Virus record (IMG/VR): IMGVR_UViG_2740892489_000001
DNA from: a virus
Lineage: Duplodnaviria > Heunggongvirae > Uroviricota > Caudoviricetes
Length of the DNA: 49,169 nucleotides
Reading direction: 5' to 3' (one strand)
Shown: positions 1 to 49,169 of the stretch, piece by piece
How the letters are laid out: every line of letters begins with the position of its first letter
Position numbering within the stretch: position 1 is the stretch's first letter
The notes under the pieces: model-generated
The model's input: the letters and a program-made list of their open reading frames with translations, nothing else
Databases searched by the model: none
What the model was told of the DNA's origin: nothing
Translations under genes and position numbers: made by a program

Positions 1-1237
1 CTACGATAACCGCGCATTCAACATGGCTATCTGTTCGTCGTTCATGTCATCAATCCACATACCGTAAATTTCATACACCATCTGCGCAGTTTCATGCCCC
101 ATTTGGCTGGCTATAAATGCCGGGTTCGCTCCTGCCGTCAACAGCCAGCAGGCAAAAGTATGCCGCGTATGGTACGGATTACGGCGGCGAATACCAGCAC
201 GTTTTACTGCTGCATTCCACCTTGCCCCCAAACTGCTTACCGAGTAATAAGGTTTTTGTTTTCCGTTACACACCCTGGGCATGAAAACAAAATGCAGTTT
301 TTGCTTTTCGGTTCTGCCGTACTCCCGATGATAAAAGGTGATTTCGCTTTTGCGATGATGCCCGGTCAGTTTGTATTGCTCCTTCAGTGCTTCAAGAGCA
401 GGCTGCAGTAGTGTTACTGTTCGGATCCCGGCATTTGTTTTTGGGGGACCGAACATATCAAGTATCGTCAGGTTTCTTCTGACATTCACTATTCCCTTTT
501 CGAGATCCACATCCTCCCACGCCAGAGCTGCCAGTTCCCCGTGACGAAGTCCTGAGTAAACGGCAAATTTCCACAAGTTCTGGCTCTGTCCTTTTTCACT
601 TTCCATTAATGCATTGAATTCTGTTTTAGATAACGGATCAGGCTTTATTCTGTTTCGCTGTAATTTTTTTACTCCTTCAAATGGTTTAGTTGATATAAAT
701 CCCGACTGATACGCAAAACGCAACAGCGAACAGAGCAGGGCGATATAGTTATCAACTGTGCGCACGGTTCTTCCTTTTTTTGTTGGATCTTGGATTATCC
801 AGGTAAAGCGTTTCTCCATGCAGCAGTTCATTCCGGTAGTTTAAGATATCGCTATAACGAATATGTGATATCGGGGTACTTTCACAAATTATTATTCTGA
901 GTGTTTTTAATTGTGATTTCGTTTTCTTCATTGTGTTTGTTGTTAACTCTGTCTCTTTAATTTTTGTCCAGATATCACAAAGCTCTCCGAACGTTTTTAT
1001 GACTCTCGTTGTCACCATTTTTGCCCCAGTGCTGGACTGGGGAAAACGTCTTAAATACTCAAATTCACCGGAGTTTATTTCATGAACTATCAGCGATCTT
1101 AAATTTCCGGCCTTTTTAATATTACTGTTTGTAATCTCCCAGCCTTTTAATGTTTCCCGACATCGTTTTCCTCGAAACATGAACCAGATGCGAATGTATC
1201 TACCTCTAATCTCGACACCTGTTGGTAATTTAGACAT
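1..1237 (-). CDS. intR: Tyrosine integrase (IntR-like); frame broken at T7 run 775-781
   Basis: ORFs 752..1237 (N-terminal part) and 1..831 (C-terminal catalytic part) overlap in different frames and together give about 411 aa. Confidence 0.85.
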
Positions 1238-1238
1238 A

Positions 1239-1454
1239 TCATGAGTCTTTGATAAACTGATTTATCTTTGGATAGTTGTACCAGATAATCCCTCGTTTGC
1301 TGTCTGGCTTACCTAAAGGAGATACTCGTTTGAAGTGGAAGCCCTCCACCCAACAGTTCTGGCGGTATGCTTCAATTTGTCTGGCCCCCAGACCAGTGCG
1401 AAGCATCAGGCCGTATTCAACCATCCACTCTTCATTAAAGATTACTTGTGCCAT
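1239..1454 (-). CDS. Excisionase-like small protein
   Basis: 79-aa ORF directly upstream of int on the same strand; internal Met ([10 protein letters not shown]) taken as start. Confidence 0.55.
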
Positions 1455-1532
1455 CGCATCACCTCTGGCAGGCGCCAATGTTAGACTGAAATTGACGCCC
1501 GATGTTGATTATTAATAATCAGCTATGAAGTT

Positions 1533-1754
1533 TTAATTTGAATACAATGCAATTCTCGAGGACTGAAGTTTCTCGCAATTAAAATTTATCAGTTTTACTT
1601 TCTGCTCTCTGGAAACGCCTGCTTCTTTTTTACCTGAGAGCATTTTTTCGCATTCTGATTTCGTTAGTTTAGATTTTGAATATCTTGTCCAGTTAGTAGG
1701 AGTGCCACCTTCCTTTTCAATAGTGGCGGTAATTTTATACATGAACACCTCCAT
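1533..1754 (-). CDS. YdaC-like small prophage protein
   Basis: Internal Met MEVFMYKITATIEKEGG of the 93-aa ORF; position between xis and ralR as in Rac. Confidence 0.45.
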   Translation of the reverse strand: MEVFMYKITATIEKEGGTPTNWTRYSKSKLTKSECEKMLSGKKEAGVSREQKVKLINFNCEKLQSSRIALYSN

Positions 1755-1929
1755 TATTATTTCCAGTGGTTCGTTTATTCCATCTTTCGAGTGCTTCTTT
1801 TTCACTTCCACCATAACCGGTTCGGGATTCGCATCCGTTACACTTCGCTCGGTAATATCCTGAAATGGCTTTCACCGTTACTGATGGACAACCACAAAAT
1901 GGACATGGTTTAACATTGTCATATCTCAT
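1735..1929 (-). CDS. ralR: Restriction alleviation protein Lar/RalR-like
   Basis: MRYDNVKPCPFCGC...KCNGCESRTGYG Cys-rich motif, 64 aa, immediately upstream of recT. Confidence 0.65.
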   Translation of the reverse strand: MRYDNVKPCPFCGCPSVTVKAISGYYRAKCNGCESRTGYGGSEKEALERWNKRTTGNNNGGVHV

Positions 1930-1985
1930 AATTTTTCTCATAAAAAATATTTCAAGTTGGCGGTGCATTACACCGCCAGGCTGAA

Positions 1986-2795
1986 TTATTCCTCTGAATT
2001 ATCGATTACACTGTATTCCCCGGTTAATACAGAGGAATCTGCAGGATCGATTGTCAGTGGTTCCTTTTCATCCATTGATACTGCACGCTGGATCTCAATT
2101 GATACGGGCAGATATTTGAACAGGCGACGAATAGCCGTTTTCTTTGCCATTTCTTCCCAGTGAGTTACCCACGGCCCGTTATTACCAGCTTTACTCAGGC
2201 TGCGCACCAGCTCAATCTGTTTGCGCGTCATAACTTCAAACTGAGTACCTCCGTCTTTCAGTCTTGCGACAGCATAGACGTGGGTAACCGGGGCATCTTC
2301 GTTTTCTCCCGGGCGGTGTATTAACTTTTCATCAAGGCCAAATTCGAAGCTAAACTCGTCACCTTCACGGACAACACGGGCTGACAGGCTGGCGATTTGA
2401 CCAGAACGGCGAGCCAGATCAATCATGCCGCGATAGCCAATGATTAGCTGAACGTTCTTTTTACCGCTCTTTTCGTTTTTATTACCAAAAGGCAGTAAAT
2501 ATGCATGACCGAGGGCGCTACCTGGCTCAAGTCCGAGCTGTGAACACTGTACGATCGCACTGACAAAACTCATAGTGTCACAGTTTCCTAACGCCGGAAC
2601 TTTACGAATTTCTGTGGTGGCGATACGGATCATACGTTCAGCCGTCATATGGCGTGGAAGAGCTGCTGCCAGTTGCTCTTTCATTGATGGCTGGTTAATA
2701 AAACTAATCACGTCGCTATTTTTAACTGCTGCTGGTGCACGGTTTCCCTGAGTTTTTTGCAGATCGGCTTTTGCGATTGGTGGTTGCTTAGTCAT
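1986..2795 (-). CDS. recT: RecT single-strand annealing protein
   Basis: 269 aa from [14 protein letters not shown]; paired with recE. Confidence 0.9.
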
Positions 2796-5389
2796 TTGCA
2801 TATTCCTTAGCCCAGCGGGGCAGTGATAATGTCTTAATAGCTGGCCATTCATCGGTATTCAGGCAGTCAGACAGGGTTCGCAGATTGCGGTGATATTCCT
2901 GTTGACCTGCCAGTTTTGCTTCTTCGCCCATCATGAAAATTTCAACCGGATAACGTCCGCATTCAATAGTTGTGCTGGCAACCAGAAAAACGAAAGTTGG
3001 CTGCACTCCAAACTGTGCTTCATAACCGTCACTGTAGAATGCATCCTGAACGTGATAGCGGTAGTCGTAATAAGCGGTTTTGAATCGTTGAATATCCGCC
3101 GTAGTTTTCACGTCCATGATCCAGTGAAATTCAGGGATAATTTTGTCCGGACGGCACCGACACAAAATTCCTGTTTCAGGATCTTCCCAGTAAATTGATG
3201 ATTCAGCGTGTCCGGCGCTTTCAACAAGCCATTGCCCCAGCGGCAAAGCCATAACGCTTTGATACATGAGTTCAATTTTCCGGCCTTCTTCCGCAGTGAT
3301 AACCGTTTTTCCTGTGCTTGCGCATTCCATCAGAAACGCTTTCTCTTCTTCTTTTCCGGCGTTTGTACGGCGGTTAAATTCAGGTGCTACGATAAAGCGG
3401 TTACTGAATTCTTCCGGTTCAAGTACCCGGCAGTGGAAAGCAGTTCCTAAATCGAGCGTTTTTGTCTTTGTGGTGTCCACGGGGGCATTTTTACGCCACA
3501 AATATAGTGCCGGAGTATCAGCAATGTCATCGAGCTGAGACTTACTGATACCGGGACCCGCGTGGTAATTCTCATTCGAAATTCCGTAATAAATACCTGG
3601 CTCTATGTCTTCTACGATTACGGGATCTGCGACTTCGCCAGTTTCATCACTGCAATCGCGATGCGGATCGCTGCCAGCATTCTCATTGTGCGGATGTTCA
3701 GCGCCTTCCATTTCCTCCGGATCATTTTCCTTAGCTTCAACCTGACTCTCTTCATCGAATGTTTCCTGGTATGTTGCGTCGCCCATCACCGCACCACAGT
3801 CAGGGCAGTTATCCCCGCCAGTCTGGCCGCAGGCATTGCAGGCTATTTCCGGTTCCTGTTGCACTACTGGCTCAGGTTGATTCATATCTGGGCTGGTTTT
3901 TTCCGTTTCTGGCTGGTTCTGGTACACACAATCGCGAGTCTGGATCCCCTTTACCCATTTCGGATCGTTCGGGTCGCTAATTCCGTCAACAAATTCACCA
4001 CGTGATGCAGCAAGCAATTTATCGGCATCGACAGGATTTTTTGATGGAATGTTTTTCCGGGCTTCATGGAGTTCTGCCCGCAGTTCCTGATATTTCGCAT
4101 CAACAGAATTTACCTGTGACTGAGCATCCAGCGGCTGCGTGTCCTGATGATGTTCAGTTGCGTCCGGTTCCATTGTTTCAGCCTCTCCCTGTTCAACTGC
4201 CGTTGTTCCAGATGGTTGCGGTTTTTCTTCATCATCCTGTTTTCCTTCTTCTGTTACTCGCTGCGGCATCGGGGCAGAGGAGCGACCGCAGGCAATATCC
4301 ACGATTTCCGGATCAGGGTTGGCATGATCGGTTTCAGTCAGTACTTTGTTCAGATATTCAGTGACGTGCGCGGGGATGACCTCGATCCCAATTGGTGCTT
4401 CTTTTACGGACGCAACCACGATGGCGCGGGAATAATCCAGCCCGCCAGGCATGGTGATGAATTTGTCGCGGAAAACAGAAAAGGGCGGTTTATTTTCAGC
4501 GATAATTTCCTCAATGCGTTTAGCGTGTGCCGGATGAAGGTTATAGATGTCCAGATCCATTGAACGGGCCAGTACGCCAGTGGCTACGTCGCGCGCCAGT
4601 GACGTCAGATCGTGTACGAAACCTTCGCCGCGATCGGTGAGGTTTCCGCCGCCAGCATTAGCACCGGAAGCCGTGCGAGTGATGTGTGAAACACGATTAC
4701 CCTTCATCCACTCTTTTGTCAGCAGTCCTCGATCGGTGTAGTCAGCGTTCAGGTATGCTTCGAAAAAAGCAGTTATCAGTCCCAGGTTTGAATTACCAGG
4801 ATTAGGGAAAACTTTGTCAGTGTCACGAACCAGTTTGTGGAGTTCGCGAATTTCCAGCGGGTCGAGCAGGCTGGTTTTGTGGGAAACAGCCAGGGCAGTA
4901 ACAGCCGGTAGTTCTTCAGCCCGAGCAATGTGTAATGCCTGGAGTCCGTCGCGTGAAACGTGCGTTACCGGTTTTTCGCTGCCGTGTTGAGCAAGCCAAC
5001 GAATGGGCAGTTCCTGGCCAGAAATTGGGAGTAGCATATTCTCCTCAATCTCAGTCATGTCTTCGCCGTTGACGTTGGTATTGCCTTGATAGTGAGCGTT
5101 GTCTGGTGCTGCTCCCGGTTTTAGTTCCCATGTCATGGAGTCTTTGCTGAGTTGATAGCGTTCACTCCAGGTAAAATCGATCTCACCTTCAGCGGGCAGG
5201 TCATTAACGACAGGAAAATTCGTGGCAACAGCTTTAAAATAGCTGCTCAGTTTTTTACCTGACTTAACGATCAGGTAGTCCAGAGTGGCACAGGTCGATT
5301 CAAAATCGTTGCTTGCCCACAGGACGACGTCAGGTTCACCGGATGATTTTTTTCGCTTTCCGTAACAGGAAGAGTGGTTTTGTGCTCAT
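2788..5389 (-). CDS. recE: RecE exonuclease VIII; N-terminus displaced by frameshift at T7 run 5347-5353
   Basis: 782-aa ORF from [11 protein letters not shown] ending [13 protein letters not shown]; upstream 17-codon [14 protein letters not shown] fragment joins in frame if the run is one base shorter. Confidence 0.9.
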
Positions 5390-5490
5390 TGTTTTTTAAC
5401 CTCAACTCAGATTAAAATTCGTTTTGTTCAGTGAATGATCTTGCCGGATACACACTGTTCATAGCCTGCGCCATACGCAGGCTATTTCTT

Positions 5491-5767
5491 TCAGATTTCA
5501 CCTTTTAATTTCATTGCAATTAGAGTTGCCAGAAATTCGGCTTTTTTTTCTGCGGGCAGATTCTTTCCGATATGCACCAGGCACATTTTTTTTGACACCT
5601 TCATCAAGTGTTTTTACGTTGCCTGATGGACCATCGATATCAACCACAGTGAATGGGGTTTCTTTATTTTCTGTTTTAATTACGTAGCCAATGCGCTTTC
5701 CTTCCAGATTCACCTCGTGAACAATGTCATCGGTAGTTACAACAGTGGCTTCATAATTGGTAATCAT
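5491..5767 (-). CDS. racC: RacC-like protein; frame broken at T8 run 5586-5593
   Basis: MITNYEATVVTTDDIVHEVNLEGKRIGYVIK... N-terminus; expected C-terminus (MCLVHIGKNLPAEKK...) is in the adjacent frame. Confidence 0.6.
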
Positions 5768-5841
5768 GTTTTTCTCCTTAATTAAGGTTGAGCGAATACC
5801 TGCCATTTCTGGCATAAATTCAGTTTCGAATAGTCAATTAA

Positions 5842-5994
5842 TTAAAGTTCATGTGCCATCTGGTCTTTTTCGGCACAAGCTTCACTGCAATATTTTCTCG
5901 GTTCGTCTTTTGATAAAATCCCGTGCATGAAGTGAAGCATTCTTTCAATAGCTTTGCTTTCTTCAACGTCTTTTTTTGCAAAGGTGGTAAGCAC
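5842..5994 (-). CDS. YdaE-like small Cys-containing protein (GTG start assumed)
   Basis: Open frame ...ESKAIERMLHFMHGILSKDEPRKYCSEACAEKDQMAHEL between racC and kilR; start and frame uncertain. Confidence 0.3.
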   Translation of the reverse strand: MLTTFAKKDVEESKAIERMLHFMHGILSKDEPRKYCSEACAEKDQMAHEL

Positions 5995-6012
5995 ATTTTA
6001 TTTTCTTAGTCA

Positions 6013-6233
6013 TCACCATGACTCCGCCTTTACAGGTAAACCATCACGACCGAGGAAGACTTTAATCATGCGGTCAGTAATGCATGTTTTTGTGGTCAGG
6101 TTACGAATATATAGTTTTCGCTTTTTAATATTGTTTGCCGAGCAATATATGTCCGGCCTTCATGAAGAACATAATCGCCAGGAGTCACACACTGACGTGG
6201 TATTTCATCAGTTCCGAAGTGATGTGCAATCAT
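6013..6233 (-). CDS. kilR: KilR-like killing protein; frame appears broken near 6140
   Basis: [31 protein letters not shown] in one frame, ...[14 protein letters not shown] in the adjacent frame. Confidence 0.5.
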
Positions 6234-6675
6234 AATTATCTCCATTTTTACAAATGAACTTTGTTGATGCGGTGCCTGGTGCCTCCAGGTGACTGCAACC
6301 AGTTAACAATTACAGTCGGCTTTCCCACCCAAACCAATAAGGACTAACATGACTTTTAACTGTGCCACGTGCGCTTAGCCGCATTCACCGCATCACAAAA
6401 TTCACTTTAAAAAGGGCGGACATCAGCCGAACTTCAAGAAAAAAAACTGATGCCGCCAGGACTACACACAGCAATGTCGTTATTTACAACCGGAGGCGCA
6501 CTCCCACCATTTAAATTTAACAGACAAGACCGACTCTTTATGGATATCGGAAATGCGCCTTCGTGTTGTGCCCGGTTTTATTTCACCACCTCCGGGCTTC
6601 GGTGGTCTCGGCTATACCCCTACAGCGAGAGCTTGTGTTAACATTTCAATACCCTTACAGTTGAGAGTTATTGAT

Positions 6676-7164
6676 ATGTTGGATGTATTTACTCCATTGT
6701 TGAAACTTTTTGCTAACGAGCCACTCGAAAGACTTATGTATACGATTATCATTTTTGGTCTCACTCTCTGGCTGATACCGAAAGAGTTTACTGTCGCATT
6801 CAATGCTTATACTGAAATACCTTGGCTCTTTCAGATTATCGTTTTTGCCTTTTCTTTCGTGGTCGCCATTTCCTTCTCAAGATTGCGAGCACATATTCAA
6901 AAGCATTATTCATTACTACCAGAGCAACGAGTATTGCTTCGTTTATCTGAGAAAGAAATCGCTGTATTTAAAGATTTCCTTAAAACAGGAAATCTTATTA
7001 TCACTTCTCCTTGCCGTAACCCGGTTATGAAAAAATTAGAACGGAAGGGCATCATTCAACATCAGAGTGATAGCGCAAACTGTTCTTATTATCTCGTCAC
7101 CGAAAAATACTCCCATTTTATGAAGTTATTCTGGAACAGCAGGAGTAGACGTTTTAATCGTTAG
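6676..7164 (+). CDS. sieB: Superinfection exclusion protein B
   Basis: MLDVFTPLLKLFANEPLERLMYTIIIFGLTLWLIP..., hydrophobic N-terminus; ATG at 6676 inside the longer track ORF. Confidence 0.8.
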   Translation: MLDVFTPLLKLFANEPLERLMYTIIIFGLTLWLIPKEFTVAFNAYTEIPWLFQIIVFAFSFVVAISFSRLRAHIQKHYSLLPEQRVLLRLSEKEIAVFKDFLKTGNLIITSPCRNPVMKKLERKGIIQHQSDSANCSYYLVTEKYSHFMKLFWNSRSRRFNR

Positions 7165-7316
7165 CTTACTGTGTGCTTCTCCAACCATCGGCGCGCACCA
7201 GTTTCGGTTTTAAATGTTTTGCTTTTGGTATACGTCATGGCAGTGAACGTTCCATCCTGGTTGGGGAACACGCCGCACACCAGGGATTCGTTGTTGCCGA
7301 GGTCGATTTTTTGCAT
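7161..7316 (-). CDS. YdaF-like small protein (51 aa)
   Basis: Hand translation MQKIDLGNNESLVCGVFPNQDGTF...; below track length cut-off. Confidence 0.45.
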   Translation of the reverse strand: MQKIDLGNNESLVCGVFPNQDGTFTAMTYTKSKTFKTETGARRWLEKHTVS

Positions 7317-7326
7317 TTTGCGAATC

Positions 7327-7461
7327 TCACATCTTGTTGCTACGTATAGCGACTTCTGCCTGCCAGAGATCCCAGTCGTTGCTGCGTAAAGCCTGCACAG
7401 CCTGGTTGTAAGTGATACCGCAACAATCCATCAAATACTGAACTACTTCGTAATGCACCAT
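7327..7461 (-). CDS. YdaG-like small protein (44 aa)
   Basis: Hand translation MVHYEVVQYLMDCCGITYNQAVQALRSNDWDLWQAEVAIRSNKM. Confidence 0.45.
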   Translation of the reverse strand: MVHYEVVQYLMDCCGITYNQAVQALRSNDWDLWQAEVAIRSNKM

Positions 7462-7631
7462 CTTATCTATCCCCTTAACGCCGGGTGGCGGAACTAACTG
7501 CTGCACTGCAAAATTTGAATCCCGCCGTCATGTTCATACGCCTCGGGCTGGCTACTTAACCCCTGACCACTGCCTGGTAACTCGAAGTATTGCCCGGCGT
7601 TCTGTGGGGCGGGGTGGGTTGGTAGGTATAT

Positions 7632-7674
7632 AATGTACTTTGTGTTCATCATTGTAAAGTACTTTAAGTACATT
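7632..7674. promoter_or_regulatory. Left operator-like cluster of GTACT-core palindromic motifs
   Basis: AATGTACT, AAAGTACT and AAGTACATT within 43 bp downstream of racR; same motif recurs at 8195-8226. Confidence 0.35.
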
Positions 7675-7748
7675 TTATGTATAAAAAAATGAGACGGGAT
7701 AAAGTGAAGCACAAACCCGGAGGGGGACGCTACCGGATTTATGCTGGT

Positions 7749-8171
7749 TTAAGAGGCTTTTTTGTTTTTTTCTTTCGTGCTAACTCTTCGTAAATTGCAT
7801 TGTACTTCTGTTTTTTTCTCCTCAAGAGTTTTTAAAAGTTCATCTGTCTCACTGTCAGGGAGCTCGTCCAGAAGGTCAATGATGATTTTTTGTCTTGGAT
7901 TTAACTCCTGATAGAAACGTATCTGTCCACTTTCTTCTGTATCCTCTCCCAAAAGATAGGTTGGTGTTGTTCCAATGAGTGTTGCTAATTCCCTTAATTT
8001 CTCTCGGCGAGGAATTGTTTCACCATTAAACCATTTGCTAACCGCTTTTGGTGTTAATTTCATTCGACGGGCAATTTCTGCCTGCCTTCCATGTTGTTCA
8101 TAACCAGCGTTTTCACAGGCTAGCGCAAGCCTACTGGCGAACTCTTTACGCGCTTTATCTTCATGAACCAT
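7749..8171 (-). CDS. racR: Prophage repressor, XRE-type HTH (RacR-like)
   Basis: HTH-like segment AEIARRMKLTPKAVSKWFNGETIP; divergent from the Cro-like gene; C-terminus passes two A7 runs so the exact end is uncertain. Confidence 0.7.
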   Translation of the reverse strand: MVHEDKARKEFASRLALACENAGYEQHGRQAEIARRMKLTPKAVSKWFNGETIPRREKLRELATLIGTTPTYLLGEDTEESGQIRFYQELNPRQKIIIDLLDELPDSETDELLKTLEEKKTEVQCNLRRVSTKEKNKKAS

Positions 8172-8250
8172 AAGTTCAATGATATTCGCTCTTGAATGTA
8201 CTGTCAGTTCTGTTATAGCATGTACTCAAAGTTCACATTGTGAGGATGAT
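8172..8250. promoter_or_regulatory. Divergent promoter/operator region between repressor and Cro-like gene
   Basis: AATGTACT (8195-8202) and CATGTACT (8219-8226); possible -35 TTGAAT / -10 TATAGC for the rightward gene. Confidence 0.4.
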
Positions 8251-8505
8251 ATGAACCAGAAAACACTTGAAGATGTAATCAAAACTGTTCGCGTTTCTGT
8301 TGTGGCCGACGTTTGTGGTGTCAGCCAAAGAGCAATCTACAAATGGATGGATAACGGAAAATTGCCTCGCACAGAATATACCGGCGAAACAAATTACGCT
8401 GAAAAAATCGCTCATGCATCAAACGGATTATTTTCTGCCGATGCAATTTTAACTATTGGCAGAAATAAAACTACTACGAAAAAGCTGATGGGAGTTGATT
8501 CATGA
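8251..8505 (+). CDS. Cro/YdaS-like HTH protein
   Basis: MNQKTLEDVIKTVRVSVVADVCGVSQRAIYKWM HTH; GAGGA Shine-Dalgarno before ATG 8251. Confidence 0.6.
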   Translation: MNQKTLEDVIKTVRVSVVADVCGVSQRAIYKWMDNGKLPRTEYTGETNYAEKIAHASNGLFSADAILTIGRNKTTTKKLMGVDS

Positions 8506-8924
8506 AAATCAAGCATGAGCACATCGAATCAGTGTTGTTAGCCCTGGCAGCCGAAAAAGGGCAGGCGTGGGTCGCTAACGCAATTACTGAAGAATATCTG
8601 CACCAGGGGGGCGGCGAATTGCCCCTGGTACCAGGCAAGGACTGGAACAATCAGCAGAATATCTATCATCGTTGGTTGAAAGGTGAAACGAATGCGCAAA
8701 GGGAAAAAATTCAGAAACTGATCCCTGCGGTTCTGGCAATTCTTCCTCGCGAGCTGCGTCACCGACTCTGCATCTTCGATACCTTGGAACGCCGTGCATT
8801 ACTGGCGGCACAGGATGCACTGAGTACGGCAATTGATGCGCATGATGATGCAGTCCAGGCCGTTTACCGTAAAGCACATTTCAGCGGCGGCGGTTCTCCT
8901 AGCGATTCTGTCGTAGTGCATTGA
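8502..8924 (+). CDS. YdaT-like (CII-position) regulatory protein
   Basis: 140-aa ORF overlapping the upstream stop (ATGA); position as ydaT in Rac. Confidence 0.5.
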   Translation: MKIKHEHIESVLLALAAEKGQAWVANAITEEYLHQGGGELPLVPGKDWNNQQNIYHRWLKGETNAQREKIQKLIPAVLAILPRELRHRLCIFDTLERRALLAAQDALSTAIDAHDDAVQAVYRKAHFSGGGSPSDSVVVH

Positions 8925-9001
8925 TTGAAATTAATCGTACCGAACTGTTTTGTTCGGTATCAGTTAAATGTAACGCTGCGAGCGTTACAAGGTGAAAACA
9001 A

Positions 9002-9790
9002 ATGGCTTCAAACTGGATAAAGCTCGAAGTTATTACGCCGGATAAGCCGGAAATATTCAGGCTTGCTGAGATTCTGAATATTGATCCAGATGCCGCATTA
9101 GGGAAAGTCATTCGCTTCTGGGCATGGGCGGATCAACAAATGATAGACGGTAACGCAGAGTGTAACGCTCGAGGCGTTACAAAAAGTGCAATAGACCGTA
9201 TCACTTTTATGGCTGGTTTTGCTGATGCGTTAATTCAGGTTGGATGGCTGGTCGAAAGTGATGGAGTGCTTTCACTACCAAACTTTGAGCGTCATAACGG
9301 AAAAAGCTCGAAAAAACGGGCGGTTACAAACGAGAGAGTTACAAAAATACGCGAACTGAAGCGAAAAGGTAACGCTGCCAGCGTTACACAAACGGATCAA
9401 AAAGCGTTACCAGAGGAAGAGGAAGAGGAAGATATAAATACTGATCTCCCCCTAAATCCCCCTCGGCAAAAACGAGCGTCTAAACAATTCGAGCCGGAGG
9501 CCATTGCTCTGCCCGACTGGTTGCCAGAAACACTCTGGAATGAGTGGGTCCAGTTCAGGCAGGCATTGCGAAAACCGATTCGAACGGAGCAGGGCGCTAA
9601 CGGGGCGATACGGGAACTGGAAAAATTCCGCCAGCAGGGTTTTACCCCTGAGCAGGTGATTCGACACAGCATCGCCAATGAATACCAGGGCTTGTTCGCG
9701 CCGAAAAGTGTTCGGCCTGAGACGTTGCTCCGACAGGTTAACACTGTCTCGTTTCCGGACAGTGCGATCCCGCCAGGCTTCAGGGGGTAA
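9002..9790 (+). CDS. Replication initiation protein, O-like
   Basis: 262 aa with acidic linker EEEEEED; iteron-like repeats inside the coding region; followed by DnaC-like gene. Confidence 0.7.
   Translation: MASNWIKLEVITPDKPEIFRLAEILNIDPDAALGKVIRFWAWADQQMIDGNAECNARGVTKSAIDRITFMAGFADALIQVGWLVESDGVLSLPNFERHNGKSSKKRAVTNERVTKIRELKRKGNAASVTQTDQKALPEEEEEEDINTDLPLNPPRQKRASKQFEPEAIALPDWLPETLWNEWVQFRQALRKPIRTEQGANGAIRELEKFRQQGFTPEQVIRHSIANEYQGLFAPKSVRPETLLRQVNTVSFPDSAIPPGFRG
9149..9410. repeat. Iteron-like GTAACGC / GCGTTAC repeats (candidate ori)
   Basis: GTAACGC at 9150 and 9162, GCGTTAC at 9174 and 9404, palindrome GTAACGCTGCCAGCGTTAC at 9369-9387; similar palindrome at 8970-8988. Confidence 0.6.
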
Positions 9791-9796
9791 CTGACC

Positions 9797-10543
9797 ATGA
9801 AAAATATTGCGACAGGCGGCGTTCTGGAACGTATCCGCAGACTGGCCCCGCCACATGTAACCGCGCCATTCAGGACGGTGGCGGAGTGGCGCGAGTGGCA
9901 ACTTGCAGAAGGCCAGAAACGTTGCGAGGAGATCAATCGCCAGAATCGTCAGTTGCGGGTGGAAAAAATTCTGAATCGCTCCGGCATCCAGCCGTTGCAC
10001 CGCAAATGCTCGTTTTCGAATTACCAGGTGCAGAACGACGGCCAGCGATACGCGTTGAGCCAGGCGAAATCCATCGCCGATGAACTGATGGTCGGGTGTA
10101 CAAATTTTGCGTTTAGCGGAAAACCTGGTACCGGAAAAAACCATCTGGCGGCGGCTATCGGGAATCGCCTGCTGAAAAACGGTCAGACAGTGATTGTGGT
10201 TACCGTGGCTGATGTTATGAGTGCTCTACACGCCAGCTATGACGACGGGCAATCAGGCGAAAAATTTTTGCGGGAACTGTGCGAAGTGGATCTGCTGGTT
10301 CTTGATGAAATTGGCATTCAGCGCGAGACAAAAAACGAGCAGGTGGTACTGCACCAGATTGTTGATCGCCGGACAGCGTCGATCCGCAGCGTGGGGATGC
10401 TGACAAACCTGAACTATGAGGCCATGAAAACATTGCTCGGCGAGAGGATTATGGATCGGATGACCATGAACGGCGGGCGATGGGTGAATTTTAACTGGGA
10501 GAGCTGGCGCCCGAATGTTGGTCAGCCAGGAATTGAGAAGTAA
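9797..10543 (+). CDS. DnaC-like helicase loader ATPase
   Basis: Walker A GKPGTGKNHLAAAIG and Walker B LLVLDEIG. Confidence 0.85.
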   Translation: MKNIATGGVLERIRRLAPPHVTAPFRTVAEWREWQLAEGQKRCEEINRQNRQLRVEKILNRSGIQPLHRKCSFSNYQVQNDGQRYALSQAKSIADELMVGCTNFAFSGKPGTGKNHLAAAIGNRLLKNGQTVIVVTVADVMSALHASYDDGQSGEKFLRELCEVDLLVLDEIGIQRETKNEQVVLHQIVDRRTASIRSVGMLTNLNYEAMKTLLGERIMDRMTMNGGRWVNFNWESWRPNVGQPGIEK

Positions 10544-10565
10544 TTTTTACCGGGAGGAAATTTTA

Positions 10566-11291
10566 ATGGAGACCGTTTTTGACGCACTGAAAGCAATGGG
10601 AAAAGCCTCTTCCCAGGAAGTGGCAGCACGTCTGGGAATGACCCGGGATGAGGCGATTAACGAGCTGTGGAAACTGAAGCGTCGTGGGGAAGCTGATAAC
10701 AAGGGCCCGATGTGGTGGTTGACTCAAACCGACGAAAACGCATCTGTAGCACAGGCTTCTAAAGTGACAGCGCAAATGCTGATCGAGGCGATTGAACAGC
10801 ATGGCCCTAAAGCGGCTGATGAACTTGCACTGATATTCAGAATTACTTCCCGCAGGGTGAACTCATCGCTGGCTATGGCCATCAGCAAAGGTCGTCTGAT
10901 TCGCGTAAATCAGAACGGTAAATTTCGTTACTGCCTGCCGGACGGTAATTTACCAGCAGAGCCGAAAGTTGTATCGGTAGTGAAAACACCTGGTAAAGGC
11001 TTTCCTCAGCCAGCCGGTGTTGCGTTACCAGTACAGGAAGCGGCAACACAGGAAGAAATTAAAACAGATACTGTGGGGGACATTGTGCAGTCACTACCAT
11101 CGTTCACTGAAACGCGAGCCAATGACCTGATTATACCATCGCTGCAAATGGCAAACCGCGAACTGCGCCGGGCGAAAAGTTATGTCCAGAAGTGGGAGCG
11201 AGTCTGCGCCGCGCTGCGTGAGCTGAACAAGCACCAGGATATTGTCCGTCAGATTGTCGATTCCTCCAGTCGTATTGTGTCGGAAAAGTGA
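10566..11291 (+). CDS. Hypothetical protein with two winged-helix-like segments
   Basis: GGAGG Shine-Dalgarno 8 nt before ATG 10566; 241 aa. Confidence 0.5.
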   Translation: METVFDALKAMGKASSQEVAARLGMTRDEAINELWKLKRRGEADNKGPMWWLTQTDENASVAQASKVTAQMLIEAIEQHGPKAADELALIFRITSRRVNSSLAMAISKGRLIRVNQNGKFRYCLPDGNLPAEPKVVSVVKTPGKGFPQPAGVALPVQEAATQEEIKTDTVGDIVQSLPSFTETRANDLIIPSLQMANRELRRAKSYVQKWERVCAALRELNKHQDIVRQIVDSSSRIVSEK

Positions 11292-11307
11292 TTCTAGGGG
11301 AGGGCTT

Positions 11308-11731
11308 ATGGCAAAAGTATTAACACAGGAAGAGCGAGAAAAAAATTAAAGGGCAGATTGTTGATCTCGTACGCCAGAGTGAGCGAGAGACGTTACGACA
11401 ACTGGAAGCTAAAACAGGGGCAACCAGATATCTGATAAGTATTCTCGCCAAAGAGCTGGTTTCGAGTGGTTACGTATACAACTCTGGCTACGGGTTATTC
11501 CCGTCTGAGCAGGCACGTAAAGACTGGCAAAACGCCAGCAAAAAACTCTCGAGTGCAAAGTCGAAGGAACCGGTTATGGTTGATCCTGACCTTATCTGCT
11601 CGTTATCTGACGGAGAAATACGTCGTTACGACAGGCGTCATAATATAATTTGTAGTGAGTGCCGTAAAAGAGAAGTTATGCAGCGTGTACTGGCGTTTTA
11701 TCGGGGAAACTTTCAAGAGGTGCTGTTGTGA
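11308..11731 (+). CDS. Hypothetical protein; frame broken at A7 run 11339-11345
   Basis: ATG with GGGGAGGG Shine-Dalgarno; 13 codons then stop; removing one A gives a continuous 140-aa frame ending with CSLSDGE...CSEC. Confidence 0.4.
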
Positions 11732-11891
11732 GCCAAATTAATAATCGGAACTTGGTGAAGTGAAAGAGAAAGCATAACCCAAATCTGAATAATTAAATTC
11801 AGCACTGTGAATAAAATAGAGTCCTTAACCGGAGGAATTCCTGCACTCTCAAATCATCAGGAGGCCGCCCGAAAAGGCGGTGGAGATAATA

Positions 11892-12410
11892 ATGGAAATA
11901 ACTAAAGAACGATTATTGGAAATAGCAAATCTTAGTGATGGGGCATTAAGTGATGGGAGAATTATTTCTCCTGATGCTTATGAATCAGTTACAAGTATAG
12001 AAATAATAACGATGGCTAGGATGCTTCTTGCGCGATTCAAAAAAGAATATAAAAAACAGGTAGATAGCAATGCTAATATATATGATATTTTGGACGGTTG
12101 GGGAGCCTGGGCTGTAGCTGAAAATAGTTCTATTGATTGGCAGGAAATAGCTGATAAATATAAAAATGTTGTTCCTCATGGTAAAAAATCACGTCGTCAG
12201 TGCAGCAATGATGAAGGGGGTATAATTGATACCTGCATGTTGAGGCTTAAACAATATAAGATAGATGACTATGAGTTAATTATCGCTCATTTTGTTATGG
12301 GAGTTTCATTGCGTTGTTTAGCTAAGATAAACGAATGTTCAGATGGTAAAATAAGGAAAAAAATGCAAATGGCAATGGGATTTATTGCAGGTTGTATCTA
12401 TTACCGTTGA
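11892..12410 (+). CDS. Q-antiterminator-like protein (QuuD/Q-933W type) with N-terminal extension; AT-rich
   Basis: DGWGAWA...KSRRQC...IIDTCMLRLK...FVMGVSLRCL...CSDGKIRKKMQ resembles the Q family signature as recalled; GGAG 6 nt before ATG 11892. Confidence 0.55.
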   Translation: MEITKERLLEIANLSDGALSDGRIISPDAYESVTSIEIITMARMLLARFKKEYKKQVDSNANIYDILDGWGAWAVAENSSIDWQEIADKYKNVVPHGKKSRRQCSNDEGGIIDTCMLRLKQYKIDDYELIIAHFVMGVSLRCLAKINECSDGKIRKKMQMAMGFIAGCIYYR

Positions 12411-12416
12411 TTTTTT

Positions 12417-12437
12417 AAGGCGAGTTTCTCTCGCCTT
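12417..12437. other. Perfect 8-bp stem-loop between convergent genes (possible terminator)
   Basis: AAGGCGAG-TTTCT-CTCGCCTT, T6 on the 5' side only; not a canonical hairpin-plus-U-tract in either direction. Confidence 0.4.
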
Positions 12438-12440
12438 AAA

Positions 12441-13924
12441 TTAACTACAGTAACTATTGATTAAGTGAGAACTGAGCCAAGAGGTAATTGCATTCGTAGC
12501 ATGTTCATCAAGCATTGAGAATCCTAATATGATCATTATAAATGAAATCAGCAAAGTCAGAATCACAACGAATGTGGCTATAATCTGATAAGCTTTGTAT
12601 GCTTCTCTTAATGGTGTGACTGCAAGATTCTCATAGTCAGTATCATCAAGAAAACCATATAGTTTATCTCTCCAGACTAGCCTAGTATTATCAAGTATCT
12701 TAAAGTAATTTTTATTTATGAAGAGAGTTGTAACCTGAGATATAAAAATATATATAGATAACGCGAAGAACATATATGGGAATATGTTATTGGTTATATT
12801 AATCTTTGATGCGTCTAGCGCATATTTTATTGCAAATAGACTTATAACCAGAGCCAGATCTTTCCAAAGAGCGGATGTGATGTCTTTAGACTGACTTATT
12901 ATTTTTTGCGTGTCTTCAGCTAAGGTTTTCCTTAGATCGGACAGAGATTTAATAGTCTCTCTGCTGCTAGCGCGAATGTGGGCCTTATATAGTAATTTTG
13001 CTGACTCAAAGGCCATAGGGAGTTTTTTTTGGTAAACCCTCACAGAAGGATACATACTCTGGCCATTCTCGTGCTAACTCACTTGTGAAGAAAGTATGTT
13101 TGAGTTCAATCTCATTGCCCTCAATAAAGATCCAGTTTATTACAGTTTGTAAAACTGAATAGTCGGAAAGCAGAATGTCTGGATCTCCATAAATTAATTT
13201 TTTTGGTGGCTTTCCAGTTAAACAAATTGATTTCTTTTCATCTGCTAATAATTCATTAACGAGAGTGCGACAAAGCATATTGCAGGAAACTTGTAACCAT
13301 TTTTTGAAAAAGTTGTCCTCTGCCTCAGGCATTTTATAAAGTACCCAAGGAGCTATATCAGATGCAGGCATGAACTCACTAGAATAGAATTTAACGTAGC
13401 TCTGTAAATTGATTGAAGTTCGTACGGTTTCATTAGATTCAATTTTTTTCTGGAGCATGGTTCCATGGCTCAACAGAATATCCTAAAGTTTCAAATCCAT
13501 GTTTCAAACCGAGAATATTCACTTTATTGGTTATTGATACTAAATCATCATTGTGTAGAAAAACATTCCACCCTTCGAGCGTAAAAATATACCTGTTATT
13601 TTCGAATGCAATGCATTTTAGCGTAATGTTAAGTTTATCACCTTCACTGCATGACGATGGTTTTACTTCATCATTACAGTCATCTTTAACAGTAATTTCA
13701 ATCCAATTTGGTACGTTTTCGTAAACGTACTGCCAAAGAATGAGTGCATCTTTGTCCATTTTGGCAGAAATTAGAACGCGCGCAGAATCATTTTTTATTG
13801 ATTCTGATGCCAAAAATTCAGGGTCTTTCCTTGACGCCTGTATAGACTCATCGATTTTTTGAAGTATCGATGTCATCAGTAATAATCCTCGCAGTAGTAA
13901 CAATAATTTGTTTTCGCCCATCAT
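12441..13924 (-). CDS. Hypothetical protein with multi-pass membrane C-terminus; three track ORFs joined across homopolymer indels
   Basis: ORFs 13439..13924, 13006..13473 and 12441..13055 become one frame if T7 13443-13449 and T8 13023-13030 are each one base shorter; hydrophobic helices in last ~200 aa. Confidence 0.5.
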
Positions 13925-14907
13925 CTAAGTTTCTTATTTCTGGACGGTCATCTTCATTATAACTAATTACTACACTTTCTGCAGTTTCAATTTTTCGTCT
14001 TGGTGGTTTATGAATGCCATCTGCTTTTATAGTAAAGGATTCGCCTTCAATACCAGCATTTTTTGTTTGAGTTTTGAATGTGTTGAGAATTGGTGATTTT
14101 TCATCTAACGGCCCAAAAATGCTGGTCAATAACGGAGAAGCATCTTCAGGATTATATTCGAAATCAGCTCTGCTTAAAACTTCATATATTTTATTTACGC
14201 CGCTTTTTTGAATTGACTCTGGCAATAATTCTTTATGCCTTTTGAAGGTTATTTTCAGCGCATCAATAAGCTTATTGCAAAGTTCAATTTCAGAGTTGAC
14301 TCTTTTAACATTTAAGAAGCCTTTAAAATATCCTGAAATATTGGTTCTTTTACTCCTGTCTTTTACAATAACTTTCCCGCCTTTCCCACTTGGATCAAGT
14401 TGAATTAACGCTATTTTTTTGCATTGCCTCAGCTTTTTTTACGAAAGTTTCATGAAATCTTTCTAAAGTAGGCATTTGTTCTTCAGATAACTTTTCGTCA
14501 AGAACATAACGAACCACATCTTCATTATCGTATTTTATAATTGCATAGAATTTTTCCTTATCTGAAACCAATTCAAATAAGAAAAAGCATCCCATACTCG
14601 TGTTACCGCTAGAATGGTGTGACTGAAAATCACTGGCCAGTAGCTTCGATTGTTCTGTAAAACAATTAGCTTCAGCATCTGCTTTATCTCTAATGATACG
14701 CAGGATTCTTTCGGTATTTGAATTCTCCAGAAAAGTGAAAAGATTTCCTTTCAGTGAAGATTTGATACGTTCAAGAAAAAAATCCACATGCTGAACTGGT
14801 TTTATTTCTTTGAGAAGTGTCGGTGCTTCAAGATTCTTACCTACAACGTGAAAGATCATTTTATTAATGACTAAATTTTGTACGTCTTGTTCAGAAAGGA
14901 AACTCAT
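13848..14907 (-). CDS. NdpA/YejK-like (nucleoid-associated protein family) candidate; two track ORFs joined
   Basis: ORFs 14395..14907 and 13848..14225 fuse if T7 14414-14420 or 14434-14440 is one base shorter; motifs MIFHVV, GCFFLFELV...YAIIKYD, IQLDPSGKGGKVIVKDRSK recall the YejK family; GGAG before start. Confidence 0.45.
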
Positions 14908-14948
14908 CCTGACTCCATAATCAAGCAGATTAGAACTATGACTAGTCT

Positions 14949-14977
14949 AGTATATGCATCTTTTGGTGCGTACGCAA
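14949..14977 (-). promoter_or_regulatory. Candidate sigma70 promoter for the minus-strand island genes
   Basis: On minus strand TTGCGT-17 nt-TATACT, about 50 nt upstream of start 14907. Confidence 0.35.
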
Positions 14978-14999
14978 AAGTTCTTAAACTCAAAATGTT

Positions 15000-15236
15000 A
15001 TCGCGGATAGATCTTTGTAGAGTCAGTGATTGGCGCAGGTAGGTGGTAACAGCAGACAAATAGCTGCGGATACTTGAGGCTATCTGCCTCGGGCATGAAC
15101 ATCAAAGGCAGATAGAGAAAAGCCCCAGTTAACATTACGCATCCGGCAAGACGCTTAACATTAATCTGAGGCCAATTTCATGCTTTGCACATGTAGGTTA
15201 GCCTCTTACGTGCCGAAAGGCAAGGAGAAGCAGGCT
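15000..15236. promoter_or_regulatory. hok leader / putative sok antisense region
   Basis: Structured GC-rich leader typical of hok mRNAs upstream of the hok ATG. Confidence 0.4.
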
Positions 15237-15392
15237 ATGAAGCAGCAAAAGGCGATGTTAGTCGCCCTGATCGTCATCTGTTTAACCGTTATAGTGACGG
15301 TACTGGTAACGAGGAAAGACCTCTGCGAGGTACGAATCCGAACCGACCAGACGGAGGTCGCTGTCTTCACAGCTTACGAACTTGGGGAGTAA
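15237..15392 (+). CDS. hok: Hok/Gef-family type I toxin
   Basis: MKQQKAMLVALIVICLTVIVTVLVTRKDLCEVRIRTDQTEVAVFTAYELGE; in-frame upstream extension from 15180 (mok-like). Confidence 0.85.
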   Translation: MKQQKAMLVALIVICLTVIVTVLVTRKDLCEVRIRTDQTEVAVFTAYELGE

Positions 15393-15400
15393 GAGGACCG

Positions 15401-15418
15401 GCGGGGAGAAATCCCCGC
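15401..15418 (+). terminator. Stem-loop at hok 3' end
   Basis: GCGGGGA-GAAA-TCCCCGC immediately after hok stop. Confidence 0.45.
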
Positions 15419-15855
15419 AACCTCTGATGTATTATGCATCCTCAACGCAGCCACAGTTAACCTGATTGGCGGGTTTATTTCATCTGTAAATATATTTATA
15501 AAAATAATGCCCACGCACAGCATAAAACAAAAAGTATTACAGATAAAAAAGGAACGTAATGTGCAGATTTGTTGTTTTCCATATTTACTCACCTTAATAT
15601 GATTAACCCTGATAGGGTTGTTATTTCAGCGGTTTTCAAATGAGATATTATGGTGATCTGACAAATTTGCATAACATTAAAATTTAATTTGTTTAACCGC
15701 TTTTAATAATAAGCGTTGTTTGTATCCCAGCAATCTGTTGTTTGGTTTTTATTCCATTAAGGTGGGGGCTTTACACTGGAGCCAGTTTATTTATACTTCA
15801 TACGTCAGCCTGAACAACTGGCATCTGCTGCGCTGCGCCATCGAGAGATTGAGAA

Positions 15856-16455
15856 ATGGCGCATATACAACTGGTCAAACAAACCTCTTCCGGATTACTT
15901 CTCCCGGCGACGCCGGAGAGTTGTGATTTTCTGCATCAAATCAAAATAGGCGAGTGGATACACGCAGACTTTAAGCGTGTGCGTAACTACGCATTCCACA
16001 AGCGTTTTTTCAAACTCCTGCAACTGGGATTCGATTACTGGACTCCGGTCGGTGGGGCGATCACGCCTCGCGAACGAAAACTGCTGTCTGGTTTCGTTGA
16101 TTACCTGTGCGAATCAGTTGGTCGGGAACACACGCCAGCCCTGAGTGATGCCGCAGAGCAATATCTGAATACAGTTGCGACACGCAGAACCCGGGATACG
16201 GCATTGTTAAAGTCGTTTGAGGCTTTTCGCGAGTGGGTAACCATTCAGGCTGGATTTTACACCGAACATTTTTATCCGGACGGTAGCCATGGGCGTCGGG
16301 CGAAATCCATCGCTTTTGCGAATATGGACGAAACCGAGTTTCAGCAGGTTTATAAATCTGTTCTGAATGTGCTGTGGAACTGGATTCTGTTCCGTAAATT
16401 TTCCTCTCCGGAACAAGTCGAAAATGTGGCCGCGCAGCTGCTGGAGTTTGCGTAA
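15856..16455 (+). CDS. Nin-region phage protein (DUF1367-like by recollection)
   Basis: 199-aa ORF in the position of ydfU-type genes upstream of the late regulator. Confidence 0.45.
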   Translation: MAHIQLVKQTSSGLLLPATPESCDFLHQIKIGEWIHADFKRVRNYAFHKRFFKLLQLGFDYWTPVGGAITPRERKLLSGFVDYLCESVGREHTPALSDAAEQYLNTVATRRTRDTALLKSFEAFREWVTIQAGFYTEHFYPDGSHGRRAKSIAFANMDETEFQQVYKSVLNVLWNWILFRKFSSPEQVENVAAQLLEFA

Positions 16456-16745
16456 TGGTGGATTTACGTAAAGCGGCGCGGGGGCAGATGTGCACCGTCA
16501 GAATTCCTGGCTACTGCAATCACGATCCGGAAACGTCTGTGCTGGCGCATTACCGACTGGCGGGAACGTGCGGAACAGCGACAAAACCACACAATATGCA
16601 GGCGGCGATTGCCTGTAGCTCATGCCACGATCTAATCGACGGGCGGGTAAAAACCATCGATTACACCAAAGAAGAATTACGCCTGATGCATGCAGAAGGT
16701 GTTCTTCGCACACAAGAAATCTGGAGAAAGGAGGGATATTTATGA
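16455..16745 (+). CDS. YbcO-like Cys-rich protein (DUF1364 by recollection)
   Basis: CTVRIPGYCNHDPETSVLAHYRLAG...CSSCHD pattern, 96 aa. Confidence 0.5.
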   Translation: MVDLRKAARGQMCTVRIPGYCNHDPETSVLAHYRLAGTCGTATKPHNMQAAIACSSCHDLIDGRVKTIDYTKEELRLMHAEGVLRTQEIWRKEGYL

Positions 16746-16924
16746 TTTACCCAACGAATACAGGAAAAAGCGGAGAACACCTTCGTCTCACCACGCTGGA
16801 AAGTGTCTGGATTCAGGGAAAACTACGTATGTGGGGGCGCTGGTCGTATATTGGCGGCGGTAAGACGGGGAATATGTTCAACCAGTTGTTGGCCTCTAAA
16901 AAGCTGACAAAAAACGGCAATTAA
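16742..16924 (+). CDS. Hypothetical 60-aa protein
   Basis: GGAGGG Shine-Dalgarno before ATG 16742; overlaps upstream stop. Confidence 0.4.
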   Translation: MIYPTNTGKSGEHLRLTTLESVWIQGKLRMWGRWSYIGGGKTGNMFNQLLASKKLTKNGN

Positions 16925-16940
16925 CGAGGCGCTCCGGAGG

Positions 16941-17286
16941 ATGAAAAAAAGCAGGTCTGAACAAGTCTGAACTTGAGGCTTTTTTGCGGGATATGATTAA
17001 CGGTAAGCAAAAGAGCTGGCTGGCGCATTGTACTGATGCAGAGGCGTTATGTATTGATCGGGTCATAAGTGAGGTGCTGGCAGAGCATCCAGGATTGATT
17101 AGCGTCCTTCGGCAACGGTATGAGGGGCGGGGGATGACCAAACGCAAAATGGCTGAATTGCTAAATGATGCACACCCAGAGTGGTGTTTTAGCACATGCG
17201 AAAAGCGAATTGCTAATTGGTTGGCCGTTGCTGAGTATGCGCTATACATTCCCATGCGAGAATCATTCGCTCAAAAAACGGCTTGA
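16941..17286 (+). CDS. Hypothetical protein at the Q position upstream of the late region; frame broken at A7 run 16944-16950
   Basis: ATG 16941 with GGAGG Shine-Dalgarno gives 9 codons then stop; one fewer A yields a continuous 115-aa frame MKKAGLNKSELEAFLRDMINGK... Confidence 0.4.
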
Positions 17287-17532
17287 TTTTTTACGCATAA
17301 ACTGCTTCAATTTTGCTACGCTTCGCAAAGCTGTATCGCGAGGCGAATCAAGCGCAATTAAACTTTAATAGAACCCGCCATCGAGCGGGTTTTGTTGTTT
17401 CTGTGGTGTGATATCAGAAACGATATTTAATCATCGCCTTCAAAATAAATTTATTTATATGTTGTTGTATATATTTTAAGTGAAAGTGAATTATTCACAT
17501 AAAATAAAAACATATAAATAAATTTACATAAC

Positions 17533-17576
17533 TTGACGCAAACTGTTGTTGCGATTGGAATATTAAATCGTATCAT
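17533..17576 (+). promoter_or_regulatory. Candidate promoter upstream of tRNA genes
   Basis: TTGACG at 17533 after a very AT-rich upstream stretch (17440-17530); -10 element ambiguous. Confidence 0.3.
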
Positions 17577-17639
17577 CGAAAACGGTTCTGAGGGGGAACT
17601 CTTCTTTGAACGGTGATATCGCTCCCCTGAAGAACCAAT

Positions 17640-17715
<76 letters not shown>

Positions 17716-17718
17716 TAT

Positions 17719-17793
<75 letters not shown>

Positions 17794-18159
17794 GCATTTG
17801 AAACAAGCCTTATTGTATTACGGCACTGGCGTATTTTTTTTATTACGTGGGAGCAGGTTGTTTTGAAAAAGCATTCTGTTCTCTGGCTATGATTTGAGGC
17901 CGGGTGTAGCCTCAGTGCTGATTTTTTACGGCAGCAGAATGGTGCATTATCGGTGGAGATTTTGTATTTCCTGGCAGGGTCGGTGATGCATCATTCTGGT
18001 GTTGTAAATCGCACCACAGAGGCGCTCCTCAGTGCGAGGGTGGTTTAAAGAGTCGGTTTAGCGGGAAACCACAGTATCCATACAGCACGGAATACTTCGG
18101 GAGGCACCCGACGCCTCGGTTTAATAACAATTAAAAAATTCATCCCTTGCATTGACCAA

Positions 18160-18184
18160 CCGCCATATCTGGCGGTTTTTTTTT
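18160..18184 (+). terminator. Rho-independent terminator
   Basis: CCGCCA-TATC-TGGCGG followed by T9. Confidence 0.7.
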
Positions 18185-18574
18185 ATTCCTTTCTCAGGAC
18201 AAAAAAAAGACACGAGCATCCAGGAATACTCGTGGGACAACGTCCTTTAGATAGCAATTTGCGAGAGGGTGAAAAGTAGCGCGGTCGTCGGATTAAGACC
18301 GCGGGACAAAGTCCATGAAGAATAATAAGTATTGGCCCCCTTCTGGGGACATGTTCATACTACTAAGCTTCAGAAGTGGTTTAAATCATCAAATTAACCT
18401 TAATTTTCGATAAGTCTTATTTCATTTCTTTGCGCCACATCTGGCGCGCATCAAATAACGCCACGCAAAGGGCATCTGCGGATGCCGGTGCTTTTGACGG
18501 GGTGTTTTTTACGGGCCGCTGGTGGCCATTTTTTGTTTCCATTACACAGCGCCCGCATCTGCGAGGTGGGGGTT

Positions 18575-18790
18575 ATGAAATCCATGGATAAGTTAACAAC
18601 GGGTGTCGCCTATGGCACCTCCGCAAGCAGTGCTGGCTACTGGTTTTTACAGTTGCTCGATAGAGTAACTCCGTCACAGTGGGCTGCAATCGGTGTGCTG
18701 GGTAGTCTGGTTTTTGGCCTGCTGACGTACCTGACAAACCTTTATTTCAAGATTAAAGAAGATAAGCGCAAGGCTGCGAGAGGTGAATAA
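18575..18790 (+). CDS. Phage-21-type pinholin (S21-like), dual start MKSM
   Basis: [71 protein letters not shown], 71 aa. Confidence 0.85.
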
Positions 18791-19287
18791 TGCCTCCATC
18801 ATTACGAAAAGCCGTTGCTGCTGCTATTGGTGGCGGAGCAATTGCTATAGCATCAGTGTTAATCACTGGCTCAAGTGGTAACGATGGTCTGGAGGGTGTC
18901 AGCTACATACCATACAAAGATATTGTTGGTGTATGGACTGTATGTCACGGGCATACAGGAAAAGACATCATGCTCGGTAAAACGTATACCAAAGCAGAAT
19001 GCAAAGCACTCTTGAATAAAGACCTTGCCACTGTCGCCAGACAAATTAACCCGTACATCAAAGTCGATATACCGGAAACAACGCGCGGCGCTCTTTACTC
19101 ATTCGTTTACAACGTGGGTGCTGGCAATTTCAGAACATCGACGCTTCTTCGCAAAATAAACCAGGGCGATATCAAAGGCGCATGTGATCAGCTACGTCGC
19201 TGGACATATGCTGGCGGTAAGCAATGGAAAGGTCTCATGACTCGTCGTGAGATTGAGCGTGAAATCTGTTTGTGGGGTCAGCAATGA
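18790..19287 (+). CDS. Endolysin (lysozyme) with N-terminal signal-anchor-release segment
   Basis: Hydrophobic Gly/Ala-rich N-terminus then lysozyme-like region; start overlaps holin stop (TAATG). Confidence 0.85.
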
Positions 19288-19748
19288 ACAGAGTAACCGC
19301 GATTATCTCCGCTCTGGTTATCTGCATCATCGTCTGCCTGTCATGGGCTGTTAATCATTACCGTGATAACGCCATTACCTACAAAGCCCAGCGCGACAAA
19401 AATGCCAGAGAACTGAAGCTGGCGAACGCGGCAATTACTGACATGCAGATGCGTCAGCGTGATGTTGCTGCGCTCGATGCAAAATACACGAAGGAGTTAG
19501 CTGATGCGAAAGCTGAAAATGATGCTCTGCGTGATGATGTTGCCGCTGGTCGTCGTCGGTTGCACATCAAAGCAGTCTGTCAGTCAGTGCGTGAAGCCAC
19601 CACCGCCTCCGGCGTGGATAATGCAGCCTCCCCCCGACTGGCAGACACCGCTGAACGGGATTATTTCACCCTCCGGGAACGACTGGTAATGATGCAGGCC
19701 CAACTTGAAGGTGCTCAGCAATACATAACCGAACAGTGTTTAAAGTAA
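19284..19748 (+). CDS. Rz-like inner-membrane spanin subunit
   Basis: N-terminal TM helix then coiled-coil-like sequence; overlaps endolysin stop. Confidence 0.75.
19504..19689 (+). CDS. Rz1-like outer-membrane lipoprotein spanin subunit, embedded in Rz
   Basis: Lipobox LVVVGC, proline-rich [13 protein letters not shown], nested in the +1 frame of Rz. Confidence 0.7.
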
Positions 19749-19885
19749 AATCTTAACTACAATATGATTCATTTTGATGATTGTTTCATAAGGAACAGTG
19801 AAGTAAGATCTAAGATGAGTTAAATTTTATACAGTATAATCATAATATTGCAGCAAGGTGGTTATAATTGAAAGAATATTTAGAT

Positions 19886-21344
19886 ATGAATACATCTCAT
19901 GTAAGAGTTGTTACTCATATGTGTGGGTTCCTGGTTTGGCTCTATAGTCTTTCAATGTTGCCACCAATGGTTGTAGCATTGTTTTATAAAGAAAAAAGCC
20001 TGTTCGTTTTCTTTATAACTTTCGTTATATTTTTTTTGCATTGGTGGCGGAGCGTGGTATACAACTAAGAAATCTGGCATTCAATTACGTACCCGTGATG
20101 GGTTTATTATAATTGTAATGTTTTGGATTTTGTTTTCTGTTATTAGTGCATTCCCTTTATGGATTGACTCAGAACTTAATTTAACGTTCATTGATGCTCT
20201 GTTTGAAGGGGTTTCTGGAATAACAACAACAGGAGCAACTGTAATTGATGATGTTAGTTCATTACCTCGGGCATATTTGTACTATCGGTCACAGTTAAAT
20301 TTTATAGGTGGTTTAGGAGTTATTGTTCTGGCGGTTGCTGTATTGCCATTATTGGGTATTGGTGGTGCAAAGCTTTATCAGTCAGAAATGCCGGGGCCAT
20401 TTAAGGATGACAAACTCACTCCCCGCCTGGCCGATACGTCACGGACACTGTGGATAACTTATTCTTTATTAGGTATTGCTTGTATTGTCTGTTATAGACT
20501 TGCAGGAATGCCTTTGTTTGATGCTATTTGTCACGGGATTTCCACAGTTTCGCTTGGTGGTTTCTCAACTCATAGCGAGAGTATCGGATATTTTAATAAC
20601 TATTTGGTTGAGCTGGTGGCTGGTTCTTTTTCCCTGCTATCGGCTTTCAACTTCACTCTTTGGTATATTGTTATTAGCAGGAAAACGATAAAACCTTTAA
20701 TCAGAGATATTGAACTTCGTTTCTTTCTGTTAATAGCCTTAGGGGTGATCATTGTTACCTCTTTCCAGGTCTGGCATATAGGTATGTATGACTTGCATGG
20801 AAGTTTTATTCATTCGTTTTTTCTTGCCAGCTCCATGCTCACTGATAATGGTTTAGCTACGCAGGATTATGCAAACTGGCCCACGCACACGATAGTGTTT
20901 TTGCTGTTGTCAAGTTTCTTTGGGGGATGTATAGGTTCAACTTGTGGTGGAATTAAGTCACTTCGATTTCTTATACTTTTCAAACAAAGCAAACACGAGA
21001 TAAATCAGCTTTCTCATCCCAGAGCGTTGTTGAGTGTAAATGTAGGAGGGAAGATAGTTACAGATCGTGTAATGAGGTCTGTATGGAGTTTCTTTTTTCT
21101 TTATACTCTCTTCACGGTGTTTTTTATACTGGTGTTAAATGGTATGGGATATGATTTTCTTACATCATTTGCAACAGTGGCTGCATGTATTAATAATATG
21201 GGATTAGGTTTTGGGGCTACTGCATCGTCATTCGGAGTGCTTAATGACATTGCAAAATATTTAATGTGCATAGCTATGATTCTTGGTCGCCTTGAAATTT
21301 ATCCTGTTATTATATTGTTTTCAGGTTTTTTTTGGCGCTCCTAA
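19886..21344 (+). CDS. trkG: Trk potassium uptake membrane protein TrkG; frame broken at T8 run 20030-20037
   Basis: MNTSHVRVVTHMCGFLVWLYSL... N-terminus (ORF 19868..20068) and 408-aa ORF 20118..21344 join if the run is one base shorter. Confidence 0.85.
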
Positions 21345-21481
21345 TATATGGCTGATTTATAATTGTGAGTTTAATATTATATTGACTCACTCATTGATCC
21401 AATACCTAACTTTACCAGCAACACCTCCGCCCCCAGTAGCACTGGCTGCTGGGGTGCGTTTTATTCATAAAGCAAGGCTGT

Positions 21482-22270
21482 ATGAGCGAGAAATTAAAGA
21501 TAGTCTATCGCCCATTACAAGAATTGTCACCGTATGCGCACAACGCCAGGACGCACAGTACTGAGCAGGTGGCACAACTGGTAGAAAGTATTAAGCAATT
21601 CGGCTGGACTAATCCGGTGCTGATTGACGAAAAGGGCGAAATTATTGCGGGTCACGGTCGTGTTATGGCGGCTGAAATGCTCAAAATGGATTCTGTTCCG
21701 GTCATTGTTCTGTCTGGCCTGACGGATGAGCAGAAAAAGGCGTACCGCCTGGCAGATAATCGCCTACCGATGAATGCTGGCTGGGATGAAGATCTATTGC
21801 GGATGGAGCTGTCGGACCTAATCAATGCTGATTTTGATGTCTCCCTGACAGGCTTCGGCCCGACAGAAATTGATGAACTGTTGACGGATGTTTTGCCCGG
21901 TACAGGAAATAAGGAGGAGCCGTATACGACGAAAATTGATACGCCTGTTTATGAGCCGTCGGGCGGTAAACCGGATATCAGTGAACTGTACGACGATACG
22001 AAAACTCAGGAGCTGATCAGCCGGATACGTTCGGCGTCCCTTGATCCTGATATTGAGAAATTCCTCCTGTGTGCGGCAGAACGTCACACGGTGTTTAATT
22101 TCAGCAGAATTGCGGACTATTACGCTCATGCCCCCGCTGAAATTCAGTGCCTTTTCGAGGAGTCGGCGCTGGTGATCATTGATTATCAGCAGGCTATTGA
22201 AAATGGATTTGTCCGAATGACGCAGCGCATGGTGGCGATCATGCATAGCGGGGAGGAGGAATATGCGTGA
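21482..22270 (+). CDS. ParB-like nuclease domain protein (YnaK-like)
   Basis: N-terminal IVYRPLQELSPYAHNARTHS...GHGRVMAA resembles a ParB N-terminal domain. Confidence 0.6.
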   Translation: MSEKLKIVYRPLQELSPYAHNARTHSTEQVAQLVESIKQFGWTNPVLIDEKGEIIAGHGRVMAAEMLKMDSVPVIVLSGLTDEQKKAYRLADNRLPMNAGWDEDLLRMELSDLINADFDVSLTGFGPTEIDELLTDVLPGTGNKEEPYTTKIDTPVYEPSGGKPDISELYDDTKTQELISRIRSASLDPDIEKFLLCAAERHTVFNFSRIADYYAHAPAEIQCLFEESALVIIDYQQAIENGFVRMTQRMVAIMHSGEEEYA

Positions 22271-23196
22271 TGATTTTTGCGCCTTTATTCTGACTCACGG
22301 GCGACCGGACAAAGTTCTGACTTACCGGACGTTGCGTCGTGCTGGCTATACCGGGAAAATTTTTATCGTTGTTGATGATGAAGATAAGACACGGCATCAG
22401 TACATGGCTGAATTTGGTGAACAGGTGCTGGTATTTTCCAAAGCCGATATTGCCAGTCGTTTTGACGAAGCCGATAATTTTGGTGACCGCCGCTCAATTT
22501 TTTTACGCCCGTAATGCCTGTTTCGACCTGGCAAAACTGGTCGGGTGTAAATACTTCATTCAGCTCGATGATGATTATCACGAGTTCCAGTTTCGGGTGG
22601 ATCGCAACTATGACCAGGCCTATTTCCCGATAAGGAAACTGGATGCGATCCTTTCTGAAATGCTGGCGTATTACGAATCAATACCCGCGCTTTCCATCGC
22701 TATGTCGCAGGGCGGGGATTTTCTTGGTGACAATGGCGGCCATGCTTCGTGGGTGAAACGCAAGGCAATGAACAGCTTTATCTGTTCGGTTGATCGACCG
22801 TTCTCATTCATGGGGCGCATTAACGAGGATGTGAATACGTACACGAATCTCGGTCGCTGTGGTGAATTGTTTATGACGATCGGTGCTGTCCAGTTAGGGC
22901 AGAAACAGACGCAGAAAAACAGCGGCGGAATGACCGAGCTGTATCTGGATTCCGGAACCTACGTTAAAAGTTTTTACTCCGTCATGTATGCGCCGTCGTG
23001 CGTAAAAATCTCACTGATGGGTGCCAGCCATAAACGCATTCACCATCAGGTCACCTGGAACAACGCTGCAGTAAAAATCCTTCACGAAAAATACAGGAAG
23101 AAGACACCCTGCATATCAATGGGGGTGACAAATGATTCCGTATTCGAAAGTCGAGTCTCTGGCAGCGTGCCGGATGACTGCACAACAAATCGCTGA
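22263..23196 (+). CDS. Hypothetical protein, possibly glycosyltransferase-like; frame broken at T7 run 22498-22504
   Basis: ORF 22263..22514 (AFILTHGRPD...) continues into ORF 22339..23196 frame (FYARNACFD..., IQLDDDY) if one T is removed. Confidence 0.4.
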
Positions 23197-23383
23197 CGTT
23201 CTGGATGTTGATCTGAACCGACTGAAAGAAAATCGGGAAGCAATGACAGATTTTTATGCGGCCATCCGTAAGGGCAGAGCGAAAGGTGAAGCCGAGTTAC
23301 GAGCGGCATTGTTTAAGCTTGCCAGAAAAGGGGATGCCTTTGCTCTGCGCGAACTACTCAGGGTGGATAAAAATCAGGACTAA
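23132..23383 (+). CDS. Small hypothetical protein upstream of terminase
   Basis: 83-aa ORF; overlaps end of upstream gene; function unknown. Confidence 0.3.
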   Translation: MIPYSKVESLAACRMTAQQIADVLDVDLNRLKENREAMTDFYAAIRKGRAKGEAELRAALFKLARKGDAFALRELLRVDKNQD

Positions 23384-23386
23384 CTG

Positions 23387-24486
23387 ATGAGCAGACCGGA
23401 CTGGGGGGCGTTGCAGCAGGAGTATATTGCTGAATACACCCGCTCCGGTATATCTCCGGTGGCATGGTGTGAAGCAAGGGGACTGAACTACGCAACAGCC
23501 CGTCGTTACATCAAAAAAAACTCCGAAAAATGCGCAGAAAGAAAATGCGCAAAACTGCGCAAAAAAAGTGCGCGAAAAAAAAACTGCGCAGACTGCGCAA
23601 AGGCAGAACGGAAAATCTCAGAAAAAAAAAGGCTGTATCCGATGCACTCCTGATTGAGGGGGACACGGAAGAAATTTCGTTCTGCCCCGATGAATTCGGT
23701 ATTTCTGACCAGCAGGCAAAATTCGCCATGTTGGTTGCTCAGGGGAAAAAGCCGACAGAGGCATACCGACTGGCTGGTTATGAGGGGCAAGGTGCGACAG
23801 CTAACAGCAACGCCAGCCGTATGCTTAGAAATGCCAGGGTTTATCGTGCTATCAGCTACTTCCGCAATCAGTACCAGAAACGCTATACCGCAGACCTGGA
23901 TTTACTGGTGAGCCAGTTGATGGCCATTGTCCAGGCCGACCCCAATCAGTTGGCACAATTTCGCCGTGTTAACTGCCGTTATTGCTGGGGCGAGAATCAT
24001 CTCTACCAGTGGCGTGATATTGCAGAATTCGATAAGGCTGCGGCACAGGCCTCCAGAGATGGTAAACCCGAGCCGGAATATGGAGGCCTCGGCTTTGTTG
24101 ATAACGCCATACCCAATCCGGATTGCCCGAAGTGCTGCGGTGAGGGAACGGGACAGCTTTATATGGCTGATACCACACTGCTTGATGGGGATGCGCGGCA
24201 ATTATATGCAGGGTCAAAGCTCGGAAAATACGGTGTTGAGATCCTGCTGGAGGATAAGGCTGCCGCCCGGCGTGAATTGTTGCGTTTGCTTTCTGCTGGC
24301 GGGGCATTATGTGCAGATAAACGGCTACAGGAACTGGAAATTGAACGGCGCAGAATAGAAAACCAGAAGCTGCGCAAAGAGATCGAAACGGTGGAGGATA
24401 ATGAACATCCCCAGCCTGTGGCGATCAATATTAATGTGGTTGATGCCAGATTAAGGAGTGATGAAGATGATCTCTCCGACGCTTAA
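23387..24486 (+). CDS. Terminase small subunit; frame ambiguous through A-run repeat region 23513-23630
   Basis: N-terminal ORF 23387..23653 and ORF 23530..24486 (AKFAMLVAQGKKPTEAYRLAGY...ANSNASRMLRNARV) separated only by A8/A7/A9 runs. Confidence 0.6.
23513..23630. repeat. Array of six TGCGC(A/G) hexamers interleaved with A6-A9 tracts
   Basis: TGCGCA at 23531, 23546, 23556, 23585, 23594 and TGCGCG at 23569; A runs at 23513, 23561, 23575, 23622. Confidence 0.5.
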
Positions 24487-25768
24487 TGTGCCTCAGGCGC
24501 GATTTCTTTCAATGCCCCATAAATTTAAAGCCTATATTGCTGGTTTTGGCTCGGGCAAAACATGGGTTGGGTGTGGCGGCATATGCAAGGGGATTTGGGA
24601 GCATCCAGGTATAAATCAGGGATATTTTGCGCCAACGTATCCCCAAATTCGCGATATTTTTTACCCTACAGTGGAAGAAGTTGCTGCTGACTGGGGATTG
24701 AACGTAAAAATTAATGAGGGAAATAAAGAGGTTCACTTTTATTACGGACGCCAGTATCGGGGAACCACTATCTGCAGATCGATGGAGAAGCCACAAACGA
24801 TCGTCGGTTTCAAAATTGGTAATGCGCTGGTGGATGAACTGGATATTTTGCCGAAGGAAAAAGCCAGAACGGCGTGGCGCAAGATAATTGCGCGTATGCG
24901 TTATAAGATTGATGGACTTCGCAACGGTATTGACGTTACAACCACGCCGGAAGGATTCAAATTTGTCTACGAGCAGTTTGTTAAAGCCGTGCGTGAAAAA
25001 ACAGAGCTGGCCTCACTGTATGGTCTGGTGCAGGCATCTACTTTCGATAATGAAAAGAACCTGCCAGCAGATTACATTCCTTCACTTCTTGAATCATACC
25101 CTCCAGGGTTGATTAAAGCCTATCTTCTAGGACGGTTTACTAACCTGACAAGTGGTACTGTTTACCATCAGTTTGACCGGAAACTGAATAATTGCGAAGA
25201 AGTGGAGCAGCCAGGGGAGCCGATTTATATTGGGATGGATTTTAACGTTGGAAAGATGGCGGGAATCGTCCATGTGCTGCGTTTGGGGCTTCCATGTGCG
25301 GTAACTGAAATCATCAATGCCTACGATACGCCGGATATGATCCGCCTCATTAAAGAACGCTTCTGGCCGTATGACGGGCATGATTACCGGAAAGTGAGGG
25401 AGATTTATATTTATCCAGATGCTTCCGGAGATTCCAGAAAATCAAGTAACGCAAGTACGACGGATATAGCCCAGCTTAAGCAGGCAGGTTTTAACGTTGT
25501 GGTGAACAGCTCGAACCCGCCAGTAAAAGATCGCGTTAACTCAATGAATGCAATGTTCTGCAATGCCAATGGTGAGCGTCGCTATAAAGTTAATGTGAAG
25601 CGTTGTCCGGTATATGCCGAATCTCTGGAGCAACAGGTCTGGGATGATAAGGGGGAGCCTGATAAAAAATCTGGCAATGATCACCCGAATGATGCCGGAG
25701 GTTATTTCATCGTTAAGCAATTCCCTATTGTCAAACCGACCGGAAGAGTCACATCACTTCGGATTTAA
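24458..25768 (+). CDS. Terminase large subunit
   Basis: Walker A-like AGFGSGKTW near N-terminus; 436 aa. Confidence 0.85.
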   Translation: MMKMISPTLNVPQARFLSMPHKFKAYIAGFGSGKTWVGCGGICKGIWEHPGINQGYFAPTYPQIRDIFYPTVEEVAADWGLNVKINEGNKEVHFYYGRQYRGTTICRSMEKPQTIVGFKIGNALVDELDILPKEKARTAWRKIIARMRYKIDGLRNGIDVTTTPEGFKFVYEQFVKAVREKTELASLYGLVQASTFDNEKNLPADYIPSLLESYPPGLIKAYLLGRFTNLTSGTVYHQFDRKLNNCEEVEQPGEPIYIGMDFNVGKMAGIVHVLRLGLPCAVTEIINAYDTPDMIRLIKERFWPYDGHDYRKVREIYIYPDASGDSRKSSNASTTDIAQLKQAGFNVVVNSSNPPVKDRVNSMNAMFCNANGERRYKVNVKRCPVYAESLEQQVWDDKGEPDKKSGNDHPNDAGGYFIVKQFPIVKPTGRVTSLRI

Positions 25769-25770
25769 TT

Positions 25771-27178
25771 ATGGCTGATATATCAACACCCAACCTCGAC
25801 TATAACGATATGCTGGAGGCGTGGGATATTAACGACGCATTGATGGGCGGTACGCTTGAAATGCGCAGGCAGGGGGAAAATTATCTCCCCAAATGGCCTA
25901 ATGAAGATGAAGACGCTTATAAAAAAACGCCTGTCTGTGGCTACGCTACTTCCTGTGTATGAAGAAAGCATCAAACAAAATATTGGGCGCATATTTGCAG
26001 AGCCGACAGTATTGAGTGAGGAAACGCCGGAAAAAATCAGGGAATATGCAGAAAATATCGACATGGAGGGGAGCCGACTGGATGTGTGGGCGCAGCAATT
26101 TTTCAGTCTCGCATTTCAGTATGGTGTGGCACATGCGCTGGTGGACTATCCACGAACGGATATGAACGAGATTCGGACAAAAGCCGATGAAAACGCGGCC
26201 GGTGGTCGCCCGTACGTTACGATGCTGAATCCACGCCAGGTTATTGGATGGAAATCGAAAGTTGAAAAAGGGAAAGTTGTTCTCACTGATTTGCGTATAA
26301 AAGAGGTCATCATTATTGATGGTGATGATTTCGGGCAGAAGAAGGTGGAGCAGATCCGCCATATTATGCCCCGTCGAGTAGAAATTTATCGACGCAGCGA
26401 AGGTACTAATGGCGAATCTGTCTGGATGCTTCATGAGTCATGGAATACCAGCCGTGATGATATTCCTCTGGTAACACTGTATACGAAGAAAACAGGGTTT
26501 ATGCGTGGTACACCGCCATTGCTTAATCTTGGCTTGCTGAATATCAAGCACTGGCAAAGCCAGAGCGAGCAGGACAATATTCTTCATGTTGCCCGCGTTC
26601 CATTGCTGGTGGCCTACGGGCTGGACAGGAATGAAGAACTGACGGTTGGTGCATCCACCGCTACGATTTTTGAGGACAGAACAAAAAATGGCCTCGAATA
26701 TGTTGAACATAGTGGCGCAGCGATAGAATCTGGCGAAACATCACTTGAGAAGCTGGAAAATCAGATGCGTCATGCCGGCGCTAAACTTCTGCGGGCTGAA
26801 AATACATCCACCAAATCTGTTGATCAGACTAATGAAGAGCGGATGCAGGAACACTCGCCGCTTTATACAATGGCGAACTCCCTCGAAGATGCCCTCGATA
26901 ATATTCTCCAGATAATGGCGGAATGGAGCGGAGAGAGTTGCGGTGGCAATGTGGATGTGCGCACTGAACTGGATGTATCTGCCCAGGTGTTTGACTCATC
27001 CTCCGCGCTGGCTGTTCAGTCATTGCGTCAGGGCGGTGATATACGTCAGATTGATGCGGTTCGGGTGTTGCAGGCGTTGAAATTTATCGATCAGGATTCC
27101 CGTCCAGAGGAAGTGATCGATGAATTAAAAAATCAGAGTGTAATGCTGATGGAAATCAATGATGCAAACCGTGAATGA
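25771..27178 (+). CDS. Portal protein; frame broken at A7 run 25921-25927
   Basis: ORF 25771..25962 joins 440-aa ORF 25856..27178 in frame (…AYKKRLSVATLLPVYEES…) if one A is removed. Confidence 0.75.
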
Positions 27179-28274
27179 ACGGCTGCGTGATGAATCAATT
27201 GCTCATGCAGTCTGGATATCCCGCTATAGCACTGGTGTGGCTGCCAGAATGGTGAAAATACTGAATGACAGCGATGCGGAGCTTACAGCTCGCCTGCTGG
27301 TAGCACTGGACAGCCTCGATCCTGGTAGTTTTACCGTTACGCGCCTGGAGTCACTTCTGGCGAGTGTCAGAGAGGTTAACCGCGCTGCTATTAACAGCAT
27401 GTTTACCAGTCTCTCCGGAGAGCTGAACGAGCTGGCAATTTATGAGGCTGGTTATCAGTTAAGTCTGTTTGATTCTCTGCTACCTGATTTTGTTGCTGAT
27501 GTTCACCCTCTGGTTGGTATATCTTCTGATGCACTTTACGCCGCTGCAATGGCGCGACCATTCCAGGGACGACTGCTCAGTGAGTGGGCCTTGGATCTTG
27601 AGGCGGATCGGCTCAGACGCATAACAAATACGGTGCGTCAGGGTTTTTTGCTGGGGGATACCAATGAGCAGATCGCAAGAAAAATTCGGGGACATGTCAG
27701 CAAGGGATTTCAGGATGGTGCATTGCAGATGAGCCGGGCTAATGCGGCCAGCATTGCAAAAACAGCGGTTGGACATCTTGCTGCTACTGCCCGTGAGAGT
27801 TTTGCCAGCGCGAATAATGATTTGATTAAGGGTAAGCAATGGTTATCAACGCTTGATAATCGTACTACGCCACAATGTCGAATCAGGGATCGCCTCAAAT
27901 ATACGCTGGATAATAAACCTGTAGGTCACAGTGTGCCTTATTTGCATGGGCCGGGAAAAATTCATTTCTGCTGCCGCTCAACGGAAACGTTCATTCTGAA
28001 ATCAGCGAAGGAACTGGGTATTGATGTTCGTGATATTTCCCCGGCTGAGCGGGCCAGCATGGATGGCGTGGTGGCCGGAGATACAACCTACAGGGAATGG
28101 TTTTTGCGTCAGCCTTACACCAGACAAAAACAGATTGTGGGGGAAACCCGGGCAAAGCTGATTCGGGATGGCGGTATGTCGCCAGATGAATTTTACACCG
28201 ATAAAGGCGAATGGCTGACGCTGAAGCAACTCCGTGAGCGTGATGCACAGGTATTCAGAAAAGCAGGGATTTAA
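27159..28274 (+). CDS. Head morphogenesis protein (Mu F / SPP1 gp7-like)
   Basis: 371 aa immediately after portal, overlapping its end. Confidence 0.65.
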   Translation: MMQTVNERLRDESIAHAVWISRYSTGVAARMVKILNDSDAELTARLLVALDSLDPGSFTVTRLESLLASVREVNRAAINSMFTSLSGELNELAIYEAGYQLSLFDSLLPDFVADVHPLVGISSDALYAAAMARPFQGRLLSEWALDLEADRLRRITNTVRQGFLLGDTNEQIARKIRGHVSKGFQDGALQMSRANAASIAKTAVGHLAATARESFASANNDLIKGKQWLSTLDNRTTPQCRIRDRLKYTLDNKPVGHSVPYLHGPGKIHFCCRSTETFILKSAKELGIDVRDISPAERASMDGVVAGDTTYREWFLRQPYTRQKQIVGETRAKLIRDGGMSPDEFYTDKGEWLTLKQLRERDAQVFRKAGI

Positions 28275-28294
28275 ATAAATCATTTATTACAACA

Positions 28295-28318
28295 GGCTAC
28301 CTTCGGGTGGCCTTTTTT
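28295..28318 (+). terminator. Stem-loop plus T tract after head morphogenesis gene
   Basis: GGCTACC-TTCG-GGTGGCC followed by T6. Confidence 0.5.
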
Positions 28319-28378
28319 ATTGCTGCGATCCGGATGGTGAGCAGCGTAACTGTCGGAAGACTTAAACCAGGTACTAAT

Positions 28379-29143
28379 ATGAAACTGAAAACGGTCGAGA
28401 TTAACGGAAAACAATACGCAGAAATTGATACTGCTGGCCTGCCAGTTTATGTGCACGACGATGGTAAAGAAATCGGCTTCGATGCACCGCTGGCGATAAA
28501 AAAAATTACAGAGCTTAATGGCGAGGCAAAAAATCATCGCCTGGCTAAAGAAGCTGCAGAGGAAAAACTGGCTAAGTTTGCCGCTATCGAAGACCCGAAG
28601 AAGGCGATCGAGGCACTGGAAATGCTGTCAAAAATCGACCAGAAAAAGCTGATCGATGCGGGACAGGTTGACCAGGTTAAGGCAGAAATTACGAAAAATT
28701 TTCAGCAGCAATTAGATGAAGAAAAGCAACGCTCTCAGATGCTGGAGACGCAGCTTTACGATTCTATGATTGGCGGTAGTTTTGCGGGTTCAAAATATAT
28801 TGCCGATAAAATTGCGATCCCGGCAGATTTATTACAAGCCCGCTTCGGGCAGGCATTCAAAGTGGAAGAAGGGAAGATCGTTGCTTATGACGCTTCCGGC
28901 AACAAAATTTATTCCCGCGCGAAGCCTGGCGAACTGGCGCAGTTTGATGAGGCGCTGGAGTTCCTCGTCGAAAATTACCCTCAGAAAGACTACATCCTGA
29001 AAGCCAGTGGCAACAATGGCGGCGGCTCCCGTCCGACACAGCATGATGTTGGTCAGAAAACGATGAAACGCTCTGCTTTTGATGCACTGGATGTTGCAGG
29101 TAAGCAAAACGCATTGAAAGACGGTATCACAATTGTTGATTAA
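28379..29143 (+). CDS. Scaffolding protein candidate
   Basis: Charged, helical-looking 254-aa protein directly upstream of the major capsid gene. Confidence 0.5.
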   Translation: MKLKTVEINGKQYAEIDTAGLPVYVHDDGKEIGFDAPLAIKKITELNGEAKNHRLAKEAAEEKLAKFAAIEDPKKAIEALEMLSKIDQKKLIDAGQVDQVKAEITKNFQQQLDEEKQRSQMLETQLYDSMIGGSFAGSKYIADKIAIPADLLQARFGQAFKVEEGKIVAYDASGNKIYSRAKPGELAQFDEALEFLVENYPQKDYILKASGNNGGGSRPTQHDVGQKTMKRSAFDALDVAGKQNALKDGITIVD

Positions 29144-29241
29144 CACATTTGTCAGCTTCCGGATGGGAGCTGGTGTCAGGGCTGGATAGCTCATTACTCC
29201 ATCTATTCACAATTACGCAAATTTTTAAGGAATATTTAATT

Positions 29242-30381
29242 ATGGCTGGAAATACCCTGACCGGGTTGATCCCGACTATTTATACCGCCCTGGATATTGT
29301 ATCCCGTGAGCAGGTAGGTTTTATCCCTGCGGTAGCAAAAAACGCAAAAGCTGACGCCGCAGCAAAAGATCAGACGGTAACCGCGCCAGTTGCGCCTGAG
29401 GCGAAAACCGAAGATATCGTACCGGGGCCGTCAGCTCCGAATACCGGTGATCAAAATATTGGCACTGTTGATGTGAAAATTACTAAATCCAAAATGGCAC
29501 CGGTTAAATGGAATGGTGAAGAACAACTGGCTCTTGGCCCTTCAGGGACTTACAACACCATTCTGGCTGATCAGTTCAAGCAGGCTTTTCGCGCCCTTGC
29601 AAACGAGGTTGAGGCTGATCTTGGTGCGTTGTATTTCGGTGCTTCCCGCGCCGTGGGAACCGCAGGGACAACGCCGTTTGGTGTTAAAGATGATCTTTCT
29701 GATGCTGCTCTGGCTCGTCAGGTTCTGGAGGATAACGGCGCACCGACAACCGATCTGCAGATGGTGCTTGGCTCCACTGCCATTGCTAATTTGCGCGGAA
29801 AACAGTCTGTACTGTTTAAAGTGAATGAATCCGGCACTGAACAGCTACTGCGTGAGGGCGTGTTGGGGCGTCTGGAGGGATTCAATATTCACAGTTCGGC
29901 AGGTGTAAAACGAGCGCCAAAGGTTGCTGCAACTGGTTATCTCGTGAATGGCGAGAAAAAAGAAGGCGATGTTCTTATTTCCATTGATACTGGTTCGGGG
30001 AGTATTTCTGCAGGTCAGATTGTTACGTTCGCTGGCGATCCGAATCAGTATGTTGTGGCAGCAGCGACCAGCAATCTGATTACTCTTGCAGCGCCCGGAC
30101 TGCGTCAGGATCTGGCCGATGATACTGCAATCACAGTTGTTGGCTCCTTTACTGCAAATATGGCGTTTGATCGCAACGCGTTTCTGCTGGCATCCCGTAC
30201 TCCGGCAATGCCGGAAGGTGGCGATAATGCTGATGATGTAATGAATGTTACGGACCCGATTTCAGGGATTACGTTCCAGATTGCACTGTATCGTCAGTAT
30301 CGCCAGGTGCGCTATGAAGTTGGACTGGCATGGGGTGTTTCATCAGTGAAGCCGGCACATGGTTGTCTGATTCTTGGTTAA
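29242..30381 (+). CDS. Major capsid protein candidate
   Basis: 379 aa after scaffold, followed by a strong terminator; AAGGA Shine-Dalgarno before ATG 29242. Confidence 0.6.
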   Translation: MAGNTLTGLIPTIYTALDIVSREQVGFIPAVAKNAKADAAAKDQTVTAPVAPEAKTEDIVPGPSAPNTGDQNIGTVDVKITKSKMAPVKWNGEEQLALGPSGTYNTILADQFKQAFRALANEVEADLGALYFGASRAVGTAGTTPFGVKDDLSDAALARQVLEDNGAPTTDLQMVLGSTAIANLRGKQSVLFKVNESGTEQLLREGVLGRLEGFNIHSSAGVKRAPKVAATGYLVNGEKKEGDVLISIDTGSGSISAGQIVTFAGDPNQYVVAAATSNLITLAAPGLRQDLADDTAITVVGSFTANMAFDRNAFLLASRTPAMPEGGDNADDVMNVTDPISGITFQIALYRQYRQVRYEVGLAWGVSSVKPAHGCLILG

Positions 30382-30391
30382 ACATTCAAAC

Positions 30392-30411
30392 GGGGCTTCG
30401 GCCCCATTTTT
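30392..30411 (+). terminator. Rho-independent terminator after capsid gene
   Basis: GGGGC-TTCG-GCCCC followed by ATTTTT. Confidence 0.6.
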
Positions 30412-30423
30412 AATGGGGGGCAT

Positions 30424-30600
30424 ATGGCCGGATTAACTAAAGAGCAAAGAGCACAGCGTGAAGCCGCACAAAAAACGCAAATTGAGTTAGTGGTTATGGT
30501 GACCGATTATCAGATGTTTCCCGGCGCACCAACTATCGCTAATGTTCATCCTGATGAAGTTGACAACTGGAAGGCTATGGGCTGGAAAACTCAGGAGTAA
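30424..30600 (+). CDS. Small head-region protein (58 aa)
   Basis: Hand translation MAGLTKEQRAQREAAQKTQIELVV...; GGGGGG Shine-Dalgarno; below track cut-off. Confidence 0.35.
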   Translation: MAGLTKEQRAQREAAQKTQIELVVMVTDYQMFPGAPTIANVHPDEVDNWKAMGWKTQE

Positions 30601-30603
30601 CAC

Positions 30604-30999
30604 ATGATCACTTACGTGACCTGTGATGACGTTGATAATGCGTTTGGGAACGCCTGGACGAGTGAGAACGCTAAAAATAAAGCTGTTTTAATGGCTAATG
30701 CCTGGCTTAATGGCTTCAACCTGAAAATTAACCCATCCCGTATTCCGGAAGAGGTAAAACTTGCGGGAGCATATGCAGCCAGAATTGCCTCATTCGGTAA
30801 GTTGTTTCAGCAGAAAAATGATTCTGGCGTTGTTATCAGTAAAGCCGTGTCGGCTGACGGGGTCAGTGTATCGAAATCATTTTCTGAGTTGCCAGCAAAC
30901 AGCACTGCATTGCTTGAACCCGATTTACAGCTTGCGATAGCACTGCTGAAACCGTACGGACTTAGTCGCTCACAAGTCAGGGTTGTGAGGGGGGGATAA
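30604..30999 (+). CDS. Head-tail connector/adaptor protein candidate
   Basis: First of four tightly packed ~130-aa ORFs between capsid and major tail genes. Confidence 0.45.
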   Translation: MITYVTCDDVDNAFGNAWTSENAKNKAVLMANAWLNGFNLKINPSRIPEEVKLAGAYAARIASFGKLFQQKNDSGVVISKAVSADGVSVSKSFSELPANSTALLEPDLQLAIALLKPYGLSRSQVRVVRGG

Positions 31000-31382
31000 T
31001 GGGGCTTCGTGAAGAGATTCAGTCAGAGGTTGCCGCTGCTTTTGATGAGGATTTAGCGGACGCCGTGAGTGATTTTTCTGGTTCTTACGTTACGCACCGG
31101 CACTGGGATCCTGTGACGGAAACTGGCGGCGAATCCACCGAAATCTATACCGGGCGAGGCGTGTTGACACGTTATAAGCTGGGCAGAATTGATGGGATTA
31201 ATATTTTGCATGGTGACCTTAAATTAACCGCTCTGGTATGCGAGGTTACGGATAAACCAGCTGTCGACCATATTATTGAGATTTATGATCCTGTATCAAG
31301 GCAGTTACAACGATACGAGGTAATTACAGCAAGTGTAGATCCTTCCGCATCAGTTTACTCTATCCAGTTAAGGAGAGCGTAA
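30999..31382 (+). CDS. Head completion protein candidate
   Basis: Overlapping start/stop with neighbours; position. Confidence 0.4.
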   Translation: MGLREEIQSEVAAAFDEDLADAVSDFSGSYVTHRHWDPVTETGGESTEIYTGRGVLTRYKLGRIDGINILHGDLKLTALVCEVTDKPAVDHIIEIYDPVSRQLQRYEVITASVDPSASVYSIQLRRA

Positions 31383-31763
31383 ATGGCAAAGGCATGGGAT
31401 ATAGAACCGTCAATATTTGCCGGGATGATTGAGGAAGATGTAGGGCTGAAGATTCGCTACATCGCTATTCAGATTCTTACTGCTATTGATATTGCTGCTC
31501 CGGTTGATACCGGACGTTTCAGAAATAACAACCTGGTGTCGTTACAGCATCCCGATTTTGGTATATCTGATAACGTGGATCCGAACGGTACGATTGCTGT
31601 TCAGCGTGGGATCGGGGTTATTTCGAAAGCTGCAAATTACGGAGTTATTTATATCCAGAATAACCTTCCTTATGCAGAGGCTCTTGAAAACGGTCATTCA
31701 CAACAAGCGCCAACTGGCGTGTATGCCAACGCTTTTCATGGTGTTTTACAGGCTTACAAATGA
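31383..31763 (+). CDS. Tail completion/neck protein candidate
   Basis: Position in head-tail joining block. Confidence 0.4.
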   Translation: MAKAWDIEPSIFAGMIEEDVGLKIRYIAIQILTAIDIAAPVDTGRFRNNNLVSLQHPDFGISDNVDPNGTIAVQRGIGVISKAANYGVIYIQNNLPYAEALENGHSQQAPTGVYANAFHGVLQAYK

Positions 31764-32152
31764 CGTTTACTGAAATCAGAAATACGGTTATTTCCAGAAT
31801 GACGGCACAGACGATTATTGATGGAAAAGACGTATTGTATCCGAACGCGCCAACGTTCGATCCTTCCGGTAAGTTAATCTGGGCGCGGTTAAGTAATATT
31901 CCCGGGCAGGCTGGAGTTAATGAAATTGGCGCGGGGCCGATTGTTTATCGCACGGGGATAATCATTATTCAGTTATTTGTCCCCGCAGGTTCTGGTTCAA
32001 AACTCATTACTGAGACAGCCGATAAATTGCGGGAACTGTTTGAGTTTCAGGATGACGATCGTCTCAGTTACCAGGCTGTTTCCTCAATAGCCGTTGGCGA
32101 AAAGAATGGCTGGTTCCAGCTTAATCTTCAAATTCCATATCGCGCGCTCTAG
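31760..32152 (+). CDS. Tail terminator-like protein candidate
   Basis: Position directly upstream of the major tail gene. Confidence 0.4.
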   Translation: MTFTEIRNTVISRMTAQTIIDGKDVLYPNAPTFDPSGKLIWARLSNIPGQAGVNEIGAGPIVYRTGIIIIQLFVPAGSGSKLITETADKLRELFEFQDDDRLSYQAVSSIAVGEKNGWFQLNLQIPYRAL

Positions 32153-32178
32153 CGCAATTAATGACATAGGAGGCTCCT

Positions 32179-33144
32179 GTGAGTTCAGGTGCAAAGGTTA
32201 TCTCGGCATTTATCCGGGAGACGGTTGCAGGCACTACGCCAGCAAGTGGTGACTGGAGTTTATTAAAACGCACAAGCTGGGGAGTAAAACCCACCCAGAA
32301 TAAAGGCGAAAATAATGAGATTGGTGGCTCCCGGATGGCTCAGGGGGCGACGCCTGGCACTGTGGATGTCGGCGGTGATGTTGGTACCAAATTTCGCTGG
32401 GGTCAACATGATGATTTTCTTGCATCCTGTTTCGGCGCGGAATGGTCAGGCGATTCTCTGACAATGGGGAATGAGCGAATAACATTTTCTCTGGCGACCT
32501 ATGCGTCCGATGTCGGAATTGCCTCTGTCGTCAGAGGAGCGCAGGTTGGCTCATGGAAAATGCAGATCCCTAACGACGGCGATATTACAGCGACCGTAAC
32601 CTTTGCCGGACTGGACTGGGAATCAAAGGCCGATGATACGAATTTTATCAAAGGCGAACCTGTGGATAGTGCAGGAAAGCTACGTTATTCGTTTAAGGAG
32701 GTTTCAGCAGTAAGCCTGAATGGTGTTGCCGGAGGTAACGGTTTTTGTATCGACAGTTTTGATATTCAGTTCGATAACAAACTCCAGACACAGCGTTGTA
32801 TCGGGACTGGCTCGCCTTATGCAGGAGCAAATATTCCGACTACTTTTACACCGTCCGGTACGGTGACGCTTTCATGGTCTAAAGCCGCGTGGGAAATCTG
32901 GAGTAAAACACTGACTGGAGAAACAGTTCCGTTCAGCTTCACGCTTTCGAATGGAGAGGGGGCATACACTTTCAGTTTCCCGAAGGTTCAGGTGTCAGGT
33001 GAATGGCCTGATGGGGGTAATAGCGACATTATCCAGGTTCAATTGAGCATTACCGCAGCAGATGAAGCACCTACGATAACCAGAAAAAAAAAAAATTCCC
33101 CGGCTGCCGTGATCGCAAAAGCCAGTGCTGAGGCGATTAGTTGA
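32179..33144 (+). CDS. Major tail (tube) protein candidate; C-terminus passes an A12 run
   Basis: 321 aa directly upstream of the G/G-T chaperone pair and tape measure; A12 at 33084-33095 makes the true C-terminus uncertain. Confidence 0.55.
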   Translation: MSSGAKVISAFIRETVAGTTPASGDWSLLKRTSWGVKPTQNKGENNEIGGSRMAQGATPGTVDVGGDVGTKFRWGQHDDFLASCFGAEWSGDSLTMGNERITFSLATYASDVGIASVVRGAQVGSWKMQIPNDGDITATVTFAGLDWESKADDTNFIKGEPVDSAGKLRYSFKEVSAVSLNGVAGGNGFCIDSFDIQFDNKLQTQRCIGTGSPYAGANIPTTFTPSGTVTLSWSKAAWEIWSKTLTGETVPFSFTLSNGEGAYTFSFPKVQVSGEWPDGGNSDIIQVQLSITAADEAPTITRKKKNSPAAVIAKASAEAIS

Positions 33145-33192
33145 TTTTCCGTTATTCCTCCTGTGGTACTGCCCTACAGGGGGACGCATTGA

Positions 33193-33654
33193 ATGAGGTT
33201 ATGGATGTTTATTCTTAATCAGAAAATTATCATTGGTGGAGAACGCTGGTTTACGCCAATGAAGGACTTAAAACCTGTAGACGGGTTAAAACTGTTGGTG
33301 GCAAGCAGCGATAACGATCAGTATCGCTCCCGTAATGCATTAATCCGTCGCCACATTGAGAAAATGGATGCCAGTTTGCACGTCGGAACGAAGGAGTTTG
33401 ATATTTCAAAGGTTTCCGAGGTGGATTCTGTTGATGATTTACTCATTGATAATGCCGCTCGTTATCTGCTGAAAGACTGGAAAGGGGTTGGTGAACTGGT
33501 TAATGGTGTTGAGGTTGCACTGGAATATACGGCAGAACGAGGGATCGCGCTGCTTAAGCAGAATCCAGAGTTGTACTGGCAGATCCTTGCAGAAGCAGCC
33601 AGCATCGCCCAGGGTAAAGAGCAGCAGAAGCAGGATACGATAAAAAAGCCATAG
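33193..33654 (+). CDS. Tail assembly chaperone G
   Basis: Ends with slippery A-AAA-AAG and stop; upstream of tape measure. Confidence 0.6.
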   Translation: MRLWMFILNQKIIIGGERWFTPMKDLKPVDGLKLLVASSDNDQYRSRNALIRRHIEKMDASLHVGTKEFDISKVSEVDSVDDLLIDNAARYLLKDWKGVGELVNGVEVALEYTAERGIALLKQNPELYWQILAEAASIAQGKEQQKQDTIKKP

Positions 33655-33962
33655 CTGCCCAGCGGTGGTTATCGGAGTTCGGGGGAGAAAGGGGGGAAAA
33701 GGCAAGATGGAAGCGAGAAAAACTCAGGTTGCCACCGATACCGGAACCAGAAATAGACCCGGTGCTTAAGGAGTTGTTGTACGCCTATTCGGTAATATCC
33801 CGTGCCCGACGTTATGCTGGAATGGCTGGGGTGCCTTTGCCTTTATCTCTGACAGAGATAAATGAATATTTAGCCACTCATCCGGTATTGATTGAGCGCG
33901 ATGAATTTGAAGCAGTGATCTTTGCACTGGATGACCAGTATTTTCAGGAGCAGTGTGTGTAG
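33193..33962 (+). CDS. Tail assembly chaperone G-T fusion via programmed -1 frameshift
   Basis: -1 frame after heptamer 33642-33648 is open to 33962 and matches track ORF 33729..33962. Confidence 0.55.
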
Positions 33963-34127
33963 TTGTTAATTACGTACACTCTGTTACAGAGATGTGATGG
34001 TGTCTTTAATTAAATCGATGATGCTCCTGGAGAAAAGCATCGCGTGGCCTCGTAATCGCTATATCTACTATTATGTCGCCTGAAACCCACTTCGCGGTGG
34101 GTTTTTTGTTGTCAGGAGTTTTAATAA

Positions 34128-37100
34128 ATGGCAGAGCAAACCTCGCGTCTCGCAATAATTATTGATAGCACTGGAGCGAAAAATAATGCTGACAATCTGA
34201 CCTCCTCATTAGTCAAAATGACGCAGGCTGGGGAAACTGCTGCAAATAGCGCAGGGAAAGTGACTAAGGCAACAGAAGATGAGAAGAACGCGCTCGCAAA
34301 ATTAAAAGCAGCTATTGATCCAGTTGGTGCCGCAATTGATACTGTCGGTCGACGCTATTCTGAATTAAAGAAATTTTTCGATAAAGGGCTTATTGATAAA
34401 GAAGAATATGAATTTCTTGTCCGTAAACTTAATGAAACCACAGAGGAATTGAGCGGGGTTGCGCAAGCGCAGAGAGAAGCCGAGAAGGCCGGAAAACTTG
34501 CTGCCGCCCAGCAGGAAGCGCAGGCTCAGGCCTTTCAAAGAATGCTGGACAAGATCGACCCTCTGGCTGCGGCGCTAAGAAATCTTGAACAACAGCATGA
34601 TGAACTTAATGCTGCGTTTGCATCCGGGAAAATAAATGGTTCTCAGTTTGAGAATTATAGCCGAAAAATACAGGAAACACGGCGAGAGCTTACCGGAGAG
34701 GCTCAGGCAGAGCGAGAAGCAGCAAAAGCGCATGATGAACAGGTTGTTGCTTTGCAACGTCTGATTGCTCAACTTGATCCTGTCGGAACTGCTTTTAATC
34801 GTCTGGTAGAACAACAGAAACAGCTCAATGAAGCAAAAGCTAAGGGGATGCTTTCTCCTGAAATGTATGAGGAGCTTTCTGGAAAACTTCGTGCTATGCG
34901 GAGTGAGCTTGAGGTTACTCAATCACAATTAAGCAAAACCGGAATGTCGGCAAAACAAACGGCTTTTGCTATGCGCATGTTGCCTGCACAAATGACGGAT
35001 ATTGTTGTTGGGTTGTCCACTGGTCAGTCGCCATTTATGGTGTTAATGCAGCAGGGCGGCCAGCTAAAAGATATGTTCGGTGGGATTGGCCCGGCGATCA
35101 AAGGTGTAGGTTCTTATGTGCTGGGATTAATTAATCCTTTTACCCTGGCCGCAGCAGCCGTTGGGGTCTTAGGACTGGCTTACTATAAAGGCTCTCAGGA
35201 GCAGGACGAATTTAATAAATCTCTTATTCTTACCGGAAATCAGTTGGGGACAACCAGCGGGCAATTGGGCGATATAGCTCAACGTGCCGGGAATGCGGCT
35301 GATTCGACAACTGGTGCTGCGGCGGCAGTATTAAATCAGCTTGTGCGTTCGGGAAAGGTAGCGAGCAGTTCGCTGGAGCAAGTGACGACAGCGATAGTAA
35401 AAACGAGCGAAGTAACAGGAATATCAACCGAACAACTGGTTAATGACTTCAATGAAATTGCAAAGGATCCTGTCAGTGCCATATCAAAACTTAATGATCA
35501 GTACCATTTTCTGACACTTGCGACTTATAACCAGATTAAGGCGCTACAGGATGAAGGGAACCAGCAGGAGGCCGCCCGCATTGCGACAGAAGAATACTCA
35601 TCCTCAATGATCCAGCGCACCAACCAGATTAAAGAAAATCTTGGTTATCTTGAGACTGCATGGAAAGCTGTCGCAGACTCCGCAAAATGGGCATGGGATT
35701 CCATGCTGGATATTGGCCGTGAGGCCTCCCTTGATCAAAAAATCTCAGATGTTCTCCGTCAAATTGATGAAATAGAAAAAAATACCCGACCCGGAGTTTT
35801 CGGGTTAGGTGGCATTGGAGATGGCGGAGCTCAAAATAAAAGGCTGGCACGATTAAAGCAGCAATTGGGCGTACTTCAAGCAGAAAAAATTGCTCAGGAC
35901 GTACTAAATTCATCAATAAACGATTACAACAAGCGACAACAGGAAGGAATTGAACTCAGACAGAGAGCAGATGCCTTTTCAAAACAATATCAGACCCGGG
36001 AGCAGCAGAGAGCTAGTGAACTTGCAAAACTGGAAAAGCTAAAGAATCAGTATTCAAAGGAAGAATATAATAATCTTATCGCTCAAATAAATGAGCGTTA
36101 TAAAGATCCAAAGCAACCAAAGGCGAAAGGTTATTCTGATGATGCAGCCCAACGAATGATTGATCATCTGAATCAACAGAATGCGTTACTAAGTTCACAA
36201 GCTGAGTTGACCGTTAAATTAAGTTCCTCTGAACAGGAACTGGTTAAGTGGCGTCAGCGGATTGCCGACCTAGAGTCACGACCATCATCGAAATTAACCC
36301 AGGATCAGAAATCGCTTCTCTTACACCGGGAAGAAATAACCGCGTTGATGGAGAAAAATGTTGCGATTGAAAAGAATAACAGGCTAATCAAGGAATCCGC
36401 CGAAATAACAGCATGGCGTGATTCATTGCAGGCTTCGATTGATAATCGTCAGCAGGGGTATGATATTCAGATTGCTGGTTATGGGGTTGGCGATAAAAAT
36501 CAGCAACGCCAGCAGGAATTACTGCGGATTGAACATGGATATAACAATCAGCGTCTGCAACTTGAACGTGACTATGCAGATAAATCCCGTGGAATGTCAG
36601 ATCATGTTTTTCAAGAGAAAATGCAGGCTCTGAATGATGCTCTGGAACGGGAAAAAGAAATTGTCAGACAGAAAAACGAGCAGCTCGATATTCAGGCAGG
36701 AGACTGGGTTAGTGGTGCCTCCCAGGGATTCAATAACTGGCTGGATGACACTAAGGATATCAGTGAGCAGATAAAATCAACCACGACTCAGATGTTTGAT
36801 GGGATGACCGATGCGCTGGGTGATTTTGTCACGACAGGCAAGGCAAATTTTCGTTCTTTCGCTACTTCCGTGATTTCGGATCTTAGTCGAATGGCATTAA
36901 AGGCTTCAATTACTGGGATTTTCGACAGCATTAGTAACAGTTCTTCTGGGGGGATTTTAGGAACTATCGGGAGTGCTATTAGTAAATTTATTCCGAATGC
37001 AAAGGGCGGTATTTATGAGTCTCCGTCATTGAGCACGTATTCGAACGGTATTTATGATTCCCCGCAATTTTTTTGCTTTTTGCAAAAGGGGCTGGTGTTT

Positions 37101-37363
37101 TTGGTGAGGCTGGACCGGAAGCCATTATGCCATTAACACGAACTTCCGATGGTTCTCTTGGTGTCAGAGCTATTAATAGTAAAAGTGGTAATGGAGGCGG
37201 AGATATTACCTATGCCCCTGTATACCAAATCACTATTCAAAATGACGGCCAGAATGGAGAGATTGGCCCTCAGGCAATAAAAGCACTTATGGGGATGGTT
37301 GATCAGCGGGTGCAGGGCAATCTGTTAAATATGCGACGTGATGGGGGAATATTAAGTGGCTAA
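34128..37363 (+). CDS. Tail tape measure protein; frame broken at T7 run 37068-37074
   Basis: 1002-aa coiled-coil-rich ORF; C-terminal ORF 37073..37363 ([21 protein letters not shown]…) joins if the run is one base longer. Confidence 0.85.
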
Positions 37364-37695
37364 TACGGAAGAATTTCACTGGTTACCAGAGGATGGAATG
37401 AAAACAGAAAATAAACCATCGATAAAAACTGTAAGATTTGGCGATGGTTATGAGCAACGAAGTCCAAATGGACTTAATCATTCTCTGCGCGTTTTCACCT
37501 GTGATTTCAAAGTTGAGGCGAATGAACGTGATTCATTTGAAAAATTTTTAGCCCGGCATGAAGGCTATAAATCTTTTTTTTTGGCGCCCGCCGGGTATTA
37601 ACAGAAAAATCAGAGTGGTGTGTCGAACGTGGTCAGCGACAGAACATATCACCTATACCGATTTTTCGTGTCAGTTTGACGAAGTGGTGATCTGA
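37356..37695 (+). CDS. Minor tail protein M; frame broken at T9 run 37574-37582
   Basis: VRFGDGYEQRSPNGLN... matches lambda M; M-like C-terminus (…CQFDEVVI) is in frame with one fewer T. Confidence 0.75.
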
Positions 37696-38393
37696 TGCAG
37701 GACATACAACAGGAAACGCTGAATGAATGCATTCGTGCGGAGCAGTCGGCCAGCGTGGTGCTCTGGGAAATCGACCTGACCGAGGTAGGCGGGGATCGCT
37801 ACTTTTTCTGTAATGAGCAGAACGAAAAAGGTGAGTCTGTCACCTGGCAGAGTCGGCAGTATCAGGCCTATCCCATTCAGGGGAGTGGATTTGAGATGAA
37901 CGGCAAGGGCAGTGCTGCCCGTCCGACACTGACGGTCTCTAACCTGCACGGCATGATCACCGGGATGGCGGAAGATCTGCAGAGTCTGGTCGGCGGAACG
38001 GTGGTCCGGCGTAAGGTTTACGCCCGCTTTCTGGATGCGGTGAACTTCGTCAACGGAAACAGCGAAGCCGATCCGGAGCAGGAGGTGATCAGCCGCTGGC
38101 GCATCGAGCAGTGCAGCGAACTGAGCGCGGTCAGTGCCTCTTTTGTACTGTCCACGCCGACGGAAACGGACGGTGCCGTTTTTCCGGGACGTATCATGCT
38201 GGCCAACACCTGCACCTGGACCTATCGCGGTGATGAGTGCGGTTATCACGGTCCGGCGGTCGCGGATGAATATGATCAGCCGACGTCCGATATCACGAAG
38301 GATAAATGCAGCAAATGCCTGAGCGGCTGTAAGTTTCGCAATAACGTCGGCAACTTTGGCGGCTTCCTTTCCATTAACAAACTTTCGCAGTGA
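37695..38393 (+). CDS. Minor tail protein L
   Basis: 232 aa, C-terminal Cys cluster CSKCLSGCKFRNN; start overlaps M stop. Confidence 0.85.
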   Translation: MQDIQQETLNECIRAEQSASVVLWEIDLTEVGGDRYFFCNEQNEKGESVTWQSRQYQAYPIQGSGFEMNGKGSAARPTLTVSNLHGMITGMAEDLQSLVGGTVVRRKVYARFLDAVNFVNGNSEADPEQEVISRWRIEQCSELSAVSASFVLSTPTETDGAVFPGRIMLANTCTWTYRGDECGYHGPAVADEYDQPTSDITKDKCSKCLSGCKFRNNVGNFGGFLSINKLSQ

Positions 38394-39142
38394 ATCCCAT
38401 GACAGAGACAGAATCAGCGATTCTGGCGCACGCCCGGCGATGTGCGCCAGCGGAGTCGTGCGGCTTCGTGGTGAGAACACCGGAGGGGGAAAGATATTTT
38501 CCCTGCGTGAATATCTCCGGTGAGCCGGAGGAGTATTTCCGGATGTCGCCGGAGGACTGGCTGCGGGCAGAGATGCAGGGTGAGATTGTGGCGCTGGTCC
38601 ACAGCCACCCCGGTGGTCTGCCCTGGCTGAGTGAGACCGACCGGCGGCTGCAGGTGCAGAGTGATTTGCCGTGGTGGCTGGTTTGCCGGGGGGCGATTCA
38701 CAAGTTCCGCTGTGTGCCACATCTTTCCGGGCGGCGCTTTGAGCACGGGGTGACGGACTGTTACACGCTGTTCCGGGATGCTTACCATCTGGCGGGGATT
38801 GAGATGCCGGATTTTCATCGCGAGGATGACTGGTGGCGTCACGGTCAGAATCTCTATCTGGATAATCTGGAGGCCACAGGGCTGTATCAGGTGCCGTTGT
38901 CAGCGGCGCAGCCGGGCGATGTGCTGCTGTGCTGTTTTGGTTCATCGGTGCCGAATCATGCCGCCATTTACTGTGGTGACAGCGAGCTGCTGCACCATAT
39001 TCCTGAACAACTGAGCAAACGAGAGAGGTACACCGACAAATGGCAGCGACGCACACACTCCCTCTGGCGTCACCGGGCATGGCACGCATCTGCCTTTACG
39101 GGGATTTACAACGATTTGGCCGCCGCATCGACCTTCGAGTGA
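38390..39142 (+). CDS. Tail tip assembly protein K
   Basis: MTETESAILAHARRCAPAESCGFV...VHSHPGG metalloprotease-like and C-terminal Cys/His segment; 3' end overlaps I by about 100 nt. Confidence 0.8.
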   Translation: MNPMTETESAILAHARRCAPAESCGFVVRTPEGERYFPCVNISGEPEEYFRMSPEDWLRAEMQGEIVALVHSHPGGLPWLSETDRRLQVQSDLPWWLVCRGAIHKFRCVPHLSGRRFEHGVTDCYTLFRDAYHLAGIEMPDFHREDDWWRHGQNLYLDNLEATGLYQVPLSAAQPGDVLLCCFGSSVPNHAAIYCGDSELLHHIPEQLSKRERYTDKWQRRTHSLWRHRAWHASAFTGIYNDLAAASTFE

Positions 39143-39687
39143 AAACGGGGTCCGAAGCCATCCGGGCGCTGGCCATGCAGATCCCGGCGTTTCGTCAGAA
39201 ACTGAGCGACGGCTGGTACCAGGTACGCATTGCCGGGCGTGATGCCGGTGAAACCGAATTGTCTGCCCGTCTTAATGAGCCGCTGGCAAATGGTGCCGTG
39301 ATCCACATCGTGCCGCGTCTGGCGGGAGCTAAAAGTGGCGGTGTGTTTCAGGTGGTGCTGGGGGCGGCTCTGATTGCGGTGGCATGGTGGAACCCTGTGG
39401 GCTGGCTGGGTGCCGCGGCTGTATCGGGCATGTATGCGGCAGGGGCCAGTATGATCCTGGGCGGAGTGGCGCAGATGCTGGCACCGAAAGCCAGGACGCC
39501 CACGGCAGCAAGTACAGATAACGGCAAACAGAACACCTATTTCTCCTCACTGGATAACATGGTTGCCCAGGGCAATGTTCTGCCCGTTCTGTACGGTGAA
39601 ATGCGCGTGGGGTCGCGGGTGGTCTCTCAGGAGATCAGCACGGCAGACGAAGGGGATGGTGGTCAGGTTGTGGTGATTGGTCGCTGA
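39040..39687 (+). CDS. Tail tip assembly protein I
   Basis: MAATHTLPLASPGMARICLYGDLQRFGRRIDLRV...; Gly/Ala-rich hydrophobic centre. Confidence 0.85.
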   Translation: MAATHTLPLASPGMARICLYGDLQRFGRRIDLRVKTGSEAIRALAMQIPAFRQKLSDGWYQVRIAGRDAGETELSARLNEPLANGAVIHIVPRLAGAKSGGVFQVVLGAALIAVAWWNPVGWLGAAAVSGMYAAGASMILGGVAQMLAPKARTPTAASTDNGKQNTYFSSLDNMVAQGNVLPVLYGEMRVGSRVVSQEISTADEGDGGQVVVIGR

Positions 39688-39747
39688 TGCAAAACATTTT
39701 ATGTGAAACCGCCTGCGGGCGGTTTTGTCGTTTATGGAGCGTGATGA

Positions 39748-42700
39748 ATGGGTAAAGGCAGCAGTAAGGGGCATACCCCGCGCGAAGCGAAGGACAACCT
39801 GAAATCCACGCAGTTGCTGAGTGTGATTGATGCCATCAGTGAAGGGCCGATTGAAGGTCCGGTGGATGGATTAAAAAGCGTGCTGCTGAACAGTACGCCG
39901 GTGCTGGACAGTGAGGGGAATACCAACATCGTCGGTGTCACGGTGGTGTTCCGGGCTGGTGAGCAGGAGCAGACTCCGCCGGAGGGATTTGAATCCTCCG
40001 GCTCCGAGACGGTGCTGGGTACGGAAGTGAAATACGACACGCCGATCACCCGCACCATCACGTCGGCAAACATCGACCGACTGCGCTTTACCTTCGGTGT
40101 GCAGGCACTGGTGGAAACCACCTCAAAGGGGGACCGGAATCCGTCGGAAGTTCGCCTGCTGGTTCAGATACAACGTAACGGTGGCTGGGTGACGGAAAAA
40201 GACATCACCATTAAGGGCAAAACCACCTCGCAGTATCTGGCCTCGGTGGTGGTGGATAACCTGCCGCCGCGCCCGTTTAATATCCGGATGCGCAGAATGA
40301 CGCCGGACAGCACCACAGACCAGCTGCAGAACAAAACGCTCTGGTCGTCATACACCGAAATCATCGATGTGAAACAGTGCTACCCGAACACGGCACTGGT
40401 CGGCGTGCAGGTGGATTCGGAGCAGTTCGGCAGCCAGCAGGTGAGCCGTAATTATCATCTGCGCGGGCGCATTCTGCAGGTGCCGTCGAACTATAACCCG
40501 CAGACGCGGCAATACAGCGGTATCTGGGACGGAACGTTTAAGCCAGCATACAGCAACAACATGGCCTGGTGTCTGTGGGATATGCTGACCCATCCGCGCT
40601 ACGGCATGGGGAAACGTCTTGGTGCGGCGGATGTGGACAAATGGGCGCTGTATGTCATCGGCCAGCATTGCGATCAGTCGGTGCCGGACGGTTTTGGCGG
40701 CACGGAGCCGCGCATCACCTGTAATGCGTACCTGACCACACAGCGCAAGGCGTGGGATGTGCTCAGTGATTTCTGCTCTGCGATGCGCTGTATGCCGGTA
40801 TGGAACGGGCAGACGCTGACGTTCGTGCAGGACCGACCGTCGGATAAGGTGTGGACCTATAACCGCAGTAATGTGGTGATGCCGGATGATGGTGCGCCGT
40901 TCCGCTACAGCTTCAGCGCCCTGAAGGACCGCCATAATGCCGTTGAGGTGAACTGGATTGACCCGAATAACGGCTGGGAGACGGCGACAGAGCTTGTGGA
41001 GGACACGCAGTCCATTGCCCGTTACGGTCGTAACGTCACGAAGATGGATGCTTTTGGCTGTACCAGCCGGGGGCAGGCACACCGCGCCGGGCTGTGGCTG
41101 ATTAAAACAGAACTGCTGGAAACGCAGACCGTGGACTTCAGCGTGGGTGCCGAAGGGCTTCGCCATGTACCGGGCGATGTCATTGAAATCTGCGATGATG
41201 ACTATGCCGGTATCCGCACCGGCGGGCGCGTGCTGGCGGTAAACAGCCAGACCCGGACGCTGACGCTCGACCGTGAAATCACGCTGCCATCTTCCGGCAC
41301 CACGCTGATAAGCCTGGTTGACGGGCAGGGGAGTCCGGTCAGCGTGGAGGTTCAGTCCGTCACCGACGGCGTGAAGGTGAAAGTGAGCCGTGTTCCTGAC
41401 GGCGTTGCTGAATACAGCGTATGGGGGCTGAAGCTGCCGACGCTGCGCCAGCGCCTGTTCCGCTGCGTGAGTATCCGTGAGAACGACGACGGCACGTATG
41501 CCATCACCGCCGTGCAGCATGTACCGGAAAAAGAGGCCATCGTGGATAACGGGGCGCACTTTGACGGCGACCAGAGCGGCACGGTAAATGGTGTCACGCC
41601 GCCAGCGGTGCAGCACCTGACCGCAGAAGTCACCGCAGACAGCGGGGAATACCAGGTGCTGGCCCGCTGGGACACGCCGAAGGTGGTGAAGGGCGTGAGC
41701 TTCCTGCTTCGCCTGACCGTGGCAGCGGATGACGGCCGTGAGCGGCTGGTCAGCACGGCCCGGACGACGGAAACCACTTACCGCTTCACACAACTGGCTC
41801 TGGGGAACTACAGGCTGACAGTCCGGGCAGTAAATGCGTGGGGGCAGCAGGGCGATCCGGCGTCGGTATCGTTCCGGATTGCCGCACCGGCAGCGCCGTC
41901 GCGGATTGAGCTGACGCCGGGCTATTTTCAGATAACCGCCACGCCGCATCTTGCGGTTTATGACCCGACGGTACAGTTTGAGTTCTGGTTCTCGGAAAAA
42001 CGGATTGCGGATATCAGGCAGGTTGAAACCAGCGCGCGTTATCTTGGTACGGCACTGTACTGGATAGCCGCCAGTATCAATATCAAACCGGGCCATGATT
42101 ATTATTTTTACGTTCGCAGTGTGAACACCGTTGGCAAATCGGCATTCGTGGAGGCTGTCGGCCAGCCGAGTGATGATGCATCAGGCTATCTGGATTTTTT
42201 CAAAGGCGAGATAGGGAAAACCCATCTGGCTCAGGAGCTGTGGACGCAGATTGATAACGGTCAGCTTGCGCCTGACCTGGCTGAAATCAGGACGTCCATT
42301 ACGGATGTCAGCAATGAAATCACACAGACCGTCAATAAGAAACTGGAAGACCAGAGTGCAGCGATCCAGCAGATACAGAAGGTTCAGGTTGATACAAATA
42401 ATAATCTGAACAGCATGTGGGCTGTGAAGCTGCAACAGATGAAGGACGGACGCCTTTATATTGCGGGTATCGGTGCCGGTATTGAGAATACGCCAGCAGG
42501 AATGCAGAGTCAGGTGCTGCTGGCGGCAGACAGGATTGCGATGATTAATCCTGCGAATGGCAACACAAAACCGATGTTTGTTGGTCAGGGTGATCAGATA
42601 TTCATGAATGAAGTGTTCCTGAAGCGCCTGACGGCCCCCACCATTACCAGCGGCGGCAATCCTCCGGCCTTTTCCCTGACACCGGACGGAAAGCTGACCG

Positions 42701-43227
42701 CTAAAAATGCGGATATCAGTGGCAGTGTGAATGCGAACTCCGGGACGCTCAACAACGTTACGATAAATGAGAACTGTCAGATTAAAGGGAAACTGTCAGC
42801 CAACCAGATTGAAGGCGATATTGTCAAAACAGTGGGTAAGGCTTTCCCGCGGGACTCCCGGGCACCGGAGCGGTGGCCATCAGGAACCATTACCGTCAGG
42901 ATTTATGACGATCAGCCGTTTGACCGGCAGATTGTTATTCCGGCGGTGGCATTCAGCGGTGCTAAACATGAGAGAGAGCATACTGATATTTACTCCTCAT
43001 GCCGCCTGATAGTGAAGAAAAATGGTGCTGAAATTTATAACCGTACCGCGCTGGATAATACGCTGATTTACAGTGGTGTTATTGATATGCCAGCTGGTCA
43101 CGGCCACATGACGCTGGAGTTTTCGGTGTCAGCATGGCTGGTAAATGACTGGTATCCCACAGCAAGTATCAGCGATTTGCTGGTTGTGGTGATGAAGAAA
43201 GCCACCGCAGGCATCAGTATCAGCTGA
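39748..43227 (+). CDS. Host specificity / central tail fibre protein J
   Basis: 1159 aa, immediately after I. Confidence 0.9.
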
Positions 43228-43246
43228 ATTTTATAACCCATATACG

Positions 43247-43270
43247 GGCGCCAGAAATGGCGCCTTTTTT
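43247..43270 (+). terminator. Rho-independent terminator after J
   Basis: GGCGCC-AGAAAT-GGCGCC followed by T6. Confidence 0.6.
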
Positions 43271-43294
43271 ATTGCAGAAAAGCGAGAGGTAATT

Positions 43295-43893
43295 ATGCGT
43301 AAAGTTTGTGCAGCCATTTTGTCCGCAGCCATCTGTCTGGCCGTATCCGGTGCGCCTGCATGGGCGTCTGAGCAGCAGGCCACACTGAGCGCAGGGTATC
43401 TTCATGCCCGTACGAACGCTCCCGGCAGCGATAATCTGAACGGGATTAACGTGAAATACCGTTATGAGTTTACGGACACGCTGGGGCTGATTACGTCATT
43501 CAGTTATGCCAACGCTGAAGATGAGCAAAAACGCATTACAGCGATACCCGCTGGCATGAGGATTCCGTGCGTAATCGCTGGTTCAGCGTGATGGCGGGGC
43601 CGTCTGTGCGCGTGAATGAATGGTTCAGCGCGTATGCGATGGCGGGTATGGCTTACAGCCGTGTGTCGACTTTCTCCGGGGATTATATCCGCGTAACTGA
43701 CAACAAGGGGAAAACGCACGATGTGCTGACCGGAAGTGATGACGGTCGCCACAGCAACACGTCTCTGGCGTGGGGAGCTGGCGTGCAGTTTAACCTGACC
43801 GAATCGGTGGCCATTGATATTGCTTATGAAGGCTCCGGCAGTGGTGACTGGCGCACTGACGGTTTCATCGTGGGTGTCGGTTATAAATTCTGA
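43295..43893 (+). CDS. lom: Lom-family outer membrane protein; frame broken at A5 run 43527-43531
   Basis: Signal peptide MRKVCAAILSAAICLAVSGAPAWA; C-terminal ORF 43567..43893 (...SVMAGPSVRVNEWF...GVGYKF) joins with one extra A. Confidence 0.85.
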
Positions 43894-43920
43894 TTAGCCA
43901 GGTAACACAGTGTTATGACA

Positions 43921-43946
43921 GCCCGCCGGTTCAGGCGGGCTTTTTT
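43921..43946 (+). terminator. Rho-independent terminator after lom
   Basis: GCCCGCC-GGTTCAG-GCGGGC followed by T6. Confidence 0.65.
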
Positions 43947-43957
43947 GTGGGGTGAAT

Positions 43958-46900
43958 ATGGCAGTAAAGATTTCAGGTGTACTGAAAGACGGTGCAGGTA
44001 AACCGGTACAGAACTGCACAATCCAGCTGAAAGCAAAACGTAACAGCACCACGGTGGTGGTGAACACGCTGGCCTCAGAAAATCCGGATGAAGCCGGGCG
44101 TTACAGCATGGACGTTGAGTACGGGCAGTACAGCGTTATTCTGTTGGTGGAGGGATTCCCGCCGTCACATGCCGGGACCATCACCGTGTATGAAGATTCC
44201 CGACCCGGTACGCTGAATGATTTTCTCGGTGCCATGACGGAGGATGATGCCCGTCCTGAGGCACTGCGCCGTTTTGAACTGATGGTGGAAGAGGTGGCGC
44301 GTAACGCGTCCGCGGTGGCACAGAACACGGCAGCCGCGAAGAAGTCAGCCAGCGATGCCGGCACATCAGCCCGTGAGGCGGCAACCCATGCGACTGATGC
44401 TGCAGGCTCAGCACGCGCAGCCAGCACGTCAGCCGGACAGGCCGCTTCGTCGGCTCAGTCAGCGTCTTCCAGCGCAGGAACGGCATCAACAAAGGCCACT
44501 GAAGCATCGAAAAGTGCTGCTGCTGCAGAGTCCTCAAAAAGCGCGGCAGCTACCAGTGCCAGTGCCGCGAAAACGTCAGAAACGAATGCGGCAGCGTCAC
44601 AAAAATCTGCAGCCACTTCTGCATCCGCCGCGACCACGAAGGCGTCAGAAGCTGCCACCTCAGCCCGGGATGCGGCGGCCTCAAAAGAGGCAGCGAAATC
44701 ATCAGAAACGAACGCATCATCAAGCGCCAGTAGTGCCGCTTCCTCGGCAACGGCGGCAGGCAATTCCGCGAAGGCGGCAAAGACGTCTGAGACAAACGCC
44801 AGGTCTTCTGAAACGGCAGCGGGACAGAGCGCCTCGGCTGCGGCAGGCTCAAAAACAGCGGCTGCGTCGTCTGCCAGTGCCGCGTCAACAAGTGCCGGGC
44901 AGGCCTCAGCCAGTGCCACCGCCGCCGGAAAATCGGCAGAAAGTGCCGCATCGTCTGCTTCAACAGCCACAACGAAGGCTGGCGAAGCCACTGAACAGGC
45001 CAGCGCAGCAGCGAGGTCTGCTTCCGCAGCGAAGACATCCGAGACGAACGCGAAAGCGTCGGAAACCAGCGCAGAATCCTCAAAAACGGCTGCCGCATCG
45101 TCCGCCAGTTCGGCGGCGTCATCGGCATCATCGGCGTCTGCTTCAAAAGATGAGGCGACCAGACAGGCGTCAGCAGCGAAGGGCAGCGCCACGACGGCAT
45201 CCACGAAGGCGACAGAGGCAGCTGGCAGTGCGACGGCGGCAGCTCAGAGCAAAAGTACGGCGGAATCCGCGGCAACGCGCGCCGAGACAGCGGCAAAACG
45301 GGCAGAGGATATTGCATCCGCCGTGGCGCTTGAGGATGCGAGCACGACGAAAAAGGGGATAGTACAGCTCAGCAGTGCGACCAACAGTACGTCTGAAACG
45401 CTGGCGGCAACGCCAAAGGCAGTAAAAGCAGCCTATGACAATGCAGAGAAACGTCTGCAGAAAGACCAGAACGGTGCTGATATTCCCGACAAGGACCGCT
45501 TCCTGAGTAACATTAATGTTTACAGCAAAGGTGAAGTGGATCAGAAAAAGGGGATGCGATACGTTGTGGTAAATGCCCCGGCGGGTGTCCAGGAAGGTAA
45601 ATATTATCCGTTAGTGATAAAAAGGAATGACAGCCATCGGGCATCCCGCGTTGTCATTTCAACGCCAAGTCGCTCAGCTAATCACAGAATGAATAATTGT
45701 GAGTTTAATGGTTTTGTTTGCGCAGGCGGCTGGACGGACCGGGGTAGCTATGCCTGTGGTATGTTCTGGGCTTATTCAACATCGGAACGCGCTATTCATT
45801 CCATTCTGATGAGTAATAAAGGCGATACCGTAGACAGCGTATTCTATATAGAAGGTGGGGCATTTCCCGTAGAGGTCTTTTTAGAAGAAGGTCTCTCCGT
45901 TACTGCACCTGCTTCTGATTATATTGTTGCTGAAACGACTTATAAATTTGGCGCAACTGATCCTTATTCTGAATCAGTTGCGGTAAATTTAATTTTAGAT
46001 TTTAAACAAGGTAATGGATTTTATAGTTCGTATCCTGTTTTGAGTAAGTCAGACATTAGCGGGAATAAGATTTACGCTAATGATGAAGTTATTGTCCGTA
46101 GTCAGAACGCGTTAAGGATGATTGCAGGTGATTACGGTGTCATATGGCGAAATGATGGAGCAAATACTTACTTGCTCATGACTGATAAAGGCGACCAGTA
46201 CGGTGGCTGGAACGGTCTTCGACCATTTGCAGTAAATAACGCAACAGGTGAAGTGACGATCAATACACCACTTAATTCTCCTAAGGGGATTAAGGGAAAT
46301 TCTGATACAGCTACGAAACTTCAGACAGCAATAAAAATATCTGGTGTTTCGTTTGATGGTTCTACTGATATCACTTTAACCGCTGCGCATGTTGCTGCTT
46401 TTGCCAGAAGAGCAACGGATACGTATGCCGATGCGGATGGGGGCGTTCCATGGAATGCCGAATCAGGCGCTTACAATGTCACCCGCTCTGGCGACAGCTA
46501 TATTCTGGTTAACTTCTATACCGGAGTCGGAAGTTGCCGGACCTTGCAGATGAAGGCACATTACAGAAATGGAGGTCTGTTCTACCGTTCCTCAAGAGAT
46601 GGCTATGGTTTTGAGGAAGACTGGGCAGAAGTTTATACCTCGAAAAATCTTCCACCAGAAAGCTACCCAGTCGGCGCACCAATCCCGTGGCCATCAGATA
46701 CCGTTCCGTCTGGTTATGCCCTGATGCAGGGGCAGGCTTTTGACAAATCTGCATACCCGAAACTTGCAGCGGCTTATCCGTCAGGCGTGATCCCTGATAT
46801 GCGTGGCTGGACGATTAAGGGCAAACCTGCCAGTGGTCGGGCCGTATTGTCTCAGGAACAGGACGGCATTAAATCGCATACCCACAGCGCCAGCGCATCC

Positions 46901-47353
46901 AGTACGGATTTGGGGGCGAAAACCACATCGTCGTTTGATTACGGCACTAAATCCACGAATAACACTGGTGCGCATACCCATAGTTTAAGTGGCAGCACGA
47001 ATGCAGCTGGTAATCACAGCCATAGAGATGGCCGTCGATTTAACCCCAGTGTTTTTAAAGATACTTATCAATATGGTTATACAAGCTCAGGTCAAAATAC
47101 CTGGGGTGTACAAGGCTCAGTAGGTATGTCTACGGGGTGGTTAGCTAATACCAGTACAGATGGTAATCATAGCCACTCACTGTCCGGCACAGCAGCATCT
47201 GCAGGTGCACACGCGCATACTGTCGGTATTGGTGCTCATACGCACTCCGTTGCGATTGGTTCACATGGACACACCATCACCGTTAACGCTGCTGGTAACG
47301 CGGAAAACACCGTCAAAAACATCGCATTTAACTATATTGTGAGGCTTGCATAA
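43958..47353 (+). CDS. Side tail fibre protein (Stf-like)
   Basis: [28 protein letters not shown]-terminus, long Ala/Ser/Thr repeat region, His-rich C-terminus (HTHS, HSHS, HAHT). Confidence 0.85.
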
Positions 47354-47930
47354 TGGCATTCAGAATGAGTGAACAACCACGGACCATAAAAATTTATAAT
47401 CTGCTGGCCGGAACTAATGAATTTATTGGTGAAGGTGACGCATATATTCCGCCTCATACAGGTCTGCCAGCAAACAGTACCGATATTGCACCACCAGATA
47501 TTCCTGCTGGCTTTGTGGCTGTTTTCAACAGTGATGAGGCATCGTGGCATCTCGTTGAAGACCATCGGGGTAAAACGGTTTATGACGTAGCGTCAGGGGA
47601 CGAGTTATTTATTTCTGAACTCGGTCCGTTACCGGAAAATGTTACCTGGTTATCGCCGGAAGGGGAGTTTCAGAAGTGGAACGGCACAGCCTGGGTGAAG
47701 GATACGGAAGCAGAAAAAACTGTTCCGGATCCGGGAGGCGGAAGAAACAAAAAAACAACCTGATGCAGGTAGCCAGTGAGCATATTGCGCCGCTTCAGGA
47801 TGCTGCAGATCTGGAAATTGCAACGGAGGAAGAAATCTCGTTGCTGGAAGCATGGAAAAAGTATCGGGTATTGCTGAACCGTGTTGATACGTCAACTTCA
47901 CAGGATATTGAATGGCCAGCACTGCCGTAG
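47353..47930 (+). CDS. Tail fibre assembly protein (Tfa-like); frame broken at A6 47714-47719 and A7 47749-47755
   Basis: [37 protein letters not shown]... then C-terminal [21 protein letters not shown]... in ORF 47676..47930. Confidence 0.8.
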
Positions 47931-48028
47931 GGTAAAACATATAAATTCTATAATTAGATGTATCTTTCCATTTACGGCAAGGAAGGGGGCTTGGAAGACG
48001 TAAAGCATCTCACACCGAGATTATTTTT

Positions 48029-48619
48029 TTATATGTCAGGTGTCTGAAGTTTTGCTTTGGCTCTTAAAATGGTTTGCCGCGAGGTTTTGAATTCCCGGGC
48101 AATGGCACTTATACTTACACCTGACTTAATTCGTTCGAATACCACCTGTTTCTGTTCTTCATTTAACACAGGTGGTCGACCAAAACGTTTCCCTGCGCCG
48201 CGGGCTCTTACTATCCCGGAATGAGTGCGTTCAAGTAAAAGGTCTCGTTCAAATTCAGCGACTGCTGAAATTACTTGCATCATCATTTTTCCTGTTGGAC
48301 TGGTCAGGTCAATGCCCCCCAATGCTAAGCAATGCACTCTGATACCTGTTTCGGTCAGTTGTTCCACTGTTTTCCTGATATCCATTGCATTACAACCAAG
48401 GCGATCCAGTTTTGTCACAATCAATTGATCACCACATTTCAGGCGAGCAAGCAACCGGTTAAAACCAGGACGCTCACTGGTTGCTGCTGAGCCGCTAATG
48501 TGTTCTTCGATTATTTGCTGAGGTTTGATTTTAAAACCTGCACTTTCGATTTCCCGGCGTTGATTTTCGGTGGTCTGATCCAGCGTTGATATCCGACAGT
48601 AAGCAAAAATTCGAGACAT
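48029..48619 (-). CDS. pin: Serine recombinase, Pin/Gin/Hin-type DNA invertase
   Basis: [20 protein letters not shown] catalytic Ser motif and C-terminal HTH, 196 aa. Confidence 0.9.
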
Positions 48620-48935
48620 AGTGAGACTCTATACGAAATTGGTGTTCATATCATAATGCATCTCAGAAAATAATTATGATTATTTTTGTGCATATTTGTA
48701 TGTACACGTTCGAAAATAAACGAATGCGTATGCAACCCCGTAATTTTGGTGAGACCCAAAATCGATTTTGTGAAAAATGGCTTTAACTCGGTTTGTTTTT
48801 CGAGTTCCGGGCGGACTCAAGGAAGAAGAATAGTGTTGCGTGTTATTTTAACCAGATTTCAAGTTGTTTGGTCGTGGAAAAGTGGAGCAAAATGTTGTTA
48901 AAGTGGAAAAATGATAAAAAAGTAAGTTTATTATA

Positions 48936-49169
48936 TTACATTTTACCATTTAAATTTTGGTTGTCTTTAAGAACTGATATCGCTGTTTGTAATAATTCTT
49001 TGTTATCCAGCCATGATTTTTTCTTTATGTTTCCTTCAATGTAATCAAGCAATGTTCTGGTATTGATAGGTCTTCCCTGTTTTGCTACTTCCACTACAGC
49101 ATCCCCTAGGATAATTCTTACTTCAGGAAGCTGCGCAGGGAACCACTTTAGGGTGTCTTTTGATTTCAT
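48936..49169 (-). CDS. Small prophage protein (YnaE-like)
   Basis: 77-aa ORF whose ATG is the last three bases of the window. Confidence 0.45.
   Translation of the reverse strand: MKSKDTLKWFPAQLPEVRIILGDAVVEVAKQGRPINTRTLLDYIEGNIKKKSWLDNKELLQTAISVLKDNQNLNGKM

Follow-up and report, generated by a model that had tools for sequence, protein, structure and literature searches.

In this study, the region 15030-15484 of the window (the whole 49,169-nucleotide stretch of DNA that was analysed, a Rac-like lambdoid prophage of E. coli at ttcA) is identified by homology as a hokW/hokD-type hok/mok/sok type I toxin-antitoxin module, and we believe that its toxin arm is probably damaged, with toxin expression attenuated or silent, while its Sok arm is intact. 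[quoted passage not shown] A module of this kind at this prophage site is ordinary and already annotated; hok/sok is annotated routinely in lambdoid prophages, and the RefSeq label of the hok gene is "Hok/Gef family protein". An earlier note on this DNA had proposed a hok/sok-type type I toxin-antitoxin locus at 15000-15420. This identification is correct: by homology to hokW/sokW, the locus has the toxin ORF with its overlapping mok, a conserved leader, a predicted fold-back, and a promoter and terminator for Sok, and family covariation backs the mRNA structure. Each element that the note had named was found, far above chance. The locus stands where it was placed, but its end does not, since the fbi element lies beyond position 15420 (Table 1). 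When 14850-15900 was searched permissively against Rfam, no further RNA family came up.

The window contains long-read indel errors elsewhere, but positions 14415-16908, which include the hok region, are identical to NZ_CP018957, so these errors leave the hok region unaffected. The same allele (100% identical) was present in 28 of 5,426 complete E. coli genomes, with sources including humans, a dog, a chicken and river water, and a cattle isolate was one base away from it; Ecol_316 and THO-008 are among the carrier strains. Identity across 28 genomes of such varied origin suggests that the allele is stably carried, with no visible decay. It has 12 private substitutions at sites that are invariant among 10 close relatives, the joint longest branch.

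Table 1. Features of the hok/mok/sok locus in the window, in order of position
Feature	Position	Strand	Sequence or description	Basis
hok promoter remnant	15030-15061	+	-35 TTGGCG (15030-15035), 20-nt spacer, ACAAAT (15056-15061)	family -10 position
Putative full-length mok-hok mRNA	15068-15453	+		ends by homology to R1 hok and hokW; aligned to 23 hok mRNAs
tac element	15068-15079	+	GGAUACUUGAGG; family consensus GGGYGCUUGAGR; private G>A at 15070 and 15072	alignment, cmscan
Conserved 5' stem-loop	15080-15115	+	CUAUCUGCC / GGCAGAUAG	consensus helix 2
Predicted Sok antisense RNA	15118-15188	-	71 nt (15188>15118)	homology to annotated sokW, sokC and sokB
Anti-SD box	15120-15126	+	AAGCCCC (ucb / mok aSD in PMC9841398)	helix 3
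mok Shine-Dalgarno	15168-15171	+	GAGG, 8 nt 5' of the mok ATG	read from sequence
mok ORF	15180-15392	+	70 aa; 19-aa N-terminal extension MLCTCRLASYVPKGKEKQA	in frame with hok, 19 codons upstream
Sok promoter	15195-15223	-	-35 TTGCCT (15223>15218), 17-nt spacer, -10 TAACCT (15200>15195)	homology
Long-range helix, upstream half	15203-15209	+	CUCUUAC	helix 4
hok SD	15222-15227	+	AAGGAG	precedes hok ORF
hok toxin ORF	15237-15392	+	51 aa, MKQQKAMLVALIVICLTVIVTVLVTRKDLCEVRIRTDQTEVAVFTAYELGE	Pfam and PHROG matches
Long-range helix, downstream half	15389-15395	+	GUAAGAG, across the hok stop codon	helix 4
3' terminal stem-loop of processed mRNA	15401-15418	+	GCGGGGA-GAAA-UCCCCGC	helix 12
fbi (fold-back inhibition) element	15440-15452	+	CCUCAA-C-GCAGCC; private C>G at 15450	position conserved
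Terminator-like hairpin with T-run, possible transcription end	15459-15484	+	3' of fbi	consensus scan only

Toxins of the hok/sok family measure about 50 aa, have a transmembrane helix at the N-terminus and share a conserved Cys/Thr/Leu/Glu pattern (PF01848). The Hok of the window matched Pfam PF01848 HOK_GEF along the entire profile (positions 1-42 of 42; 76.5 bits, cut-off 22 bits; E 1.1e-21) and PHROG 251, "MokW-like host killing" (3e-30). It carries the Hok/Gef family pattern, keeping the invariant C15, T17, L29, E31 and E40 together with the near-invariant R26 and C30. The alignment to Hok-family toxins that the earlier note had suggested bears this out, as the protein is 90% identical both to HokD (relF; Qin cryptic prophage, K-12) and to the Hok of mEp460, and 84% identical to HokW. 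The mok-like extension suspected upstream of hok proved to be an in-frame mok ORF, arranged as in the annotated mokW and mokC and homologous to both. This overlapping mok has its own Shine-Dalgarno sequence, and in R1 the corresponding GAGG serves as the mok SD (PMC9841398). Translational coupling of mok and hok is putative here.

Judged from its sequence, the Sok arm of the window allele is intact. The predicted RNA combines a long hairpin and a U-tract with a 15-nt single-stranded 5' tail over the mok start codon; its fold has an energy of -26.8 kcal/mol (z -4.3), and none of 200 shuffled sequences folded as well. The corresponding coordinates of 933W carry the annotated sokW, whose 5' end falls on base 9 of mokW (8 nt beyond the A of the mokW ATG). 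The Sok promoter was placed by homology rather than by the consensus promoter scan, which left it uncalled; it has 7 of 12 consensus matches, and its -10 has T1, A2 and T6. Window positions 15189-15239 are identical to 933W, and the Sok promoter is thus identical to the sokW promoter, with the predicted start 7 nt downstream of the -10. Antitoxin activity was lost when the -10 region of sokW was mutated (TAACCT to GAGCCG; PMC8621323). An antisense promoter had been anticipated near 15130-15200; the promoter is present, but it lies further along than this range, which mostly covers the body of Sok. As in other members of the family, a cis-encoded Sok of about 60-70 nt directed against the mok initiation region, with its own promoter and terminator, is predicted here.

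The structured leader described earlier is also supported. The leader (15068-15242, plus strand) matched the full Rfam model RF01794, "sok", with 99.4 bits (gathering score 59, E 2e-21). We rejected this match as evidence on its own for an antisense gene: it is on the plus strand, and the model follows the sense of the hok mRNA, with the hok ATG at its end. The putative full-length mRNA, whose ends we infer from the homologues, had a minimum free energy of -139.8 kcal/mol (z -4.5 against shuffles). The full-length R1 hok mRNA is roughly 398 nt long, and the R1 control with ends defined in the same way was 398-399 nt.

Covariation was assessed in 24 hok mRNAs from Escherichia, Kluyvera, Photorhabdus, Pantoea and plasmid R1. 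For R1, the intact R1-type locus L012 was used, and the R1-type plasmid copies L007 (IS150) and L013 (ISKpn28), in which the leader is interrupted, were dropped. Across the 73 consensus pairs, 95.1% of cells were paired, compared with 37-43% when the partners were slid, and compensatory changes occurred at 26 pairs; the observed values were reached by none of 500 shuffles. The aligned sequences thus strongly back the consensus pairs. Helix 2, the 5' stem-loop, has nine pairs (three with compensatory changes, 96% of cells paired). Helix 3 joins 15122-15132 with 15161-15172, and its anti-SD box is predicted to have two alternative partners, the mok SD when the mRNA is closed and tac when it is open. 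Helix 4 has seven pairs, with 97.6% of cells paired, and it is without compensatory changes because its variation sits on one side only. The 3' stem-loop, which had likewise been described, is helix 12 (six pairs, three with compensatory changes), and in R1 this hairpin shields the truncated mRNA from exonucleases (PMC9841398). The fbi element lies 45-62 nt past the stop codon, as in most of about 30 loci. The inner UUGAGG:CCUCAA half of the fold-back was omitted by RNAalifold, as the subgroups differ in register by a one-base bulge, and this half was tested per locus with RNAduplex; K-12 hokA, hokC, hokD and hokE, whose 5' or 3' elements are lost to IS insertions or relBE, were left out of the fold-back test. 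Folding of the leader in search of fold-back and sok-target elements, as the earlier note had advised, revealed a conserved structure with the covarying mRNA fold of the family. The window retained 71 of the 73 consensus pairs, and both broken pairs fall in the tac-fbi helix.

By analogy with R1 hok/sok and hokW/sokW, a stable mok-hok mRNA would be closed by pairing of the 5' tac with the 3' fbi. Slow trimming from the 3' end would let tac switch to the anti-SD box and free the mok SD, and translation of mok would then permit translation of the 51-aa membrane toxin Hok. The short-lived Sok, made from its own promoter, would pair with the mok start region and block mok and hok translation. As in the family, RNase III would be expected to cut the Sok:hok duplex, and decay of Sok would lead to killing. 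In this allele, we suspect that several steps of the toxin arm are impaired.

The first suspected lesion is in the hok promoter. In members of the family, a constitutive sigma-70 promoter has its -10 placed 6 nt 5' of the GGG end, and a TAnnnT hexamer was found at this place in 27 of 27 comparison loci; the window, with ACAAAT there, is the only exception among the 28. The -35 TTGGCG is common to the window and mEp460, whereas the spacer is 20 nt in the window and 17 nt in mEp460. The consensus scan called no plus-strand sigma-70 site for hok, and when the criteria were relaxed to look for another hok promoter upstream, the best candidates reached 7/12. The ACAAAT and the 20-nt spacer would together amount to a promoter lesion. 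Because the hok promoter of R1 is weak by nature (PMC3827094), a poor match to the consensus is no proof of silence.

The second suspected lesion is in the fold-back. The two tac changes and the C>G at 15450 break two of the six outer fold-back pairs, 15070-15450 (A.G) and 15072-15448 (A.C), and the window is alone among 24 loci in having these tac-fbi pairs broken. The NC line of cmscan likewise marked tac positions 3 and 5 (15070 and 15072) as non-canonical pairs. The duplex of the tac 12-mer with the 3' UTR was calculated at -8.9 kcal/mol, no better than shuffles, whereas the other loci, two excepted, gave values from -14.6 to -21.4 kcal/mol. The full-length RNA is nevertheless predicted to have the fold-back as its ground state, through UUGAGG:CCUCAA and two G-C pairs.

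The third suspected lesion concerns the translatable form. The tac:anti-SD (ucb) stem, which opens the mok SD in the processed mRNA of the family, has a duplex energy of -2.4 kcal/mol in the window against -10.7 kcal/mol in 20 of 23 relatives, and the two tac changes would thus nearly abolish it. Position 15072 corresponds to G4 of R1, and the R1 change G4A is a loss-of-function mutation, under which toxicity disappeared and Hok translation fell drastically (PMC9841398). When the two tac bases were reverted in silico, the predicted tac:aSD pairing in the truncated RNA rose from 0.06 to 0.49. The partition-function model recovered even the known R1 open form weakly (P 0.14), so the in-silico numbers are suggestive only, and we used the pairing values for comparison within one background. 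The tac:anti-SD defect matters for activity and leaves family descent untouched.

From these changes in the promoter, in tac and fbi and in the tac:anti-SD stem, we infer that the toxin arm is probably attenuated. Against this stand the intact hok and mok ORFs, the conserved Hok residues, the stable carriage of the allele and the fold-back predicted for the full-length RNA. The earlier note had called Hok near-canonical; the match to the family stands, but the allele alone lacks the TAnnnT hok -10 (about 28 loci), and it alone has broken tac-fbi pairs and an unstable tac:anti-SD stem (24 loci). On the features read here, the label "Hok/Gef family protein" should not be taken to mean an active toxin.

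It is possible, though in our opinion doubtful, that the locus is a fully functional hok/mok/sok like hokW/sokW or R1, with the changes in tac, fbi and the promoter being either tolerated or a means of tuning the kinetics. The coding and antisense parts are all intact, nearly all conserved pairs and the predicted full-length fold-back are kept, and the allele is unchanged in its 28 genomes. The hokW/sokW pair, about 89% identical, is an active toxin-antitoxin pair that aids Sp5 release (PMC8621323), and R1 hok/sok is reported to lower T4 plating (cited in PMC8621323 and PMC3827094). If so, the module could stabilise the prophage, kill the host on transcription shut-off (abortive infection) or aid lysis after induction. 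The missing -10, the weak tac:aSD stem and the loss of function caused by the equivalent single change in R1 argue against full function, and the anti-SD box has no compensating change.

Two further readings give the private changes a role. One is rewired regulation: an RNA starting at or before 15063 would permit a re-registered fold-back between 15063-15068 (GCUGCG) and 15446-15451 (CGCAGC), a 6-bp helix made perfect by the C>G at 15450, and an RNA starting at 15063 is predicted to gain 7.6 kcal/mol in folding energy, closed by this helix. The other is a locus that serves as a source of Sok only; the Sok promoter and RNA are intact, and the Sok 5' tail region is identical in another E. coli hok locus (L027). 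In that case, Sok might neutralise incoming hok mRNAs with the same Sok target (anti-addiction or immunity). There is no convincing upstream promoter, as the scan called none and the best candidates were those noted above, and inspection of 15030-15068 revealed no substitute for tac in the extension that could open the anti-SD box. With support that is entirely in silico, we consider rewiring or an antitoxin-only locus very unlikely. A broader proposal holds that the allele is not mere decay but such a re-registered or antitoxin-only derivative, with Sok guarding the lysogen against related hok phages, and, separately, that hok/sok marks the fixed edge of a Rac-like defence hotspot; this also seems unlikely to us. 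Probable attenuation of the toxin arm is our preferred reading.

The earlier note had also placed the locus beside candidate defence genes, as in defence islands. The backbone order in Rac-like phages is lygF - cargo - mok/hok - rem - irsA - ybcO - Q, and the slot directly 5' of hok has PADLOC matches to PD-T7-1, PDC-S15 and PD-Lambda-2_C/beta + cII in mEp460, Tritos and Rac-SA53. Co-localisation with a defence slot is thus upheld by the cargo of sister phages, but recruitment is not: hok/sok is a fixed backbone module of Rac-like phages and was not recruited beside defence genes. In the window, the slot holds an unrecognised pair, a 477-aa protein and an NA37-like protein. PADLOC gave no match for Hok, the 477-aa neighbour or the 352-aa NA37-like neighbour, and solved-structure searches with the two neighbour proteins found nothing. 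That hok/sok and this two-gene cassette (12441-14907, minus strand) form one defence system is, in our view, extremely improbable. The two are adjacent and divergent, and the same slot holds known defence genes in sister phages, but hok/sok stays while the cargo changes wholly (PD-T7-1, PDC-S15, beta/cII-like genes, small ORFs, a methyltransferase), hok occurs without such neighbours in 933W, plasmids and chromosomes, and the neighbours in the window fit no PADLOC model. The hok/sok module is a handy conserved landmark for the variable cargo slot of Rac-like prophages, and the defence genes of sister phages in this slot make the unannotated cassette of the window a reasonable candidate for further work. 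NZ_CP018957 has an intact copy of this cassette at 3633860-3636323.

By itself, the locus contributes little new, as hokW/sokW has already been studied experimentally. The allele is of interest in that its lesions fall exactly in elements that mutagenesis of R1 hok found necessary for toxin expression, so it offers a naturally occurring test of the tac-stem model within the hokW subgroup.

The closest studied relative is hokW/mokW/sokW of 933W and Sakai prophage 5 (Takada et al. 2021, PMC8621323), with about 89% DNA identity over the mRNA and 90% over the BLAST stretch. Both loci have mok in frame with hok, a lambdoid prophage as carrier, a 71-nt Sok in the same relative place, identical Sok promoters and hok translation-initiation regions, and a Sok hairpin 18-20 nt longer than that of hokC. 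In contrast, tac reads GGAUAC in the window and GGGUGC in hokW, fbi reads GCAGCC and GCACCC, and the -10 reads ACAAAT and TAGAAT, respectively. The 5' tail of Sok also differs at several positions (GCAAAGCAUGAAAUUGG in the window, GUUCAGCAUGGAUUGAG in sokW), so cross-regulation is unlikely. The locus of the window lies in the early right operon, whereas that of 933W lies near the right end.

In its position, the locus resembles hokD and the copies of the Rac-type phages Rac-SA53, Rac 442/2 and mEp460, which share the backbone site 5' of rem / irsA (DUF1367) / ybcO / Q. Unlike in that arrangement, there is no rem between hok and DUF1367 in the window. The leader and sok of K-12 hokD were lost to relBE, whereas the window retains both, and tac, fbi and the -10 are all canonical in the copies of the Rac-type phages.

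The founding member, R1 hok/sok (parB), has the same set of elements, namely the tac-fbi fold-back and the mok-hok coupling (both predicted in the window), the 5' stem-loop, the anti-SD:SD hairpin, the 3' hairpin and Sok with its promoter inside mok, but the identity is only 44% for DNA and 39% for Hok. In R1, mok is out of the hok frame (58-nt offset, with positions from PMC9841398), whereas it is in frame in the window, and R1 hok/sok is plasmid-borne and acts by post-segregational killing.

K-12 hokA, hokC, hokE, hokB and hokD resemble the locus of the window in having an intact toxin ORF in damaged regulatory surroundings, and hokA, hokC and hokE adjoin IS150 or IS186. Pedersen and Gerdes reportedly concluded in 1999 that the K-12 hok loci are inactive through IS insertions, point mutations or rearrangement. 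In contrast to these inactivated loci, the locus of the window has no IS or rearrangement, and its suspected lesions take the form of point changes affecting the -10, the spacer, tac and fbi.

There is no doubt that the locus belongs by descent to the hok/sok family, within which it falls in the hokW/hokD subgroup. The 51-aa peptide matched Pfam HOK_GEF over the entire profile (E 1.1e-21) and PHROG 251 'MokW-like host killing' (3e-30), and C15, T17, R26, L29, C30, E31 and E40 were kept. Its identity to K-12 HokD, mEp460 Hok, HokW and the Hok of R1, the founding plasmid member, was 90%, 90%, 84% and 39%, respectively, and the hok/mok/sok of HannyBb, mEp460, Rac-SA53, Tritos and 933W/VT2-Sakai was ~89-92% identical over ~390-420 nt. 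Together with the Rfam RF01794 match, the in-frame mok and an antisense Sok promoter recognised by homology, this confirms the earlier note, which had read the locus as hok/sok-type. Studies of hokW/sokW (933W; Sakai prophage 5, Sp5) have shown that it is a type I toxin-antitoxin pair with a 71-nt Sok, that mutation of the sokW -10 region abolishes protection, and that the pair aids Sp5 release after induction (PMC8621323). What is known of R1 and hokW allows the mode of action of the present locus to be described by analogy. The hok/sok feature is already known; only two points are beyond routine, namely that this allele is probably attenuated and that hok/sok is useful as a landmark of a defence-cargo slot.

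Features of the hok/sok locus and the adjoining cassette
Feature	Position	Strand	Basis or remark
hok toxin ORF	15237-15392	+	51 aa, MKQQKAMLVALIVICLTVIVTVLVTRKDLCEVRIRTDQTEVAVFTAYELGE
mok ORF, 70 aa, in frame with hok	start 15180, 57 nt upstream of hok start	+	ORF reading
mok SD GAGG	15168-15171	+	sequence reading
hok SD AAGGAG	15222-15227	+	sequence reading
Sok RNA, 71 nt	15188 to 15118	-	homology to sokW
Sok promoter: -35 TTGCCT (15223>15218), 17-nt spacer, -10 TAACCT (15200>15195)	15195-15223	-	homology
Consensus helices: tac-fbi closing helix; 5' stem-loop; anti-SD:SD (Sok-target) hairpin		+	RNAalifold
Long-range consensus helix	15203-15209 with 15389-15395	+	RNAalifold
Further consensus helices: hok initiation region with 3' part of CDS; 3' terminal hairpin		+	RNAalifold
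Broken pairs of the tac-fbi helix	15070.15450 (A.G), 15072.15448 (A.C)		alignment of 24
Two-gene cassette directly upstream of hok	12441-14907	-	intact copy at 15495-17958 of L001

The window matches, at 99.9% identity, a Rac-like lambdoid prophage beside ttcA in E. coli Ecol_316 (NZ_CP018957), where RefSeq annotates the hok ORF as 'Hok/Gef family protein'. It differs from this record by 10 substitutions and ~31 single-base indels, nearly all an extra A or T (for example at 13023, 13443, 14414, 23513-23622 and 33084-33086). Differences of this kind are typical of errors in long-read assemblies. Neighbouring ORFs are fragmented by the extra bases, and the cassette shows up as five. Because 14415-16908 is without any difference, the hok region is clean. 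The same prophage carries a second type I system, the RalA antitoxin sRNA opposite ralR (1558-1736, +; RF02694, 225 bits), and beyond the part compared with the reference there is a full-length IS009 match (47696-47896, +; RF02111, 210 bits).

The gene order of Rac-type phages is ydaU/V/W, lygF, variable cargo, mok/hok, rem, irsA (DUF1367), ybcO and Q, and therefore hok/sok is part of the backbone. The slot immediately upstream of hok holds PD-T7-1 in mEp460 (E 4e-157), PDC-S15 in Tritos (1e-98), a PD-Lambda-2_C/beta-like gene with a cII-like gene in Rac-SA53, and small ORFs or a methyltransferase in other phages. In the window, the 477-aa protein of the cassette had no match in Pfam, PADLOC, PHROGs, NCBIfam or PDB sequences, and the second product is a 352-aa NA37 (YejK/NdpA)-like protein (Pfam 1e-12). 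Defence genes occupy the same slot in the sister phages, and on grounds of location we regard the two genes as a candidate defence system. The impression that toxin-antitoxin and defence genes lie side by side here is supported, but nothing suggests that hok/sok acts together with the cassette proteins. Overall, the interpretation in the earlier note is supported in part. Elsewhere, hok/sok has very different surroundings: it occurs close to the right end of 933W, on plasmids of the IncF and IncY types and in chromosomes.

Several other features lie around this slot. The AT-rich stretch 15495-15855 between hok and the DUF1367 gene is without annotated gene, is common to only four phage records, and has several terminator-like hairpins and a promoter-like TTTACA-16-TATACT at 15770-15797; other Rac-type phages have rem there. 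One antiterminator-type gene (11880-12410, +; 'antiterminator Q family protein' in the reference) is just upstream of the cassette; another (~16740-17290, +; DUF1133) is downstream of DUF1367/DUF1364, at the backbone position annotated as Q in Rac-SA53 and Rac 442/2. Two adjoining tRNA genes (17640-17790, +), annotated in the reference as tRNA-Thr and tRNA-Gly, follow the Q-like gene and precede the lysis genes.

Rfam RF01794 'sok' matched the leader end to end (15068-15242, + strand; 99.4 bits against a gathering score of 59). Because this model is written in the hok-mRNA sense, its last bases being the hok ATG, the match identifies the leader and not the antisense gene as such. The Sok coordinates were instead transferred through a gap-free alignment from sokW of 933W, whose record carries hokW, mokW and sokW annotations. 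There, sokW lies on the strand opposite to mokW, and its 5' end falls on the ninth base of that gene, 8 nt beyond the A of the start ATG; SokC and mokC of K-12 show the same relation. The window is identical to 933W over 15189-15239, and Sok starts 7 nt downstream of the -10 box. Its predicted fold is a 15-nt single-stranded 5' tail with the anti-mok-start CAU, a long hairpin (-26.8 kcal/mol, z -4.3) and then CUUUU. Both an antisense promoter and a conserved leader are therefore present, the promoter at 15195-15223 and not at 15130-15200, where the earlier note had proposed to look for it.

The hok loci were sampled as one genome per species, plus phages, K-12 and an intact R1-type plasmid copy. 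E. coli-type hok (90-93% Hok identity) also appeared on contigs that carry the labels of a Veillonella parvula MAG, Acinetobacter idrijaensis and Xanthomonas pisi (L014, L039 and L040), which are probably contamination or mis-binning. For 24 putative full-length mRNAs (Escherichia, Kluyvera, Photorhabdus, Pantoea, IncY plasmid and R1), RNAalifold yielded a consensus of 73 pairs, which form 12 helices. Paired cells made up 95.1%, compared with 37-43% when partners were slid by 1-3 columns; compensatory changes occurred at 26 pairs, compared with 2-11 after sliding; and none of 500 shuffles reached the observed values. In an alignment-independent test, most of ~30 loci had the best partner of their 12-nt 5' end 45-62 nt past the stop codon, with duplex energies of -14.6 to -21.4 kcal/mol, and the fold-back covaried (GGUGC:GCACC versus GGCGC:GCGCC). 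The full-length R1 hok mRNA is ~398 nt, in agreement with the 398-399 nt that the same end definition gave here. The window's putative full-length RNA, 15068-15453, folded with z -4.5 and its two ends paired; without the last ~35 nt, the 5' end was predicted to refold locally. The interval 15000-15420 first given to the locus is too short, and the 3' fold-back inhibition element fbi (15440-15452) lies beyond it.

All but two of the 73 consensus pairs are kept in the window (71), and both lost pairs, broken in no other sequence of the 24, are in the helix of fbi with tac, the 5' element at 15068-15079. Its isolated tac/3'-UTR duplex (-8.9 kcal/mol) was not better than shuffles, although the whole-RNA prediction still gives the fold-back through UUGAGG:CCUCAA and two terminal G-C pairs. 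The G>A changes at 15070 and 15072 also cost tac its pairing with the anti-SD box AAGCCCC (15120-15126), a pairing that would free the mok SD once 3' processing has made the mRNA translatable. This duplex is -2.4 kcal/mol in the window against -10.7 in 20 of 23 relatives; the stem is part of the Rfam consensus structure, in which cmscan marked window positions 3 and 5 as non-canonical, and comparison of the box with relatives revealed no compensating change. For the truncated RNA, the predicted pairing was 0.06, and it rose to 0.49 with both bases reverted in silico, but the model is weak: R1, for which experiments have established the open form, scores only 0.14. Position 15072 is equivalent to G4 of R1 hok mRNA, and saturation mutagenesis of R1 hok/Sok has shown that every substitution of G4, C5 or T6 abolishes toxicity and that G4A drastically reduces Hok translation (PMC9841398). 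As for the promoter, every one of the 27 comparison loci shows a TAnnnT hexamer at a distance of exactly 6 nt upstream from the GGG 5' end, and the window has ACAAAT in its place; the -35 TTGGCG is common to the window and mEp460, with a spacer of 20 nt in the window versus 17, and a search of the upstream + strand revealed no better hok promoter.

We believe that toxin expression from this allele is, on balance, probably strongly reduced while Sok is still made. Against this, neither the hok nor the mok ORF is damaged, varied hosts carry the allele in conserved form, the promoter of R1 hok is itself weak by nature (PMC3827094), and the 5' end was assigned by homology, the start site being unmapped. 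The allele is a discrete variant in 28 of 5,426 complete E. coli genomes, and it has 12 private substitutions, counted at sites that do not vary in 10 close relatives. If transcription started at or before 15063, its private C>G change at 15450 would make a 6-bp GCUGCG:CGCAGC helix complete, and this helix could re-register the fold-back; we judged this unlikely because no promoter is evident at or before 15063.

Attenuation of this allele would resemble other hok loci. The R1-type plasmid leaders of two comparison loci are interrupted, L007 (NZ_CP141206) by IS150 and L013 (NZ_CP022920) by ISKpn28; tac and most of the Sok target are lost, the toxin ORF is left, and both are further examples of regulatory inactivation. 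Pedersen and Gerdes reportedly found in 1999 that the chromosomal hok loci of K-12 are inactive, and IS elements flank K-12 hokA, hokC and hokE. It is this regulatory inactivation of the K-12 loci that a strong reduction of toxin expression from the window's allele would parallel.

Follow-up and report, generated by a model that had tools for sequence, protein, structure and literature searches.

A probable Q-type late-gene antiterminator of the DUF1133 family, interrupted by two homopolymer insertions, in a Rac-type lambdoid prophage

Gene organization upstream of the tRNA and lysis genes

We analysed a stretch of 49,169 nucleotides (the window), the whole of which is a Rac-type prophage at the ttcA site that carries intR, recET, ralR/RalA, kilR, sieB and trkG. 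Between positions 15,856 and 19,748 it contains the genes and features listed below, together with an additional Q-like gene further upstream.

11880-12410, PF06530 Q-like gene (Phage_antitermQ, E 2e-33), 4.3 kb upstream of the DUF1133 gene
15856-16455, + strand, DUF1367 gene, first of the conserved DUF1367 - YbcO - DUF1133 trio
16455-16745, + strand, YbcO/DUF1364 putative nuclease gene, its stop overlapping the Q start (ATGA)
16742-17286, + strand, DUF1133 / Q-like antiterminator gene; repaired translation equal to WP_000640136.1, PF06576 match
16742-16912, + strand, coding segment 1, frame 2, residues M1-K57
16909-16914, + strand, A6 run with one extra A; A5 in the closest genomes and in phage vB_EcoS-683R6
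16914-16949, + strand, coding segment 2, TAINEALRRMKK, frame 0, residues T58-K69 (three-frame translation and homologue alignment)
16944-16950, + strand, A7 run with one extra A; A6 in relatives
16951-17286, + strand, coding segment 3, frame 1, residues A70-A180 and stop TGA at 17284-17286
17640-17715, + strand, tRNA-Thr (TGT), between the regulatory cassette described below and the lysis genes
17719-17793, + strand, tRNA-Gly (TCC), from tRNA prediction
18158-18187, + strand, second strong terminator-like hairpin with a T run, before the lysis genes
18575-18790, + strand, holin of the phage 21 S type, first late gene (PF04971, E 1e-34)
18790-19287, + strand, lysozyme R (PF00959, E 1e-45)
19272-19748, + strand, Rz spanin (PF03245, E 4e-53)

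The order DUF1367 - YbcO - DUF1133 recurs in related loci, and the lysis genes that follow are homologous to those of the window in at least 13 loci. As the DNA is written, segment 1 reads on to a false stop at 16922-16924, giving a 60-codon ORF (16742-16924) whose ATG shares bases with the stop codon of the YbcO-like gene before it, while a second ORF that ends at 17286 comprises 114 aa from the ATG at 16941 once the A7 run loses one A. A sequence-only reading had described these as two unassigned small genes of 60 aa and, after correction of the A7 run, about 115 aa. Both ORFs do exist, and both lie upstream of tRNA-Thr/tRNA-Gly and the holin, lysozyme and Rz genes, as that reading had placed them; they are, however, pieces of one gene. 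Removal of one A from the A6 run as well as one from the A7 run joins them into a single ORF of 180 aa. The intact gene measures 543 bp, compared to 545 bp here with its two +1 frameshifts. Twelve residues, TAINEALRRMKK, are absent from both ORFs because they are encoded in the third frame between them. Segment 3 carries a predicted helix-turn-helix, which aligns with the DNA-binding region of Q21.

Two independent genes at the Q position would be in keeping with the DNA as written, in which both ORFs are open and the second has an ATG of its own. Against this, the two products align collinearly to a single Pfam model (positions 1-58 and 67-175), the intervening 12 residues are found in the third frame, and every close relative has a single 180-aa ORF. 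The second extra A, that of the A6 run, is what separates the two ORFs. Three-frame translation, the Pfam matches and identity of the repaired protein to WP_000640136.1 together refute the notion of separate genes, to which we assign virtually no probability. We consider it highly probable that 16742-17286 is one DUF1133 gene whose product serves a Rac-type lambdoid prophage as its Q-type late-gene antiterminator, and that its frameshifts are homopolymer assembly errors.

Origin of the two single-base insertions

Comparison of window positions 1-34000 with E. coli Ecol_316 revealed about 11 substitutions, 33 one-base insertions and 3 deletions. The one-base indels fell mostly in A/T runs of at least six bases, and the fraction of affected A/T runs rose from 2-3 of 110 five-mers to 12 of 64 six-mers and 9 of 15 seven-mers; within the same 34 kb, no G/C run was affected. 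Indels were likewise present in intergenic runs, and many other genes were broken in the same way, for example trkG at 20030 and minus-strand genes at 13023, 13443 and 14414. We also compared the locus with complete E. coli genomes. The best of the 1,780 that matched did so at 99.8% identity, the match spanning 1,239 bp compared to 1,241 bp in the query, and none scored higher, indicating that both extra bases are absent there; neither insertion was found in any complete RefSeq E. coli genome among these 1,780. Both extra bases are also absent from a phage that is 98% identical. Since the insertions lie mostly in A/T runs and become more frequent as the runs lengthen, both frameshifts are probably artefacts of homopolymer sequencing or assembly.

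An alternative view is that both frameshifts are real mutations, which would make the Q gene a pseudogene and leave the prophage unable to express its late genes. The frameshifts are, after all, there in the DNA as written, and defects are common among Rac-type prophages. Public protein collections moreover hold many DUF1133 fragments, which indicates that the gene is often called in pieces; these include a 112-aa piece starting MKKAG, which resembles the second ORF, and a 56-aa N-terminal piece, each deposited as a separate protein, so that breakage at these runs recurs. Arguing against a pseudogene, the +1 changes in A/T runs depend on run length and extend across the whole window, intergenic DNA included, and they outnumber substitutions by about 3 to 1 in the comparison with a near-identical genome, a pattern characteristic of homopolymer sequencing error. 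In addition, the insertions are not shared by the complete RefSeq genomes, and two independent events within 35 bp, together with damage to many other genes, would imply implausibly fast decay accompanied by almost no substitutions. We therefore regard a genuine pseudogene as unlikely.

We also considered whether production of Q is controlled by a slippage switch at the A runs, working through phase variation or programmed frameshifting. The proximity of the two runs and the abundance of gene fragments in databases are compatible with such a switch. However, two separate +1 shifts would both need correction, the runs comprise just 5 and 6 A residues in intact relatives, unrelated genes and intergenic DNA show the same indel pattern, and no slippery heptamer with downstream structure was seen. 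Given the window-wide pattern and the short runs of relatives, we rejected this explanation, whose likelihood we judge to be negligible. Under the artefact reading that we favor, the two orphan ORFs are an annotation trap that homopolymer errors have set, concealing a common and already named prophage gene.

Family membership and predicted fold

The repaired 180-aa protein is identical at every residue to WP_000640136.1, a "DUF1133 family protein" of E. coli Ecol_316, and 100% identical to a protein annotated "antitermination protein Q" in phage vB_EcoS-683R6 (ON470595). It matches Pfam DUF1133 (PF06576) over positions 1-175 of 176 (E 1e-107; 357.4 bits compared to a cut-off of 23.1), and each fragment matches on its own, the first over positions 1-58 (E 2e-35) and the second over 67-175 (E 2e-59). 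PHROG 753, "anti-termination protein Q-like", matches the repaired protein as well (E 1e-79). In a 64-sequence alignment of the family, all of the invariant columns (W31, G32, W34, C96, D98, E100, T151, R155, E164 and others) are kept in the repaired protein. Pfam PF06530 (Phage_antitermQ) is crossed marginally, at 27.1 bits compared to a cut-off of 26, and is present on nearly all homologues in precomputed Pfam lists. Neither lambda Q (PF03589) nor phage 82 Q (PF06323) gave a match at E up to 1 when both fragments and the repaired protein were scanned against Pfam, and the five proteins searched against NCBIfam gave no match.

When 1.84 billion representative proteins were searched exhaustively with HMMER, only 99 matches were returned, among which about three full-length clusters were distinguished at 50% identity, indicating that the DUF1133 family is narrow. 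The weaker full-length matches were true PF06530 proteins that also exceed the DUF1133 cut-off, which marks DUF1133 as a divergent sister of the Q21/Q933W family. The sequence-only reading had found no Q family to fit these ORFs and had suggested that, should one of them be the late activator, it might belong to an uncharacterised antiterminator family. Neither statement survives the matches of both fragments and the repaired protein to DUF1133, the match to PHROG 753, or the crossing of the PF06530 cut-off; moreover, a 2021 paper (PMC8136144) lists DUF1133 as "Q antiterminator (HHPred)". The family already has a name and annotations, and has been studied in part. It is a widespread Q-like family of Enterobacterales prophages, occurring in Rac-type and Gifsy-type prophages and in some Stx phages, and most databases still call it a "domain of unknown function".

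Homology to a nin-region protein unrelated to regulation, named beforehand as evidence that would speak against a late activator, did not emerge; the profile and structure-based searches instead gave Q-like families, retrieving DUF1133, PHROG 753 and Q21 chains. The match to Q21 in the PDB was significant with profiles and not with a single sequence: the E value was 0.27 for the single sequence, 1.4e-4 for a profile of 22 close homologues, and 5.6e-9 for the Q21 chains 6p18_P and 6jnx_P with a profile of 64 homologues drawn from Escherichia, Salmonella, Citrobacter, Klebsiella, Proteus, Providencia, Morganella and Xenorhabdus, the next match having an E value of 0.5. The alignment of the DUF1133 protein with Q21 is collinear and pairs invariant residues with identical ones of Q21, namely WxxGxLxxWGxW, C96-x-D98 and T151-C152-R. 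A first structure prediction, based on the 22 close homologues, was unusable (pLDDT 55). The AlphaFold model obtained with the 64-sequence alignment reached a pLDDT of 72.8, with values above 88 for residues 100-175 and low to moderate confidence for the N-terminal 95 residues. The top 11 Foldseek matches of this model were all Q21 chains. As modelled, the repaired protein is a Q21-type fold with a sigma-R4-like helical domain.

Phenotypes have been described for a likely member of the family. A four-gene operon of the Salmonella prophage Gifsy-1, with isrK directly downstream, ends in the gene for AntQ (SL2579), a protein described as a Q-like antiterminator (PMC4825925). Its expression is toxic and arrests growth, which co-expressed Rho, SrmB or RNase H can rescue, and over-expressed AntQ acts on transcription of the core genome (PMC4825925). 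Two of our loci, one from Salmonella (L008) and one from E. coli (L006), resemble this arrangement. In both, a match to Rfam isrK (67-76 bits) starts 33 nt past the DUF1133 gene, the -35 element of the isrK promoter overlaps the DUF1133 stop codon just as the candidate -35 element does in the window (see below), and a C4-like RNA and an antirepressor ORF follow isrK; their DUF1133 proteins are 82% (L008) and 88% (L006) identical to the repaired protein. On the strength of gene order and the Rfam isrK match, AntQ appears to be a DUF1133 protein. The searched literature contains no direct antitermination assay at a cognate promoter for any DUF1133 protein, the AntQ data consisting of toxicity and rescue phenotypes.

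The candidate late-promoter cassette and known Q systems

The DNA at the end of the DUF1133 gene contains the following elements, all on the same strand as the gene.

17283-17288, + strand, candidate -35 element TTGATT of a putative late (pR'-like) promoter, overlapping the stop codon
17289-17305, + strand, 17-bp spacer TTTTACGCATAAACTGC, candidate Q-binding element
17306-17311, + strand, candidate -10 element TTCAAT, transcription start predicted at about 17318
17314-17322, + strand, TGcTACGCT, (extended) -10-like element at about +1 with TACGCT at 17317-17322, candidate sigma-dependent pause element
17320-17338, + strand, leader box GCTTCGCAAAGCTGTATCG, conserved across loci
17372-17399, + strand, intrinsic terminator (tR'-like), GC-rich hairpin and T tract, predicted to end a leader RNA of ~80 nt

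The candidate -10 element lacks the usual A at position 2, and a generic promoter scan, which requires A at that position of the hexamer, did not call the late promoter. The ~80-nt leader is predicted to fold at -30.1 kcal/mol (z -3.3). It matched no Rfam family at gathering score; isrK (13 bits, E 6) and STnc370 (28 bits, E 0.33) were not significant. The window itself carries no isrK. We make no claim for the predicted 5' hairpin of the leader, because on inspection its pairing was not apparently conserved in other loci. Nor did we adopt an identification of the leader as IsrJ, as the homologous Salmonella segment (L008, 5350-5700) gave no Rfam match; isrJ has been placed after anrP (PMC4825925).

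Our comparison of the DNA 3' of the gene covered 33 loci, taken from different species, as well as two distant phages. A composite motif (hexamer, 17 bp, TTnAAT-like hexamer, 5 bp, TAnGCT) occurred at or just past the end of the gene in 27 loci, in all of which TAnGCT lies 5 nt past the -10 element. Although the first hexamer was unconstrained in the search pattern, it started with TTG in all 27 of the pattern-matching loci. With TTG added, the pattern occurred exactly once in 30 of the 33 related loci and once in the 49-kb window (17283-17322), compared to an expectation of 0. An equivalent terminator lies 60-130 nt past the motif in nearly all loci. In many loci the pause-element candidate reads TGnTAnGCT with n variable, which is characteristic of an extended -10-like contact. 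The leader box GCTTCGCAAAGCTGTATCG is almost unchanged where the proteins are just 52-63% identical, its conservation far exceeding that of its flanks.

The two distant phages, from Providencia and Edwardsiella, encode proteins that are 42% and 31% identical to the repaired protein, respectively. Their near-consensus promoters (TTGACT or TTGACA, 16 bp, TATAGT or TAGTAT) are followed 7 nt on by TAyGCT, a position which implies that TAnGCT lies in the initially transcribed region. The Providencia phage has a similar spacer, TTTTACCGATAAAG, and both phages keep the GCGAAGCTG portion of the leader box. Alternatively, TGcTACGCT could be an extended -10 promoter in its own right instead of a pause element. 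The cassette persists beyond inserted modules, isrK-orf45-anrP in L008 and hok/sok in another locus (L011), and the L008 copy is clearly homologous to window positions 17283-17345. That gene and cassette are inherited together is the strongest evidence in our analysis that the DUF1133 protein acts at the cassette. At sequence level, the locus appears to carry a Q-dependent regulatory cassette, with promoter, promoter-proximal -10-like pause element and terminator ahead of the late genes. The sequence-only reading had raised the possibility that the late activator is encoded here, and this part of it gains support from the Q21-type fold, the Q annotation in phage records, the apparent kinship with AntQ, and the candidate promoter, -10-like element and terminator directly downstream, ahead of the lysis genes. 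Taken together, these findings make it most likely that the DUF1133 gene is the late-gene antiterminator.

The presence of a second Q-like gene in the window nevertheless had to be weighed. Should the PF06530 gene at 11880-12410 be the true late antiterminator, the DUF1133 protein would do something else, for instance exert an AntQ-like, general effect on host transcription. In favor of this, the PF06530 gene has a strong Phage_antitermQ match, its product is 60% identical to Q proteins of Stx1a phages over residues 66-176, and over-expressed AntQ does affect transcription of the core genome. On the other hand, the gene sits in an island of 33-36% GC and is followed within 10 bp by a hairpin and by minus-strand genes that converge on it, and it lacks a cassette of promoter, pause element, terminator and late genes; it has no counterpart in the 11 kb of phage vB_EcoS-683R6 around the identical DUF1133 gene; and in 30 of 33 loci it is the DUF1133 gene that the conserved cassette accompanies. 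We consider the PF06530 gene an accessory paralogue rather than the late regulator, and its being the true late antiterminator very improbable.

Building on the gene's identity and family, its fold similarity to Q21 and the conservation of the cassette, all of which we observed, we propose a model in which the DUF1133 protein acts as Q; the start site, pause, binding site and antitermination activity in this model are inferred from homology and conserved anatomy. A constitutive sigma-70 promoter overlapping the end of the gene (TTGATT, 17 bp, TTCAAT) would start transcription near 17318. RNA polymerase would pause almost at once, as sigma re-binds the -10-like TGcTACGCT at about +1. In the absence of Q, polymerase would go on to stop at the intrinsic terminator at 17372-17399 and free an RNA of ~80 nt. 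When Q is present, its C-terminal helix-turn-helix would bind promoter-proximal DNA and the protein would load onto the paused polymerase. Q would then travel with polymerase, as Q21 does, suppressing hairpin-dependent termination, so that transcription could pass the tRNA genes and additional terminators and reach the holin, lysozyme, Rz and structural genes. The Q-modified polymerase would also need to read through the hairpin at 18158-18187. The conserved cassette (-35, 17 bp, TTnAAT, 5 bp, TAnGCT, leader box and terminator) offers concrete biochemical targets as well as a means to locate the late promoter in DUF1133 prophages.

The proposed cassette shares its layout with the lambda Q region pR'-6S RNA-tR': directly behind the gene comes a constitutive promoter, then a -10-like pause element (about +1) and finally a terminator, which limits the transcript to a short RNA; in lambda, the -10-like pause element is found at +1. 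The lambda Q protein (PF03589) itself shows no sequence similarity to the DUF1133 protein, whose fold is Q21-like and not lambda-Q-like. The layout of Q cassettes used for this comparison is that described in bioRxiv 10.1101/651190.

Relative to Q21 (PF06530; PDB 6P18, 6P19 and 6JNX), the DUF1133 protein is about 15-21% identical and has about 30 extra residues between positions 40 and 93. It has no equivalent of the 13-residue minor-groove loop in the HT[loop]H motif of Q21, the alignment gap falling exactly there, and the modelled protein has instead a 5-residue turn between helices 133-143 and 149-179. Since the loop is missing, recognition of DNA must differ from that of Q21. Positions 17255-17345 contain no direct repeat of at least 7 nt and no 8-bp direct-repeat pair like the binding element that Q21 has near its promoter, in a search that would miss imperfect subsites. 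DUF1133 proteins might form a mechanistically distinct branch of the Q21 superfamily, with a plain helix-turn-helix, an extra helical insert of ~30 residues and a lambda-like promoter geometry that places the pause element at +1, and the box GCTTCGCAAAGCTGTATCG could be a new DNA or RNA loading/utilisation element of a kind present in none of the three studied Q systems; we offer this as a tentative and rather doubtful possibility.

The isrK-bearing loci that resemble the Gifsy-1 antQ region share with the gene in the window the DUF1367-YbcO-Q operon context. In contrast to Gifsy-type loci, in which isrK-orf45-anrP lies between gene and cassette, the cassette of the window directly follows the gene. 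Among the closest parallels are Rac-type and related phages. The DUF1133 "q" genes of Rac-SA53 (KU052037) and Rac (MN652886, "q: prophage antiterminator") encode proteins that are 74-75% identical to the repaired protein, and in both, as in vB_EcoS-683R6, the gene likewise follows DUF1367 and YbcO and precedes tRNA and lysis genes. Compared to the DUF1133 Q genes of Rac-type and related phages, the two extra A residues are the sole difference that we noted in the gene described here.

Prophage type and frameshifts at A/T runs

Three features bear on the type and the ends of the prophage.

1-1237: integrase gene, which adjoins ttcA in the reference genome
1558-1968: RalA antitoxin RNA, opposite the ralR toxin gene (Rfam, 225 bits)
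47696-47896: hit to the Rfam family IS009 (210 bits), close to the tail-fibre end of the prophage

The position of the RalA RNA opposite ralR confirms the window as a Rac-type prophage. Past about 42.2 kb, the window is also divergent from Ecol_316, the near-identical E. coli reference genome.

Compared with the Ecol_316 prophage, window positions 1-34000 are systematically enriched in +1 insertions at A/T homopolymers, and these become more frequent as the runs lengthen. Examples fall at 775, 5347, 13023, 13443, 14414, 16909, 16944, 17834, 18176, 20030, 23513-23622 and 33084. Many genes are broken by such insertions, including those of the recE region, the minus-strand genes of the low-GC island, trkG and the terminase region. 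For trkG, the potassium transporter gene carried by Rac, it is an extra T at 20030 that splits the gene.

19868-21344: trkG, 3' of the lysis genes

ORF-based readings of the window are unreliable near A or T runs of at least 6.

A second Q-like gene in a low-GC island

An island of 33-36 % GC holds a second Q-like gene, followed by a hairpin (12419-12438) and then by convergent genes.

11880-12410 (+): second Q-like gene, a true member of PF06530 (E 2e-33)
12441-14907 (-): two genes of the island; the Ecol_316 annotation gives a hypothetical protein for one (1,434 bp) and a nucleoid-associated protein for the other (1,059 bp)

Residues 66-176 of the Q-like product share 60 % identity with the Q proteins of Stx1a phages, while its 65-residue N-terminal extension gave no phage match. 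A promoter-pause-terminator cassette was sought 3' of this gene and none was found. In place of the two minus-strand genes the window presents five ORFs, as a result of T-run insertions.

Conserved and variable elements around DUF1133 genes

The leader box of the cassette that follows the DUF1133 (Q) gene, GCTTCGCAAAGCTGTATCG (17320-17338), is near-invariant even between loci with no more than 52-63 % identity in their Q proteins, and two distant relatives, the Providencia and Edwardsiella phages, retain part of it, GCGAAGCTG. On the other side of the gene, a YbcO-type nuclease gene is the usual immediate upstream neighbour of DUF1133 genes. For this reason, three proteins from the HMMER search (P0307, P0318 and P0250) are noteworthy: they are fusions of 211-379 aa that combine a DUF1133/Q-like domain with either an HNH_3 nuclease domain or a segment of DUF968.

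Two tRNA genes separate the cassette from the lysis genes.

Within 17400-17800: tRNA-Thr(TGT) and tRNA-Gly(TCC)

The DNA upstream of the pair is very rich in A and T at 17420-17535 and has the hexamer TTGACG at 17533-17538, and four other DUF1133 loci (L004, L005, L024 and L034) likewise carry tRNA genes at this place. Further along, Rfam STnc100 matches window positions 17991-18188 below threshold (22 bits, E 0.03), and the match ends at a strong terminator (18158-18187). Four loci, L003, L010, L015 and L021, have full STnc100 matches (68-87 bits) at the equivalent site 3' of their Q gene.

Inserted modules in related loci

In Gifsy-type loci, a module of isrK, a C4-like RNA and the antirepressor gene anrP separates the DUF1133 gene from the conserved promoter/TAnGCT cassette (seen in the region 4588-5429 of the Salmonella locus L008 and 4575-4776 of the E. 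coli locus L006). Beyond the inserted module, L008 has the cassette again (5390-5429), with homology to window positions 17283-17345. Since the sRNA gene isrJ is positioned after anrP in Gifsy-1 (PMC4825925), the terminated leader made from this cassette might be IsrJ; this is only a lead, because Rfam families gave no match to the L008 cassette segment.

A different module, the hok/sok type I toxin-antitoxin system, differs in position between loci.

15068-15392 (+): hok/sok (sok by Rfam, 99 bits; Hok/Gef by Pfam, E 3e-21)

In the window, it lies immediately upstream of the DUF1367-YbcO-Q operon, whereas in the Pantoea locus L011 hok/sok (4699-5000) sits between the Q gene and the cassette.

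Follow-up and report, generated by a model that had tools for sequence, protein, structure and literature searches.

What is encoded in the 780 bp that separate the tRNA genes of a lambdoid prophage from its lysis genes? The question is raised by a 49,169-nucleotide stretch of viral DNA (the window), which is a Rac-like lambdoid prophage of Escherichia coli. Its genes run in the order DUF1367 and DUF1364 genes, Q, tRNA-Thr, tRNA-Gly, the 780-bp interval (17794-18574), holin, endolysin, spanin and trkG. The initial annotation described a non-coding, hairpin-rich stretch ahead of the holin and offered two explanations, a late promoter with its Q-utilisation site and short terminated leader, or an unannotated small RNA. 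The description is borne out: hairpins and terminators are abundant, conserved coding potential is nil, and a terminator scan of 17200-18800 finds 6 terminator-like sites compared with 1.9 ± 1.6 in shuffled sequences. The analysis supports the small RNA. The interval is probably a small-RNA and terminator island between the Q/pR′ region and the lysis cassette of lambdoid prophages. It is mostly explained by known biology, and its centerpiece is an unannotated subtype of a known prophage sRNA family. The coordinates of all features are collected in Table 1.

Table 1. Features of the interval and its surroundings, in window coordinates, with the sequence detail or method behind each
Feature	Position	Strand	Detail or basis
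Second STnc100/PasD family member	6265-6395	-	70 bits; between DicF/KilS-like sRNA and kilR
Q antiterminator, DUF1133-type	~16742-17286
Candidate late promoter pR′	17283-17397 (block)	+	-35 TTGATT 17283-17288; -10 TTCAAT 17306-17311
Conserved initial transcribed block	17317-17347	+	TACGCT...GAGGCGAA; TACGCT is -10-like
Terminator tR′	17366-17397	+	terminator scan
Promoter-like site ahead of tRNAs	17549-17576	+	promoter scan
tRNA-Thr(UGU)	17640-17715	+	ARAGORN, Rfam tRNA
tRNA-Gly(UCC)	17719-17793	+	ARAGORN, Rfam tRNA
Structured spacer after tRNA-Gly	17822-17919	+	long-range helix GGCACUG (17822-17828) / CAGUGCU (17913-17919)
Small hairpin inside spacer	17830-17847	+	CGUA/UACG
Long hairpin, ~25 pairs	17925-18008	+	-42.5 kcal/mol, z = -7.9
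STnc100/EcOnc27/PasD-type core	18015-18121	+	five-helix fold
P1	18019-18024 with 18112-18117	+
P2	18027-18039	+
P2b	18040-18046 with 18066-18072	+
P3	18073-18096	+
P4	18097-18111	+	loop AGGCA
A/U-rich single-stranded linker	18118-18157	+	AAUAACAAUUAAAAAA...UUGACCA; read from sequence
Intrinsic terminator of plus-strand RNA	18158-18184	+	AACCGCCA-TATC-TGGCGGTT, then T-run; scan
Minus-strand terminator	hairpin 18234-18211, U-run 18210-18201 (U8)	-	scan; fold z = -4.3
Weak promoter-like site	18275-18270, 18253-18248	-	TTTTCA, TATCTA
Second minus-strand terminator-like hairpin	18280-18303	-	CGCGGUC/GACCGCG
32-aa ORF	18315-18413	+
41-aa ORF	18417-18542	-
Conserved hairpin	18432-18447	+	GCGCCA-CAUC-UGGCGC; covariation
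Terminator T1	outer stem 18457-18462 with 18501-18506, inner hairpin 18471-18486, T-run 18505-18510	+	scan
Terminator T2	18514-18527 plus T-run (to 18535)	+	scan
Ribosome-binding leader common to S21/EssD-type holins	18558-18575	+
S21/EssD-type holin	18576-18790		start is the MKSM dual-start motif at 18576

The interval is carried by 376 of 5,426 complete E. coli genomes (~7%), in the chromosome every time and with a median copy number of 1. RNA annotation of the interval is almost absent across these 376 genomes because the element falls below the Rfam STnc100 cut-off. Two deposited phage records, vB_EcoS-683R6 and SerU-LTIIb, contain the interval at high coverage; SerU-LTIIb has it in duplicate, with its modules behind a methylase gene. 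Homopolymer lengths in the window differ from those of its relatives.

The DNA directly 3′ of the Q stop codon was aligned from 41 distinct loci. In the window, the stop codon is followed at once by TTGATT, 17 nt, TTCAAT, TACGCTTCGCAAAGCTGTATCGCGAGGCGAA and an intrinsic terminator; the aligned block reads TTGATT or TTGCAA, 17 nt, TTCAAT, TAYGCTTCGCAAAGCTGTATCGCGAGGCGAA and an intrinsic terminator ~25-35 nt on. The block is kept behind at least 4 different Q 3′ ends in the 41 loci, the terminator sequence varies and the DNA further downstream is mosaic. This is the signature expected of a pR′/qut/tR′ arrangement at 17283-17397, with promoter activity and Q dependence predicted from the motifs. 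Because the block stays with Q across unrelated Q 3′ ends, the late promoter, qut and terminated leader would exist outside the interval. When 17794-18574 was examined for membership in this unit, it was linked to the tRNA genes and not to Q. The proposal that the interval houses these elements is not supported, and with it goes a direct link to late-gene control. An indirect link stands, in that the terminators of the interval would be barriers for Q-modified polymerase.

A permissive Rfam scan matched STnc100 (RF02076) full-length at 17991-18188 with 22.1 bits (E = 0.016). The window element does not reach the RF02076 gathering score of 47 bits, and two close relatives (L001 and L002) are also below it. 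The match shares the exact CGGGAGGCACCCG core and ends in the strong terminator. Scanning viral contigs for the CGGGAGGCACCCG motif gave at least 120 loci per scan, and 184 distinct elements were extracted, a minority of which come from a later genome scan and are chance matches in high-GC genomes. In the majority of elements sampled, the strand 3′ of the motif can pair with one lying 79-135 nt upstream, with covariation between the two (GAGGCG/CGCCTC, GAGGTG/CACCTC, GAGACG/CGTCTC, ATGGTG/CACCAT, GTGGTG/CACCAC, GCGGTG/CACCGC, GTAGTG/CACTAC). A genome scan with a 16-nt G+C-rich pattern returned mostly chance matches in high-GC genomes.

A covariance model was built from an alignment of 61 family representatives from which the window subtype was left out. 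The family consensus consists of P1, P2, P3 and P4, with double changes in 12 of its 22 pairs in the 61 representatives, and covariation in P1, P2 and P4 is family-wide. When the model was run with filters off over both strands of the whole 49-kb window, 18015-18121 reached 31.6 bits (E = 4.4e-6), about as high as the 27.7 bits that the model gives to PasD2 of EPEC E2348/69, a member verified by experiment. Among 40 distinct sequences of the window subtype, 95.7% of cells are paired compared with 44-54% when the partners are slid, none of 500 shuffles matches this, and double changes occur in 13 of 29 pairs. Because every locus was retrieved by an exact match to P4, the lack of variation in this helix is at least in part an artefact of ascertainment and does not count as evidence; covariation of P4 is seen in other members, for example CCUGG-AGGCA-CCAGG. 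The covariance check across related prophages suggested in the initial annotation finds compensatory changes in the core, the long hairpin, the 18432-18447 hairpin and the terminators. The two strongest features, the long hairpin at 17925-18008 and the multi-helix core, were absent from that annotation.

The family pseudoknot was tested in each sequence by measuring the longest complementary run between the linker after P2 and the P3 loop. Canonical members have a mean run of 7.2 nt compared with 5.3 ± 0.16 nt after permutation, and the run is formed by many different sequences. The window subtype does not have the family pseudoknot; its linker after P2 pairs instead with the segment just 5′ of P3. 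The resulting helix, P2b, is nested, occupies the place of the pseudoknot and covaries. Judged by structure, 18015-18121 is a divergent, unannotated and topologically distinct subtype of the STnc100/PasD family.

The biology of this family is partly established. STnc100 corresponds to the Hfq-bound sRNA EcOnc27 (sRNA103), which is located downstream of stx2B, and EDL933 has eleven STnc100 copies, one of them confirmed by Northern blot. PasD1 and PasD2 are Hfq-dependent sRNAs with many RIL-seq partners, and a 2026 preprint links PasD and STnc100 structurally. Canonical copies have stx1AB or Q on their upstream side and the nanS-p esterase gene on their downstream side, from which a terminator separates them. 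E. coli K-12 has family members between dicF and dicB and between kilS and kilR.

The core is followed by an A/U-rich linker and an intrinsic terminator. A published seed, UGUGAG, lies in the equivalent linker of PasD between core and terminator, and by analogy the linker of the window element, with its AAU-AAC-AAU repeats, is proposed to provide an Hfq A-R-N motif and a seed region. An intrinsic terminator occurs within 160 nt in 38 of 39 distinct window-type elements. In the window it is the strong terminator previously placed at 18160-18184, which is real, with its stem at 18158-18177 and its T-run at 18176-18184. It closes a structured RNA that belongs to the STnc100/PasD family by structure, and the earlier alternative of an unannotated small RNA gains support.

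Upstream of the core, the module is tied to tRNA genes. In most window-type representatives checked, it lies downstream of tRNA-Thr and tRNA-Gly (or tRNA-Arg). A tRNA remnant is fused straight onto the long hairpin in one locus (L189), and in two other loci the module comes immediately after pR′-tR′. The spacer after tRNA-Gly has a fold z-score of -2.5, and both strands of its long-range helix recur in relatives with wobble changes. The small hairpin inside it covaries (CGTA/TACG compared with ACACAT/ATGTGT). With moderate confidence, this spacer looks folded.

None of 200 shuffled sequences is as stable as the long hairpin that follows the spacer. Among 36 distinct relatives, 96.7% of cells are paired compared with 29-59% when the partners are slid, and 6 pairs are changed on both sides. 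Many of its G-U pairs would be A-C mismatches on the opposite strand, which argues that it acts in plus-strand RNA. The hairpin is homologous in more distant relatives, where its loop is larger. Across 17940-18000, 0-1 positions per 20 nt vary, whereas the flanks are variable. We propose that the hairpin is processed by an enzyme of the RNase III type or else stabilises the 5′ end of the RNA that follows it.

No clear σ70 promoter is found directly upstream of P1, where the 3′ arm of the long hairpin is located. Transcription starting right at P1 was considered and seems less likely; the σ70 matches there are unconvincing, and the perfect TATAAT of L043-type relatives would start transcription inside P1. 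The remaining candidates for the plus-strand RNA are the tRNA promoter and a distant site with TTGAAA, 19 nt and TATGAT (17863-17893).

The minus strand may encode one or two short RNAs. The stretch 18201-18275 contains a weak promoter-like site and a terminator that faces the plus-strand terminator at 18158-18184 in a convergent layout, which makes it a candidate RNA of ~40-50 nt. The inverted repeat first reported at 18225-18248 is real but misplaced, being the 3′ half of the 18211-18234 hairpin plus a mini-hairpin. Another, reported at 18281-18305, is also real and lies slightly off, at 18280-18303. Its stem is compensatorily changed in the relative L129 (CGCGGC/GCCGCG) and followed there by T7 on the minus strand, which makes a clear terminator; in the window the U-run after the minus-strand hairpin is interrupted. 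The hairpin may, as a weak proposal, end an RNA of ~100 nt that starts near 18373. The promoters on this strand are weak matches, so the minus-strand RNAs are candidates only. L129 and L221 have a different sequence at the 18201-18275 site and the same architecture, so that 18186 to ~18290 behaves like an exchangeable, gene-sized module, and the block 18186-18425 is missing from several relatives. Convergent sRNA pairs are known from the moron site downstream of PR′ in EHEC prophages, with the anti-sRNAs AgvB and AsxR as the antisense partners (Tree et al. 2014, PMC4104026). The models of these RNAs, RF02702 and RF02703, have no match on either strand at E up to 5. Comparison of 18186-18575 with the nanS-p to holin spacers of E2348/69 for PasA or PasC homology gave chance-level matches only.

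The last part of the interval contains a further hairpin and two terminators. The near-duplicate hairpin GCGCCA-CATC-TGGCGC noted earlier is real, one base from its first coordinates, at 18432-18447. Compensatory variants (GCGTC/GACGC, GCGCT/AGCGC) occur, and G-U variants favour the plus strand. The tandem terminators that follow form a module (18457-18535) shared by 57 distinct loci, where it immediately precedes one of two holin types and often comes right after a CDS stop, and relatives have compensatory changes such as GGCGT..GGCGCC. Their position in the sequence suggests that the tandem terminators insulate the lysis genes from constitutive upstream transcription. From 18558 onward the DNA is 94% identical to the upstream region and gene of DLP12 essD, and there is no DLP12 match further upstream. 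The DLP12 nmpC-essD spacer, or IpeX, was considered as a relative of the interval and rejected; the shared part is the last 18 nt before the holin.

Other explanations of the interval fare poorly against these data. It is extremely unlikely that pR′, a Q-utilisation site and a short leader ending at 18184 all lie inside it, as first modelled. A strong terminator does stand upstream of the lysis genes, and lambda and Stx phages produce such leaders (lambda 6S RNA, StxS). Against this, the promoter scan finds no site inside the interval and a much better candidate lies right behind Q, linked to it across several Q alleles. The interval modules go with tRNA genes, or sit behind the methylase gene in SerU-LTIIb, and the sRNAs homologous to the RNA that ends at 18184 are encoded after stx genes, at a long distance from pR′. 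That the interval codes for small proteins is scarcely credible. The absence of open reading frames of at least 60 aa claimed at the outset holds, with no complete one within 17794-18574, and the sole longer frame (18482-18790) is the holin ORF extended upstream in frame. Some genomes carry a RefSeq annotation on the minus strand, the hypothetical WP_001298832.1, but the 41-aa minus-strand ORF overlaps the conserved terminators and is altered by indels in relatives. The 32-aa plus-strand ORF is frameshifted in the relative L182, and its changes elsewhere are mostly non-synonymous. Small-protein coding was rejected on these substitution and frameshift patterns. Decayed, non-functional DNA, such as the remnant of a lost moron gene or a repeat element with leftover or chance hairpins, is a very unlikely source of the interval. 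The region is mosaic, 18186-18425 is missing in some relatives and the homopolymers differ in length, but compensatory and G-U-preserving changes run through the core, both conserved hairpins and the terminators, and the low variability of 17940-18000 contrasts with its flanks. A miniature transposable element would behave differently from an element with a median of one copy per carrier genome, always in prophage context; a repeat of this kind was rejected on copy number and compensatory changes.

The main rival to the sRNA reading is that the core is a cis-acting module, working as a leader or as a processing element. Its partner would be a protein, a ligand or the machinery of transcription or degradation, it would govern the fate of the surrounding transcript, and the terminated sRNA would be a by-product, as with riboswitch leaders. 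The core is elaborate and sequence-conserved beyond the needs of a base-pairing sRNA, which counts against the sRNA reading. It has a compact multi-helical fold with conserved AGGCA and GCGG loops, and its canonical pseudoknot covaries. Canonical copies sit upstream of the nanS-p gene with the terminator between, and copies without a terminator are located in the 5′ untranslated regions of kilR in the window and of dicB and kilR in K-12. An elaborate core in such positions makes a cis-acting or protein- or ligand-binding role possible. On the other side, a seed has been defined in PasD, for which RIL-seq gives many Hfq-dependent partners, the terminator sequences vary among members and have no general alternative pairing with the core, and no gene directly follows the terminator in the window, where the holin lies ~390 nt on behind further terminators. 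We consider the cis-acting reading unlikely. Quite unlikely is the broader proposal that the STnc100/PasD core is a widespread pseudoknotted phage RNA module that recognises one particular partner, be it a protein, a small ligand or the machinery for transcription or decay, and is used in three settings: as a free sRNA, as the 5′ leader of kilR and dicB, two cell-division inhibitors, in K-12 as well, and here as a topological variant fused to a phage tRNA operon via a possible RNase III hairpin. An RNA like that of HK022 put was also considered in view of the complexity of the core and rejected; neither the motif nor the family model finds a match in the HK022 genome.

The preferred reading remains an Hfq-type regulatory RNA combined with insulating terminators, as suggested by analogy with the better-known members. 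The main gene would be a plus-strand structured RNA of up to ~390 nt downstream of tRNA-Thr and tRNA-Gly that ends at 18158-18184 and contains the folded spacer, the 25-pair hairpin, the five-helix core and the A/U-rich linker before the terminator. In the lysogen, the tRNA promoter (17549-17576) or the TTGAAA-19 nt-TATGAT site (17863-17893) would drive transcription of this gene, and cleavage at the long hairpin, probably by RNase III, would shorten the transcript. The product would then act like PasD and EcOnc27, with the linker and U-tail binding Hfq and the linker base-pairing with target mRNAs. The two minus-strand terminators would mark one or two short, antisense-oriented RNAs analogous to AgvB and AsxR. 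The tandem terminators would stop polymerases from constitutive promoters. Since the terminators before the holin would halt constitutive transcription, only Q-modified polymerase from pR′ would reach the lysis genes.

A broader family model would recover the window-type elements together with the copies ahead of kilR and dicB. The picture of convergent sRNA pairs is extended from the Stx-type prophages of EHEC and EPEC to Rac-like prophages of commensal and extraintestinal strains, and a member of the STnc100/PasD family is now linked to phage tRNA genes. The fold, with its canonical pseudoknot and the nested substitute here, exceeds what a seed and terminator need, which makes the binding partner of the core a testable question. 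The occurrence of tandem terminators ahead of two holin types suggests that lysis genes are generally safeguarded in this way against constitutive transcription from morons and sRNA genes.

The window element resembles STnc100 (EcOnc27, sRNA103) and PasD1/PasD2 in its prophage site downstream of Q and its plus-strand orientation with the late operon. The shared plan is a P1 that closes a hairpin junction, a P2 of the form CCYC-loop-GRGG, a variable P3 and a P4 with the AGGCA loop, followed by a single-stranded linker and an intrinsic terminator. The window element differs by scoring below the Rfam cut-off, by having GAGGYGYUCC in place of the GGUGAAUCC motif, and by a nested helix where those RNAs have a linker-to-P3-loop pseudoknot. 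PasD2 has TTGACT, 17 nt and TAAAAA just before P1, whereas the window element has the long hairpin there and, in most representatives, tRNAs upstream. The minus-strand unit is like AgvB and AsxR in being very short and convergent with an STnc100-type RNA in the moron site downstream of pR′, and unlike them in sequence; its length of ~40-50 nt and its promoter are predictions. The HK022 put antiterminator, a cis-acting structured phage RNA downstream of a promoter, is not related. Lambda 6S RNA and StxS are short pR′ leaders that stop at tR′ upstream of the lysis genes, where Q-modified polymerase passes. Their counterpart here would be 17283-17397, and the RNA of the interval is unrelated to them in sequence and position. 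The tRNA-operon-derived sRNA 3′ETS-leuZ is located downstream of tRNA genes, ends at the operon terminator and is released by processing. The interval RNA is like it in lying downstream of tRNA genes, with which it would be co-transcribed, and unlike it in being far longer, more structured and phage-encoded.

The window contains a second member of the STnc100/PasD RNA family on the minus strand, flanked by a DicF/KilS-like sRNA and the kilR start codon. This element scores higher with our covariance model than the first family member in the window, and its Rfam STnc100 score is 35.5 bits, which is under the cut-off. There is no terminator downstream of the element in the direction of kilR. Three other RNAs in the window match Rfam families above the gathering score, and one of these, the sok antitoxin RNA, adjoins a Hok/Gef gene in relatives.

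Features of the window and tandem STnc100-type copies on other viral contigs
Feature	Position	Strand	Basis or detail
RalA antitoxin RNA	1558-1736	+	Rfam, above gathering score
kilR start	6232	-	
Second STnc100/PasD-family RNA	6265-6395	-	70 bits, our covariance model
DicF/KilS-like sRNA	6414-6470	-	Rfam DicF 39 bits, under cut-off 48
sok antitoxin RNA	15068-15242	+	Rfam, above gathering score
Q gene	about 16742-17286		Extra A at 16909 and 16944 versus 99.5% identical relative
Hairpins with CAT(A/C)TCTG or CATCTGCG	18161-18176, 18432-18447, 18471-18486, 18553-18562		
IS009	47696-47896	+	Rfam, above gathering score
Tandem copies, L025	461, 714, 967		Period 253 nt
Tandem copies, L036	1814, 2067, 2320		Period 253 nt

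STnc100-type elements occur in two or three tandem copies on some viral contigs; in addition to the two tabulated loci, L009, L014, L024, L046 and L067 carry them. The LT-IIb toxin phage SerU-LTIIb has the tRNA, structured RNA and holin unit twice (positions 1122-2424 and 3028-4127 of locus L001). The two units have diverged from each other, and the changes in P1, the helix closing the RNA core, are compensatory (GAGGTG/CACCTC versus GAGTCG/CGTCTC).

The repeated hairpins that the initial annotation reported before the holin correspond to four hairpins that share the tabulated motif centrally, in or near the loop. The holin frame is open for 94 nt 5' of the MKSM dual-start motif (18482-18575), which mechanically yields a 102-aa ORF. 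This extension overlaps conserved tandem terminators, and its translation is unlikely.

Set against the intact 180-aa DUF1133 Q of the relative, the Q reading frame of the window is broken, as two of its homopolymer runs are each longer by a single A. Further one-base homopolymer differences lie near 17834, 17922, 18176 and 18201, and all of these differences, including the Q frame breaks, may be sequencing errors rather than signs of a real pseudogene. The stretch 17283-17397 combines a promoter-like block with a conserved initial transcribed region and a terminator, and this combination is conserved downstream of no fewer than four Q 3' ends that are unrelated to one another. It probably serves Q proteins of the DUF1133 type, and related ones, as their late promoter, Q-utilisation site and leader terminator (pR'/qut/tR'). 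We know of no characterised qut site for a DUF1133-type Q.

The kilR-proximal element has counterparts of the same subtype in E. coli K-12, where the RefSeq record annotates no RNA at either position. The Qin copy (1649453-1649582) lies between dicF and dicB and scores 65.8 bits, and the Rac copy lies between kilS and kilR and scores 63.4 bits.

Follow-up and report, generated by a model that had tools for sequence, protein, structure and literature searches.

Positions 21,482–23,196 of the window, the whole 49,169-nt stretch of DNA that was analysed here, contain a two-gene unit encoding a ParB-fold protein, YnaK, and a glycosyltransferase of the TAGT (TET-associated glycosyltransferase) family. 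The source of the pair is a Rac-type E. coli prophage. We tentatively propose, with somewhat less than even confidence, that the pair is a ParB-assisted, late-expressed, two-component DNA glycosyltransferase module, analogous to the ParB-dependent thymine dioxygenases. The pair represents a distinct, very widespread clade of a DNA-sugar enzyme family tied to a ParB-type partner and a packaging operon, and the clade is present in an E. coli prophage showing no known way to make a hydroxymethyl-pyrimidine acceptor. If the pair modifies DNA, a new acceptor chemistry is implied, and the just-discovered ParB-activator principle is widened from dioxygenases to glycosyltransferases; if it modifies protein, the TAGT/GREB1 fold acquires a new phage function. 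The pair would also account for many of the solitary TAGT homologues (present in 288 of 753 phage genomes; PMC13216743) that recent surveys left unassigned. In RefSeq, full-length ynaK is systematically mis-annotated, which the analysis puts right; it also brings to light a protein domain that had not been catalogued, YnaK-C. The pair is directly testable in E. coli with inducible Rac-type phages.

Locus layout and the reading frame of the second gene

The two genes lie between trkG and the terminase genes, with the coordinates and neighbours given by the first-pass annotation of this DNA; all features described below are on the + strand. Upstream, a terminator scan revealed a trkG intrinsic terminator (21,431–21,464), comprising a 10-bp stem with 7 GC pairs followed by a T-tract, whose end is located ~20–30 nt upstream of the ynaK start codon. 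A promoter scan revealed no match for the ynaK/TAGT pair above shuffled expectation. The two genes overlap by 8 nt, with the TAGT start codon positioned over the ynaK stop codon (ATGCGTGA, 22,263–22,270) and preceded by a Shine-Dalgarno sequence, GGGGAGGAGG; ynaK and TAGT are translationally coupled. Downstream, the TAGT 3′ end is overlapped by the first packaging gene (23,132–23,383), which encodes a small protein resembling part of the small terminase subunit (phrog_309 'terminase small subunit', E 8e-23). This gene is followed by terS (23,387–24,486; Terminase_2 in Pfam, annotation; frameshifted in the window) and terL (24,458–25,768; Terminase_6N/6C in Pfam, annotation). Because the TAGT 3′ end overlaps a packaging gene that is followed by terS and terL, the pair belongs to the packaging operon, at whose head it lies. 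The terminator shields the pair from transcription of trkG, and the two genes would thus depend on late, antiterminated read-through for their expression; the terminator, the lack of a promoter match, and the gene overlaps together suggest that the pair is expressed late. Neither parS-like nor other meaningful repeats were found around ynaK and TAGT, and the sole repeat found near the pair is a TGCGCA array inside terS.

In the raw window, the second gene is split into two segments in two frames (22,263–22,514 and 22,339–23,196). The split occurs at a T7 homopolymer (22,498–22,504), which is T6 in the other genomes compared, and as a result the AFILTHGRPD and IQLDDDY motifs fall in different frames. 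T6, not T7, is present in 808 of 808 complete E. coli genomes carrying the segment. Compared to a 99.9% identical prophage, the window contains 28 single-base insertions in 37 kb, all in A/T homopolymers, and such insertions also break trkG, terS, and the portal gene. The T6 run in the 808 genomes, together with the 28 homopolymer insertions, indicates that the TAGT frameshift is a sequencing or assembly artefact. The real TAGT product is an intact 310-aa protein (WP_001204032.1), and the cluster of the intact protein has 2693 member sequences. The first-pass annotation missed that, in the raw window, the second gene is not a single open reading frame. A decaying pseudogene, or a programmed or phase-variable frameshift at the T-run, would accommodate the split in the window but is rejected, its probability being close to nil given the absence of T7 from the 808 genomes, the window-wide spread of the insertions, and the size of the intact cluster.

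YnaK and its glycosyltransferase partner

Full-length ynaK (21,482–22,270) encodes a 262-aa ParB/Srx-fold adaptor protein, as defined by Pfam, alignment, and predicted structure. With a pI of 4.6 and a net charge of −21, the protein is strongly acidic; the median pI of YnaK-type partners is also 4.6. Residues 1–95 (21,482–21,766) form a ParB_N domain having the ParB-CTPase/Srx fold (Pfam E 8.8e-7, structure alignment, Foldseek). Specifically, YnaK scores 29.3 bits against Pfam ParB_N (PF02195; cutoff 26.3), phmmer aligns it to Spo0J/ParB structures (1.8e-5), and Foldseek matches its model to Noc, PadC, ParB, KorB, and Srx, in agreement with the first-pass description of the first protein as ParB-like. 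The 'nuclease' in 'ParB-like nuclease domain' is merely a historical domain name. No HTH domain was detected in YnaK by Pfam or in the predicted model. Box II of E. coli YnaK reads G57-H-G-R60 (21,650–21,661), whereas partition ParBs have GERR; the arginine is kept and the GERR glutamate is replaced by His. The Box II arginine is missing in 5 of 20 diverse YnaK-type partners. This arginine is needed for nucleotide binding in the ParB-fold proteins tested, and nucleotide binding by the ParB fold is not predictable from sequence (PMC12704722).

Residues 96–141 (21,767–21,904) comprise a helical segment, GWDxxLLxxEL...LTGFxxxEIDxLL, defined by profile matches. YnaK residues 3–141 match phrog_498 'DNA methyltransferase' (E 3.7e-51), and residues 10–141 match PADLOC MTase_II (E 1e-38). 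By these profile matches, YnaK 1–141, consisting of ParB_N and the helical segment, corresponds to the N-module of phage ParB–methyltransferase fusions.

A linear motif follows, Y148-T-T-K-I-D-T-P-V-Y157-E-P159 (21,923–21,958), which is conserved in the partners with the consensus Y[ST]xKIxxPxYxP. The motif is present in 22 of 22 diverse YnaK-type partners, and its Y, P, and Y are invariant (alignment A7). In the AlphaFold2 model, residues 136–157 have pLDDT below 50, and the motif-bearing linker is probably disordered; the motif may serve as a peptide on which the glycosyltransferase docks, or may itself be the acceptor site. The C-terminal part of the protein is a helical domain, YnaK-C (residues 166–255, 21,977–22,246), identifiable by the conserved pattern FLxxAAxRHxxF ... 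IAxxYAxA ... QxLxExSALVIIDxxxAIxxG. YnaK-C has no Pfam match and no significant PDB relative, and is represented by about 1,200 cluster representatives. The C-terminal module of YnaK, i.e. the motif and the helical domain, is previously undescribed and is uncatalogued in domain databases.

The partner gene (22,263–23,196) encodes, without the extra T, the 310-aa TAGT or 'GREB1-related' GT-A glycosyltransferase, assigned by Pfam, PHROG, fold, and motifs. The N-terminal and C-terminal fragments from the raw window score 40.2 and 73.4 bits, respectively, against PF20691 (cutoff 27.5); since the two halves match independently, the signal is far beyond chance. PF20691 is present in 120 of 120 TAGT homologues among the matches listed. 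TAGT also matches phrog_842 'beta-glucosyl-HMC-alpha-glucosyltransferase' (E 1e-103), a label that is a family name and not a function. No match was obtained with NCBIfam and PADLOC models.

The catalytic motifs are R14 (22,302–22,304), D102-D-D104 in IQLDDDY (22,567–22,575), N-E-D-V 187–190 (22,822–22,833), and H260-H261 (23,041–23,046). R14, DDD102–104, D189, and H261 are invariant in 45 homologues, and E188 and H260 are nearly so. The conserved residues fit the R...DDD...ED motif shared by JGT and the phage GT-A enzymes that act on DNA (bioRxiv 10.1101/2023.12.21.572611). In the AlphaFold2 model, residues 1–190 form a confident GT-A core (pLDDT about 90), while the C-terminal third is basic, nearly invariant, and modelled with low confidence when folded alone. 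Foldseek matches the model to GT2/GT-A enzymes in the PDB and to TAGT-domain phage proteins in BFVD, with TM-scores of 0.70/0.77; glycogenins are among the structural matches at E about 1e-3, which is a weak, general GT-A similarity. No solved-structure relatives of TAGT were found, and no signal or membrane segments are visible in the predicted models of YnaK and TAGT. On sequence and model evidence, TAGT is a metal-dependent (DxD) GT-A sugar-nucleotide transferase of PF20691. TAGT is the best conserved part of the pair and has an intact active site; the ParB domain is the least conserved part.

The first-pass annotation had picked out AFILTHGRPD (residues 7–16) and IQLDDDY in the second protein, and both are present. 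Its suggestion that IQLDDDY is a GT-A DxD signature is borne out by the PF20691 match, the GT-A model, and the invariance of the aspartates in 45 homologues. Its failure to place the protein in a family has been superseded: profile searches give PF20691 TAGT and phrog_842, a glycosyltransferase assignment. The outcome that would have told against its reading, a routine phage morphogenesis family, did not arise.

Distribution, acceptor, and candidate functions

In 25 of 25 genome loci from many phyla, the TAGT gene is immediately preceded by a YnaK-type gene that abuts or overlaps it, and in 5 metagenome loci too a YnaK-type gene comes directly before it. The arrangement also occurs in Lactobacillus phage c5, in halovirus HHTV-2, and in a Porphyromonas phage; in Nocardia phage NTR1, the upstream Orf1 overlaps the TAGT gene. 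The pair is usually followed by terminase genes, which belong to five unrelated TerL families, and in phage c5 it starts 79 nt after the mapped cos site. Unrelated phages from many phyla carry the pair at this position, in front of the terminase; it is therefore a late-operon module that has been conserved, not an insertion specific to one lineage. Vibrio phage pv27 and two further loci (L033 and L026) have the pair away from any terminase; in pv27 it is located among primase, exonuclease, and helicase genes. Locus L026, a Hyphomonadaceae prophage, also encodes a second TAGT, together with a fusion of TAGT and a SAM methyltransferase, resembling what is seen in DNA glycan-building clusters. 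About 15% of complete E. coli genomes carry the pair, as do the virulent or lytic phages c5, pv27, and NTR1. In a viral-contig scan, nearly all matches were near-identical E. coli prophages, adding little diversity. Literature searches on ynaK, ParB plus TAGT, HHTV-2, and Lactobacillus phage c5/LL-Ku found nothing specific to the pair.

The part of the partner that always accompanies TAGT is the linker motif with YnaK-C. The ParB domain is sometimes missing, being wholly absent from the partner in pv27 and in one further locus (L023). TAGT divergence tracks YnaK-C (r = 0.70) better than ParB_N (r = 0.45), and in one representative protein (P0390) the glycosyltransferase, ParB_N, the motif, and YnaK-C are fused in one polypeptide. 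The synteny, the fusion, and the correlated divergence suggest that TAGT depends on YnaK. Between the E. coli pair and those of Bacteroides, Firmicutes, and a haloarchaeal virus, identity is 43–57%; such identity across so distant hosts points to a substrate that all of them share.

No base of ordinary DNA carries a hydroxyl, and to our knowledge phage DNA glycosylation occurs only where a hydroxymethyl-pyrimidine is made first. Characterised phage members of PF20691 glycosylate 5-hydroxymethylcytosine in DNA or a sugar already attached. The PGAP annotation of a nearly identical full prophage, together with Pfam searches of its hypothetical genes, revealed no TET/JBP dioxygenase, no thymidylate-synthase-type hydroxymethylase, and no C5-methyltransferase. 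In a survey of four genes on either side of the pair in 19 diverse loci, none of these three enzymes was present among the Pfam families listed for the 132 neighbouring ORFs. In ~163 of the 191 kb of pv27, no hydroxymethylase is annotated; what is present is a thymidylate synthase of the ordinary kind, adjoining DHFR, and a gene resembling PurZ. No report of modified DNA was found for any phage carrying the pair.

According to the module that we propose, Q-antiterminated transcription during lytic growth would pass the trkG terminator, and both proteins would be made together. YnaK-C would bind the basic C-terminal third of TAGT, and the ParB module, with or without bound nucleotide triphosphate, would hold or activate TAGT on double-stranded DNA, a role modelled on ParB176 acting for the thymine dioxygenase 5mYOX176. 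A sugar would then be moved onto replicated phage DNA before or during packaging, and progeny genomes would be shielded, on entering a new host, against restriction or other defences that target DNA. DNA modification is favoured by the identity of YnaK 1–141 with the ParB–methyltransferase N-module, by the position of the pair among replication genes in pv27, and by the TAGT–SAM methyltransferase fusion in L026. Counting against it are the lack of an acceptor route in the prophage and the 19 loci, the acidity of YnaK and its lack of an HTH, a Box II that has no arginine in 5 of 20 partners, the absence of the ParB domain in pv27 and L023, and the low-confidence model of the TAGT C-terminal third. 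A further point against it is that the eukaryotic family member GREB1 glycosylates a protein (PMC7968844).

Several of these points bear on the strongest alternative, protein glycosylation, which we consider somewhat unlikely. Here TAGT would O-glycosylate YnaK at the linker Tyr/Thr, in a glycogenin-like manner, or would modify another conserved protein, and YnaK would be a substrate or substrate adaptor and not a DNA loader. A conserved Tyr and Ser/Thr in a low-confidence, probably disordered linker, found in all 22 partners, would suit such a target, and the strictly co-inherited element is the motif with YnaK-C, not the ParB domain. The unsuccessful search for a DNA acceptor pathway in the prophage and the 19 loci, the protein O-GlcNAc transferase activity of GREB1 within the same family, the glycogenins among the structural matches, and the acidity of YnaK, which is therefore unlike a typical DNA binder, point the same way. 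However, the glycogenin matches reflect only the general similarity noted above, and those relatives from phages and kinetoplastids that have been characterised act on DNA. Protein glycosylation also leaves unexplained why the partner usually has a ParB module that elsewhere is fused to DNA methyltransferases, and why the pair is located among replication genes in pv27.

We regard it as unlikely that the pair needs no hydroxymethylated base at all, acting either by direct glycosylation of ordinary DNA or through a self-glycosylating, glycogenin-like ParB adaptor. In the first case, the exocyclic amine of a canonical base, a DNA end, or the backbone is a possible acceptor; in the second, the sugar-tagged tyrosine motif possibly has a role in genome packaging or protection. 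Direct DNA glycosylation, if true, would constitute a new class of post-replicative DNA modification extending from Bacteroides to haloarchaeal phages.

The location of the pair immediately 5′ of terS/terL with five different TerL families, and 79 nt past cos in c5, could alternatively reflect a packaging accessory: the ParB-like protein would nick DNA, or bind it near cos/pac, in aid of the terminase, and the glycosyltransferase would be a passenger or would modify some component of the packaging machinery. The ParB domain of the ParB-methylase Bce_0392 is reported to nick DNA non-specifically (PMC5512222). Yet a terminase-specific factor should co-vary with its terminase, whereas the same conserved pair combines with unrelated terminases and packaging strategies and is remote from any terminase in pv27, L033, and L026. 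The ParB domain is less conserved than any other part of the pair and is at times missing; the glycosyltransferase is the best conserved part and has an intact active site. We consider this explanation very improbable.

The chances are slighter still that the pair is a lysogenic-conversion moron, expressed from the prophage and altering the host through surface glycosylation, superinfection exclusion, or modification of incoming foreign DNA. The first-pass annotation had called the position typical of a moron, and the slot between lysis genes and terminase is indeed common for morons, with the adjoining trkG being a real one; prophage glycosyltransferases such as TarP modify surface polymers, and action on invading DNA has been suggested for others. 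That reading is contradicted by the lack of a convincing promoter, the trkG terminator directly upstream, the overlap and coupling with late genes, and the recurrence of the slot in unrelated phages. It is also at odds with the lack of visible signal or membrane segments, with the presence of the pair in virulent or lytic phages, and with 43–57% identity across Gram-negative, Gram-positive, and archaeal-virus hosts whose surfaces share no acceptor.

Comparison with known systems

TAGT shares PF20691, phrog_842, the GT-A fold, and DxD with the T2/T6 beta-glucosyl-HMC-alpha-glucosyltransferase (PMC13216743), the name that automated phage annotation gives to the TAGT gene. The identity of TAGT to the T4-like Aeromonas phage versions is only about 23–25%. 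The T-even enzyme works on glucosyl-hmC, to which it attaches another glucose, and depends on dCMP hydroxymethylase and alpha-GT, which are absent from the prophage. With this identity, and with no alpha-GT, beta-GT, or hmC-synthesis genes in the prophage, TAGT does not appear to be an orthologue of the T-even enzyme.

The definition of TAGT and of the TET/5mYOX-associated phage GT-A glycosyltransferases reportedly comes from Iyer et al. 2013. The TET/5mYOX-associated enzymes, which are phage-encoded and act post-replicatively on DNA, and kinetoplastid JGT share the R...DDD...ED motif with TAGT (bioRxiv 10.1101/2023.12.21.572611). TET/5mYOX-type enzymes cluster with a C5-methyltransferase and a 5mYOX, or with a hydroxymethylase, whereas the YnaK-linked clade has neither in the prophage and the 19 loci surveyed and has a strictly linked YnaK. 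About 65% of the glycosyltransferase contigs in one survey are without such neighbours and were left unexplained (Pyle et al., bioRxiv 10.1101/2023.12.21.572611). GREB1, the human O-GlcNAc transferase of the oestrogen receptor (PMC7968844) and the source of the NCBI product name 'GREB1-related protein', has the TAGT-type catalytic domain in common with the phage enzyme; it differs in being a large multidomain protein of eukaryotes that acts on a protein and lacks a ParB partner.

On the YnaK side, the N-domain fold and the Box II glycine and arginine are common to E. coli YnaK and the partition ParB, Noc, and KorB CTPase clamps. In contrast to partition ParB, YnaK is without an HTH, has GHGR for GERR, and is strongly acidic, and no parA is present in the prophage annotation. 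YnaK is thus not a partition protein, although phage records annotate YnaK-type proteins as 'chromosome partitioning protein'. In the ParB–DNA methyltransferase fusions (phrog_498, MTase_II, Bce_0392), which are enriched in prophages (PMC12704722), the whole N-module aligns to YnaK 1–141; there the ParB module is covalently fused to the methyltransferase, whereas in YnaK it is joined to the YnaK-C adaptor and the glycosyltransferase is separate.

The 5mYOX176/ParB176 pair, like TAGT/YnaK, comprises a phage DNA-modifying enzyme encoded beside a ParB homologue (PMC13229309). ParB176 has an N-terminal nucleotide-binding fold and a C-terminal domain, has no DNA-binding domain, and was shown experimentally to be required for 5mYOX176 activity on dsDNA (PMC13229309). 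In the loci examined, TAGT and YnaK have the same architecture: an adjoining ParB homologue with N- and C-domains and without a DNA-binding domain. The nucleotide-binding residues of ParB176 are not strictly needed (PMC13229309), and, in parallel, some YnaK proteins have no Box II arginine. The two pairs differ in the enzyme that accompanies the ParB homologue, 5mYOX176 being an Fe/2OG dioxygenase and TAGT a glycosyltransferase.

Genomic setting and integrity of the two genes

An E. coli prophage of the lambdoid, Rac type makes up the window; it is full-length, adjoins ttcA at its integration site and shares 99.9% identity over 37 kb with prophages of several complete genomes. The late genes are arranged on the + strand in the order Q, two tRNA genes, holin, lysozyme, Rz and trkG, followed by ORF1 (ynaK; 21482–22270, + strand, 262 aa), which matches Pfam ParB_N, and ORF2 (the TAGT gene; 22263–23196, + strand), which matches PF20691. 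Behind ORF2 come a small gene resembling terS, then terS itself, terL and the portal gene. ORF2 begins at 22263 and so shares the last eight bases of ORF1, stop codon included (overlap sequence ATGCGTGA); a ribosome-binding site, GGGGAGGAGG, precedes its start.

In the raw window, ORF2 is broken into two frames at a T7 run (22498–22504). Alignment of window 1–37004 (37 kb) with a 99.9% identical reference prophage reveals 28 single-base insertions and 2 deletions (examples of these indels are at 13023, 13443, 20030, 22498, 23513–23622 and 25921), and all 28 insertions are located within A/T homopolymers. Spurious frameshifts from this systematic over-calling appear in the TAGT gene, trkG, the portal gene and the gene for a putative 477-aa moron protein, and five times in terS. 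A query centred on the ORF2 run found T7 in none of 808 complete E. coli genomes. We therefore reject the frameshift as genuine and conclude that the real ORF2 gene is intact. Its product is WP_001204032.1 (310 aa; protein cluster of 2693 member sequences), and the gene is carried by about 15% of complete E. coli genomes.

In full-length Rac prophages, RefSeq/PGAP labels the intact ynaK (262 aa) a pseudogene "missing C-terminus" and annotates the first 258 nt only, leaving about 520 nt of coding sequence, including that for the helical C-terminal domain (YnaK-C), unannotated (window 21482–22270; comparison loci L001, 4083–4874, and L003, 34466–35250). This probably arises because the YnaK of the K-12 reference is already truncated, to an 87-aa stump.

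A strong intrinsic terminator (21431–21454, plus its T-tract) closes the trkG unit about 30 nt 5′ of the ynaK start, and promoter matches score no better than the shuffled background. The reading frames of ynaK and the TAGT gene overlap, as do those of the TAGT gene and the packaging gene that follows. Together, these features point to expression of the pair through Q-antiterminated late transcription. The first-pass annotation had called this a typical moron position, a description that this anatomy does not fit.

Three other elements of the prophage are of note. The two tRNA genes, tRNA-Thr(tgt) and tRNA-Gly(tcc), occupy 17640–17793, 3′ of the Q-like antiterminator gene and 5′ of the lysis cassette. 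On the minus strand, at 12433–14896, an insert of low GC content (about 34%) between replication and Nin-like genes encodes the 477-aa protein, which lacks a Pfam match, and an NA37-type nucleoid-associated protein, and looks like a real moron or candidate defence cassette. The 5′ part of terS (23513–23600) contains an array of phased A-tracts and three to four TGCGCA repeats spaced 25–38 nt apart; the array codes for a K/R/C-rich repeat and is a candidate pac or TerS-binding site.

The TAGT glycosyltransferase and its ParB-like partner

Each half of the split ORF2 matches the TET-associated glycosyltransferase (TAGT) family, PF20691; taken as a whole, the protein matches phrog_842 (E 1e-103). 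The AFILTHGRPD and IQLDDDY motifs, quoted earlier for a possibly glycosyltransferase-like protein, are both present in ORF2. An AlphaFold2 model has a confident GT-A core over residues 1–190, and Foldseek with this model retrieves GT2-type GT-A enzymes from the PDB and TAGT-domain phage proteins from BFVD; no solved structure of a TAGT family member was detectable by sequence. Across 45 homologues there is no variation at R14, D102-D-D104, D189 or H261 and very little at E188 or H260, a pattern that fits the R...DDD...ED motif reported for phage GT-A enzymes acting on DNA and for the base-J glucosyltransferase of kinetoplastids (bioRxiv 10.1101/2023.12.21.572611). The last conserved third, residues 191–285, is basic (+8) and almost invariant, and has low model confidence when the protein is folded alone. 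Sequence, fold and active site all place ORF2 securely in the TAGT family.

YnaK can be divided into four parts: a ParB/Srx fold (residues 1–95) with Box II reading GHGR instead of GERR; a block (residues 1–141) aligning to the N-terminal module of phage ParB–DNA-methyltransferase fusions (phrog_498, E 4e-51; PADLOC MTase_II, E 1e-38); a linker of low model confidence with the motif Y148-TTKIDTPV-Y157-EP; and YnaK-C (residues 166–255), for which no relatives were found in Pfam or the PDB. The protein is strongly acidic (pI 4.6, net charge −21), as is general across the family. YnaK is a member of the ParB/Srx superfamily; a role as a partition ParB is rejected, as YnaK lacks an HTH domain and the prophage annotation contains no parA.

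Compared over 20 diverse pairs, TAGT sequences average 54% pairwise identity, the C-halves of YnaK 49% and the ParB domains 32%; TAGT divergence correlates with that of the C-half at r = 0.70 versus r = 0.45 for the ParB domain. The linker motif, Y[ST]xKIxxPxYxP, is present in 22/22 partners, and the partners upstream of TAGT in Vibrio phage pv27 (OR413349.1; 139 aa) and a Lachnospiraceae prophage (134 aa) comprise motif and C-domain only. Thus, the obligate TAGT partner is the motif plus YnaK-C, and the ParB module is a frequent yet dispensable addition; the Box II arginine is missing from five of the 20 YnaK partners. A search of 1.8 billion cluster representatives found YnaK-C in 1192 proteins; in all of the best 150 it is located in the C-terminal part of the protein, and these 150 are mostly 250–300 aa, with a minority of about 130–200 aa. 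A single metagenomic cluster representative, P0390 (534 aa), has a TAGT-like glycosyltransferase, ParB_N, the motif (YTxxIxxPxYxP) and the C-domain in one chain; with the gene order reversed, it is a Rosetta-stone fusion of the pair.

Conservation of the pair at the head of packaging operons

A YnaK-type gene lies immediately 5′ of the TAGT gene, overlapping or abutting it, at every one of 25 genome loci from a TAGT profile search (from Enterobacteriaceae, Bacteroides, Dysgonomonas, Lachnospiraceae, Desulfovibrionaceae, Prosthecochloris, Hyphomonadaceae, Saccharibacteria and others), and directly upstream of TAGT at five metagenome loci. The same arrangement occurs in Lactobacillus phage c5 (NC_019449), in halovirus HHTV-2 and, at 28% identity, in a divergent phage of Porphyromonas; an unannotated Orf1, a putative partner, holds the slot in Nocardia phage NTR1. 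At 19 diverse loci, surveyed by simple ORF calling as family counts rather than per-locus tables, the terminases that follow the pair belong to five unrelated families for the large subunit (Terminase_6N, Terminase_3, T7-type, lambda GpA and HK97-type TerL) and four for the small subunit; portals come next, and the upstream genes are variable. In c5 (L116, 1–1713), the linear genome opens with the two genes of the pair, which precede terminase and start 79 nt past the experimentally mapped cos site. Exceptions occur, such as pv27, a 191-kb T4-like myovirus (L114, 5459–6888; L119–L121), in which the ParB-less 139-aa partner and a 333-aa TAGT lie among primase, exonuclease and helicase genes.

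The pv27 genome also contains a gene resembling PurZ ("2-aminooxy adenylosuccinate synthetase"), a hint that its DNA may carry 2-aminoadenine. A Hyphomonadaceae MAG prophage (L026, 2614–6161) has a ParB/YnaK gene followed by two TAGT genes, the first fused to a class-I SAM methyltransferase domain (Methyltransf_23/11), which suggests that a methylated di-saccharide is built. A JGI metagenome phage contig with a ParB–TAGT pair (L029, 17837–20316) has four consecutive GT2-family glycosyltransferase genes 3′ of the capsid gene, which may serve virion glycosylation or glycan extension.

Acceptor and candidate functions

Characterised TAGT relatives require 5-hmC or 5-hmU. No TET/JBP dioxygenase, hydroxymethylase or C5-methyltransferase was found in the prophage (annotation and Pfam scans of hypothetical genes) or among the Pfam families listed for 132 neighbouring ORFs at the 19 loci, and no hydroxymethylase is annotated in the parts of pv27 covered. 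One contextual hallmark of the family, a linked hydroxymethyl-pyrimidine pathway, was thus not found for ORF2, and the label "beta-glucosyl-HMC-alpha-glucosyltransferase" should therefore not be taken as its function.

The most economical model, which we put forward tentatively, is a ParB-assisted DNA glycosyltransferase, in which a ParB-module protein without a DNA-binding domain would assist TAGT in glycosylating DNA. DNA as target is favoured by the occurrence of the ParB module in DNA methyltransferases, by the 43–57% identity from E. coli to an archaeal virus, which argues for a universal substrate, by the position of the pv27 pair among replication genes, and by the extra TAGT and TAGT–methyltransferase fusion of the Hyphomonadaceae prophage. 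Glycosylation of protein, as self-glycosylation or glycosylation of a partner, is a less probable alternative, supported by the lack of a detected acceptor pathway for DNA, the acidity of YnaK and its conserved tyrosine motif. A packaging-accessory role of the pair, lysogenic conversion by it, and pseudogene decay are far less probable than either.

What appears undescribed in the available literature is the combination: a TAGT clade with a YnaK-C adaptor, usually with a ParB module as well, placed where the packaging operon begins. Prior mention is possible in Iyer et al. 2013, who reportedly established the TAGT family and considered ParB in modification clusters. Published surveys leave solitary TAGT genes unexplained in 288 of 753 phage genomes (PMC13216743) and solitary GT-A genes in about 65% of contigs (bioRxiv 10.1101/2023.12.21.572611); both list ParB-like and terminase genes as neighbours, with no description of the YnaK–TAGT pair.

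Within the TAGT family, the T2/T6 enzyme adds a second glucose onto glucosyl-hmC (PMC13216743). Identity between T4-like phage TAGT versions and the ORF2 clade is only about 23–25%. The proposed analogue of the pair is the ParB-dependent thymine dioxygenases, in which the cognate enzyme is activated on dsDNA by a ParB lacking a DNA-binding domain, with no strict requirement for the nucleotide-binding residues of that ParB (PMC13229309). As modelled here, the pair would be a variation on two known kinds of system, phage DNA glycosyltransferases and ParB-partnered DNA-modifying enzymes.

Follow-up and report, generated by a model that had tools for sequence, protein, structure and literature searches.

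A conserved TGCGCA hexamer array inside the small terminase gene of a Rac-type prophage, a predicted pac recognition site

In P22, a temperate enterobacterial headful phage, the pac site is a single asymmetric sequence of about 22 bp in the middle of gene 3, the small-terminase gene. The pac site of phage P1 contains seven TGATCA/G hexamers, arranged in two clusters within pacA and flanking an IHF site and the cut sites, and its cleavage is under Dam control through the GATC cores of these hexamers (PMC10028697). In SPP1 and SF6 the pac site overlaps the 5' end of terS, has short repeats and is thought to be wrapped as bent DNA round a ring of HTH domains; the SF6 HTH binds DNA weakly and essentially without specificity, and recognition is not explained by the box repeats (PMC4737164).

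Here we describe an array of six TGCGC(A/G) hexamers within terS of a Rac-type prophage, carried on a 49,169-nucleotide stretch of viral DNA (IMG/VR record IMGVR_UViG_2740892489_000001), which as a whole is referred to as the window. Like P1 pac, for which the layout was taken from AF234172, the array consists of several palindromic 6-bp copies in the gene of the recognition subunit, just 3' of the segment encoding an N-terminal HTH (pacA nt 194-233 and 324-352 in P1, terS nt 145-213 in the window), and in both systems most copies lie in one codon phase and a minority in another. Relatives of the window TerS also have two clusters about 200 bp apart. Weak profile matches connect the two proteins, the TerS HTH matching phrog_1711 (PacA) at E 6e-5 and PacA matching phrog_370 at E 1.9e-4, and a weak BLASTP alignment of PacA with the TerS N-terminus (E 0.034) covers 12 residues (..NTARRYL.. 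and ..ATARRYI.. respectively). The locus nevertheless differs from P1 in several respects. The Rac lineage has one cluster where P1 has two flanking the cleavage region, TGCGCA/G holds no GATC so that control by Dam methylation is impossible, the IHF consensus was not found in Rac-type terS, and the remainder of TerS is a Terminase_2-type core unrelated to PacA. BLASTP comparison of TerL with P1 PacB returned no similarity.

With P22 the locus would share a recognition sequence embedded in the small-terminase coding sequence, but P22 has no array of short palindromes and the two TerS families are unrelated. Although the TerS core belongs to the same Pfam family as SPP1/SF6 G1P (Terminase_2), the window TerS carries an extra N-terminal HTH together with a sharply defined and strongly conserved hexamer, a pairing which points to true sequence-specific reading. 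A further difference from SPP1/SF6 is that the array is wholly inside the open reading frame (ORF), with no promoter-like site within about 500 bp. Our literature search found no relevant paper linking TGCGCA with terminase and no description of a TGCGCA or TGCGAAT system.

The hexamer array and the terminase genes of the prophage

The window comprises a full-length lambdoid prophage of the Rac type from E. coli, which aligns at about 98.5% with the intR-to-pinR region of E. coli LD67-1, a region which includes recET, kilR, sieB and trkG. The array-bearing terS gene (23387-24486, + strand), which is split as sequenced, lies just downstream of trkG, a ParB-like gene and a gene for a TAGT-type glycosyltransferase. 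Its product was identified by Pfam Terminase_2 (PF03592; 34.4 bits against a cut-off of 26.1, on the ORF at 23530-24486) and by phrog_51 'terminase small subunit' (E 2.7e-74). Directly downstream, and overlapping the end of terS, is terL (24458-25768, + strand), whose product matches Pfam Terminase_6N (3e-31) and Terminase_6C (8e-11). The array is thus situated inside the small-terminase gene; pac sites generally lie in this gene or next to it.

Copies of TGCGCA start at 23531, 23546, 23556, 23585 and 23594 and a single TGCGCG starts at 23569, giving start-to-start spacings of 15, 10, 13, 16 and 9 bp. The six copies at 9-16 bp intervals given in the initial annotation were therefore recovered at exact positions and spacings, and their placement in the 5' part of the small terminase gene also held, since the array occupies about codons 49-71 of the 364 codons of terS. 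The feature as a whole (23531-23599, no strand assigned) was delimited from motif positions, cluster statistics and conservation, and is listed as a predicted TerS-HTH binding (pac recognition) array; its first hexamer begins 12 nt past the 44-codon HTH segment. In the corrected reading frame described below, five of the hexamers read xxT GCG CAx and code for [N/T/S]-Ala-Gln, or for -Ala-Arg at the TGCGCG copy, and the sixth is in another codon phase, ATG CGC A (Met-Arg). The degenerate copies TGCGCG, TGCACA and TGTGCA are tolerated within E. coli lineages.

Over the whole window there is no overall excess of TGCGC(A/G), with 64 matches on both strands compared to 74 expected from shuffled sequence. 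Of the 34 sites on the + strand in 49 kb, six fall in the densest 70-nt interval, and the next best interval anywhere contains two. The Poisson probability of six or more sites in 70 nt is 1.7e-11, or about 8e-7 after multiplication by the number of window positions, and the hexamer cluster is far beyond chance.

The terS 5' region is present in 882 of 5,426 complete E. coli genomes and, at about 95% identity, in ten records of induced or isolated phages, among them Salmonella phage SPF_0923 and Escherichia phage vB_EcoS-473R12; these ten records are partial or were opened at an arbitrary point. TerL shares 40-52% identity with the TerL proteins of Kagunavirus, Jerseyvirus and Dhillonvirus, with 43-44% identity to those of Jerseyvirus, Kenya-K57 and Kenya-K6 included. 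Since headful packaging with pac initiation has been reported for jerseyviruses (PMC10783031), this identity suggests that headful packaging is likely for the phage of the window as well. The supplementary material contained no PhageTerm result for phage RothD.

Conservation of the array and a motif switch with residue 39

The first 44 codons of terS (23387-23518, + strand) encode a predicted three-helix HTH domain, MSRPDWGALQQEYIAEYTRSGISPVAWCEARGLNYATARRYIKK, identified from an AF2 model, from Foldseek and from the match to phrog_1711. A homologue search with the 44-residue domain returned 15 short, mostly truncated products which were unusable as an alignment, and the structure was therefore modelled from a single sequence (pLDDT 85.8; helices at residues 6-20, 24-31 and 35-42). 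In this model R39 falls within the third, predicted recognition helix. The top Foldseek matches in the PDB were all HTH DNA-binding domains, with DeoR, Aca1, the IstA transposase HTH and sigma region 4 as the nearest folds, at TM about 0.6 and non-significant E-values (E>0.8). Pfam gave for this domain a sub-threshold match alone, to HTH_29 at E 0.054, and sequence searches for relatives of solved structure with the HTH, full-length TerS and TerL returned nothing significant, the best being the Pam5 small terminase at E 0.19. In the corrected protein the HTH is followed by a Lys/Ala/Gln-rich linker of about 50 residues, which in relatives reads KKTPKNAQKEMRKTAQKSARKKTAQTAQ.. and is encoded by the hexamer array, and then by a Terminase_2-like core with a Cys-rich insert.

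A search with the HTH domain gave us 80 loci from contigs representing one genome per species and a further 80 from IMG/VR, and the domain is conserved in all 160. The species set comprised Escherichia, Shigella, Klebsiella, Enterobacter, Citrobacter, Serratia, Providencia and Proteus together with Morganella, Xenorhabdus, Pantoea, Erwinia, Pectobacterium, Vibrio and Aeromonas. In 127 non-redundant loci the density of TGCGCA was 26.7/kb in the 160 nt after the HTH and 0.64/kb in flanks of about 3 kb, an enrichment of about 42-fold. Absence of the repeats from related terS genes had been named as a result that would speak against a pac site; the hexamer array instead follows the same HTH in dozens of species. 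In the reverse direction, a search of IMG/VR for three closely spaced TGCGCA copies gave 80 loci, 52 of which have this HTH within 450 nt. One more encodes a distant 200-residue TerS with another HTH subtype followed by five TGCGCA copies, and the remaining loci were unrelated tandem repeats or chance matches in high-GC sequence.

In many relatives the conserved core (..NVAQAIAQQQK..) contains a second hexamer cluster, about 200 bp further downstream, where ..VAQAIAQ.. is encoded as GTT GCG CAG GCC ATT GCG CAG; in R39-type loci with other cores a second cluster was present at +330 to +400 nt in 33 of 60. The Rac lineage, that is the window and its Rac-type relatives, has one cluster only. The DNA alignment of 31 Klebsiella/Enterobacter-type loci contained no conserved non-coding-like block between the two clusters. 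In this alignment the hexamers are conserved at every one of their six positions while neighbouring codons wobble at the third position.

The 327 TGCGCA copies in 68 species-level loci of the main type use all three codon phases. Phase xxT GCG CAx accounts for 239 sites and 16 tripeptides (TAQ, SAQ, AAQ, NAQ, TAH, PAQ and others), phase xTG CGC Axx for 67 sites and 15 tripeptides (LRT, VRT, VRN, MRN, LRK and others), and phase TGC GCA for 21 sites which encode one peptide (CA). When the same linker peptides were resampled with synonymous codons, 0.53 TGCGCA per locus were expected compared to 5.08 observed, an excess of about 10-fold, and in 200 resamplings the observed number was reached at only 6 of 70 loci; for the K39 class described below the corresponding values were 0.40 TGCGAA expected and 3.2 observed. 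At A-Q and A-H dipeptides of the linker, T+GCG was used in 226 of 250 cases. The use of three codon phases, the excess over synonymous expectation and the conservation of third positions indicate that the constraint acts on the DNA, and by these comparisons the array is constrained as DNA and not as peptide.

The conserved word changes with the protein. Loci with arginine at HTH residue 39 have TGCGCA arrays in 110/110 cases (mean 4.9 copies; TGCGAA 0.01) and loci with lysine at this residue have TGCGAA(T) arrays in 16/16 (mean 3.4 copies; TGCGCA 0.06), such that the motif switches with residue 39 in all 126 R39/K39 loci. Residue 39 is the sole position among residues 1-43 which separates the two classes. 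The unit of HTH plus array occurs on at least three TerS core classes, each with both R39 and K39 types, and in 115 of 115 loci across three core classes the motif tracks the HTH type rather than the core. The second cluster of K39 relatives whose core is of the same kind reads ..VANEIANQQK.. and contains TGCGAAT twice, so that in this conserved core peptide Q has become N, which suggests that the protein was changed in order to keep the DNA word. Such a concerted change of every copy, the distal ones included, is hard to explain without a trans-acting reader, and the TerS HTH is the obvious candidate. Because less than 100 bp separates the HTH from the first cluster, co-inheritance alone would yield some of the R39/K39 correlation, and the covariation may rest on few independent events.

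The initial annotation had raised the possibility of a pac site on the grounds that such sites often lie within terS. Conservation, constraint at the DNA level and the motif switch with a residue of the predicted recognition helix together make the array look like a TerS recognition (pac) site, and the parallel with P1 lends further support. Our preferred reading, to which we assign a probability of roughly 0.7, is that it is a conserved, multivalent, P1-like TerS-binding (pac recognition) array within terS. It would then act in cis as a DNA element within the coding sequence of terS, with the palindromic TGCGCA copies read by the N-terminal HTH of TerS itself. Known Terminase_2-type TerS proteins are ring oligomers. 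The window TerS would be expected to form such a ring as well, with one HTH per subunit, attached through a flexible tether of about 50 residues rich in Lys, Ala and Gln, and the engagement of several HTHs with 5-6 hexamers within about 70 bp could give cooperative, sequence-specific nucleation of terminase on the concatemer. The hexamer array would constitute the recognition half of the pac site, and TerL would presumably cut nearby to start the headful packaging series. It could also be that the Terminase_2-type DNA-binding region of the TerS core is the real reader of pac.

The evidence at the DNA level and the covariation fit any function exerted through HTH binding, and the HTH might therefore bind the hexamers for regulation and not for packaging, for instance in autorepression, as a transcriptional roadblock or for cis-preferential loading; small-terminase binding at SPP1/SF6 pac has itself been considered as possibly enabling viral gene regulation (PMC4737164). 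We regard this as improbable, although it is the best of the alternatives. No promoter-like site was found in 23000-24000 (about 500 bp on either side of the array), the array is inside an ORF, the protein is a terminase subunit encoded directly upstream of terL, and the P1 hexamers, which among characterised systems are the nearest analogue, form a pac site.

A bolder and tentative extension of the pac reading, which we hold to be somewhat less probable than an even chance, is that the HTH and its tether-encoding array form a cassette for packaging specificity, self-contained and portable, which would have been grafted onto three or more unrelated TerS cores in Enterobacterales, Vibrio and Aeromonas. 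Its specificity would reside largely in one residue, with R39 reading TGCGCA and K39 reading TGCGAAT.

The broken reading frame and the A-rich spacers

As sequenced, terS consists of two ORFs in different frames (23387-23653 and 23530-24486). The array is held in an A-rich segment coding for the Lys-rich linker (23513-23630, + strand) with A-runs of A8 (23513-23520), A5, A3, A4 (23542-23545), A4, A7 (23561-23567), A9 (23575-23583), A3, A4 and A9 (23622-23630). The tracts of A6-A9 that had been placed between the hexamers thus describe some of the spacers, whereas others are only A3-A5. Five of the runs in this segment are each one A too long. Between 23480 and 23660 the window is identical to LD67-1 save for five extra A's, all inside A-runs (window/relative: A8/A7 at 23513-23520, A4/A3 at 23542-23545, A7/A6 at 23561-23567, A9/A8 at 23575-23583 and A9/A8 at 23622-23630), and the same five runs are one A longer in the window than in every relative examined. 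The net addition of 5 nt accounts for the frame offset between the two ORFs, and removal of the five A's restores a single TerS ORF of 364 residues. Every relative examined has one uninterrupted terS of 1095 nt and 364 codons for amino acids, including the ten phage records and E. coli LD67-1, WP8-S18-CRE-02 and Z247.

The same type of difference is seen throughout the window. Compared to LD67-1, A/T runs are longer in the window in 12 of 51 cases at length 6, in 3 of 6 at length 7 and in 4 of 8 at length 8, while zero A/T runs are shorter and G/C runs are unchanged. The one-directional, length-dependent +1 pattern at A/T runs across the window, together with the single ORF in relatives, indicates that the terS frame break is most likely a sequencing artefact (overcalling of A/T homopolymers) which lies outside the mechanism. 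The initial annotation was right that the frame is affected by these runs, in that two ORFs are present, but a biological cause is improbable, since the five +1 A's belong to the window-wide overcalling of A/T runs. Before resequencing, neither a pseudogene nor a programmed frameshift should be annotated at the break. Genes for the glycosyltransferase and the portal, among others, are split likewise by extra A/T in the window. All four A-runs of at least 6 in the 110-bp terS stretch are affected, more than the window average predicts, and the A-rich context of this stretch may be especially error-prone. Truncated products of 45-77 residues, or terS genes labelled 'frameshifted', also occur at the A-runs in other public assemblies.

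The A-runs might alternatively be a programmed frameshift, a site of transcriptional slippage or a phase-variable switch yielding a short HTH-only protein in addition to full TerS. The two overlapping frames in the window, the slippage-prone A8 runs and the truncated or 'frameshifted' records from other assemblies are in keeping with this, yet relatives have an intact 364-residue ORF and do not keep the two-frame arrangement, the window would require five separate +1 events, and the one-directional +1 A/T pattern is a technical signature. We consider such an origin very improbable, and a frameshift as biology was rejected on the single ORF in relatives and the general +1 bias at A/T homopolymers.

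Phasing of the A tracts, which had also been proposed, holds roughly within the Rac lineage. Hexamers and A-tracts alternate in the corrected Rac sequence, with 10.5-14 bp between tract centres, a spacing which fits some intrinsic curvature. Family-wide, however, the lags between A-tracts have no clean 10.5-bp periodicity and the tracts are not kept as a phased series; it is the hexamer which is phased instead, with all-pair spacings peaking at 21 and 42 bp, as would place the sites on the same helical face. The family-wide conserved context is approximately A-C-TGCGCA-A-A-A, with A-rich flanks. Part of the A-richness of the array derives from the Lys codons of the tether, and an attractive idea is that the A-rich spacers may have a double role, as bendable DNA and as the coding sequence of a basic linker that hugs DNA.

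Just 3' of the array there is an inverted repeat with 17-nt arms at 23602-23618 and 23670-23686 (82% complementary, no strand assigned). Rac-type relatives in E. coli and Salmonella retain it, the Scandinavium and Serratia homologues lack it, and it may be unrelated to the array. The IHF consensus WATCAANNNNTTR, with at most one mismatch, was not found in or near terS of an error-free relative (L005).

Peptide, structure and recombination as alternatives

A purely protein-level origin would make the array a low-complexity linker of [ST]AQK repeats which arose by duplication and has no role as DNA. Five of the six copies in the Rac lineage do encode [NTS]-A-Q in one phase, and the linker is Lys-rich and probably disordered. 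Against this, the family places the hexamer in three codon phases and more than 30 peptide contexts at 10-fold above synonymous expectation, all six hexamer positions are conserved, third codon positions included, amid wobbling neighbours, and in the second cluster it is the conserved core peptide that gives way, with Q replaced by N in step with the motif. A peptide repeat alone is largely refuted by the codon-phase and synonymous-resampling tests, and we give it very little weight.

The array might also act as nucleic-acid structure, as hairpins in mRNA or single-stranded DNA which could serve, for example, as antisense intrinsic terminators or as a translational pause. The corrected array folds into three adjacent hairpins (z = -2.56), and on the minus strand hexamer pairs with T-runs score as terminator-like at 23600-23584 and 23561-23546. 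Such hairpins are produced by any set of palindromes, however, and it is the sequence which is conserved, with compensatory variation absent. The common 7- and 9-bp spacings are too short for loops and copy numbers are often odd. TGCGAAT of the K39 class is not self-complementary, and only 25 of its 55 copies form the 12-mer palindrome TGCGAATTCGCA. No Rfam family matched in 23000-24600, and a structural role appears to us very hard to sustain.

Finally, the hexamers could be recombination or module-junction sequences that shuffle the HTH onto different TerS cores, given that at least three unrelated cores carry the HTH-plus-array unit and that the Rac-type core is also seen with other HTH types (pPE4, a subtype seen at 3 loci in the viral-contig scan), but this is scarcely credible as it leaves the second cluster in the core, the concerted CA to AA change with residue 39 and the 21-bp phasing unexplained.

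Recognition of pac by TerS is unclear for most phages, and the best-studied Terminase_2 HTH, that of SF6/SPP1, is non-specific (PMC4737164). The TGCGCA family offers a testable alternative, consisting of a 6-bp word in 3-9 copies, a small separable HTH and a natural R39/K39 switch. If the cassette reading is true, it would provide a sequence-specific answer to how a Terminase_2-type TerS finds pac, and the choice of DNA packaged by a headful phage would follow a simple code open to re-programming. The array is common in E. coli genomes and in prophages of many clinically relevant genera. As a pac site it would predict the DNA transduced by these prophages, for example through pseudo-pac clusters, and, at about 100 bp, might be used like P1 pac as a compact packaging signal in phagemid and transduction tools.

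Homopolymer insertions and mosaicism

When the whole window was aligned with its closest relative, the Rac prophage of E. coli LD67-1, one-base insertions were observed, nearly all of them in A/T homopolymers of at least six bases (window positions 775, 5347, 5971, 6439, 7765, 7811, 20030, 22498, 25921, 33084 (+4 A), 37074, 37077, 37574, 47714, 47749 and 48024). No deletions relative to LD67-1 were found at such sites in this window-wide comparison. Several genes were broken by the insertions, including the glycosyltransferase gene (split into 22263-22514 and 22339-23196) and the portal gene (25771-25962 and 25856-27178). The pattern has the appearance of an assembly in which homopolymers were systematically overcalled. 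Three segments (8912-15059, 17345-18560 and 45438-46673) did not align to the LD67-1 prophage at all and two others (15059-17345 and 43144-45438) did so at just ~94% identity, which indicates mosaic replacement in both the early and the tail-fibre regions.

Genes upstream of terS

Between trkG and the small-terminase gene terS, on the + strand (21482-23196), lie genes for a ParB/Srx-like protein of the ynaK type (phrog_620) and then for the TET-associated/GREB1-like glycosyltransferase (Pfam PF20691; phrog_842, 'beta-glucosyl-HMC-alpha-glucosyltransferase'), which may be a DNA-modification pair beside the packaging genes. Directly 5' of terS on the same strand is an 83-aa ORF (23132-23383) whose counterpart in relatives is annotated as a 69-aa hypothetical protein. 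It matched phrog_309 'terminase small subunit' (E 8e-23) over the middle of that family (positions 145-218 of 319), and could be what is left of a terS that was displaced, or else a small protein that assists packaging or binds DNA.

Repeats around the array and elsewhere in terS

Directly 3' of the TGCGC(A/G) hexamer array in terS is an inverted repeat with 17-nt arms (23602-23618 and 23670-23686; 82% complementary, 51-nt spacer), which was present in the Rac-type relatives from E. coli and Salmonella and was not found in the Scandinavium or Serratia homologues. On the - strand, neighbouring hexamer pairs followed by T-runs gave two intrinsic-terminator-like hairpins (23600-23584 and 23561-23546), probably a by-product of the palindromes and A-runs.

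In relatives (loci L011-L015 and many of L021-L094) a second cluster of one to three TGCGCA copies was observed at +330 to +400 nt from the terS start, where the encoded peptide, ..VAQAIAQQQKAS.., is part of the conserved TerS core. At L092 and L095, two loci with lysine at TerS residue 39, this cluster was TGCGAAT instead and the peptide ..VANEIANQQK... With this second cluster the relatives recall the two-cluster layout of P1 pac; the Rac lineage is without it.

terS loci without the HTH or with another HTH

The terS gene of Escherichia phage Rac-SA53 (L003, 1410-2438), annotated as a 'fusion of two genes by deletion', lacked the HTH domain. The array it retained was in part degenerate, with two TGCGCA copies followed by TTCGCA, TGCGCT and TGCCCA, as would be expected of a decaying packaging module. 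A distant 200-aa TerS at locus L180 (1982-2584; HTH ..GVAESTLRKRIASGGW), with a 563-aa TerL downstream, had five TGCGCA copies following its HTH, spread over two codon phases, and the motif therefore reaches beyond the modelled HTH subfamily. Actinobacillus phage vB_Apl-pPE4 (L004) and locus L298 had the Rac-type TerS core with a different N-terminal HTH, and at the array position (1330-1400 in L004) carried other repeats, namely GTTTCCAC twice and then GTGGAAA twice in inverted orientation. These pPE4-type loci, which represent one distinct sequence only, suggest that an HTH plus its cognate array may be a general design.

Follow-up and report, generated by a model that had tools for sequence, protein, structure and literature searches.

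Major tail proteins of siphophages reportedly carry Ig-like domains at their C-termini, some of which are reached by programmed frameshift, as Fraser and colleagues are said to have described in 2006. A further recoding event known from phage tail operons is the −1 frameshift of the lambda-type G/GT pair. On the level of transcription, slippage at A9/T9 tracts has been described for the A9 of dnaX in Thermus thermophilus, for mxiE in Shigella and for the transposases of IS elements (Baranov et al., 2005, PMC1088944). Long runs are, furthermore, a source of sequencing error: the accuracy of the Ion Torrent PGM falls with homopolymer length, being only about 68% at a length of six, errors tend to occur in the A and T flows, and long homopolymers are mostly under-called in the raw reads (PMC3623719).

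Here, we analysed a run of twelve A (A12) in the major tail protein gene of a stretch of phage DNA of 49,169 nt, in the following referred to as the window. With regard to the Ig-domain major tail proteins, the run is located exactly at the junction where relatives of about 390 aa enter a Big_2 domain, but wherever the Ig domain is present in this tube family, it is fused in frame. A site of the same kind as in the lambda-type G/GT pair is found in the same operon, 550 nt downstream of the A12; however, it belongs to another gene, is unrelated to the run and opens an extended homologous −1 ORF. With the described A9/T9 slippage sites, the locus would share a true tract of nine sense-strand A close to the 3′ end of the coding sequence, which is a slippage-prone length (PMC1088944), but an extended or conserved alternative ORF is missing here, and neither the other alleles nor the relatives preserve the tract. 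Finally, the window has in common with errors of the Ion Torrent/454 type that indels are confined to homopolymers, depend steeply on run length, affect A/T flows and create scattered artificial frameshifts, and it differs from them by net over-calls, as opposed to the under-calls of raw reads, and by a change of +3 instead of +1 at this particular site.

Results

A run of twelve A close to the end of a tail tube gene

Exactly twelve A are read directly in the plus strand of the window (Table 1). They represent its longest homopolymer, followed by four runs of nine, and an A12 would not be expected by chance, with an expectation of 0.07 per dinucleotide-preserving shuffle and presence in 4 of 100 shuffles. 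The run is read as AGA AAA AAA AAA AAT, i.e., R302 K K K N306, followed by SPAAVIAKASAEAIS and the stop codon, which places the encoded R-K-K-K-N 17 codons ahead of the stop of the tube gene. The initial annotation had reported an A12 inside the major tail protein gene, encoding KKKN near the C-terminus; sequence, ORF and Pfam match agree with the former statement, and the translation of the ORF with the latter.

Table 1. Coordinates of the tail tube gene, the run and further over-called sites in the window.
Feature	Position	Strand	Basis and remarks
A12 homopolymer	33084..33095	+	Probable true length A9, i.e., 3 of 12 A over-called
Tail tube (major tail) protein gene, Rac-like prophage	32179..33144	+	ORF list, Pfam, RefSeq
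Phage_tube_2 domain	32188..33057	+	hmmscan, residues 4–293; A-run outside the domain
Short variable C-terminal tail	33082..33144	+	R KKK NSPAAVIAKASAEAIS stop, from the conserved ...PTITR junction
Small terminase over-call cluster	23513..23630	+	Five +1 A-run insertions in 118 nt; alignments
Tape measure T-run over-calls	37074..37082	+	T6 written T7, T4 written T5 (37074, 37077)

The tube ORF starts with GTG and comprises 321 aa as written, or 320 aa in the probable true form. It matches the Pfam family Phage_tube_2 (PF18906) with an E-value of 1.3e-31 and 110.7 bits (cut-off 27), the match covering profile positions 1–266 of 266 and residues 4–293 of 321 (hmmscan envelope). In RefSeq, the homologues with 99.7% identity (963 nt) are named “phage tail tube protein.” As judged from the ORFs and the annotation of homologues, the gene stands in a siphovirus tail module, with a terminator-like gene upstream and the YdaY chaperone and the tape measure genes downstream; both the profile match and this position place it in the phage tail tube family. 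No terminator- or promoter-like site was found in the region 32900–33400.

The YdaY-family ORF of the same module (33193..33654) ends with an in-frame A_AAA_AAG heptamer (33642–33648), and its −1 frame continues to 33962 with a weak match to Phage_TAC_18 (E-value 4.7e-4, below the gathering score). Going by this layout, the region 33193–33962 resembles the G/GT pair of tail assembly chaperones known from lambda. In RefSeq, the two chaperone parts appear as separate genes (ydaY and a hypothetical protein), with no frameshift product.

The window stems from an Ion Torrent draft genome

The window represents a Rac-like prophage of Escherichia coli, whose gene order was taken from the annotation of near-identical stretches in complete genomes. 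It begins with intR, xisR, ralR, recT, recE, racC, kilR, sieB, ydaT/V, lysis genes and trkG, continues with the genes for terminase, portal, P22-type capsid, tail terminator, tube, YdaY chaperone and tape measure, and ends with tail tip genes, the tail fibre gene and pinR. The exact 321-aa protein with KKKN was found in one assembly only (GCA_001630965.1, contig LAXB01000011.1), and 6966 nt of this contig are identical to positions 29179–36144 of the window.

The record LAXB00000000 holds the draft of the E. coli RCE08 genome, which was obtained in a study on Crohn’s disease by assembly of Ion Torrent PGM reads with MIRA 4.0 (PMC5517970). The authors of this draft described homopolymer errors leading to artificial frameshifts and reported residual indels; by their own estimate, a home-made homopolymer corrector reduced artificial indels only about 2.5-fold (PMC5517970). 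The window is, hence, part of an Ion Torrent PGM draft and comes from a flow-based platform, as expected for a homopolymer artefact.

Discrepancies rise with the length of A/T runs

For an alignment across the window, the complete genomes NZ_CP018957, NZ_AP022536 and NZ_CP075062, which contain the same prophage, served as reference set. The near-identical part compared consisted of the first 37.9 kb, and substitutions were counted over the first 35 kb. Only 12 substitutions (about 0.03%) were observed. The first 37.9 kb contain 32 indels, of which 31 fall into A/T runs, comprising 29 insertions in the window vs. 2 deletions, and all insertions are of +1 (n = 28) except for the A12 site with +3. 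Discrepant A/T runs were rare among short runs, with 1 of 977 3-mers (0.1%), 1 of 370 4-mers and 2 of 131 5-mers, and made up 13 of 69 6-mers (19%), 9 of 16 7-mers (56%) and 4 of 7 8-mers (57%); the only 9-mer, which corresponds to the A12 site with its +3, is discrepant as well. For G/C runs of three or more, the count was zero out of 656. The discrepancies are, thus, confined to homopolymers and become more frequent with run length, which is the pattern expected for an artefact.

Indels were found in 18 of the 48 genes, and 15 genes are frame-broken in the window yet intact in the references, including those for the integrase, RecE, TrkG, the small terminase, the portal, the tape measure and tail protein M. 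The densest artefact cluster, and the worst-affected part of the window, is a lysine-rich stretch of the small terminase (Table 1), in which A7 is written as A8, A3 as A4, A6 as A7 and A8 twice as A9, resulting in a net change of +5. The tape measure ORF (34128..37136) has 1002 aa in the window vs. 3234 nt (1077 aa) in the three complete genomes. It ends early, at position 37136, because two T runs are over-called (Table 1), and its out-of-frame tail is an artefact.

Two sites of another kind were seen in the same alignment. At position 6142 in kilR, the lone indel outside A/T runs, two complete genomes have GG vs. a single G in the window, and this G is probably a flow under-call too. In the gene between ydaT and ydaV (9002–9790), the window has A6 at position 9311 and an intact ORF of 262 codons; two complete genomes have A7 at this place, and their copy is marked “frameshifted” by PGAP. 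Either this run is a real frameshift or slippage site in the finished genomes, or an under-call or a BLAST-based correction happened to restore the frame in the draft.

Finished genomes carry A9, and less often A8 or A10

The locus is carried by 716 of 5426 complete E. coli genomes. When these 716 loci were ranked by similarity to a 201-nt stretch of the window around the run, the matching span across the run was 199 nt for the best three (A10) and at most 198 nt for all others, as compared to 201 nt in the window, and neither A11 nor A12 was found in any of the 716 complete E. coli genomes with the locus. The exact flank (95-mer) occurs with A9 in 361 complete E. coli genomes, with A8 in 36, including ETEC H10407, and with A10 in 2 complete genomes, plus one more with a substitution. 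Furthermore, A9 stands at the aligned position in three complete genomes and two phage records, and a search of a phage collection gave only A9 relatives (Salmonella phage SPF_0923 and nine prophage-derived vB_EcoS records). On the protein level, the 320-aa form with KKN is present on at least 1000 contigs, as compared to a single one for the form with KKKN.

Copies with A8 and A10 are labeled “frameshifted” by PGAP. Among six A8 loci examined (e.g., NC_017633.1, 891928–892889), the flanks represent three or more haplotypes, a spread which could reflect a recurrent origin, although recombination may give the same pattern from a single one. A second E. coli allele, AGAAAAAAATGC (A7 + TGC, encoding RKKC), is found in about 200 genomes, with A6 in one copy, and distant homologues at 70–80% identity (Klebsiella and others) use the Arg codon CGC and have no A-run. 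Judging from these genome sequences, the real tract shows a natural length polymorphism at a low level.

The run marks a modular junction at the C-terminus

All homologues share the stretch ...ITAAD(E/V)(A/S)PTITR and diverge directly after TITR. Most relatives at 70–80% identity continue behind this junction with an in-frame Big_2 Ig-like domain (PF02368) and reach about 390 aa; these Big_2-bearing relatives come from Klebsiella, Raoultella, Citrobacter, Enterobacter and Salmonella. Short homologues of 306–320 aa have unrelated tails, e.g., TPAGS, AVTVAEL, VPATSGGGD or KAAASADDASDPA. The A-run, thus, encodes the beginning of a short tail which is specific to the lineage and is attached at a modular junction.

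Translation of the three tract lengths gives a product of 309 aa ending in ...KKIPRLP for A8, of 320 aa ending in ...KKNSPAAVIAKASAEAIS for A9 and of 316 aa ending in ...KKKFPGCRDRKSQC for A10. The alternative frame reached by one additional A stops after 12 codons and the one reached by loss of an A after 5, with no domain in either, and a longer ORF opened by any frame at the run was not found. In view of the A8 allele in 36 complete genomes, the 17-residue tail seems to be dispensable, or else the A8 prophages are defective.

An Ig-like domain hidden behind a frameshift at the run was considered and rejected, since the frames stop within 12 codons and the gene of the YdaY-family chaperone already starts 49 nt past the tube stop. 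The arrangement is similar in short-form homologues (Klebsiella, another host), where the chaperone follows 38–61 nt downstream and where no hidden downstream Ig ORF was found.

The Rac-type tail SPAAVIAKAS shows a faint likeness to VPATGISVAP, the initial strand of the Ig module; going by this resemblance, the tail might be a deletion remnant of such a module. In addition, two database proteins of 421 and 472 aa share about 99% identity with the tube protein up to residue ~295–300 and are unrelated thereafter, one of them ending like a tail assembly protein and the other one continuing with a gpJ-like segment. They are probably deletion fusions in degraded prophages.

Discussion

We are highly confident that the A12 is an artefact of sequencing or assembly, in which a real A9 was over-called by three in an Ion Torrent PGM/MIRA draft. 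The window originates from such a draft, its A/T runs deviate from the finished genomes in a length-dependent manner, and the A12 is unique among homologues; from this, we infer that the +3 at the tube gene is an error and not a private mutation. Frameshifts confined to A/T runs are the signature of flow-based homopolymer miscalling, and 15 frameshifts are implausible as real mutation, because the prophage differs by only about 0.03% substitutions. In the real prophage, the sequence would read AGA AAA AAA AAT, giving RKKN in a tube protein of 320 aa, and in the same draft, numerous further long A/T runs are one base too long.

The initial annotation had offered a miscalled run length as one of two options, and this option is supported by the Ion Torrent draft, the systematic A/T over-calls and the A9 in homologues. 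Its refuting case, homologues with the same run and a single C-terminal form, does not apply as worded, the homologues carrying A9, A8, A10, A7 or none. The observation of an A12 was, thus, correct as text, but the written sequence itself is almost certainly wrong, i.e., an assembly error. As biology, the A12 is no real feature and the finding is an ordinary one.

Some observations run against a miscalled A9. The consensus over-calls (29 insertions vs. 2 deletions), which is opposite to the tendency of raw PGM reads; this direction may be due to the version of the base-caller, to consensus building in MIRA or to the correction step of the authors. Moreover, the +3 preserves the reading frame and exceeds the +1 of all other sites, and a tolerated real expansion would look alike. 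A8 and A10 alleles do exist in finished genomes, and a private A12 allele is, consequently, not impossible.

The latter points lead to the alternative that the A12 is real, namely a private in-frame expansion from A9 to A12 by replication slippage in RCE08, which would add one lysine to a dispensable tail. We assign only a slim chance to this event. It would fit a tract which varies in finished genomes, with A8 in 36 genomes on at least three haplotypes and A10 in two to three, and a change which keeps the frame and is unlike the +1 errors elsewhere in size. However, A11 or A12 is absent from all 716 complete genomes with the locus and the KKKN protein is restricted to a single contig, while most A/T runs of 7–8 have a wrong length in the same Ion Torrent draft, such that the prior for an error at a 9-mer of the RCE08 assembly exceeds one half. 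In addition, no non-homopolymer indel in the first 37.9 kb supports a real indel divergence from the closest relatives. A mismatch-repair-deficient host as source of the indels was likewise rejected by inference, because 15 frame-broken genes stand against 12 substitutions in 35 kb and the platform cause is documented; such a defect would scale to thousands of frameshifts genome-wide.

Further alternatives accept the A9 as true and ascribe a function to it. In its broadest form, the A9 would be a selected hypermutable, slippage-prone switch, which diversifies an exposed tube tail into forms of 320, 316 and 309 aa via DNA length variation and slippage of the RNA polymerase; this we regard as improbable. 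Also very improbable is a programmed transcriptional-slippage site, at which the polymerase would add or drop an A and thereby supply tube subunits with two to three different C-termini. Slippage indeed becomes efficient at nine A/T, a length against which many bacterial genomes show selection (PMC1088944), so that the tract is long enough to be slippage-prone; the A9 is exactly conserved in 361 genomes, and short defined tails, 5 and 12 residues long, result from the alternative frames. These frames contain no domain, however, and stop within 12 codons, i.e., a functional product is not apparent. The tract is not conserved either, as about 200 E. coli genomes carry the A7 allele and relatives use CGC without any run, and overall identity among the 361 A9 copies amounts to about 99%, for which reason identity of the run says little about selection.

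Alternative C-termini by slippage, the other option of the initial annotation, hold in a weak sense, in that A8 and A10 alleles give forms of 309 and 316 aa. The stronger sense, a programmed or selected recoding, found no counterpart at the tract: there is neither a longer ORF nor a downstream structure, the tract is unconserved, and a search for evidence of programmed recoding at this place was negative. The true A9, located in a short tail past the tube domain, is only mildly prone to slippage. Slips at the A9, be it in DNA or RNA, would only replace the final 17 residues by a different stretch of 5 or 12, and by analogy with the described A9/T9 tracts, unprogrammed slippage leading to some heterogeneous mRNA is likely.

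Least credible of all is a −1 ribosomal frameshift site at the run (A_AAA_AAA in frame, with the product ...KKKFPGCRDRKSQC), as, although the A AAA AAA stands in the X_XXY_YYZ register of the tube frame and the same prophage has an A_AAA_AAG in the G/GT chaperone pair 550 nt downstream, no stimulatory RNA structure beyond shuffled controls was found in the 70 nt downstream of the run (z = −0.06) and no Shine-Dalgarno-like element upstream, the product amounts to only 12 residues with no homology, giving neither a stimulator nor a meaningful ORF, and the heptamer is missing from distant homologues.

The main value of these results is a caution, since over half of the A/T runs of seven or more in the window have a wrong length. 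Findings from this window which concern homopolymer length, frameshifts, truncations or “pseudogenes” should, consequently, be checked against finished relatives, e.g., for the tape measure, the small terminase, the portal, the integrase, recE and trkG. Concerning the biology of the prophage, the length polymorphism of the A9 is a small curiosity and no new mechanism, and the tail tube gene, in its true form, is an ordinary one of the Rac-like type, with its A9 in a short, probably dispensable tail.

Follow-up and report, generated by a model that had tools for sequence, protein, structure and literature searches.

The DNA analysed here, called the window throughout, is a 49,169-nt stretch (IMG/VR virus record IMGVR_UViG_2740892489_000001, Caudoviricetes), and is a Rac-type prophage of E. 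coli. In E. coli strain 13KWH46, whose prophage is a near-identical reference, the neighbours of the same module are trkG, pinR and tfaR and the chromosomal genes uspF, ompN and nifJ. The tube gene, the tape measure gene and the parts of the frameshift locus described below lie on the plus strand. The tail tube (major tail) gene occupies 32179..33144; its product matched Pfam Phage_tube_2 (E 1.3e-31) and is named 'phage tail tube protein' in RefSeq. Where the window has an A12 run in this gene (33084-33095), the references have A9, a difference that keeps the frame. The tape measure gene occupies 34128..37363 and matched Pfam TMP_2, TMP_4 and Tape_meas_lam_C as well as phrog_24. As read in the window, this gene consists of two pieces (34128..37136 and 37073..37363), whereas the reference gene is intact and encodes 1077 aa. 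Directly between the tube gene and the tape measure gene lies a pair of overlapping reading frames, 33205..33962, here called G and T.

The G-like ORF, a tail assembly chaperone ORF of the YdaY family, runs from 33205 to 33654 and has a zero-frame product of 149 aa. The ATG at 33205 is the likely start, and an in-frame ATG upstream at 33193 is less favoured; GAGG is found 5 nt upstream of ATG 33205, and the N-terminus M-x-I-[LI]...GERWF is kept among homologues. Near the 3' end of this ORF, the bases AAAAAAG were found at 33642-33648 in the zero-frame context ATA AAA AAG CCA TAG, giving the canonical phase A|AAA|AAG of a predicted site of tandem -1 tRNA slippage (33642..33648). The zero-frame stop occupies 33652-33654, and a single sense codon separates it from the heptamer. 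A sequence-only reading of this DNA had placed a heptamer A-AAA-AAG at these bases, with the chaperone ORF ending just after it and the -1 frame open for a further ~105 codons to 33962, and both statements agreed with our analysis: the stop lies one codon beyond the heptamer, and the -1 frame, which is open from 33618 to a stop at 33960-33962, has 104 sense codons from 33648 plus that stop (T-like extension, 33648..33962). Because the zero and -1 frames are both open only in 33618..33654 (37 nt), a frameshift must fall within this overlap, in which A-AAA-AAG is the only in-phase X-XXY-YYZ heptamer. The -1 frame contains no ATG, GTG or TTG before 33729, the first start-type codon being the TTG at that position.

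Family assignments were then obtained for the two parts, separately and joined. The G-like ORF matched phrog_313, 'tail assembly chaperone', with E 4e-46, and its homologues carry Pfam PF27119 Phage_YdaY. The T part matched phrog_1189 (unknown function) with E 1.4e-36, and matched Pfam Phage_TAC_18 weakly and under the cut-off (E 4.7e-4; 20.7 versus 27 bits; a match also seen in 6 of 13 relatives). When the two parts were joined conceptually (33205..33648 plus 33648..33962), the predicted G-T fusion of 252 aa (33205..33962) was collinear with positions 20-246 of the 258 positions of the phrog_313 profile (E 8e-51), and scored higher against that profile (174 bits) than G alone (159 bits). In structural comparison, the best match of an AlphaFold model of G among 48,164 PDB chains was the HK97 tail assembly chaperone (PDB 2OB9); G may have an HK97 gp10-like chaperone fold. 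No match was obtained when the PDB was searched by sequence with the family profile or when NCBIfam was searched, and profile comparison of G or T with lambda G/T gave no similarity (hhalign probability 0.1%). The pair is assigned to a family annotated as tail assembly chaperone from the phrog_313 profile matches of G and of the fusion.

How often such a pattern would arise by chance was estimated within the window itself. The motif AAAAAAG was counted 24 times in the window, where 16.5 +/- 4 occurrences would be expected. The 160 stop-to-stop ORFs of the whole window were then scanned for -1 extensions of at least 60 codons; 37 ORF ends had such an extension, and 5 of these 37 also had an in-phase slippery heptamer. 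The bare combination of a heptamer and a -1 extension is weak evidence, within chance; because 5 of 37 ORF ends show a similar pattern, the decision rests on genomic context and on comparison with relatives.

The comparison covered 172 related loci (12 from species-representative genomes and 160 from viral contigs), which formed 10 clusters at 90% identity, the most divergent being 55% identical to the window. The script was checked on lambda, in which it recovered the known G-GGA-AAG, 22 nt before the G stop; a scan of the viral contigs with the divergent homologue P0119 gave no match. An in-phase slippery heptamer was present at the same codon in all 172 loci, as A-AAA-AAG in 170 and as G-GGA-AAG in two. 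By cluster, A-AAA-AAG was found in 8 of 10, and G-GGA-AAG in the remaining two (Raoultella, L011, and Pantoea, L013), in which the protein changes from K to G and the slipperiness of the site is retained. Among the A-AAA-AAG loci the order of the lysine codons is invariably AAA and then AAG, and throughout, the preceding codon ends in the matching base (ATA or GTA, with GTG before GGA). The position of the zero-frame stop varies (10, 28, 82 or 112 nt downstream of the heptamer), while the heptamer is fixed. When tblastn was applied to phage records, the matches always fell in two pieces, one per frame. The evidence from relatives raises the site far above the chance pattern described above. 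Among near-identical viral contigs, L035, L037 and L052 were seen to keep the heptamer and to have the T frame cut at 61, 50 and 39 T-frame codons, respectively (63, 52 and 41 codons when counted from the heptamer); a mutation, an insertion or an assembly error may account for the shorter frames.

Substitution patterns across the 10 cluster representatives revealed where the reading frame under constraint changes. In the 57 nt upstream of the site, the mean pairwise differences at the first, second and third zero-frame codon positions were 0.185, 0.139 and 0.544, respectively; in the 81 nt downstream, the corresponding values were 0.211, 0.530 and 0.246. The most variable (wobble) position is thus displaced by exactly one base on passing the heptamer. 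Moreover, when the 26 codons after the site were compared with the window, 16-25 were identical in the -1 frame (16-22 in loci at 55-74% identity), versus 5-9 in either of the other two frames for the divergent loci. From the heptamer to TTG 33729 there are 27 codons, and these are conserved at the protein level in the -1 frame only. Because the first start codon lies downstream of this stretch and is not conserved (the residue aligned with TTG 33729 is L, K, N or G in relatives), the stretch can be translated only by ribosomes arriving from the G frame.

These observations bear directly on the possibility that the locus holds two independent genes, with G ('YdaY') ending at 33654, a small protein starting at TTG 33729 or 33777, and the heptamer being incidental. 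Such a reading follows the public annotations, which give T a separate start: RefSeq either annotates a 77-aa hypothetical protein from TTG 33729 or leaves the region unannotated, and a GenBank phage record has a 61-aa protein from 33777. An AAGGAG also precedes the TTG codons at 33774 and 33777, and in-phase heptamers do occur by chance at ORF ends in the window, as noted above. However, the annotators disagree on the start; the AGG before TTG 33729 abuts it without a spacer, and AAGGAG lies just 0-3 nt from 33774/33777. The conservation of the 27 codons ahead of TTG 33729, the third-position bias of substitutions in the -1 frame from the heptamer on, and the retention of the heptamer at every locus, with a compensated change to another slippery heptamer, likewise argue against two separately started genes, and we regard this arrangement as very improbable. 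Termination-reinitiation was also considered as a route to T, and was rejected, since the nearest start codon is more than 75 nt away from the stop of G.

A further consideration was whether the A6 run could be a product of sequencing or of decay, the true gene being a single ORF of 250 aa in which the run was miscounted or has mutated. The window gives some reason for this concern. Relative to the prophage of E. coli 13KWH46, it contains at least 17 indels over 27 kb (window 19999-48031), nearly all of them +1 changes in A, T or G runs of at least five; examples are located at 23513, 23542, 23567, 23575, 23622, 25921, 30989, 33084-33095, 37068-37081, 37574-37583, 47714, 47749 and 48024. The indels disrupt the frames of the small terminase gene (five insertions), the tape measure gene and an M-like minor tail gene. 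The homopolymer insertions look like assembly or sequencing error, and could also be real decay. A few database proteins, moreover, are in-frame G-T fusions, such as P0001 (240 aa). Unlike many other homopolymers in the window, which are one base longer than in the reference, the A6 run has the same length as in near-identical reference prophages (100% identity over 33100-34200). Also against a miscounted or mutated run, its length and the two-frame arrangement are the same in 172 independent assemblies, about 1,070 complete E. coli genomes contain a match to the site region (in 1,013 the identity is 99% or higher), and the G-GGA-AAG lineages keep the -1 relationship without having a long homopolymer. 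P0001 is an exception because its frames are joined at a different place, through a deletion that skips 12 residues. The probability that the A6 run is an error or a pseudogenising indel is accordingly close to negligible, and the view of the sequence-only reading, that this homopolymer is functional rather than an error, held up on both the identity of the run in near-identical references and the conservation of the in-phase heptamer.

Alternatively, the slippage might be transcriptional, with RNA polymerase stuttering on the A6 run and mRNAs carrying one A more or one A fewer encoding the fusion. The site does have a run of six As, but the known cases of productive transcriptional slippage in bacteria need runs of about 8-9 or more, and the run here is shorter. 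In some bacterial genes, transcriptional slippage yields the same fusion products (PMC5009743); however, the relatives with G-GGA-AAG (runs of three) and with C-GCA-AAG keep the same arrangement. In addition, the heptamer keeps strictly to one phase relative to the zero frame, and its second codon is always AAG; both are constraints of tRNA re-pairing, and would be needless for a polymerase. We consider it scarcely probable that the polymerase, and not the ribosome, slips at this site.

More distant homologues displayed other forms of the slip site. An in-phase G-GGA-AAG is present in the Acinetobacter phages TCUAN1 and TRS1. In Erwinia phage Gungnir39 (L176:1960-2000) and in a metagenomic locus (L180, 2300-2340), the sequence is GTC GCA AAG TAA, so that A-AAG stands directly before the stop, and Pseudomonas (syringae) phages (L175:1880-1920 and L178:430-470) have G-GAA-AAG at the homologous position. 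The Erwinia/L180 and Pseudomonas lineages thus have no canonical heptamer, but in both the -1 arrangement is retained and the T sequence is conserved; single-tRNA slippage may operate at these sites. The element that is constant across all of the variant sites is A-AAG, read by tRNA-Lys. It is quite possible, though we put it forward only tentatively, that slip sites have replaced one another in the YdaY family as a natural series, in which the lysine core A-AAG is invariant (A-AAA-AAG, G-GGA-AAG, G-GAA-AAG, and the C-GCA-AAG plus TAA of the Erwinia phage, which would imply stop-stimulated single-tRNA slippage in the P site), and that the site in K-12 ydaY, although unannotated, would be functional whenever it is translated.

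Elements that might stimulate frameshifting were sought on both sides of the heptamer. Downstream, the 60-100 nt after the site folded no better than shuffled sequences (z -0.32 for the window), and the local hairpin in the window starts without a spacer. When the 60 nt downstream were folded as single sequences in 11 relatives, z ranged from -1.6 to +0.4 and no common structure, whether stem-loop or pseudoknot, emerged. An Rfam scan of 33400-34300 returned no frameshift element; there was a sub-threshold sroH-like match, on the terminator hairpin only. Upstream, AGGA occurs at 33632-33635, 6 nt from the heptamer, and is present in most relatives and absent in L012. This AGGA coincides with conserved Gln-Asp/Glu codons (CAG GAx), and is inseparable from the coding constraint. 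Because no conserved downstream structure was found, slippage appears to depend on the heptamer alone.

The site was compared with the E. coli dnaX frameshift, which gives rise to tau and gamma. In dnaX, the slip site is preceded, at a distance of about 10 nt, by a Shine-Dalgarno-like element and is followed by a strong hairpin, frameshifting reaches about 50%, and the frameshift product is the shorter one. The slippery sequence is given as A-AAA-AAG in PMC4344849 and PMC1851650, and the window site shares with it the identical heptamer and the same host translation apparatus; tandem tRNA-Lys slippage, as treated in those papers, is the expected chemistry. In contrast to dnaX, the window site has no conserved downstream structure or Rfam match, its predicted frameshift product is the longer one, and its AGGA is at just 6 nt upstream, where it coincides with the Gln-Asp/Glu codons. 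Thus, of the elements of a dnaX-type cassette, the slippery sequence was present, and a conserved stem-loop about 5-9 nt downstream was absent.

The closest parallel in genetic organization is the frameshift that produces gpG and gpGT in lambda (Levin, Hendrix and Casjens 1993; Xu, Hendrix and Duda 2004, 2013, 2014), which is reviewed in PMC5009743. According to this review, G and GT are made at a ratio of 30:1, neither product is found in virions, the partner bound by G is the tape measure protein, and the tube protein is recruited by T; the review also covers how tRNA-Lys (mnm5s2U34) contributes and how widely G-T frameshifting is conserved. As in lambda, the gene pair lies between the major tail and tape measure genes, and the second ORF uses the -1 frame, shares some sequence with the 3' end of the first and lacks a separate start. 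The zero-frame stop is preceded, by a few codons, by an in-phase X-XXY-YYZ with AAG (lysine) as its last codon (10 nt here and 22 nt in lambda), and the sizes are comparable (149 versus 140 aa for G, and 104 versus 144 aa for T). Furthermore, two relatives of the window use exactly the G-GGA-AAG of lambda. The two systems differ in that the heptamer in the window is A-AAA-AAG, neither G nor T could be matched to the lambda proteins by sequence, the tube protein is of another family (Phage_tube_2), and T is separated from the tape measure gene by 165 nt, whereas T overlaps H in lambda. Also, the fusion product and its ratio are, in the window, predictions.

A true, though distant, homologue was found in Acinetobacter phage vB_AbaS_TRS1 (NC_031098, TRS1_19), in which a chaperone CDS joined from two pieces is annotated in RefSeq. 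Its T part is 39% identical to the T of the window (E 4e-6), and, as in the window, the pair follows the major tail gene and has the -1 arrangement with an in-phase slip site. TRS1 differs from the window in having G-GGA-AAG as its heptamer, 85 nt before the zero-frame stop, in a G part whose match to the window is too weak for tblastn to report, and in several extra genes between T and the next large gene.

From these combined data, we conclude with high confidence that programmed -1 ribosomal frameshifting at this site joins the two tail assembly chaperone genes of a siphovirus-type tail in a Rac-type E. coli prophage. The proposal of the sequence-only reading that a G/G-T frameshift joins tail chaperones was strongly supported by synteny, by the family matches, and by the conservation of both the site and the switch of frame in relatives. 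In the mechanism that we envisage, most ribosomes would read the G-like ORF to its TAG and produce the 149-aa chaperone. A minority would slip one base back with tRNA-Lys on AAA in the P site and on AAG in the A site, re-pairing with AAA AAA; decoding would then resume at GCC (33648), and 104 codons of the -1 frame would be read, giving the rarer 252-aa G-T fusion. By analogy with lambda gpG and gpGT, the G part may form a coat on the tape measure protein, and the T part may recruit the tube protein; both G and G-T would be absent from the finished virion, and their ratio would be set by the low frequency of slippage. Most likely, then, this is a genuine programmed -1 frameshift of the known G/G-T kind, in the YdaY family, where it has gone unrecognised by public annotation.

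The same reading had also taken the site to show that the tail module is intact, and here our results disagreed. In E. coli K-12 MG1655, which has a defective Rac remnant, the 201 bp around the site are 100% identical to the window; in this remnant, ydaY is N-terminally truncated and lies beside ynaA, a truncated tape measure pseudogene, and tube and head genes are missing. In the window itself, as read, single-T insertions disrupt two tail genes: there are two in the tape measure gene (about 37068-37081) and one in the minor tail gene after it (37574-37583), relative to references that have no mismatch over 7.4 kb. Because the K-12 remnant shares the site and these tail genes of the window are broken as read, the site does not show an intact tail module. 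In view of the homopolymer indels, the prophage in the window may lack functional tail expression.

Deletions ending in ydaY were observed in several genomes (over 33205-33295; loci L009, L010 and L183; proteins P0040, P0014 and P0019). In K-12, a deletion has fused the ParB-like ynaK to ydaY; in other genomes, different deletions have joined other sequences to ydaY at about residue 27-45, namely a small-terminase-like N-terminus in P0019 and another upstream gene in P0014. The differences among these fusions therefore suggest that Rac prophages have decayed repeatedly and independently through deletions ending inside ydaY.

In public records, the locus is annotated as two separate genes, and no mark of slippage was found on the G/T genes in the RefSeq or GenBank records examined. 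RefSeq names the G-like gene 'protein YdaY' and starts it at TTG 33295, 30 codons later than 33205, which is too late in full-length prophages; this model leaves out 30 conserved N-terminal residues and derives from the truncated K-12 gene model. A literature search on ydaY, frameshifting and the Rac prophage found no paper discussing the function of ydaY. The gene pair is present in 1,075 of 5,426 complete E. coli genomes (about one in five) and in many prophages of Klebsiella, Citrobacter and other bacteria, under the labels 'protein YdaY' plus 'hypothetical protein'. The proper annotation is a tail assembly chaperone with a ribosomal-slippage fusion, which would correct these gene models and would give K-12 ydaY a function. 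YdaY is one more family under the well-known G/G-T rule and changes no concept, so that the main value of the finding is for annotation; the variety of slip sites in the family may also serve as material for testing the minimal sequence that is sufficient for low-level -1 frameshifting in enterobacteria.

Several other features were noted around the gene pair. The 165-nt spacer between T and the tape measure gene (33963-34127) contains an ORF of 28 codons at 33997-34083 (MVSLIKSMMLLEKSIAWPRNRYIYYYVA), followed by a strong terminator-like hairpin at 34082-34105 and a T run. Relatives have other small genes at this position, and the spacer may therefore be an insertion point for morons. Farther downstream, at about 37700-38000, G+C rises from ~0.45-0.47 in the tube, G/T and tape measure genes to 0.58-0.62 in the lambda-like L, K, I and J tail tip genes; this step indicates that the tail shaft module meets the tail tip module at a mosaic junction, and the rise in G+C accounts for a long, spurious antisense ORF at 37671..39089. 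Finally, in E. coli HB-Coli0 (L001:4377-5590), the tube gene of the same prophage is split by an IS3-family element, whose own annotation includes a programmed frameshift.
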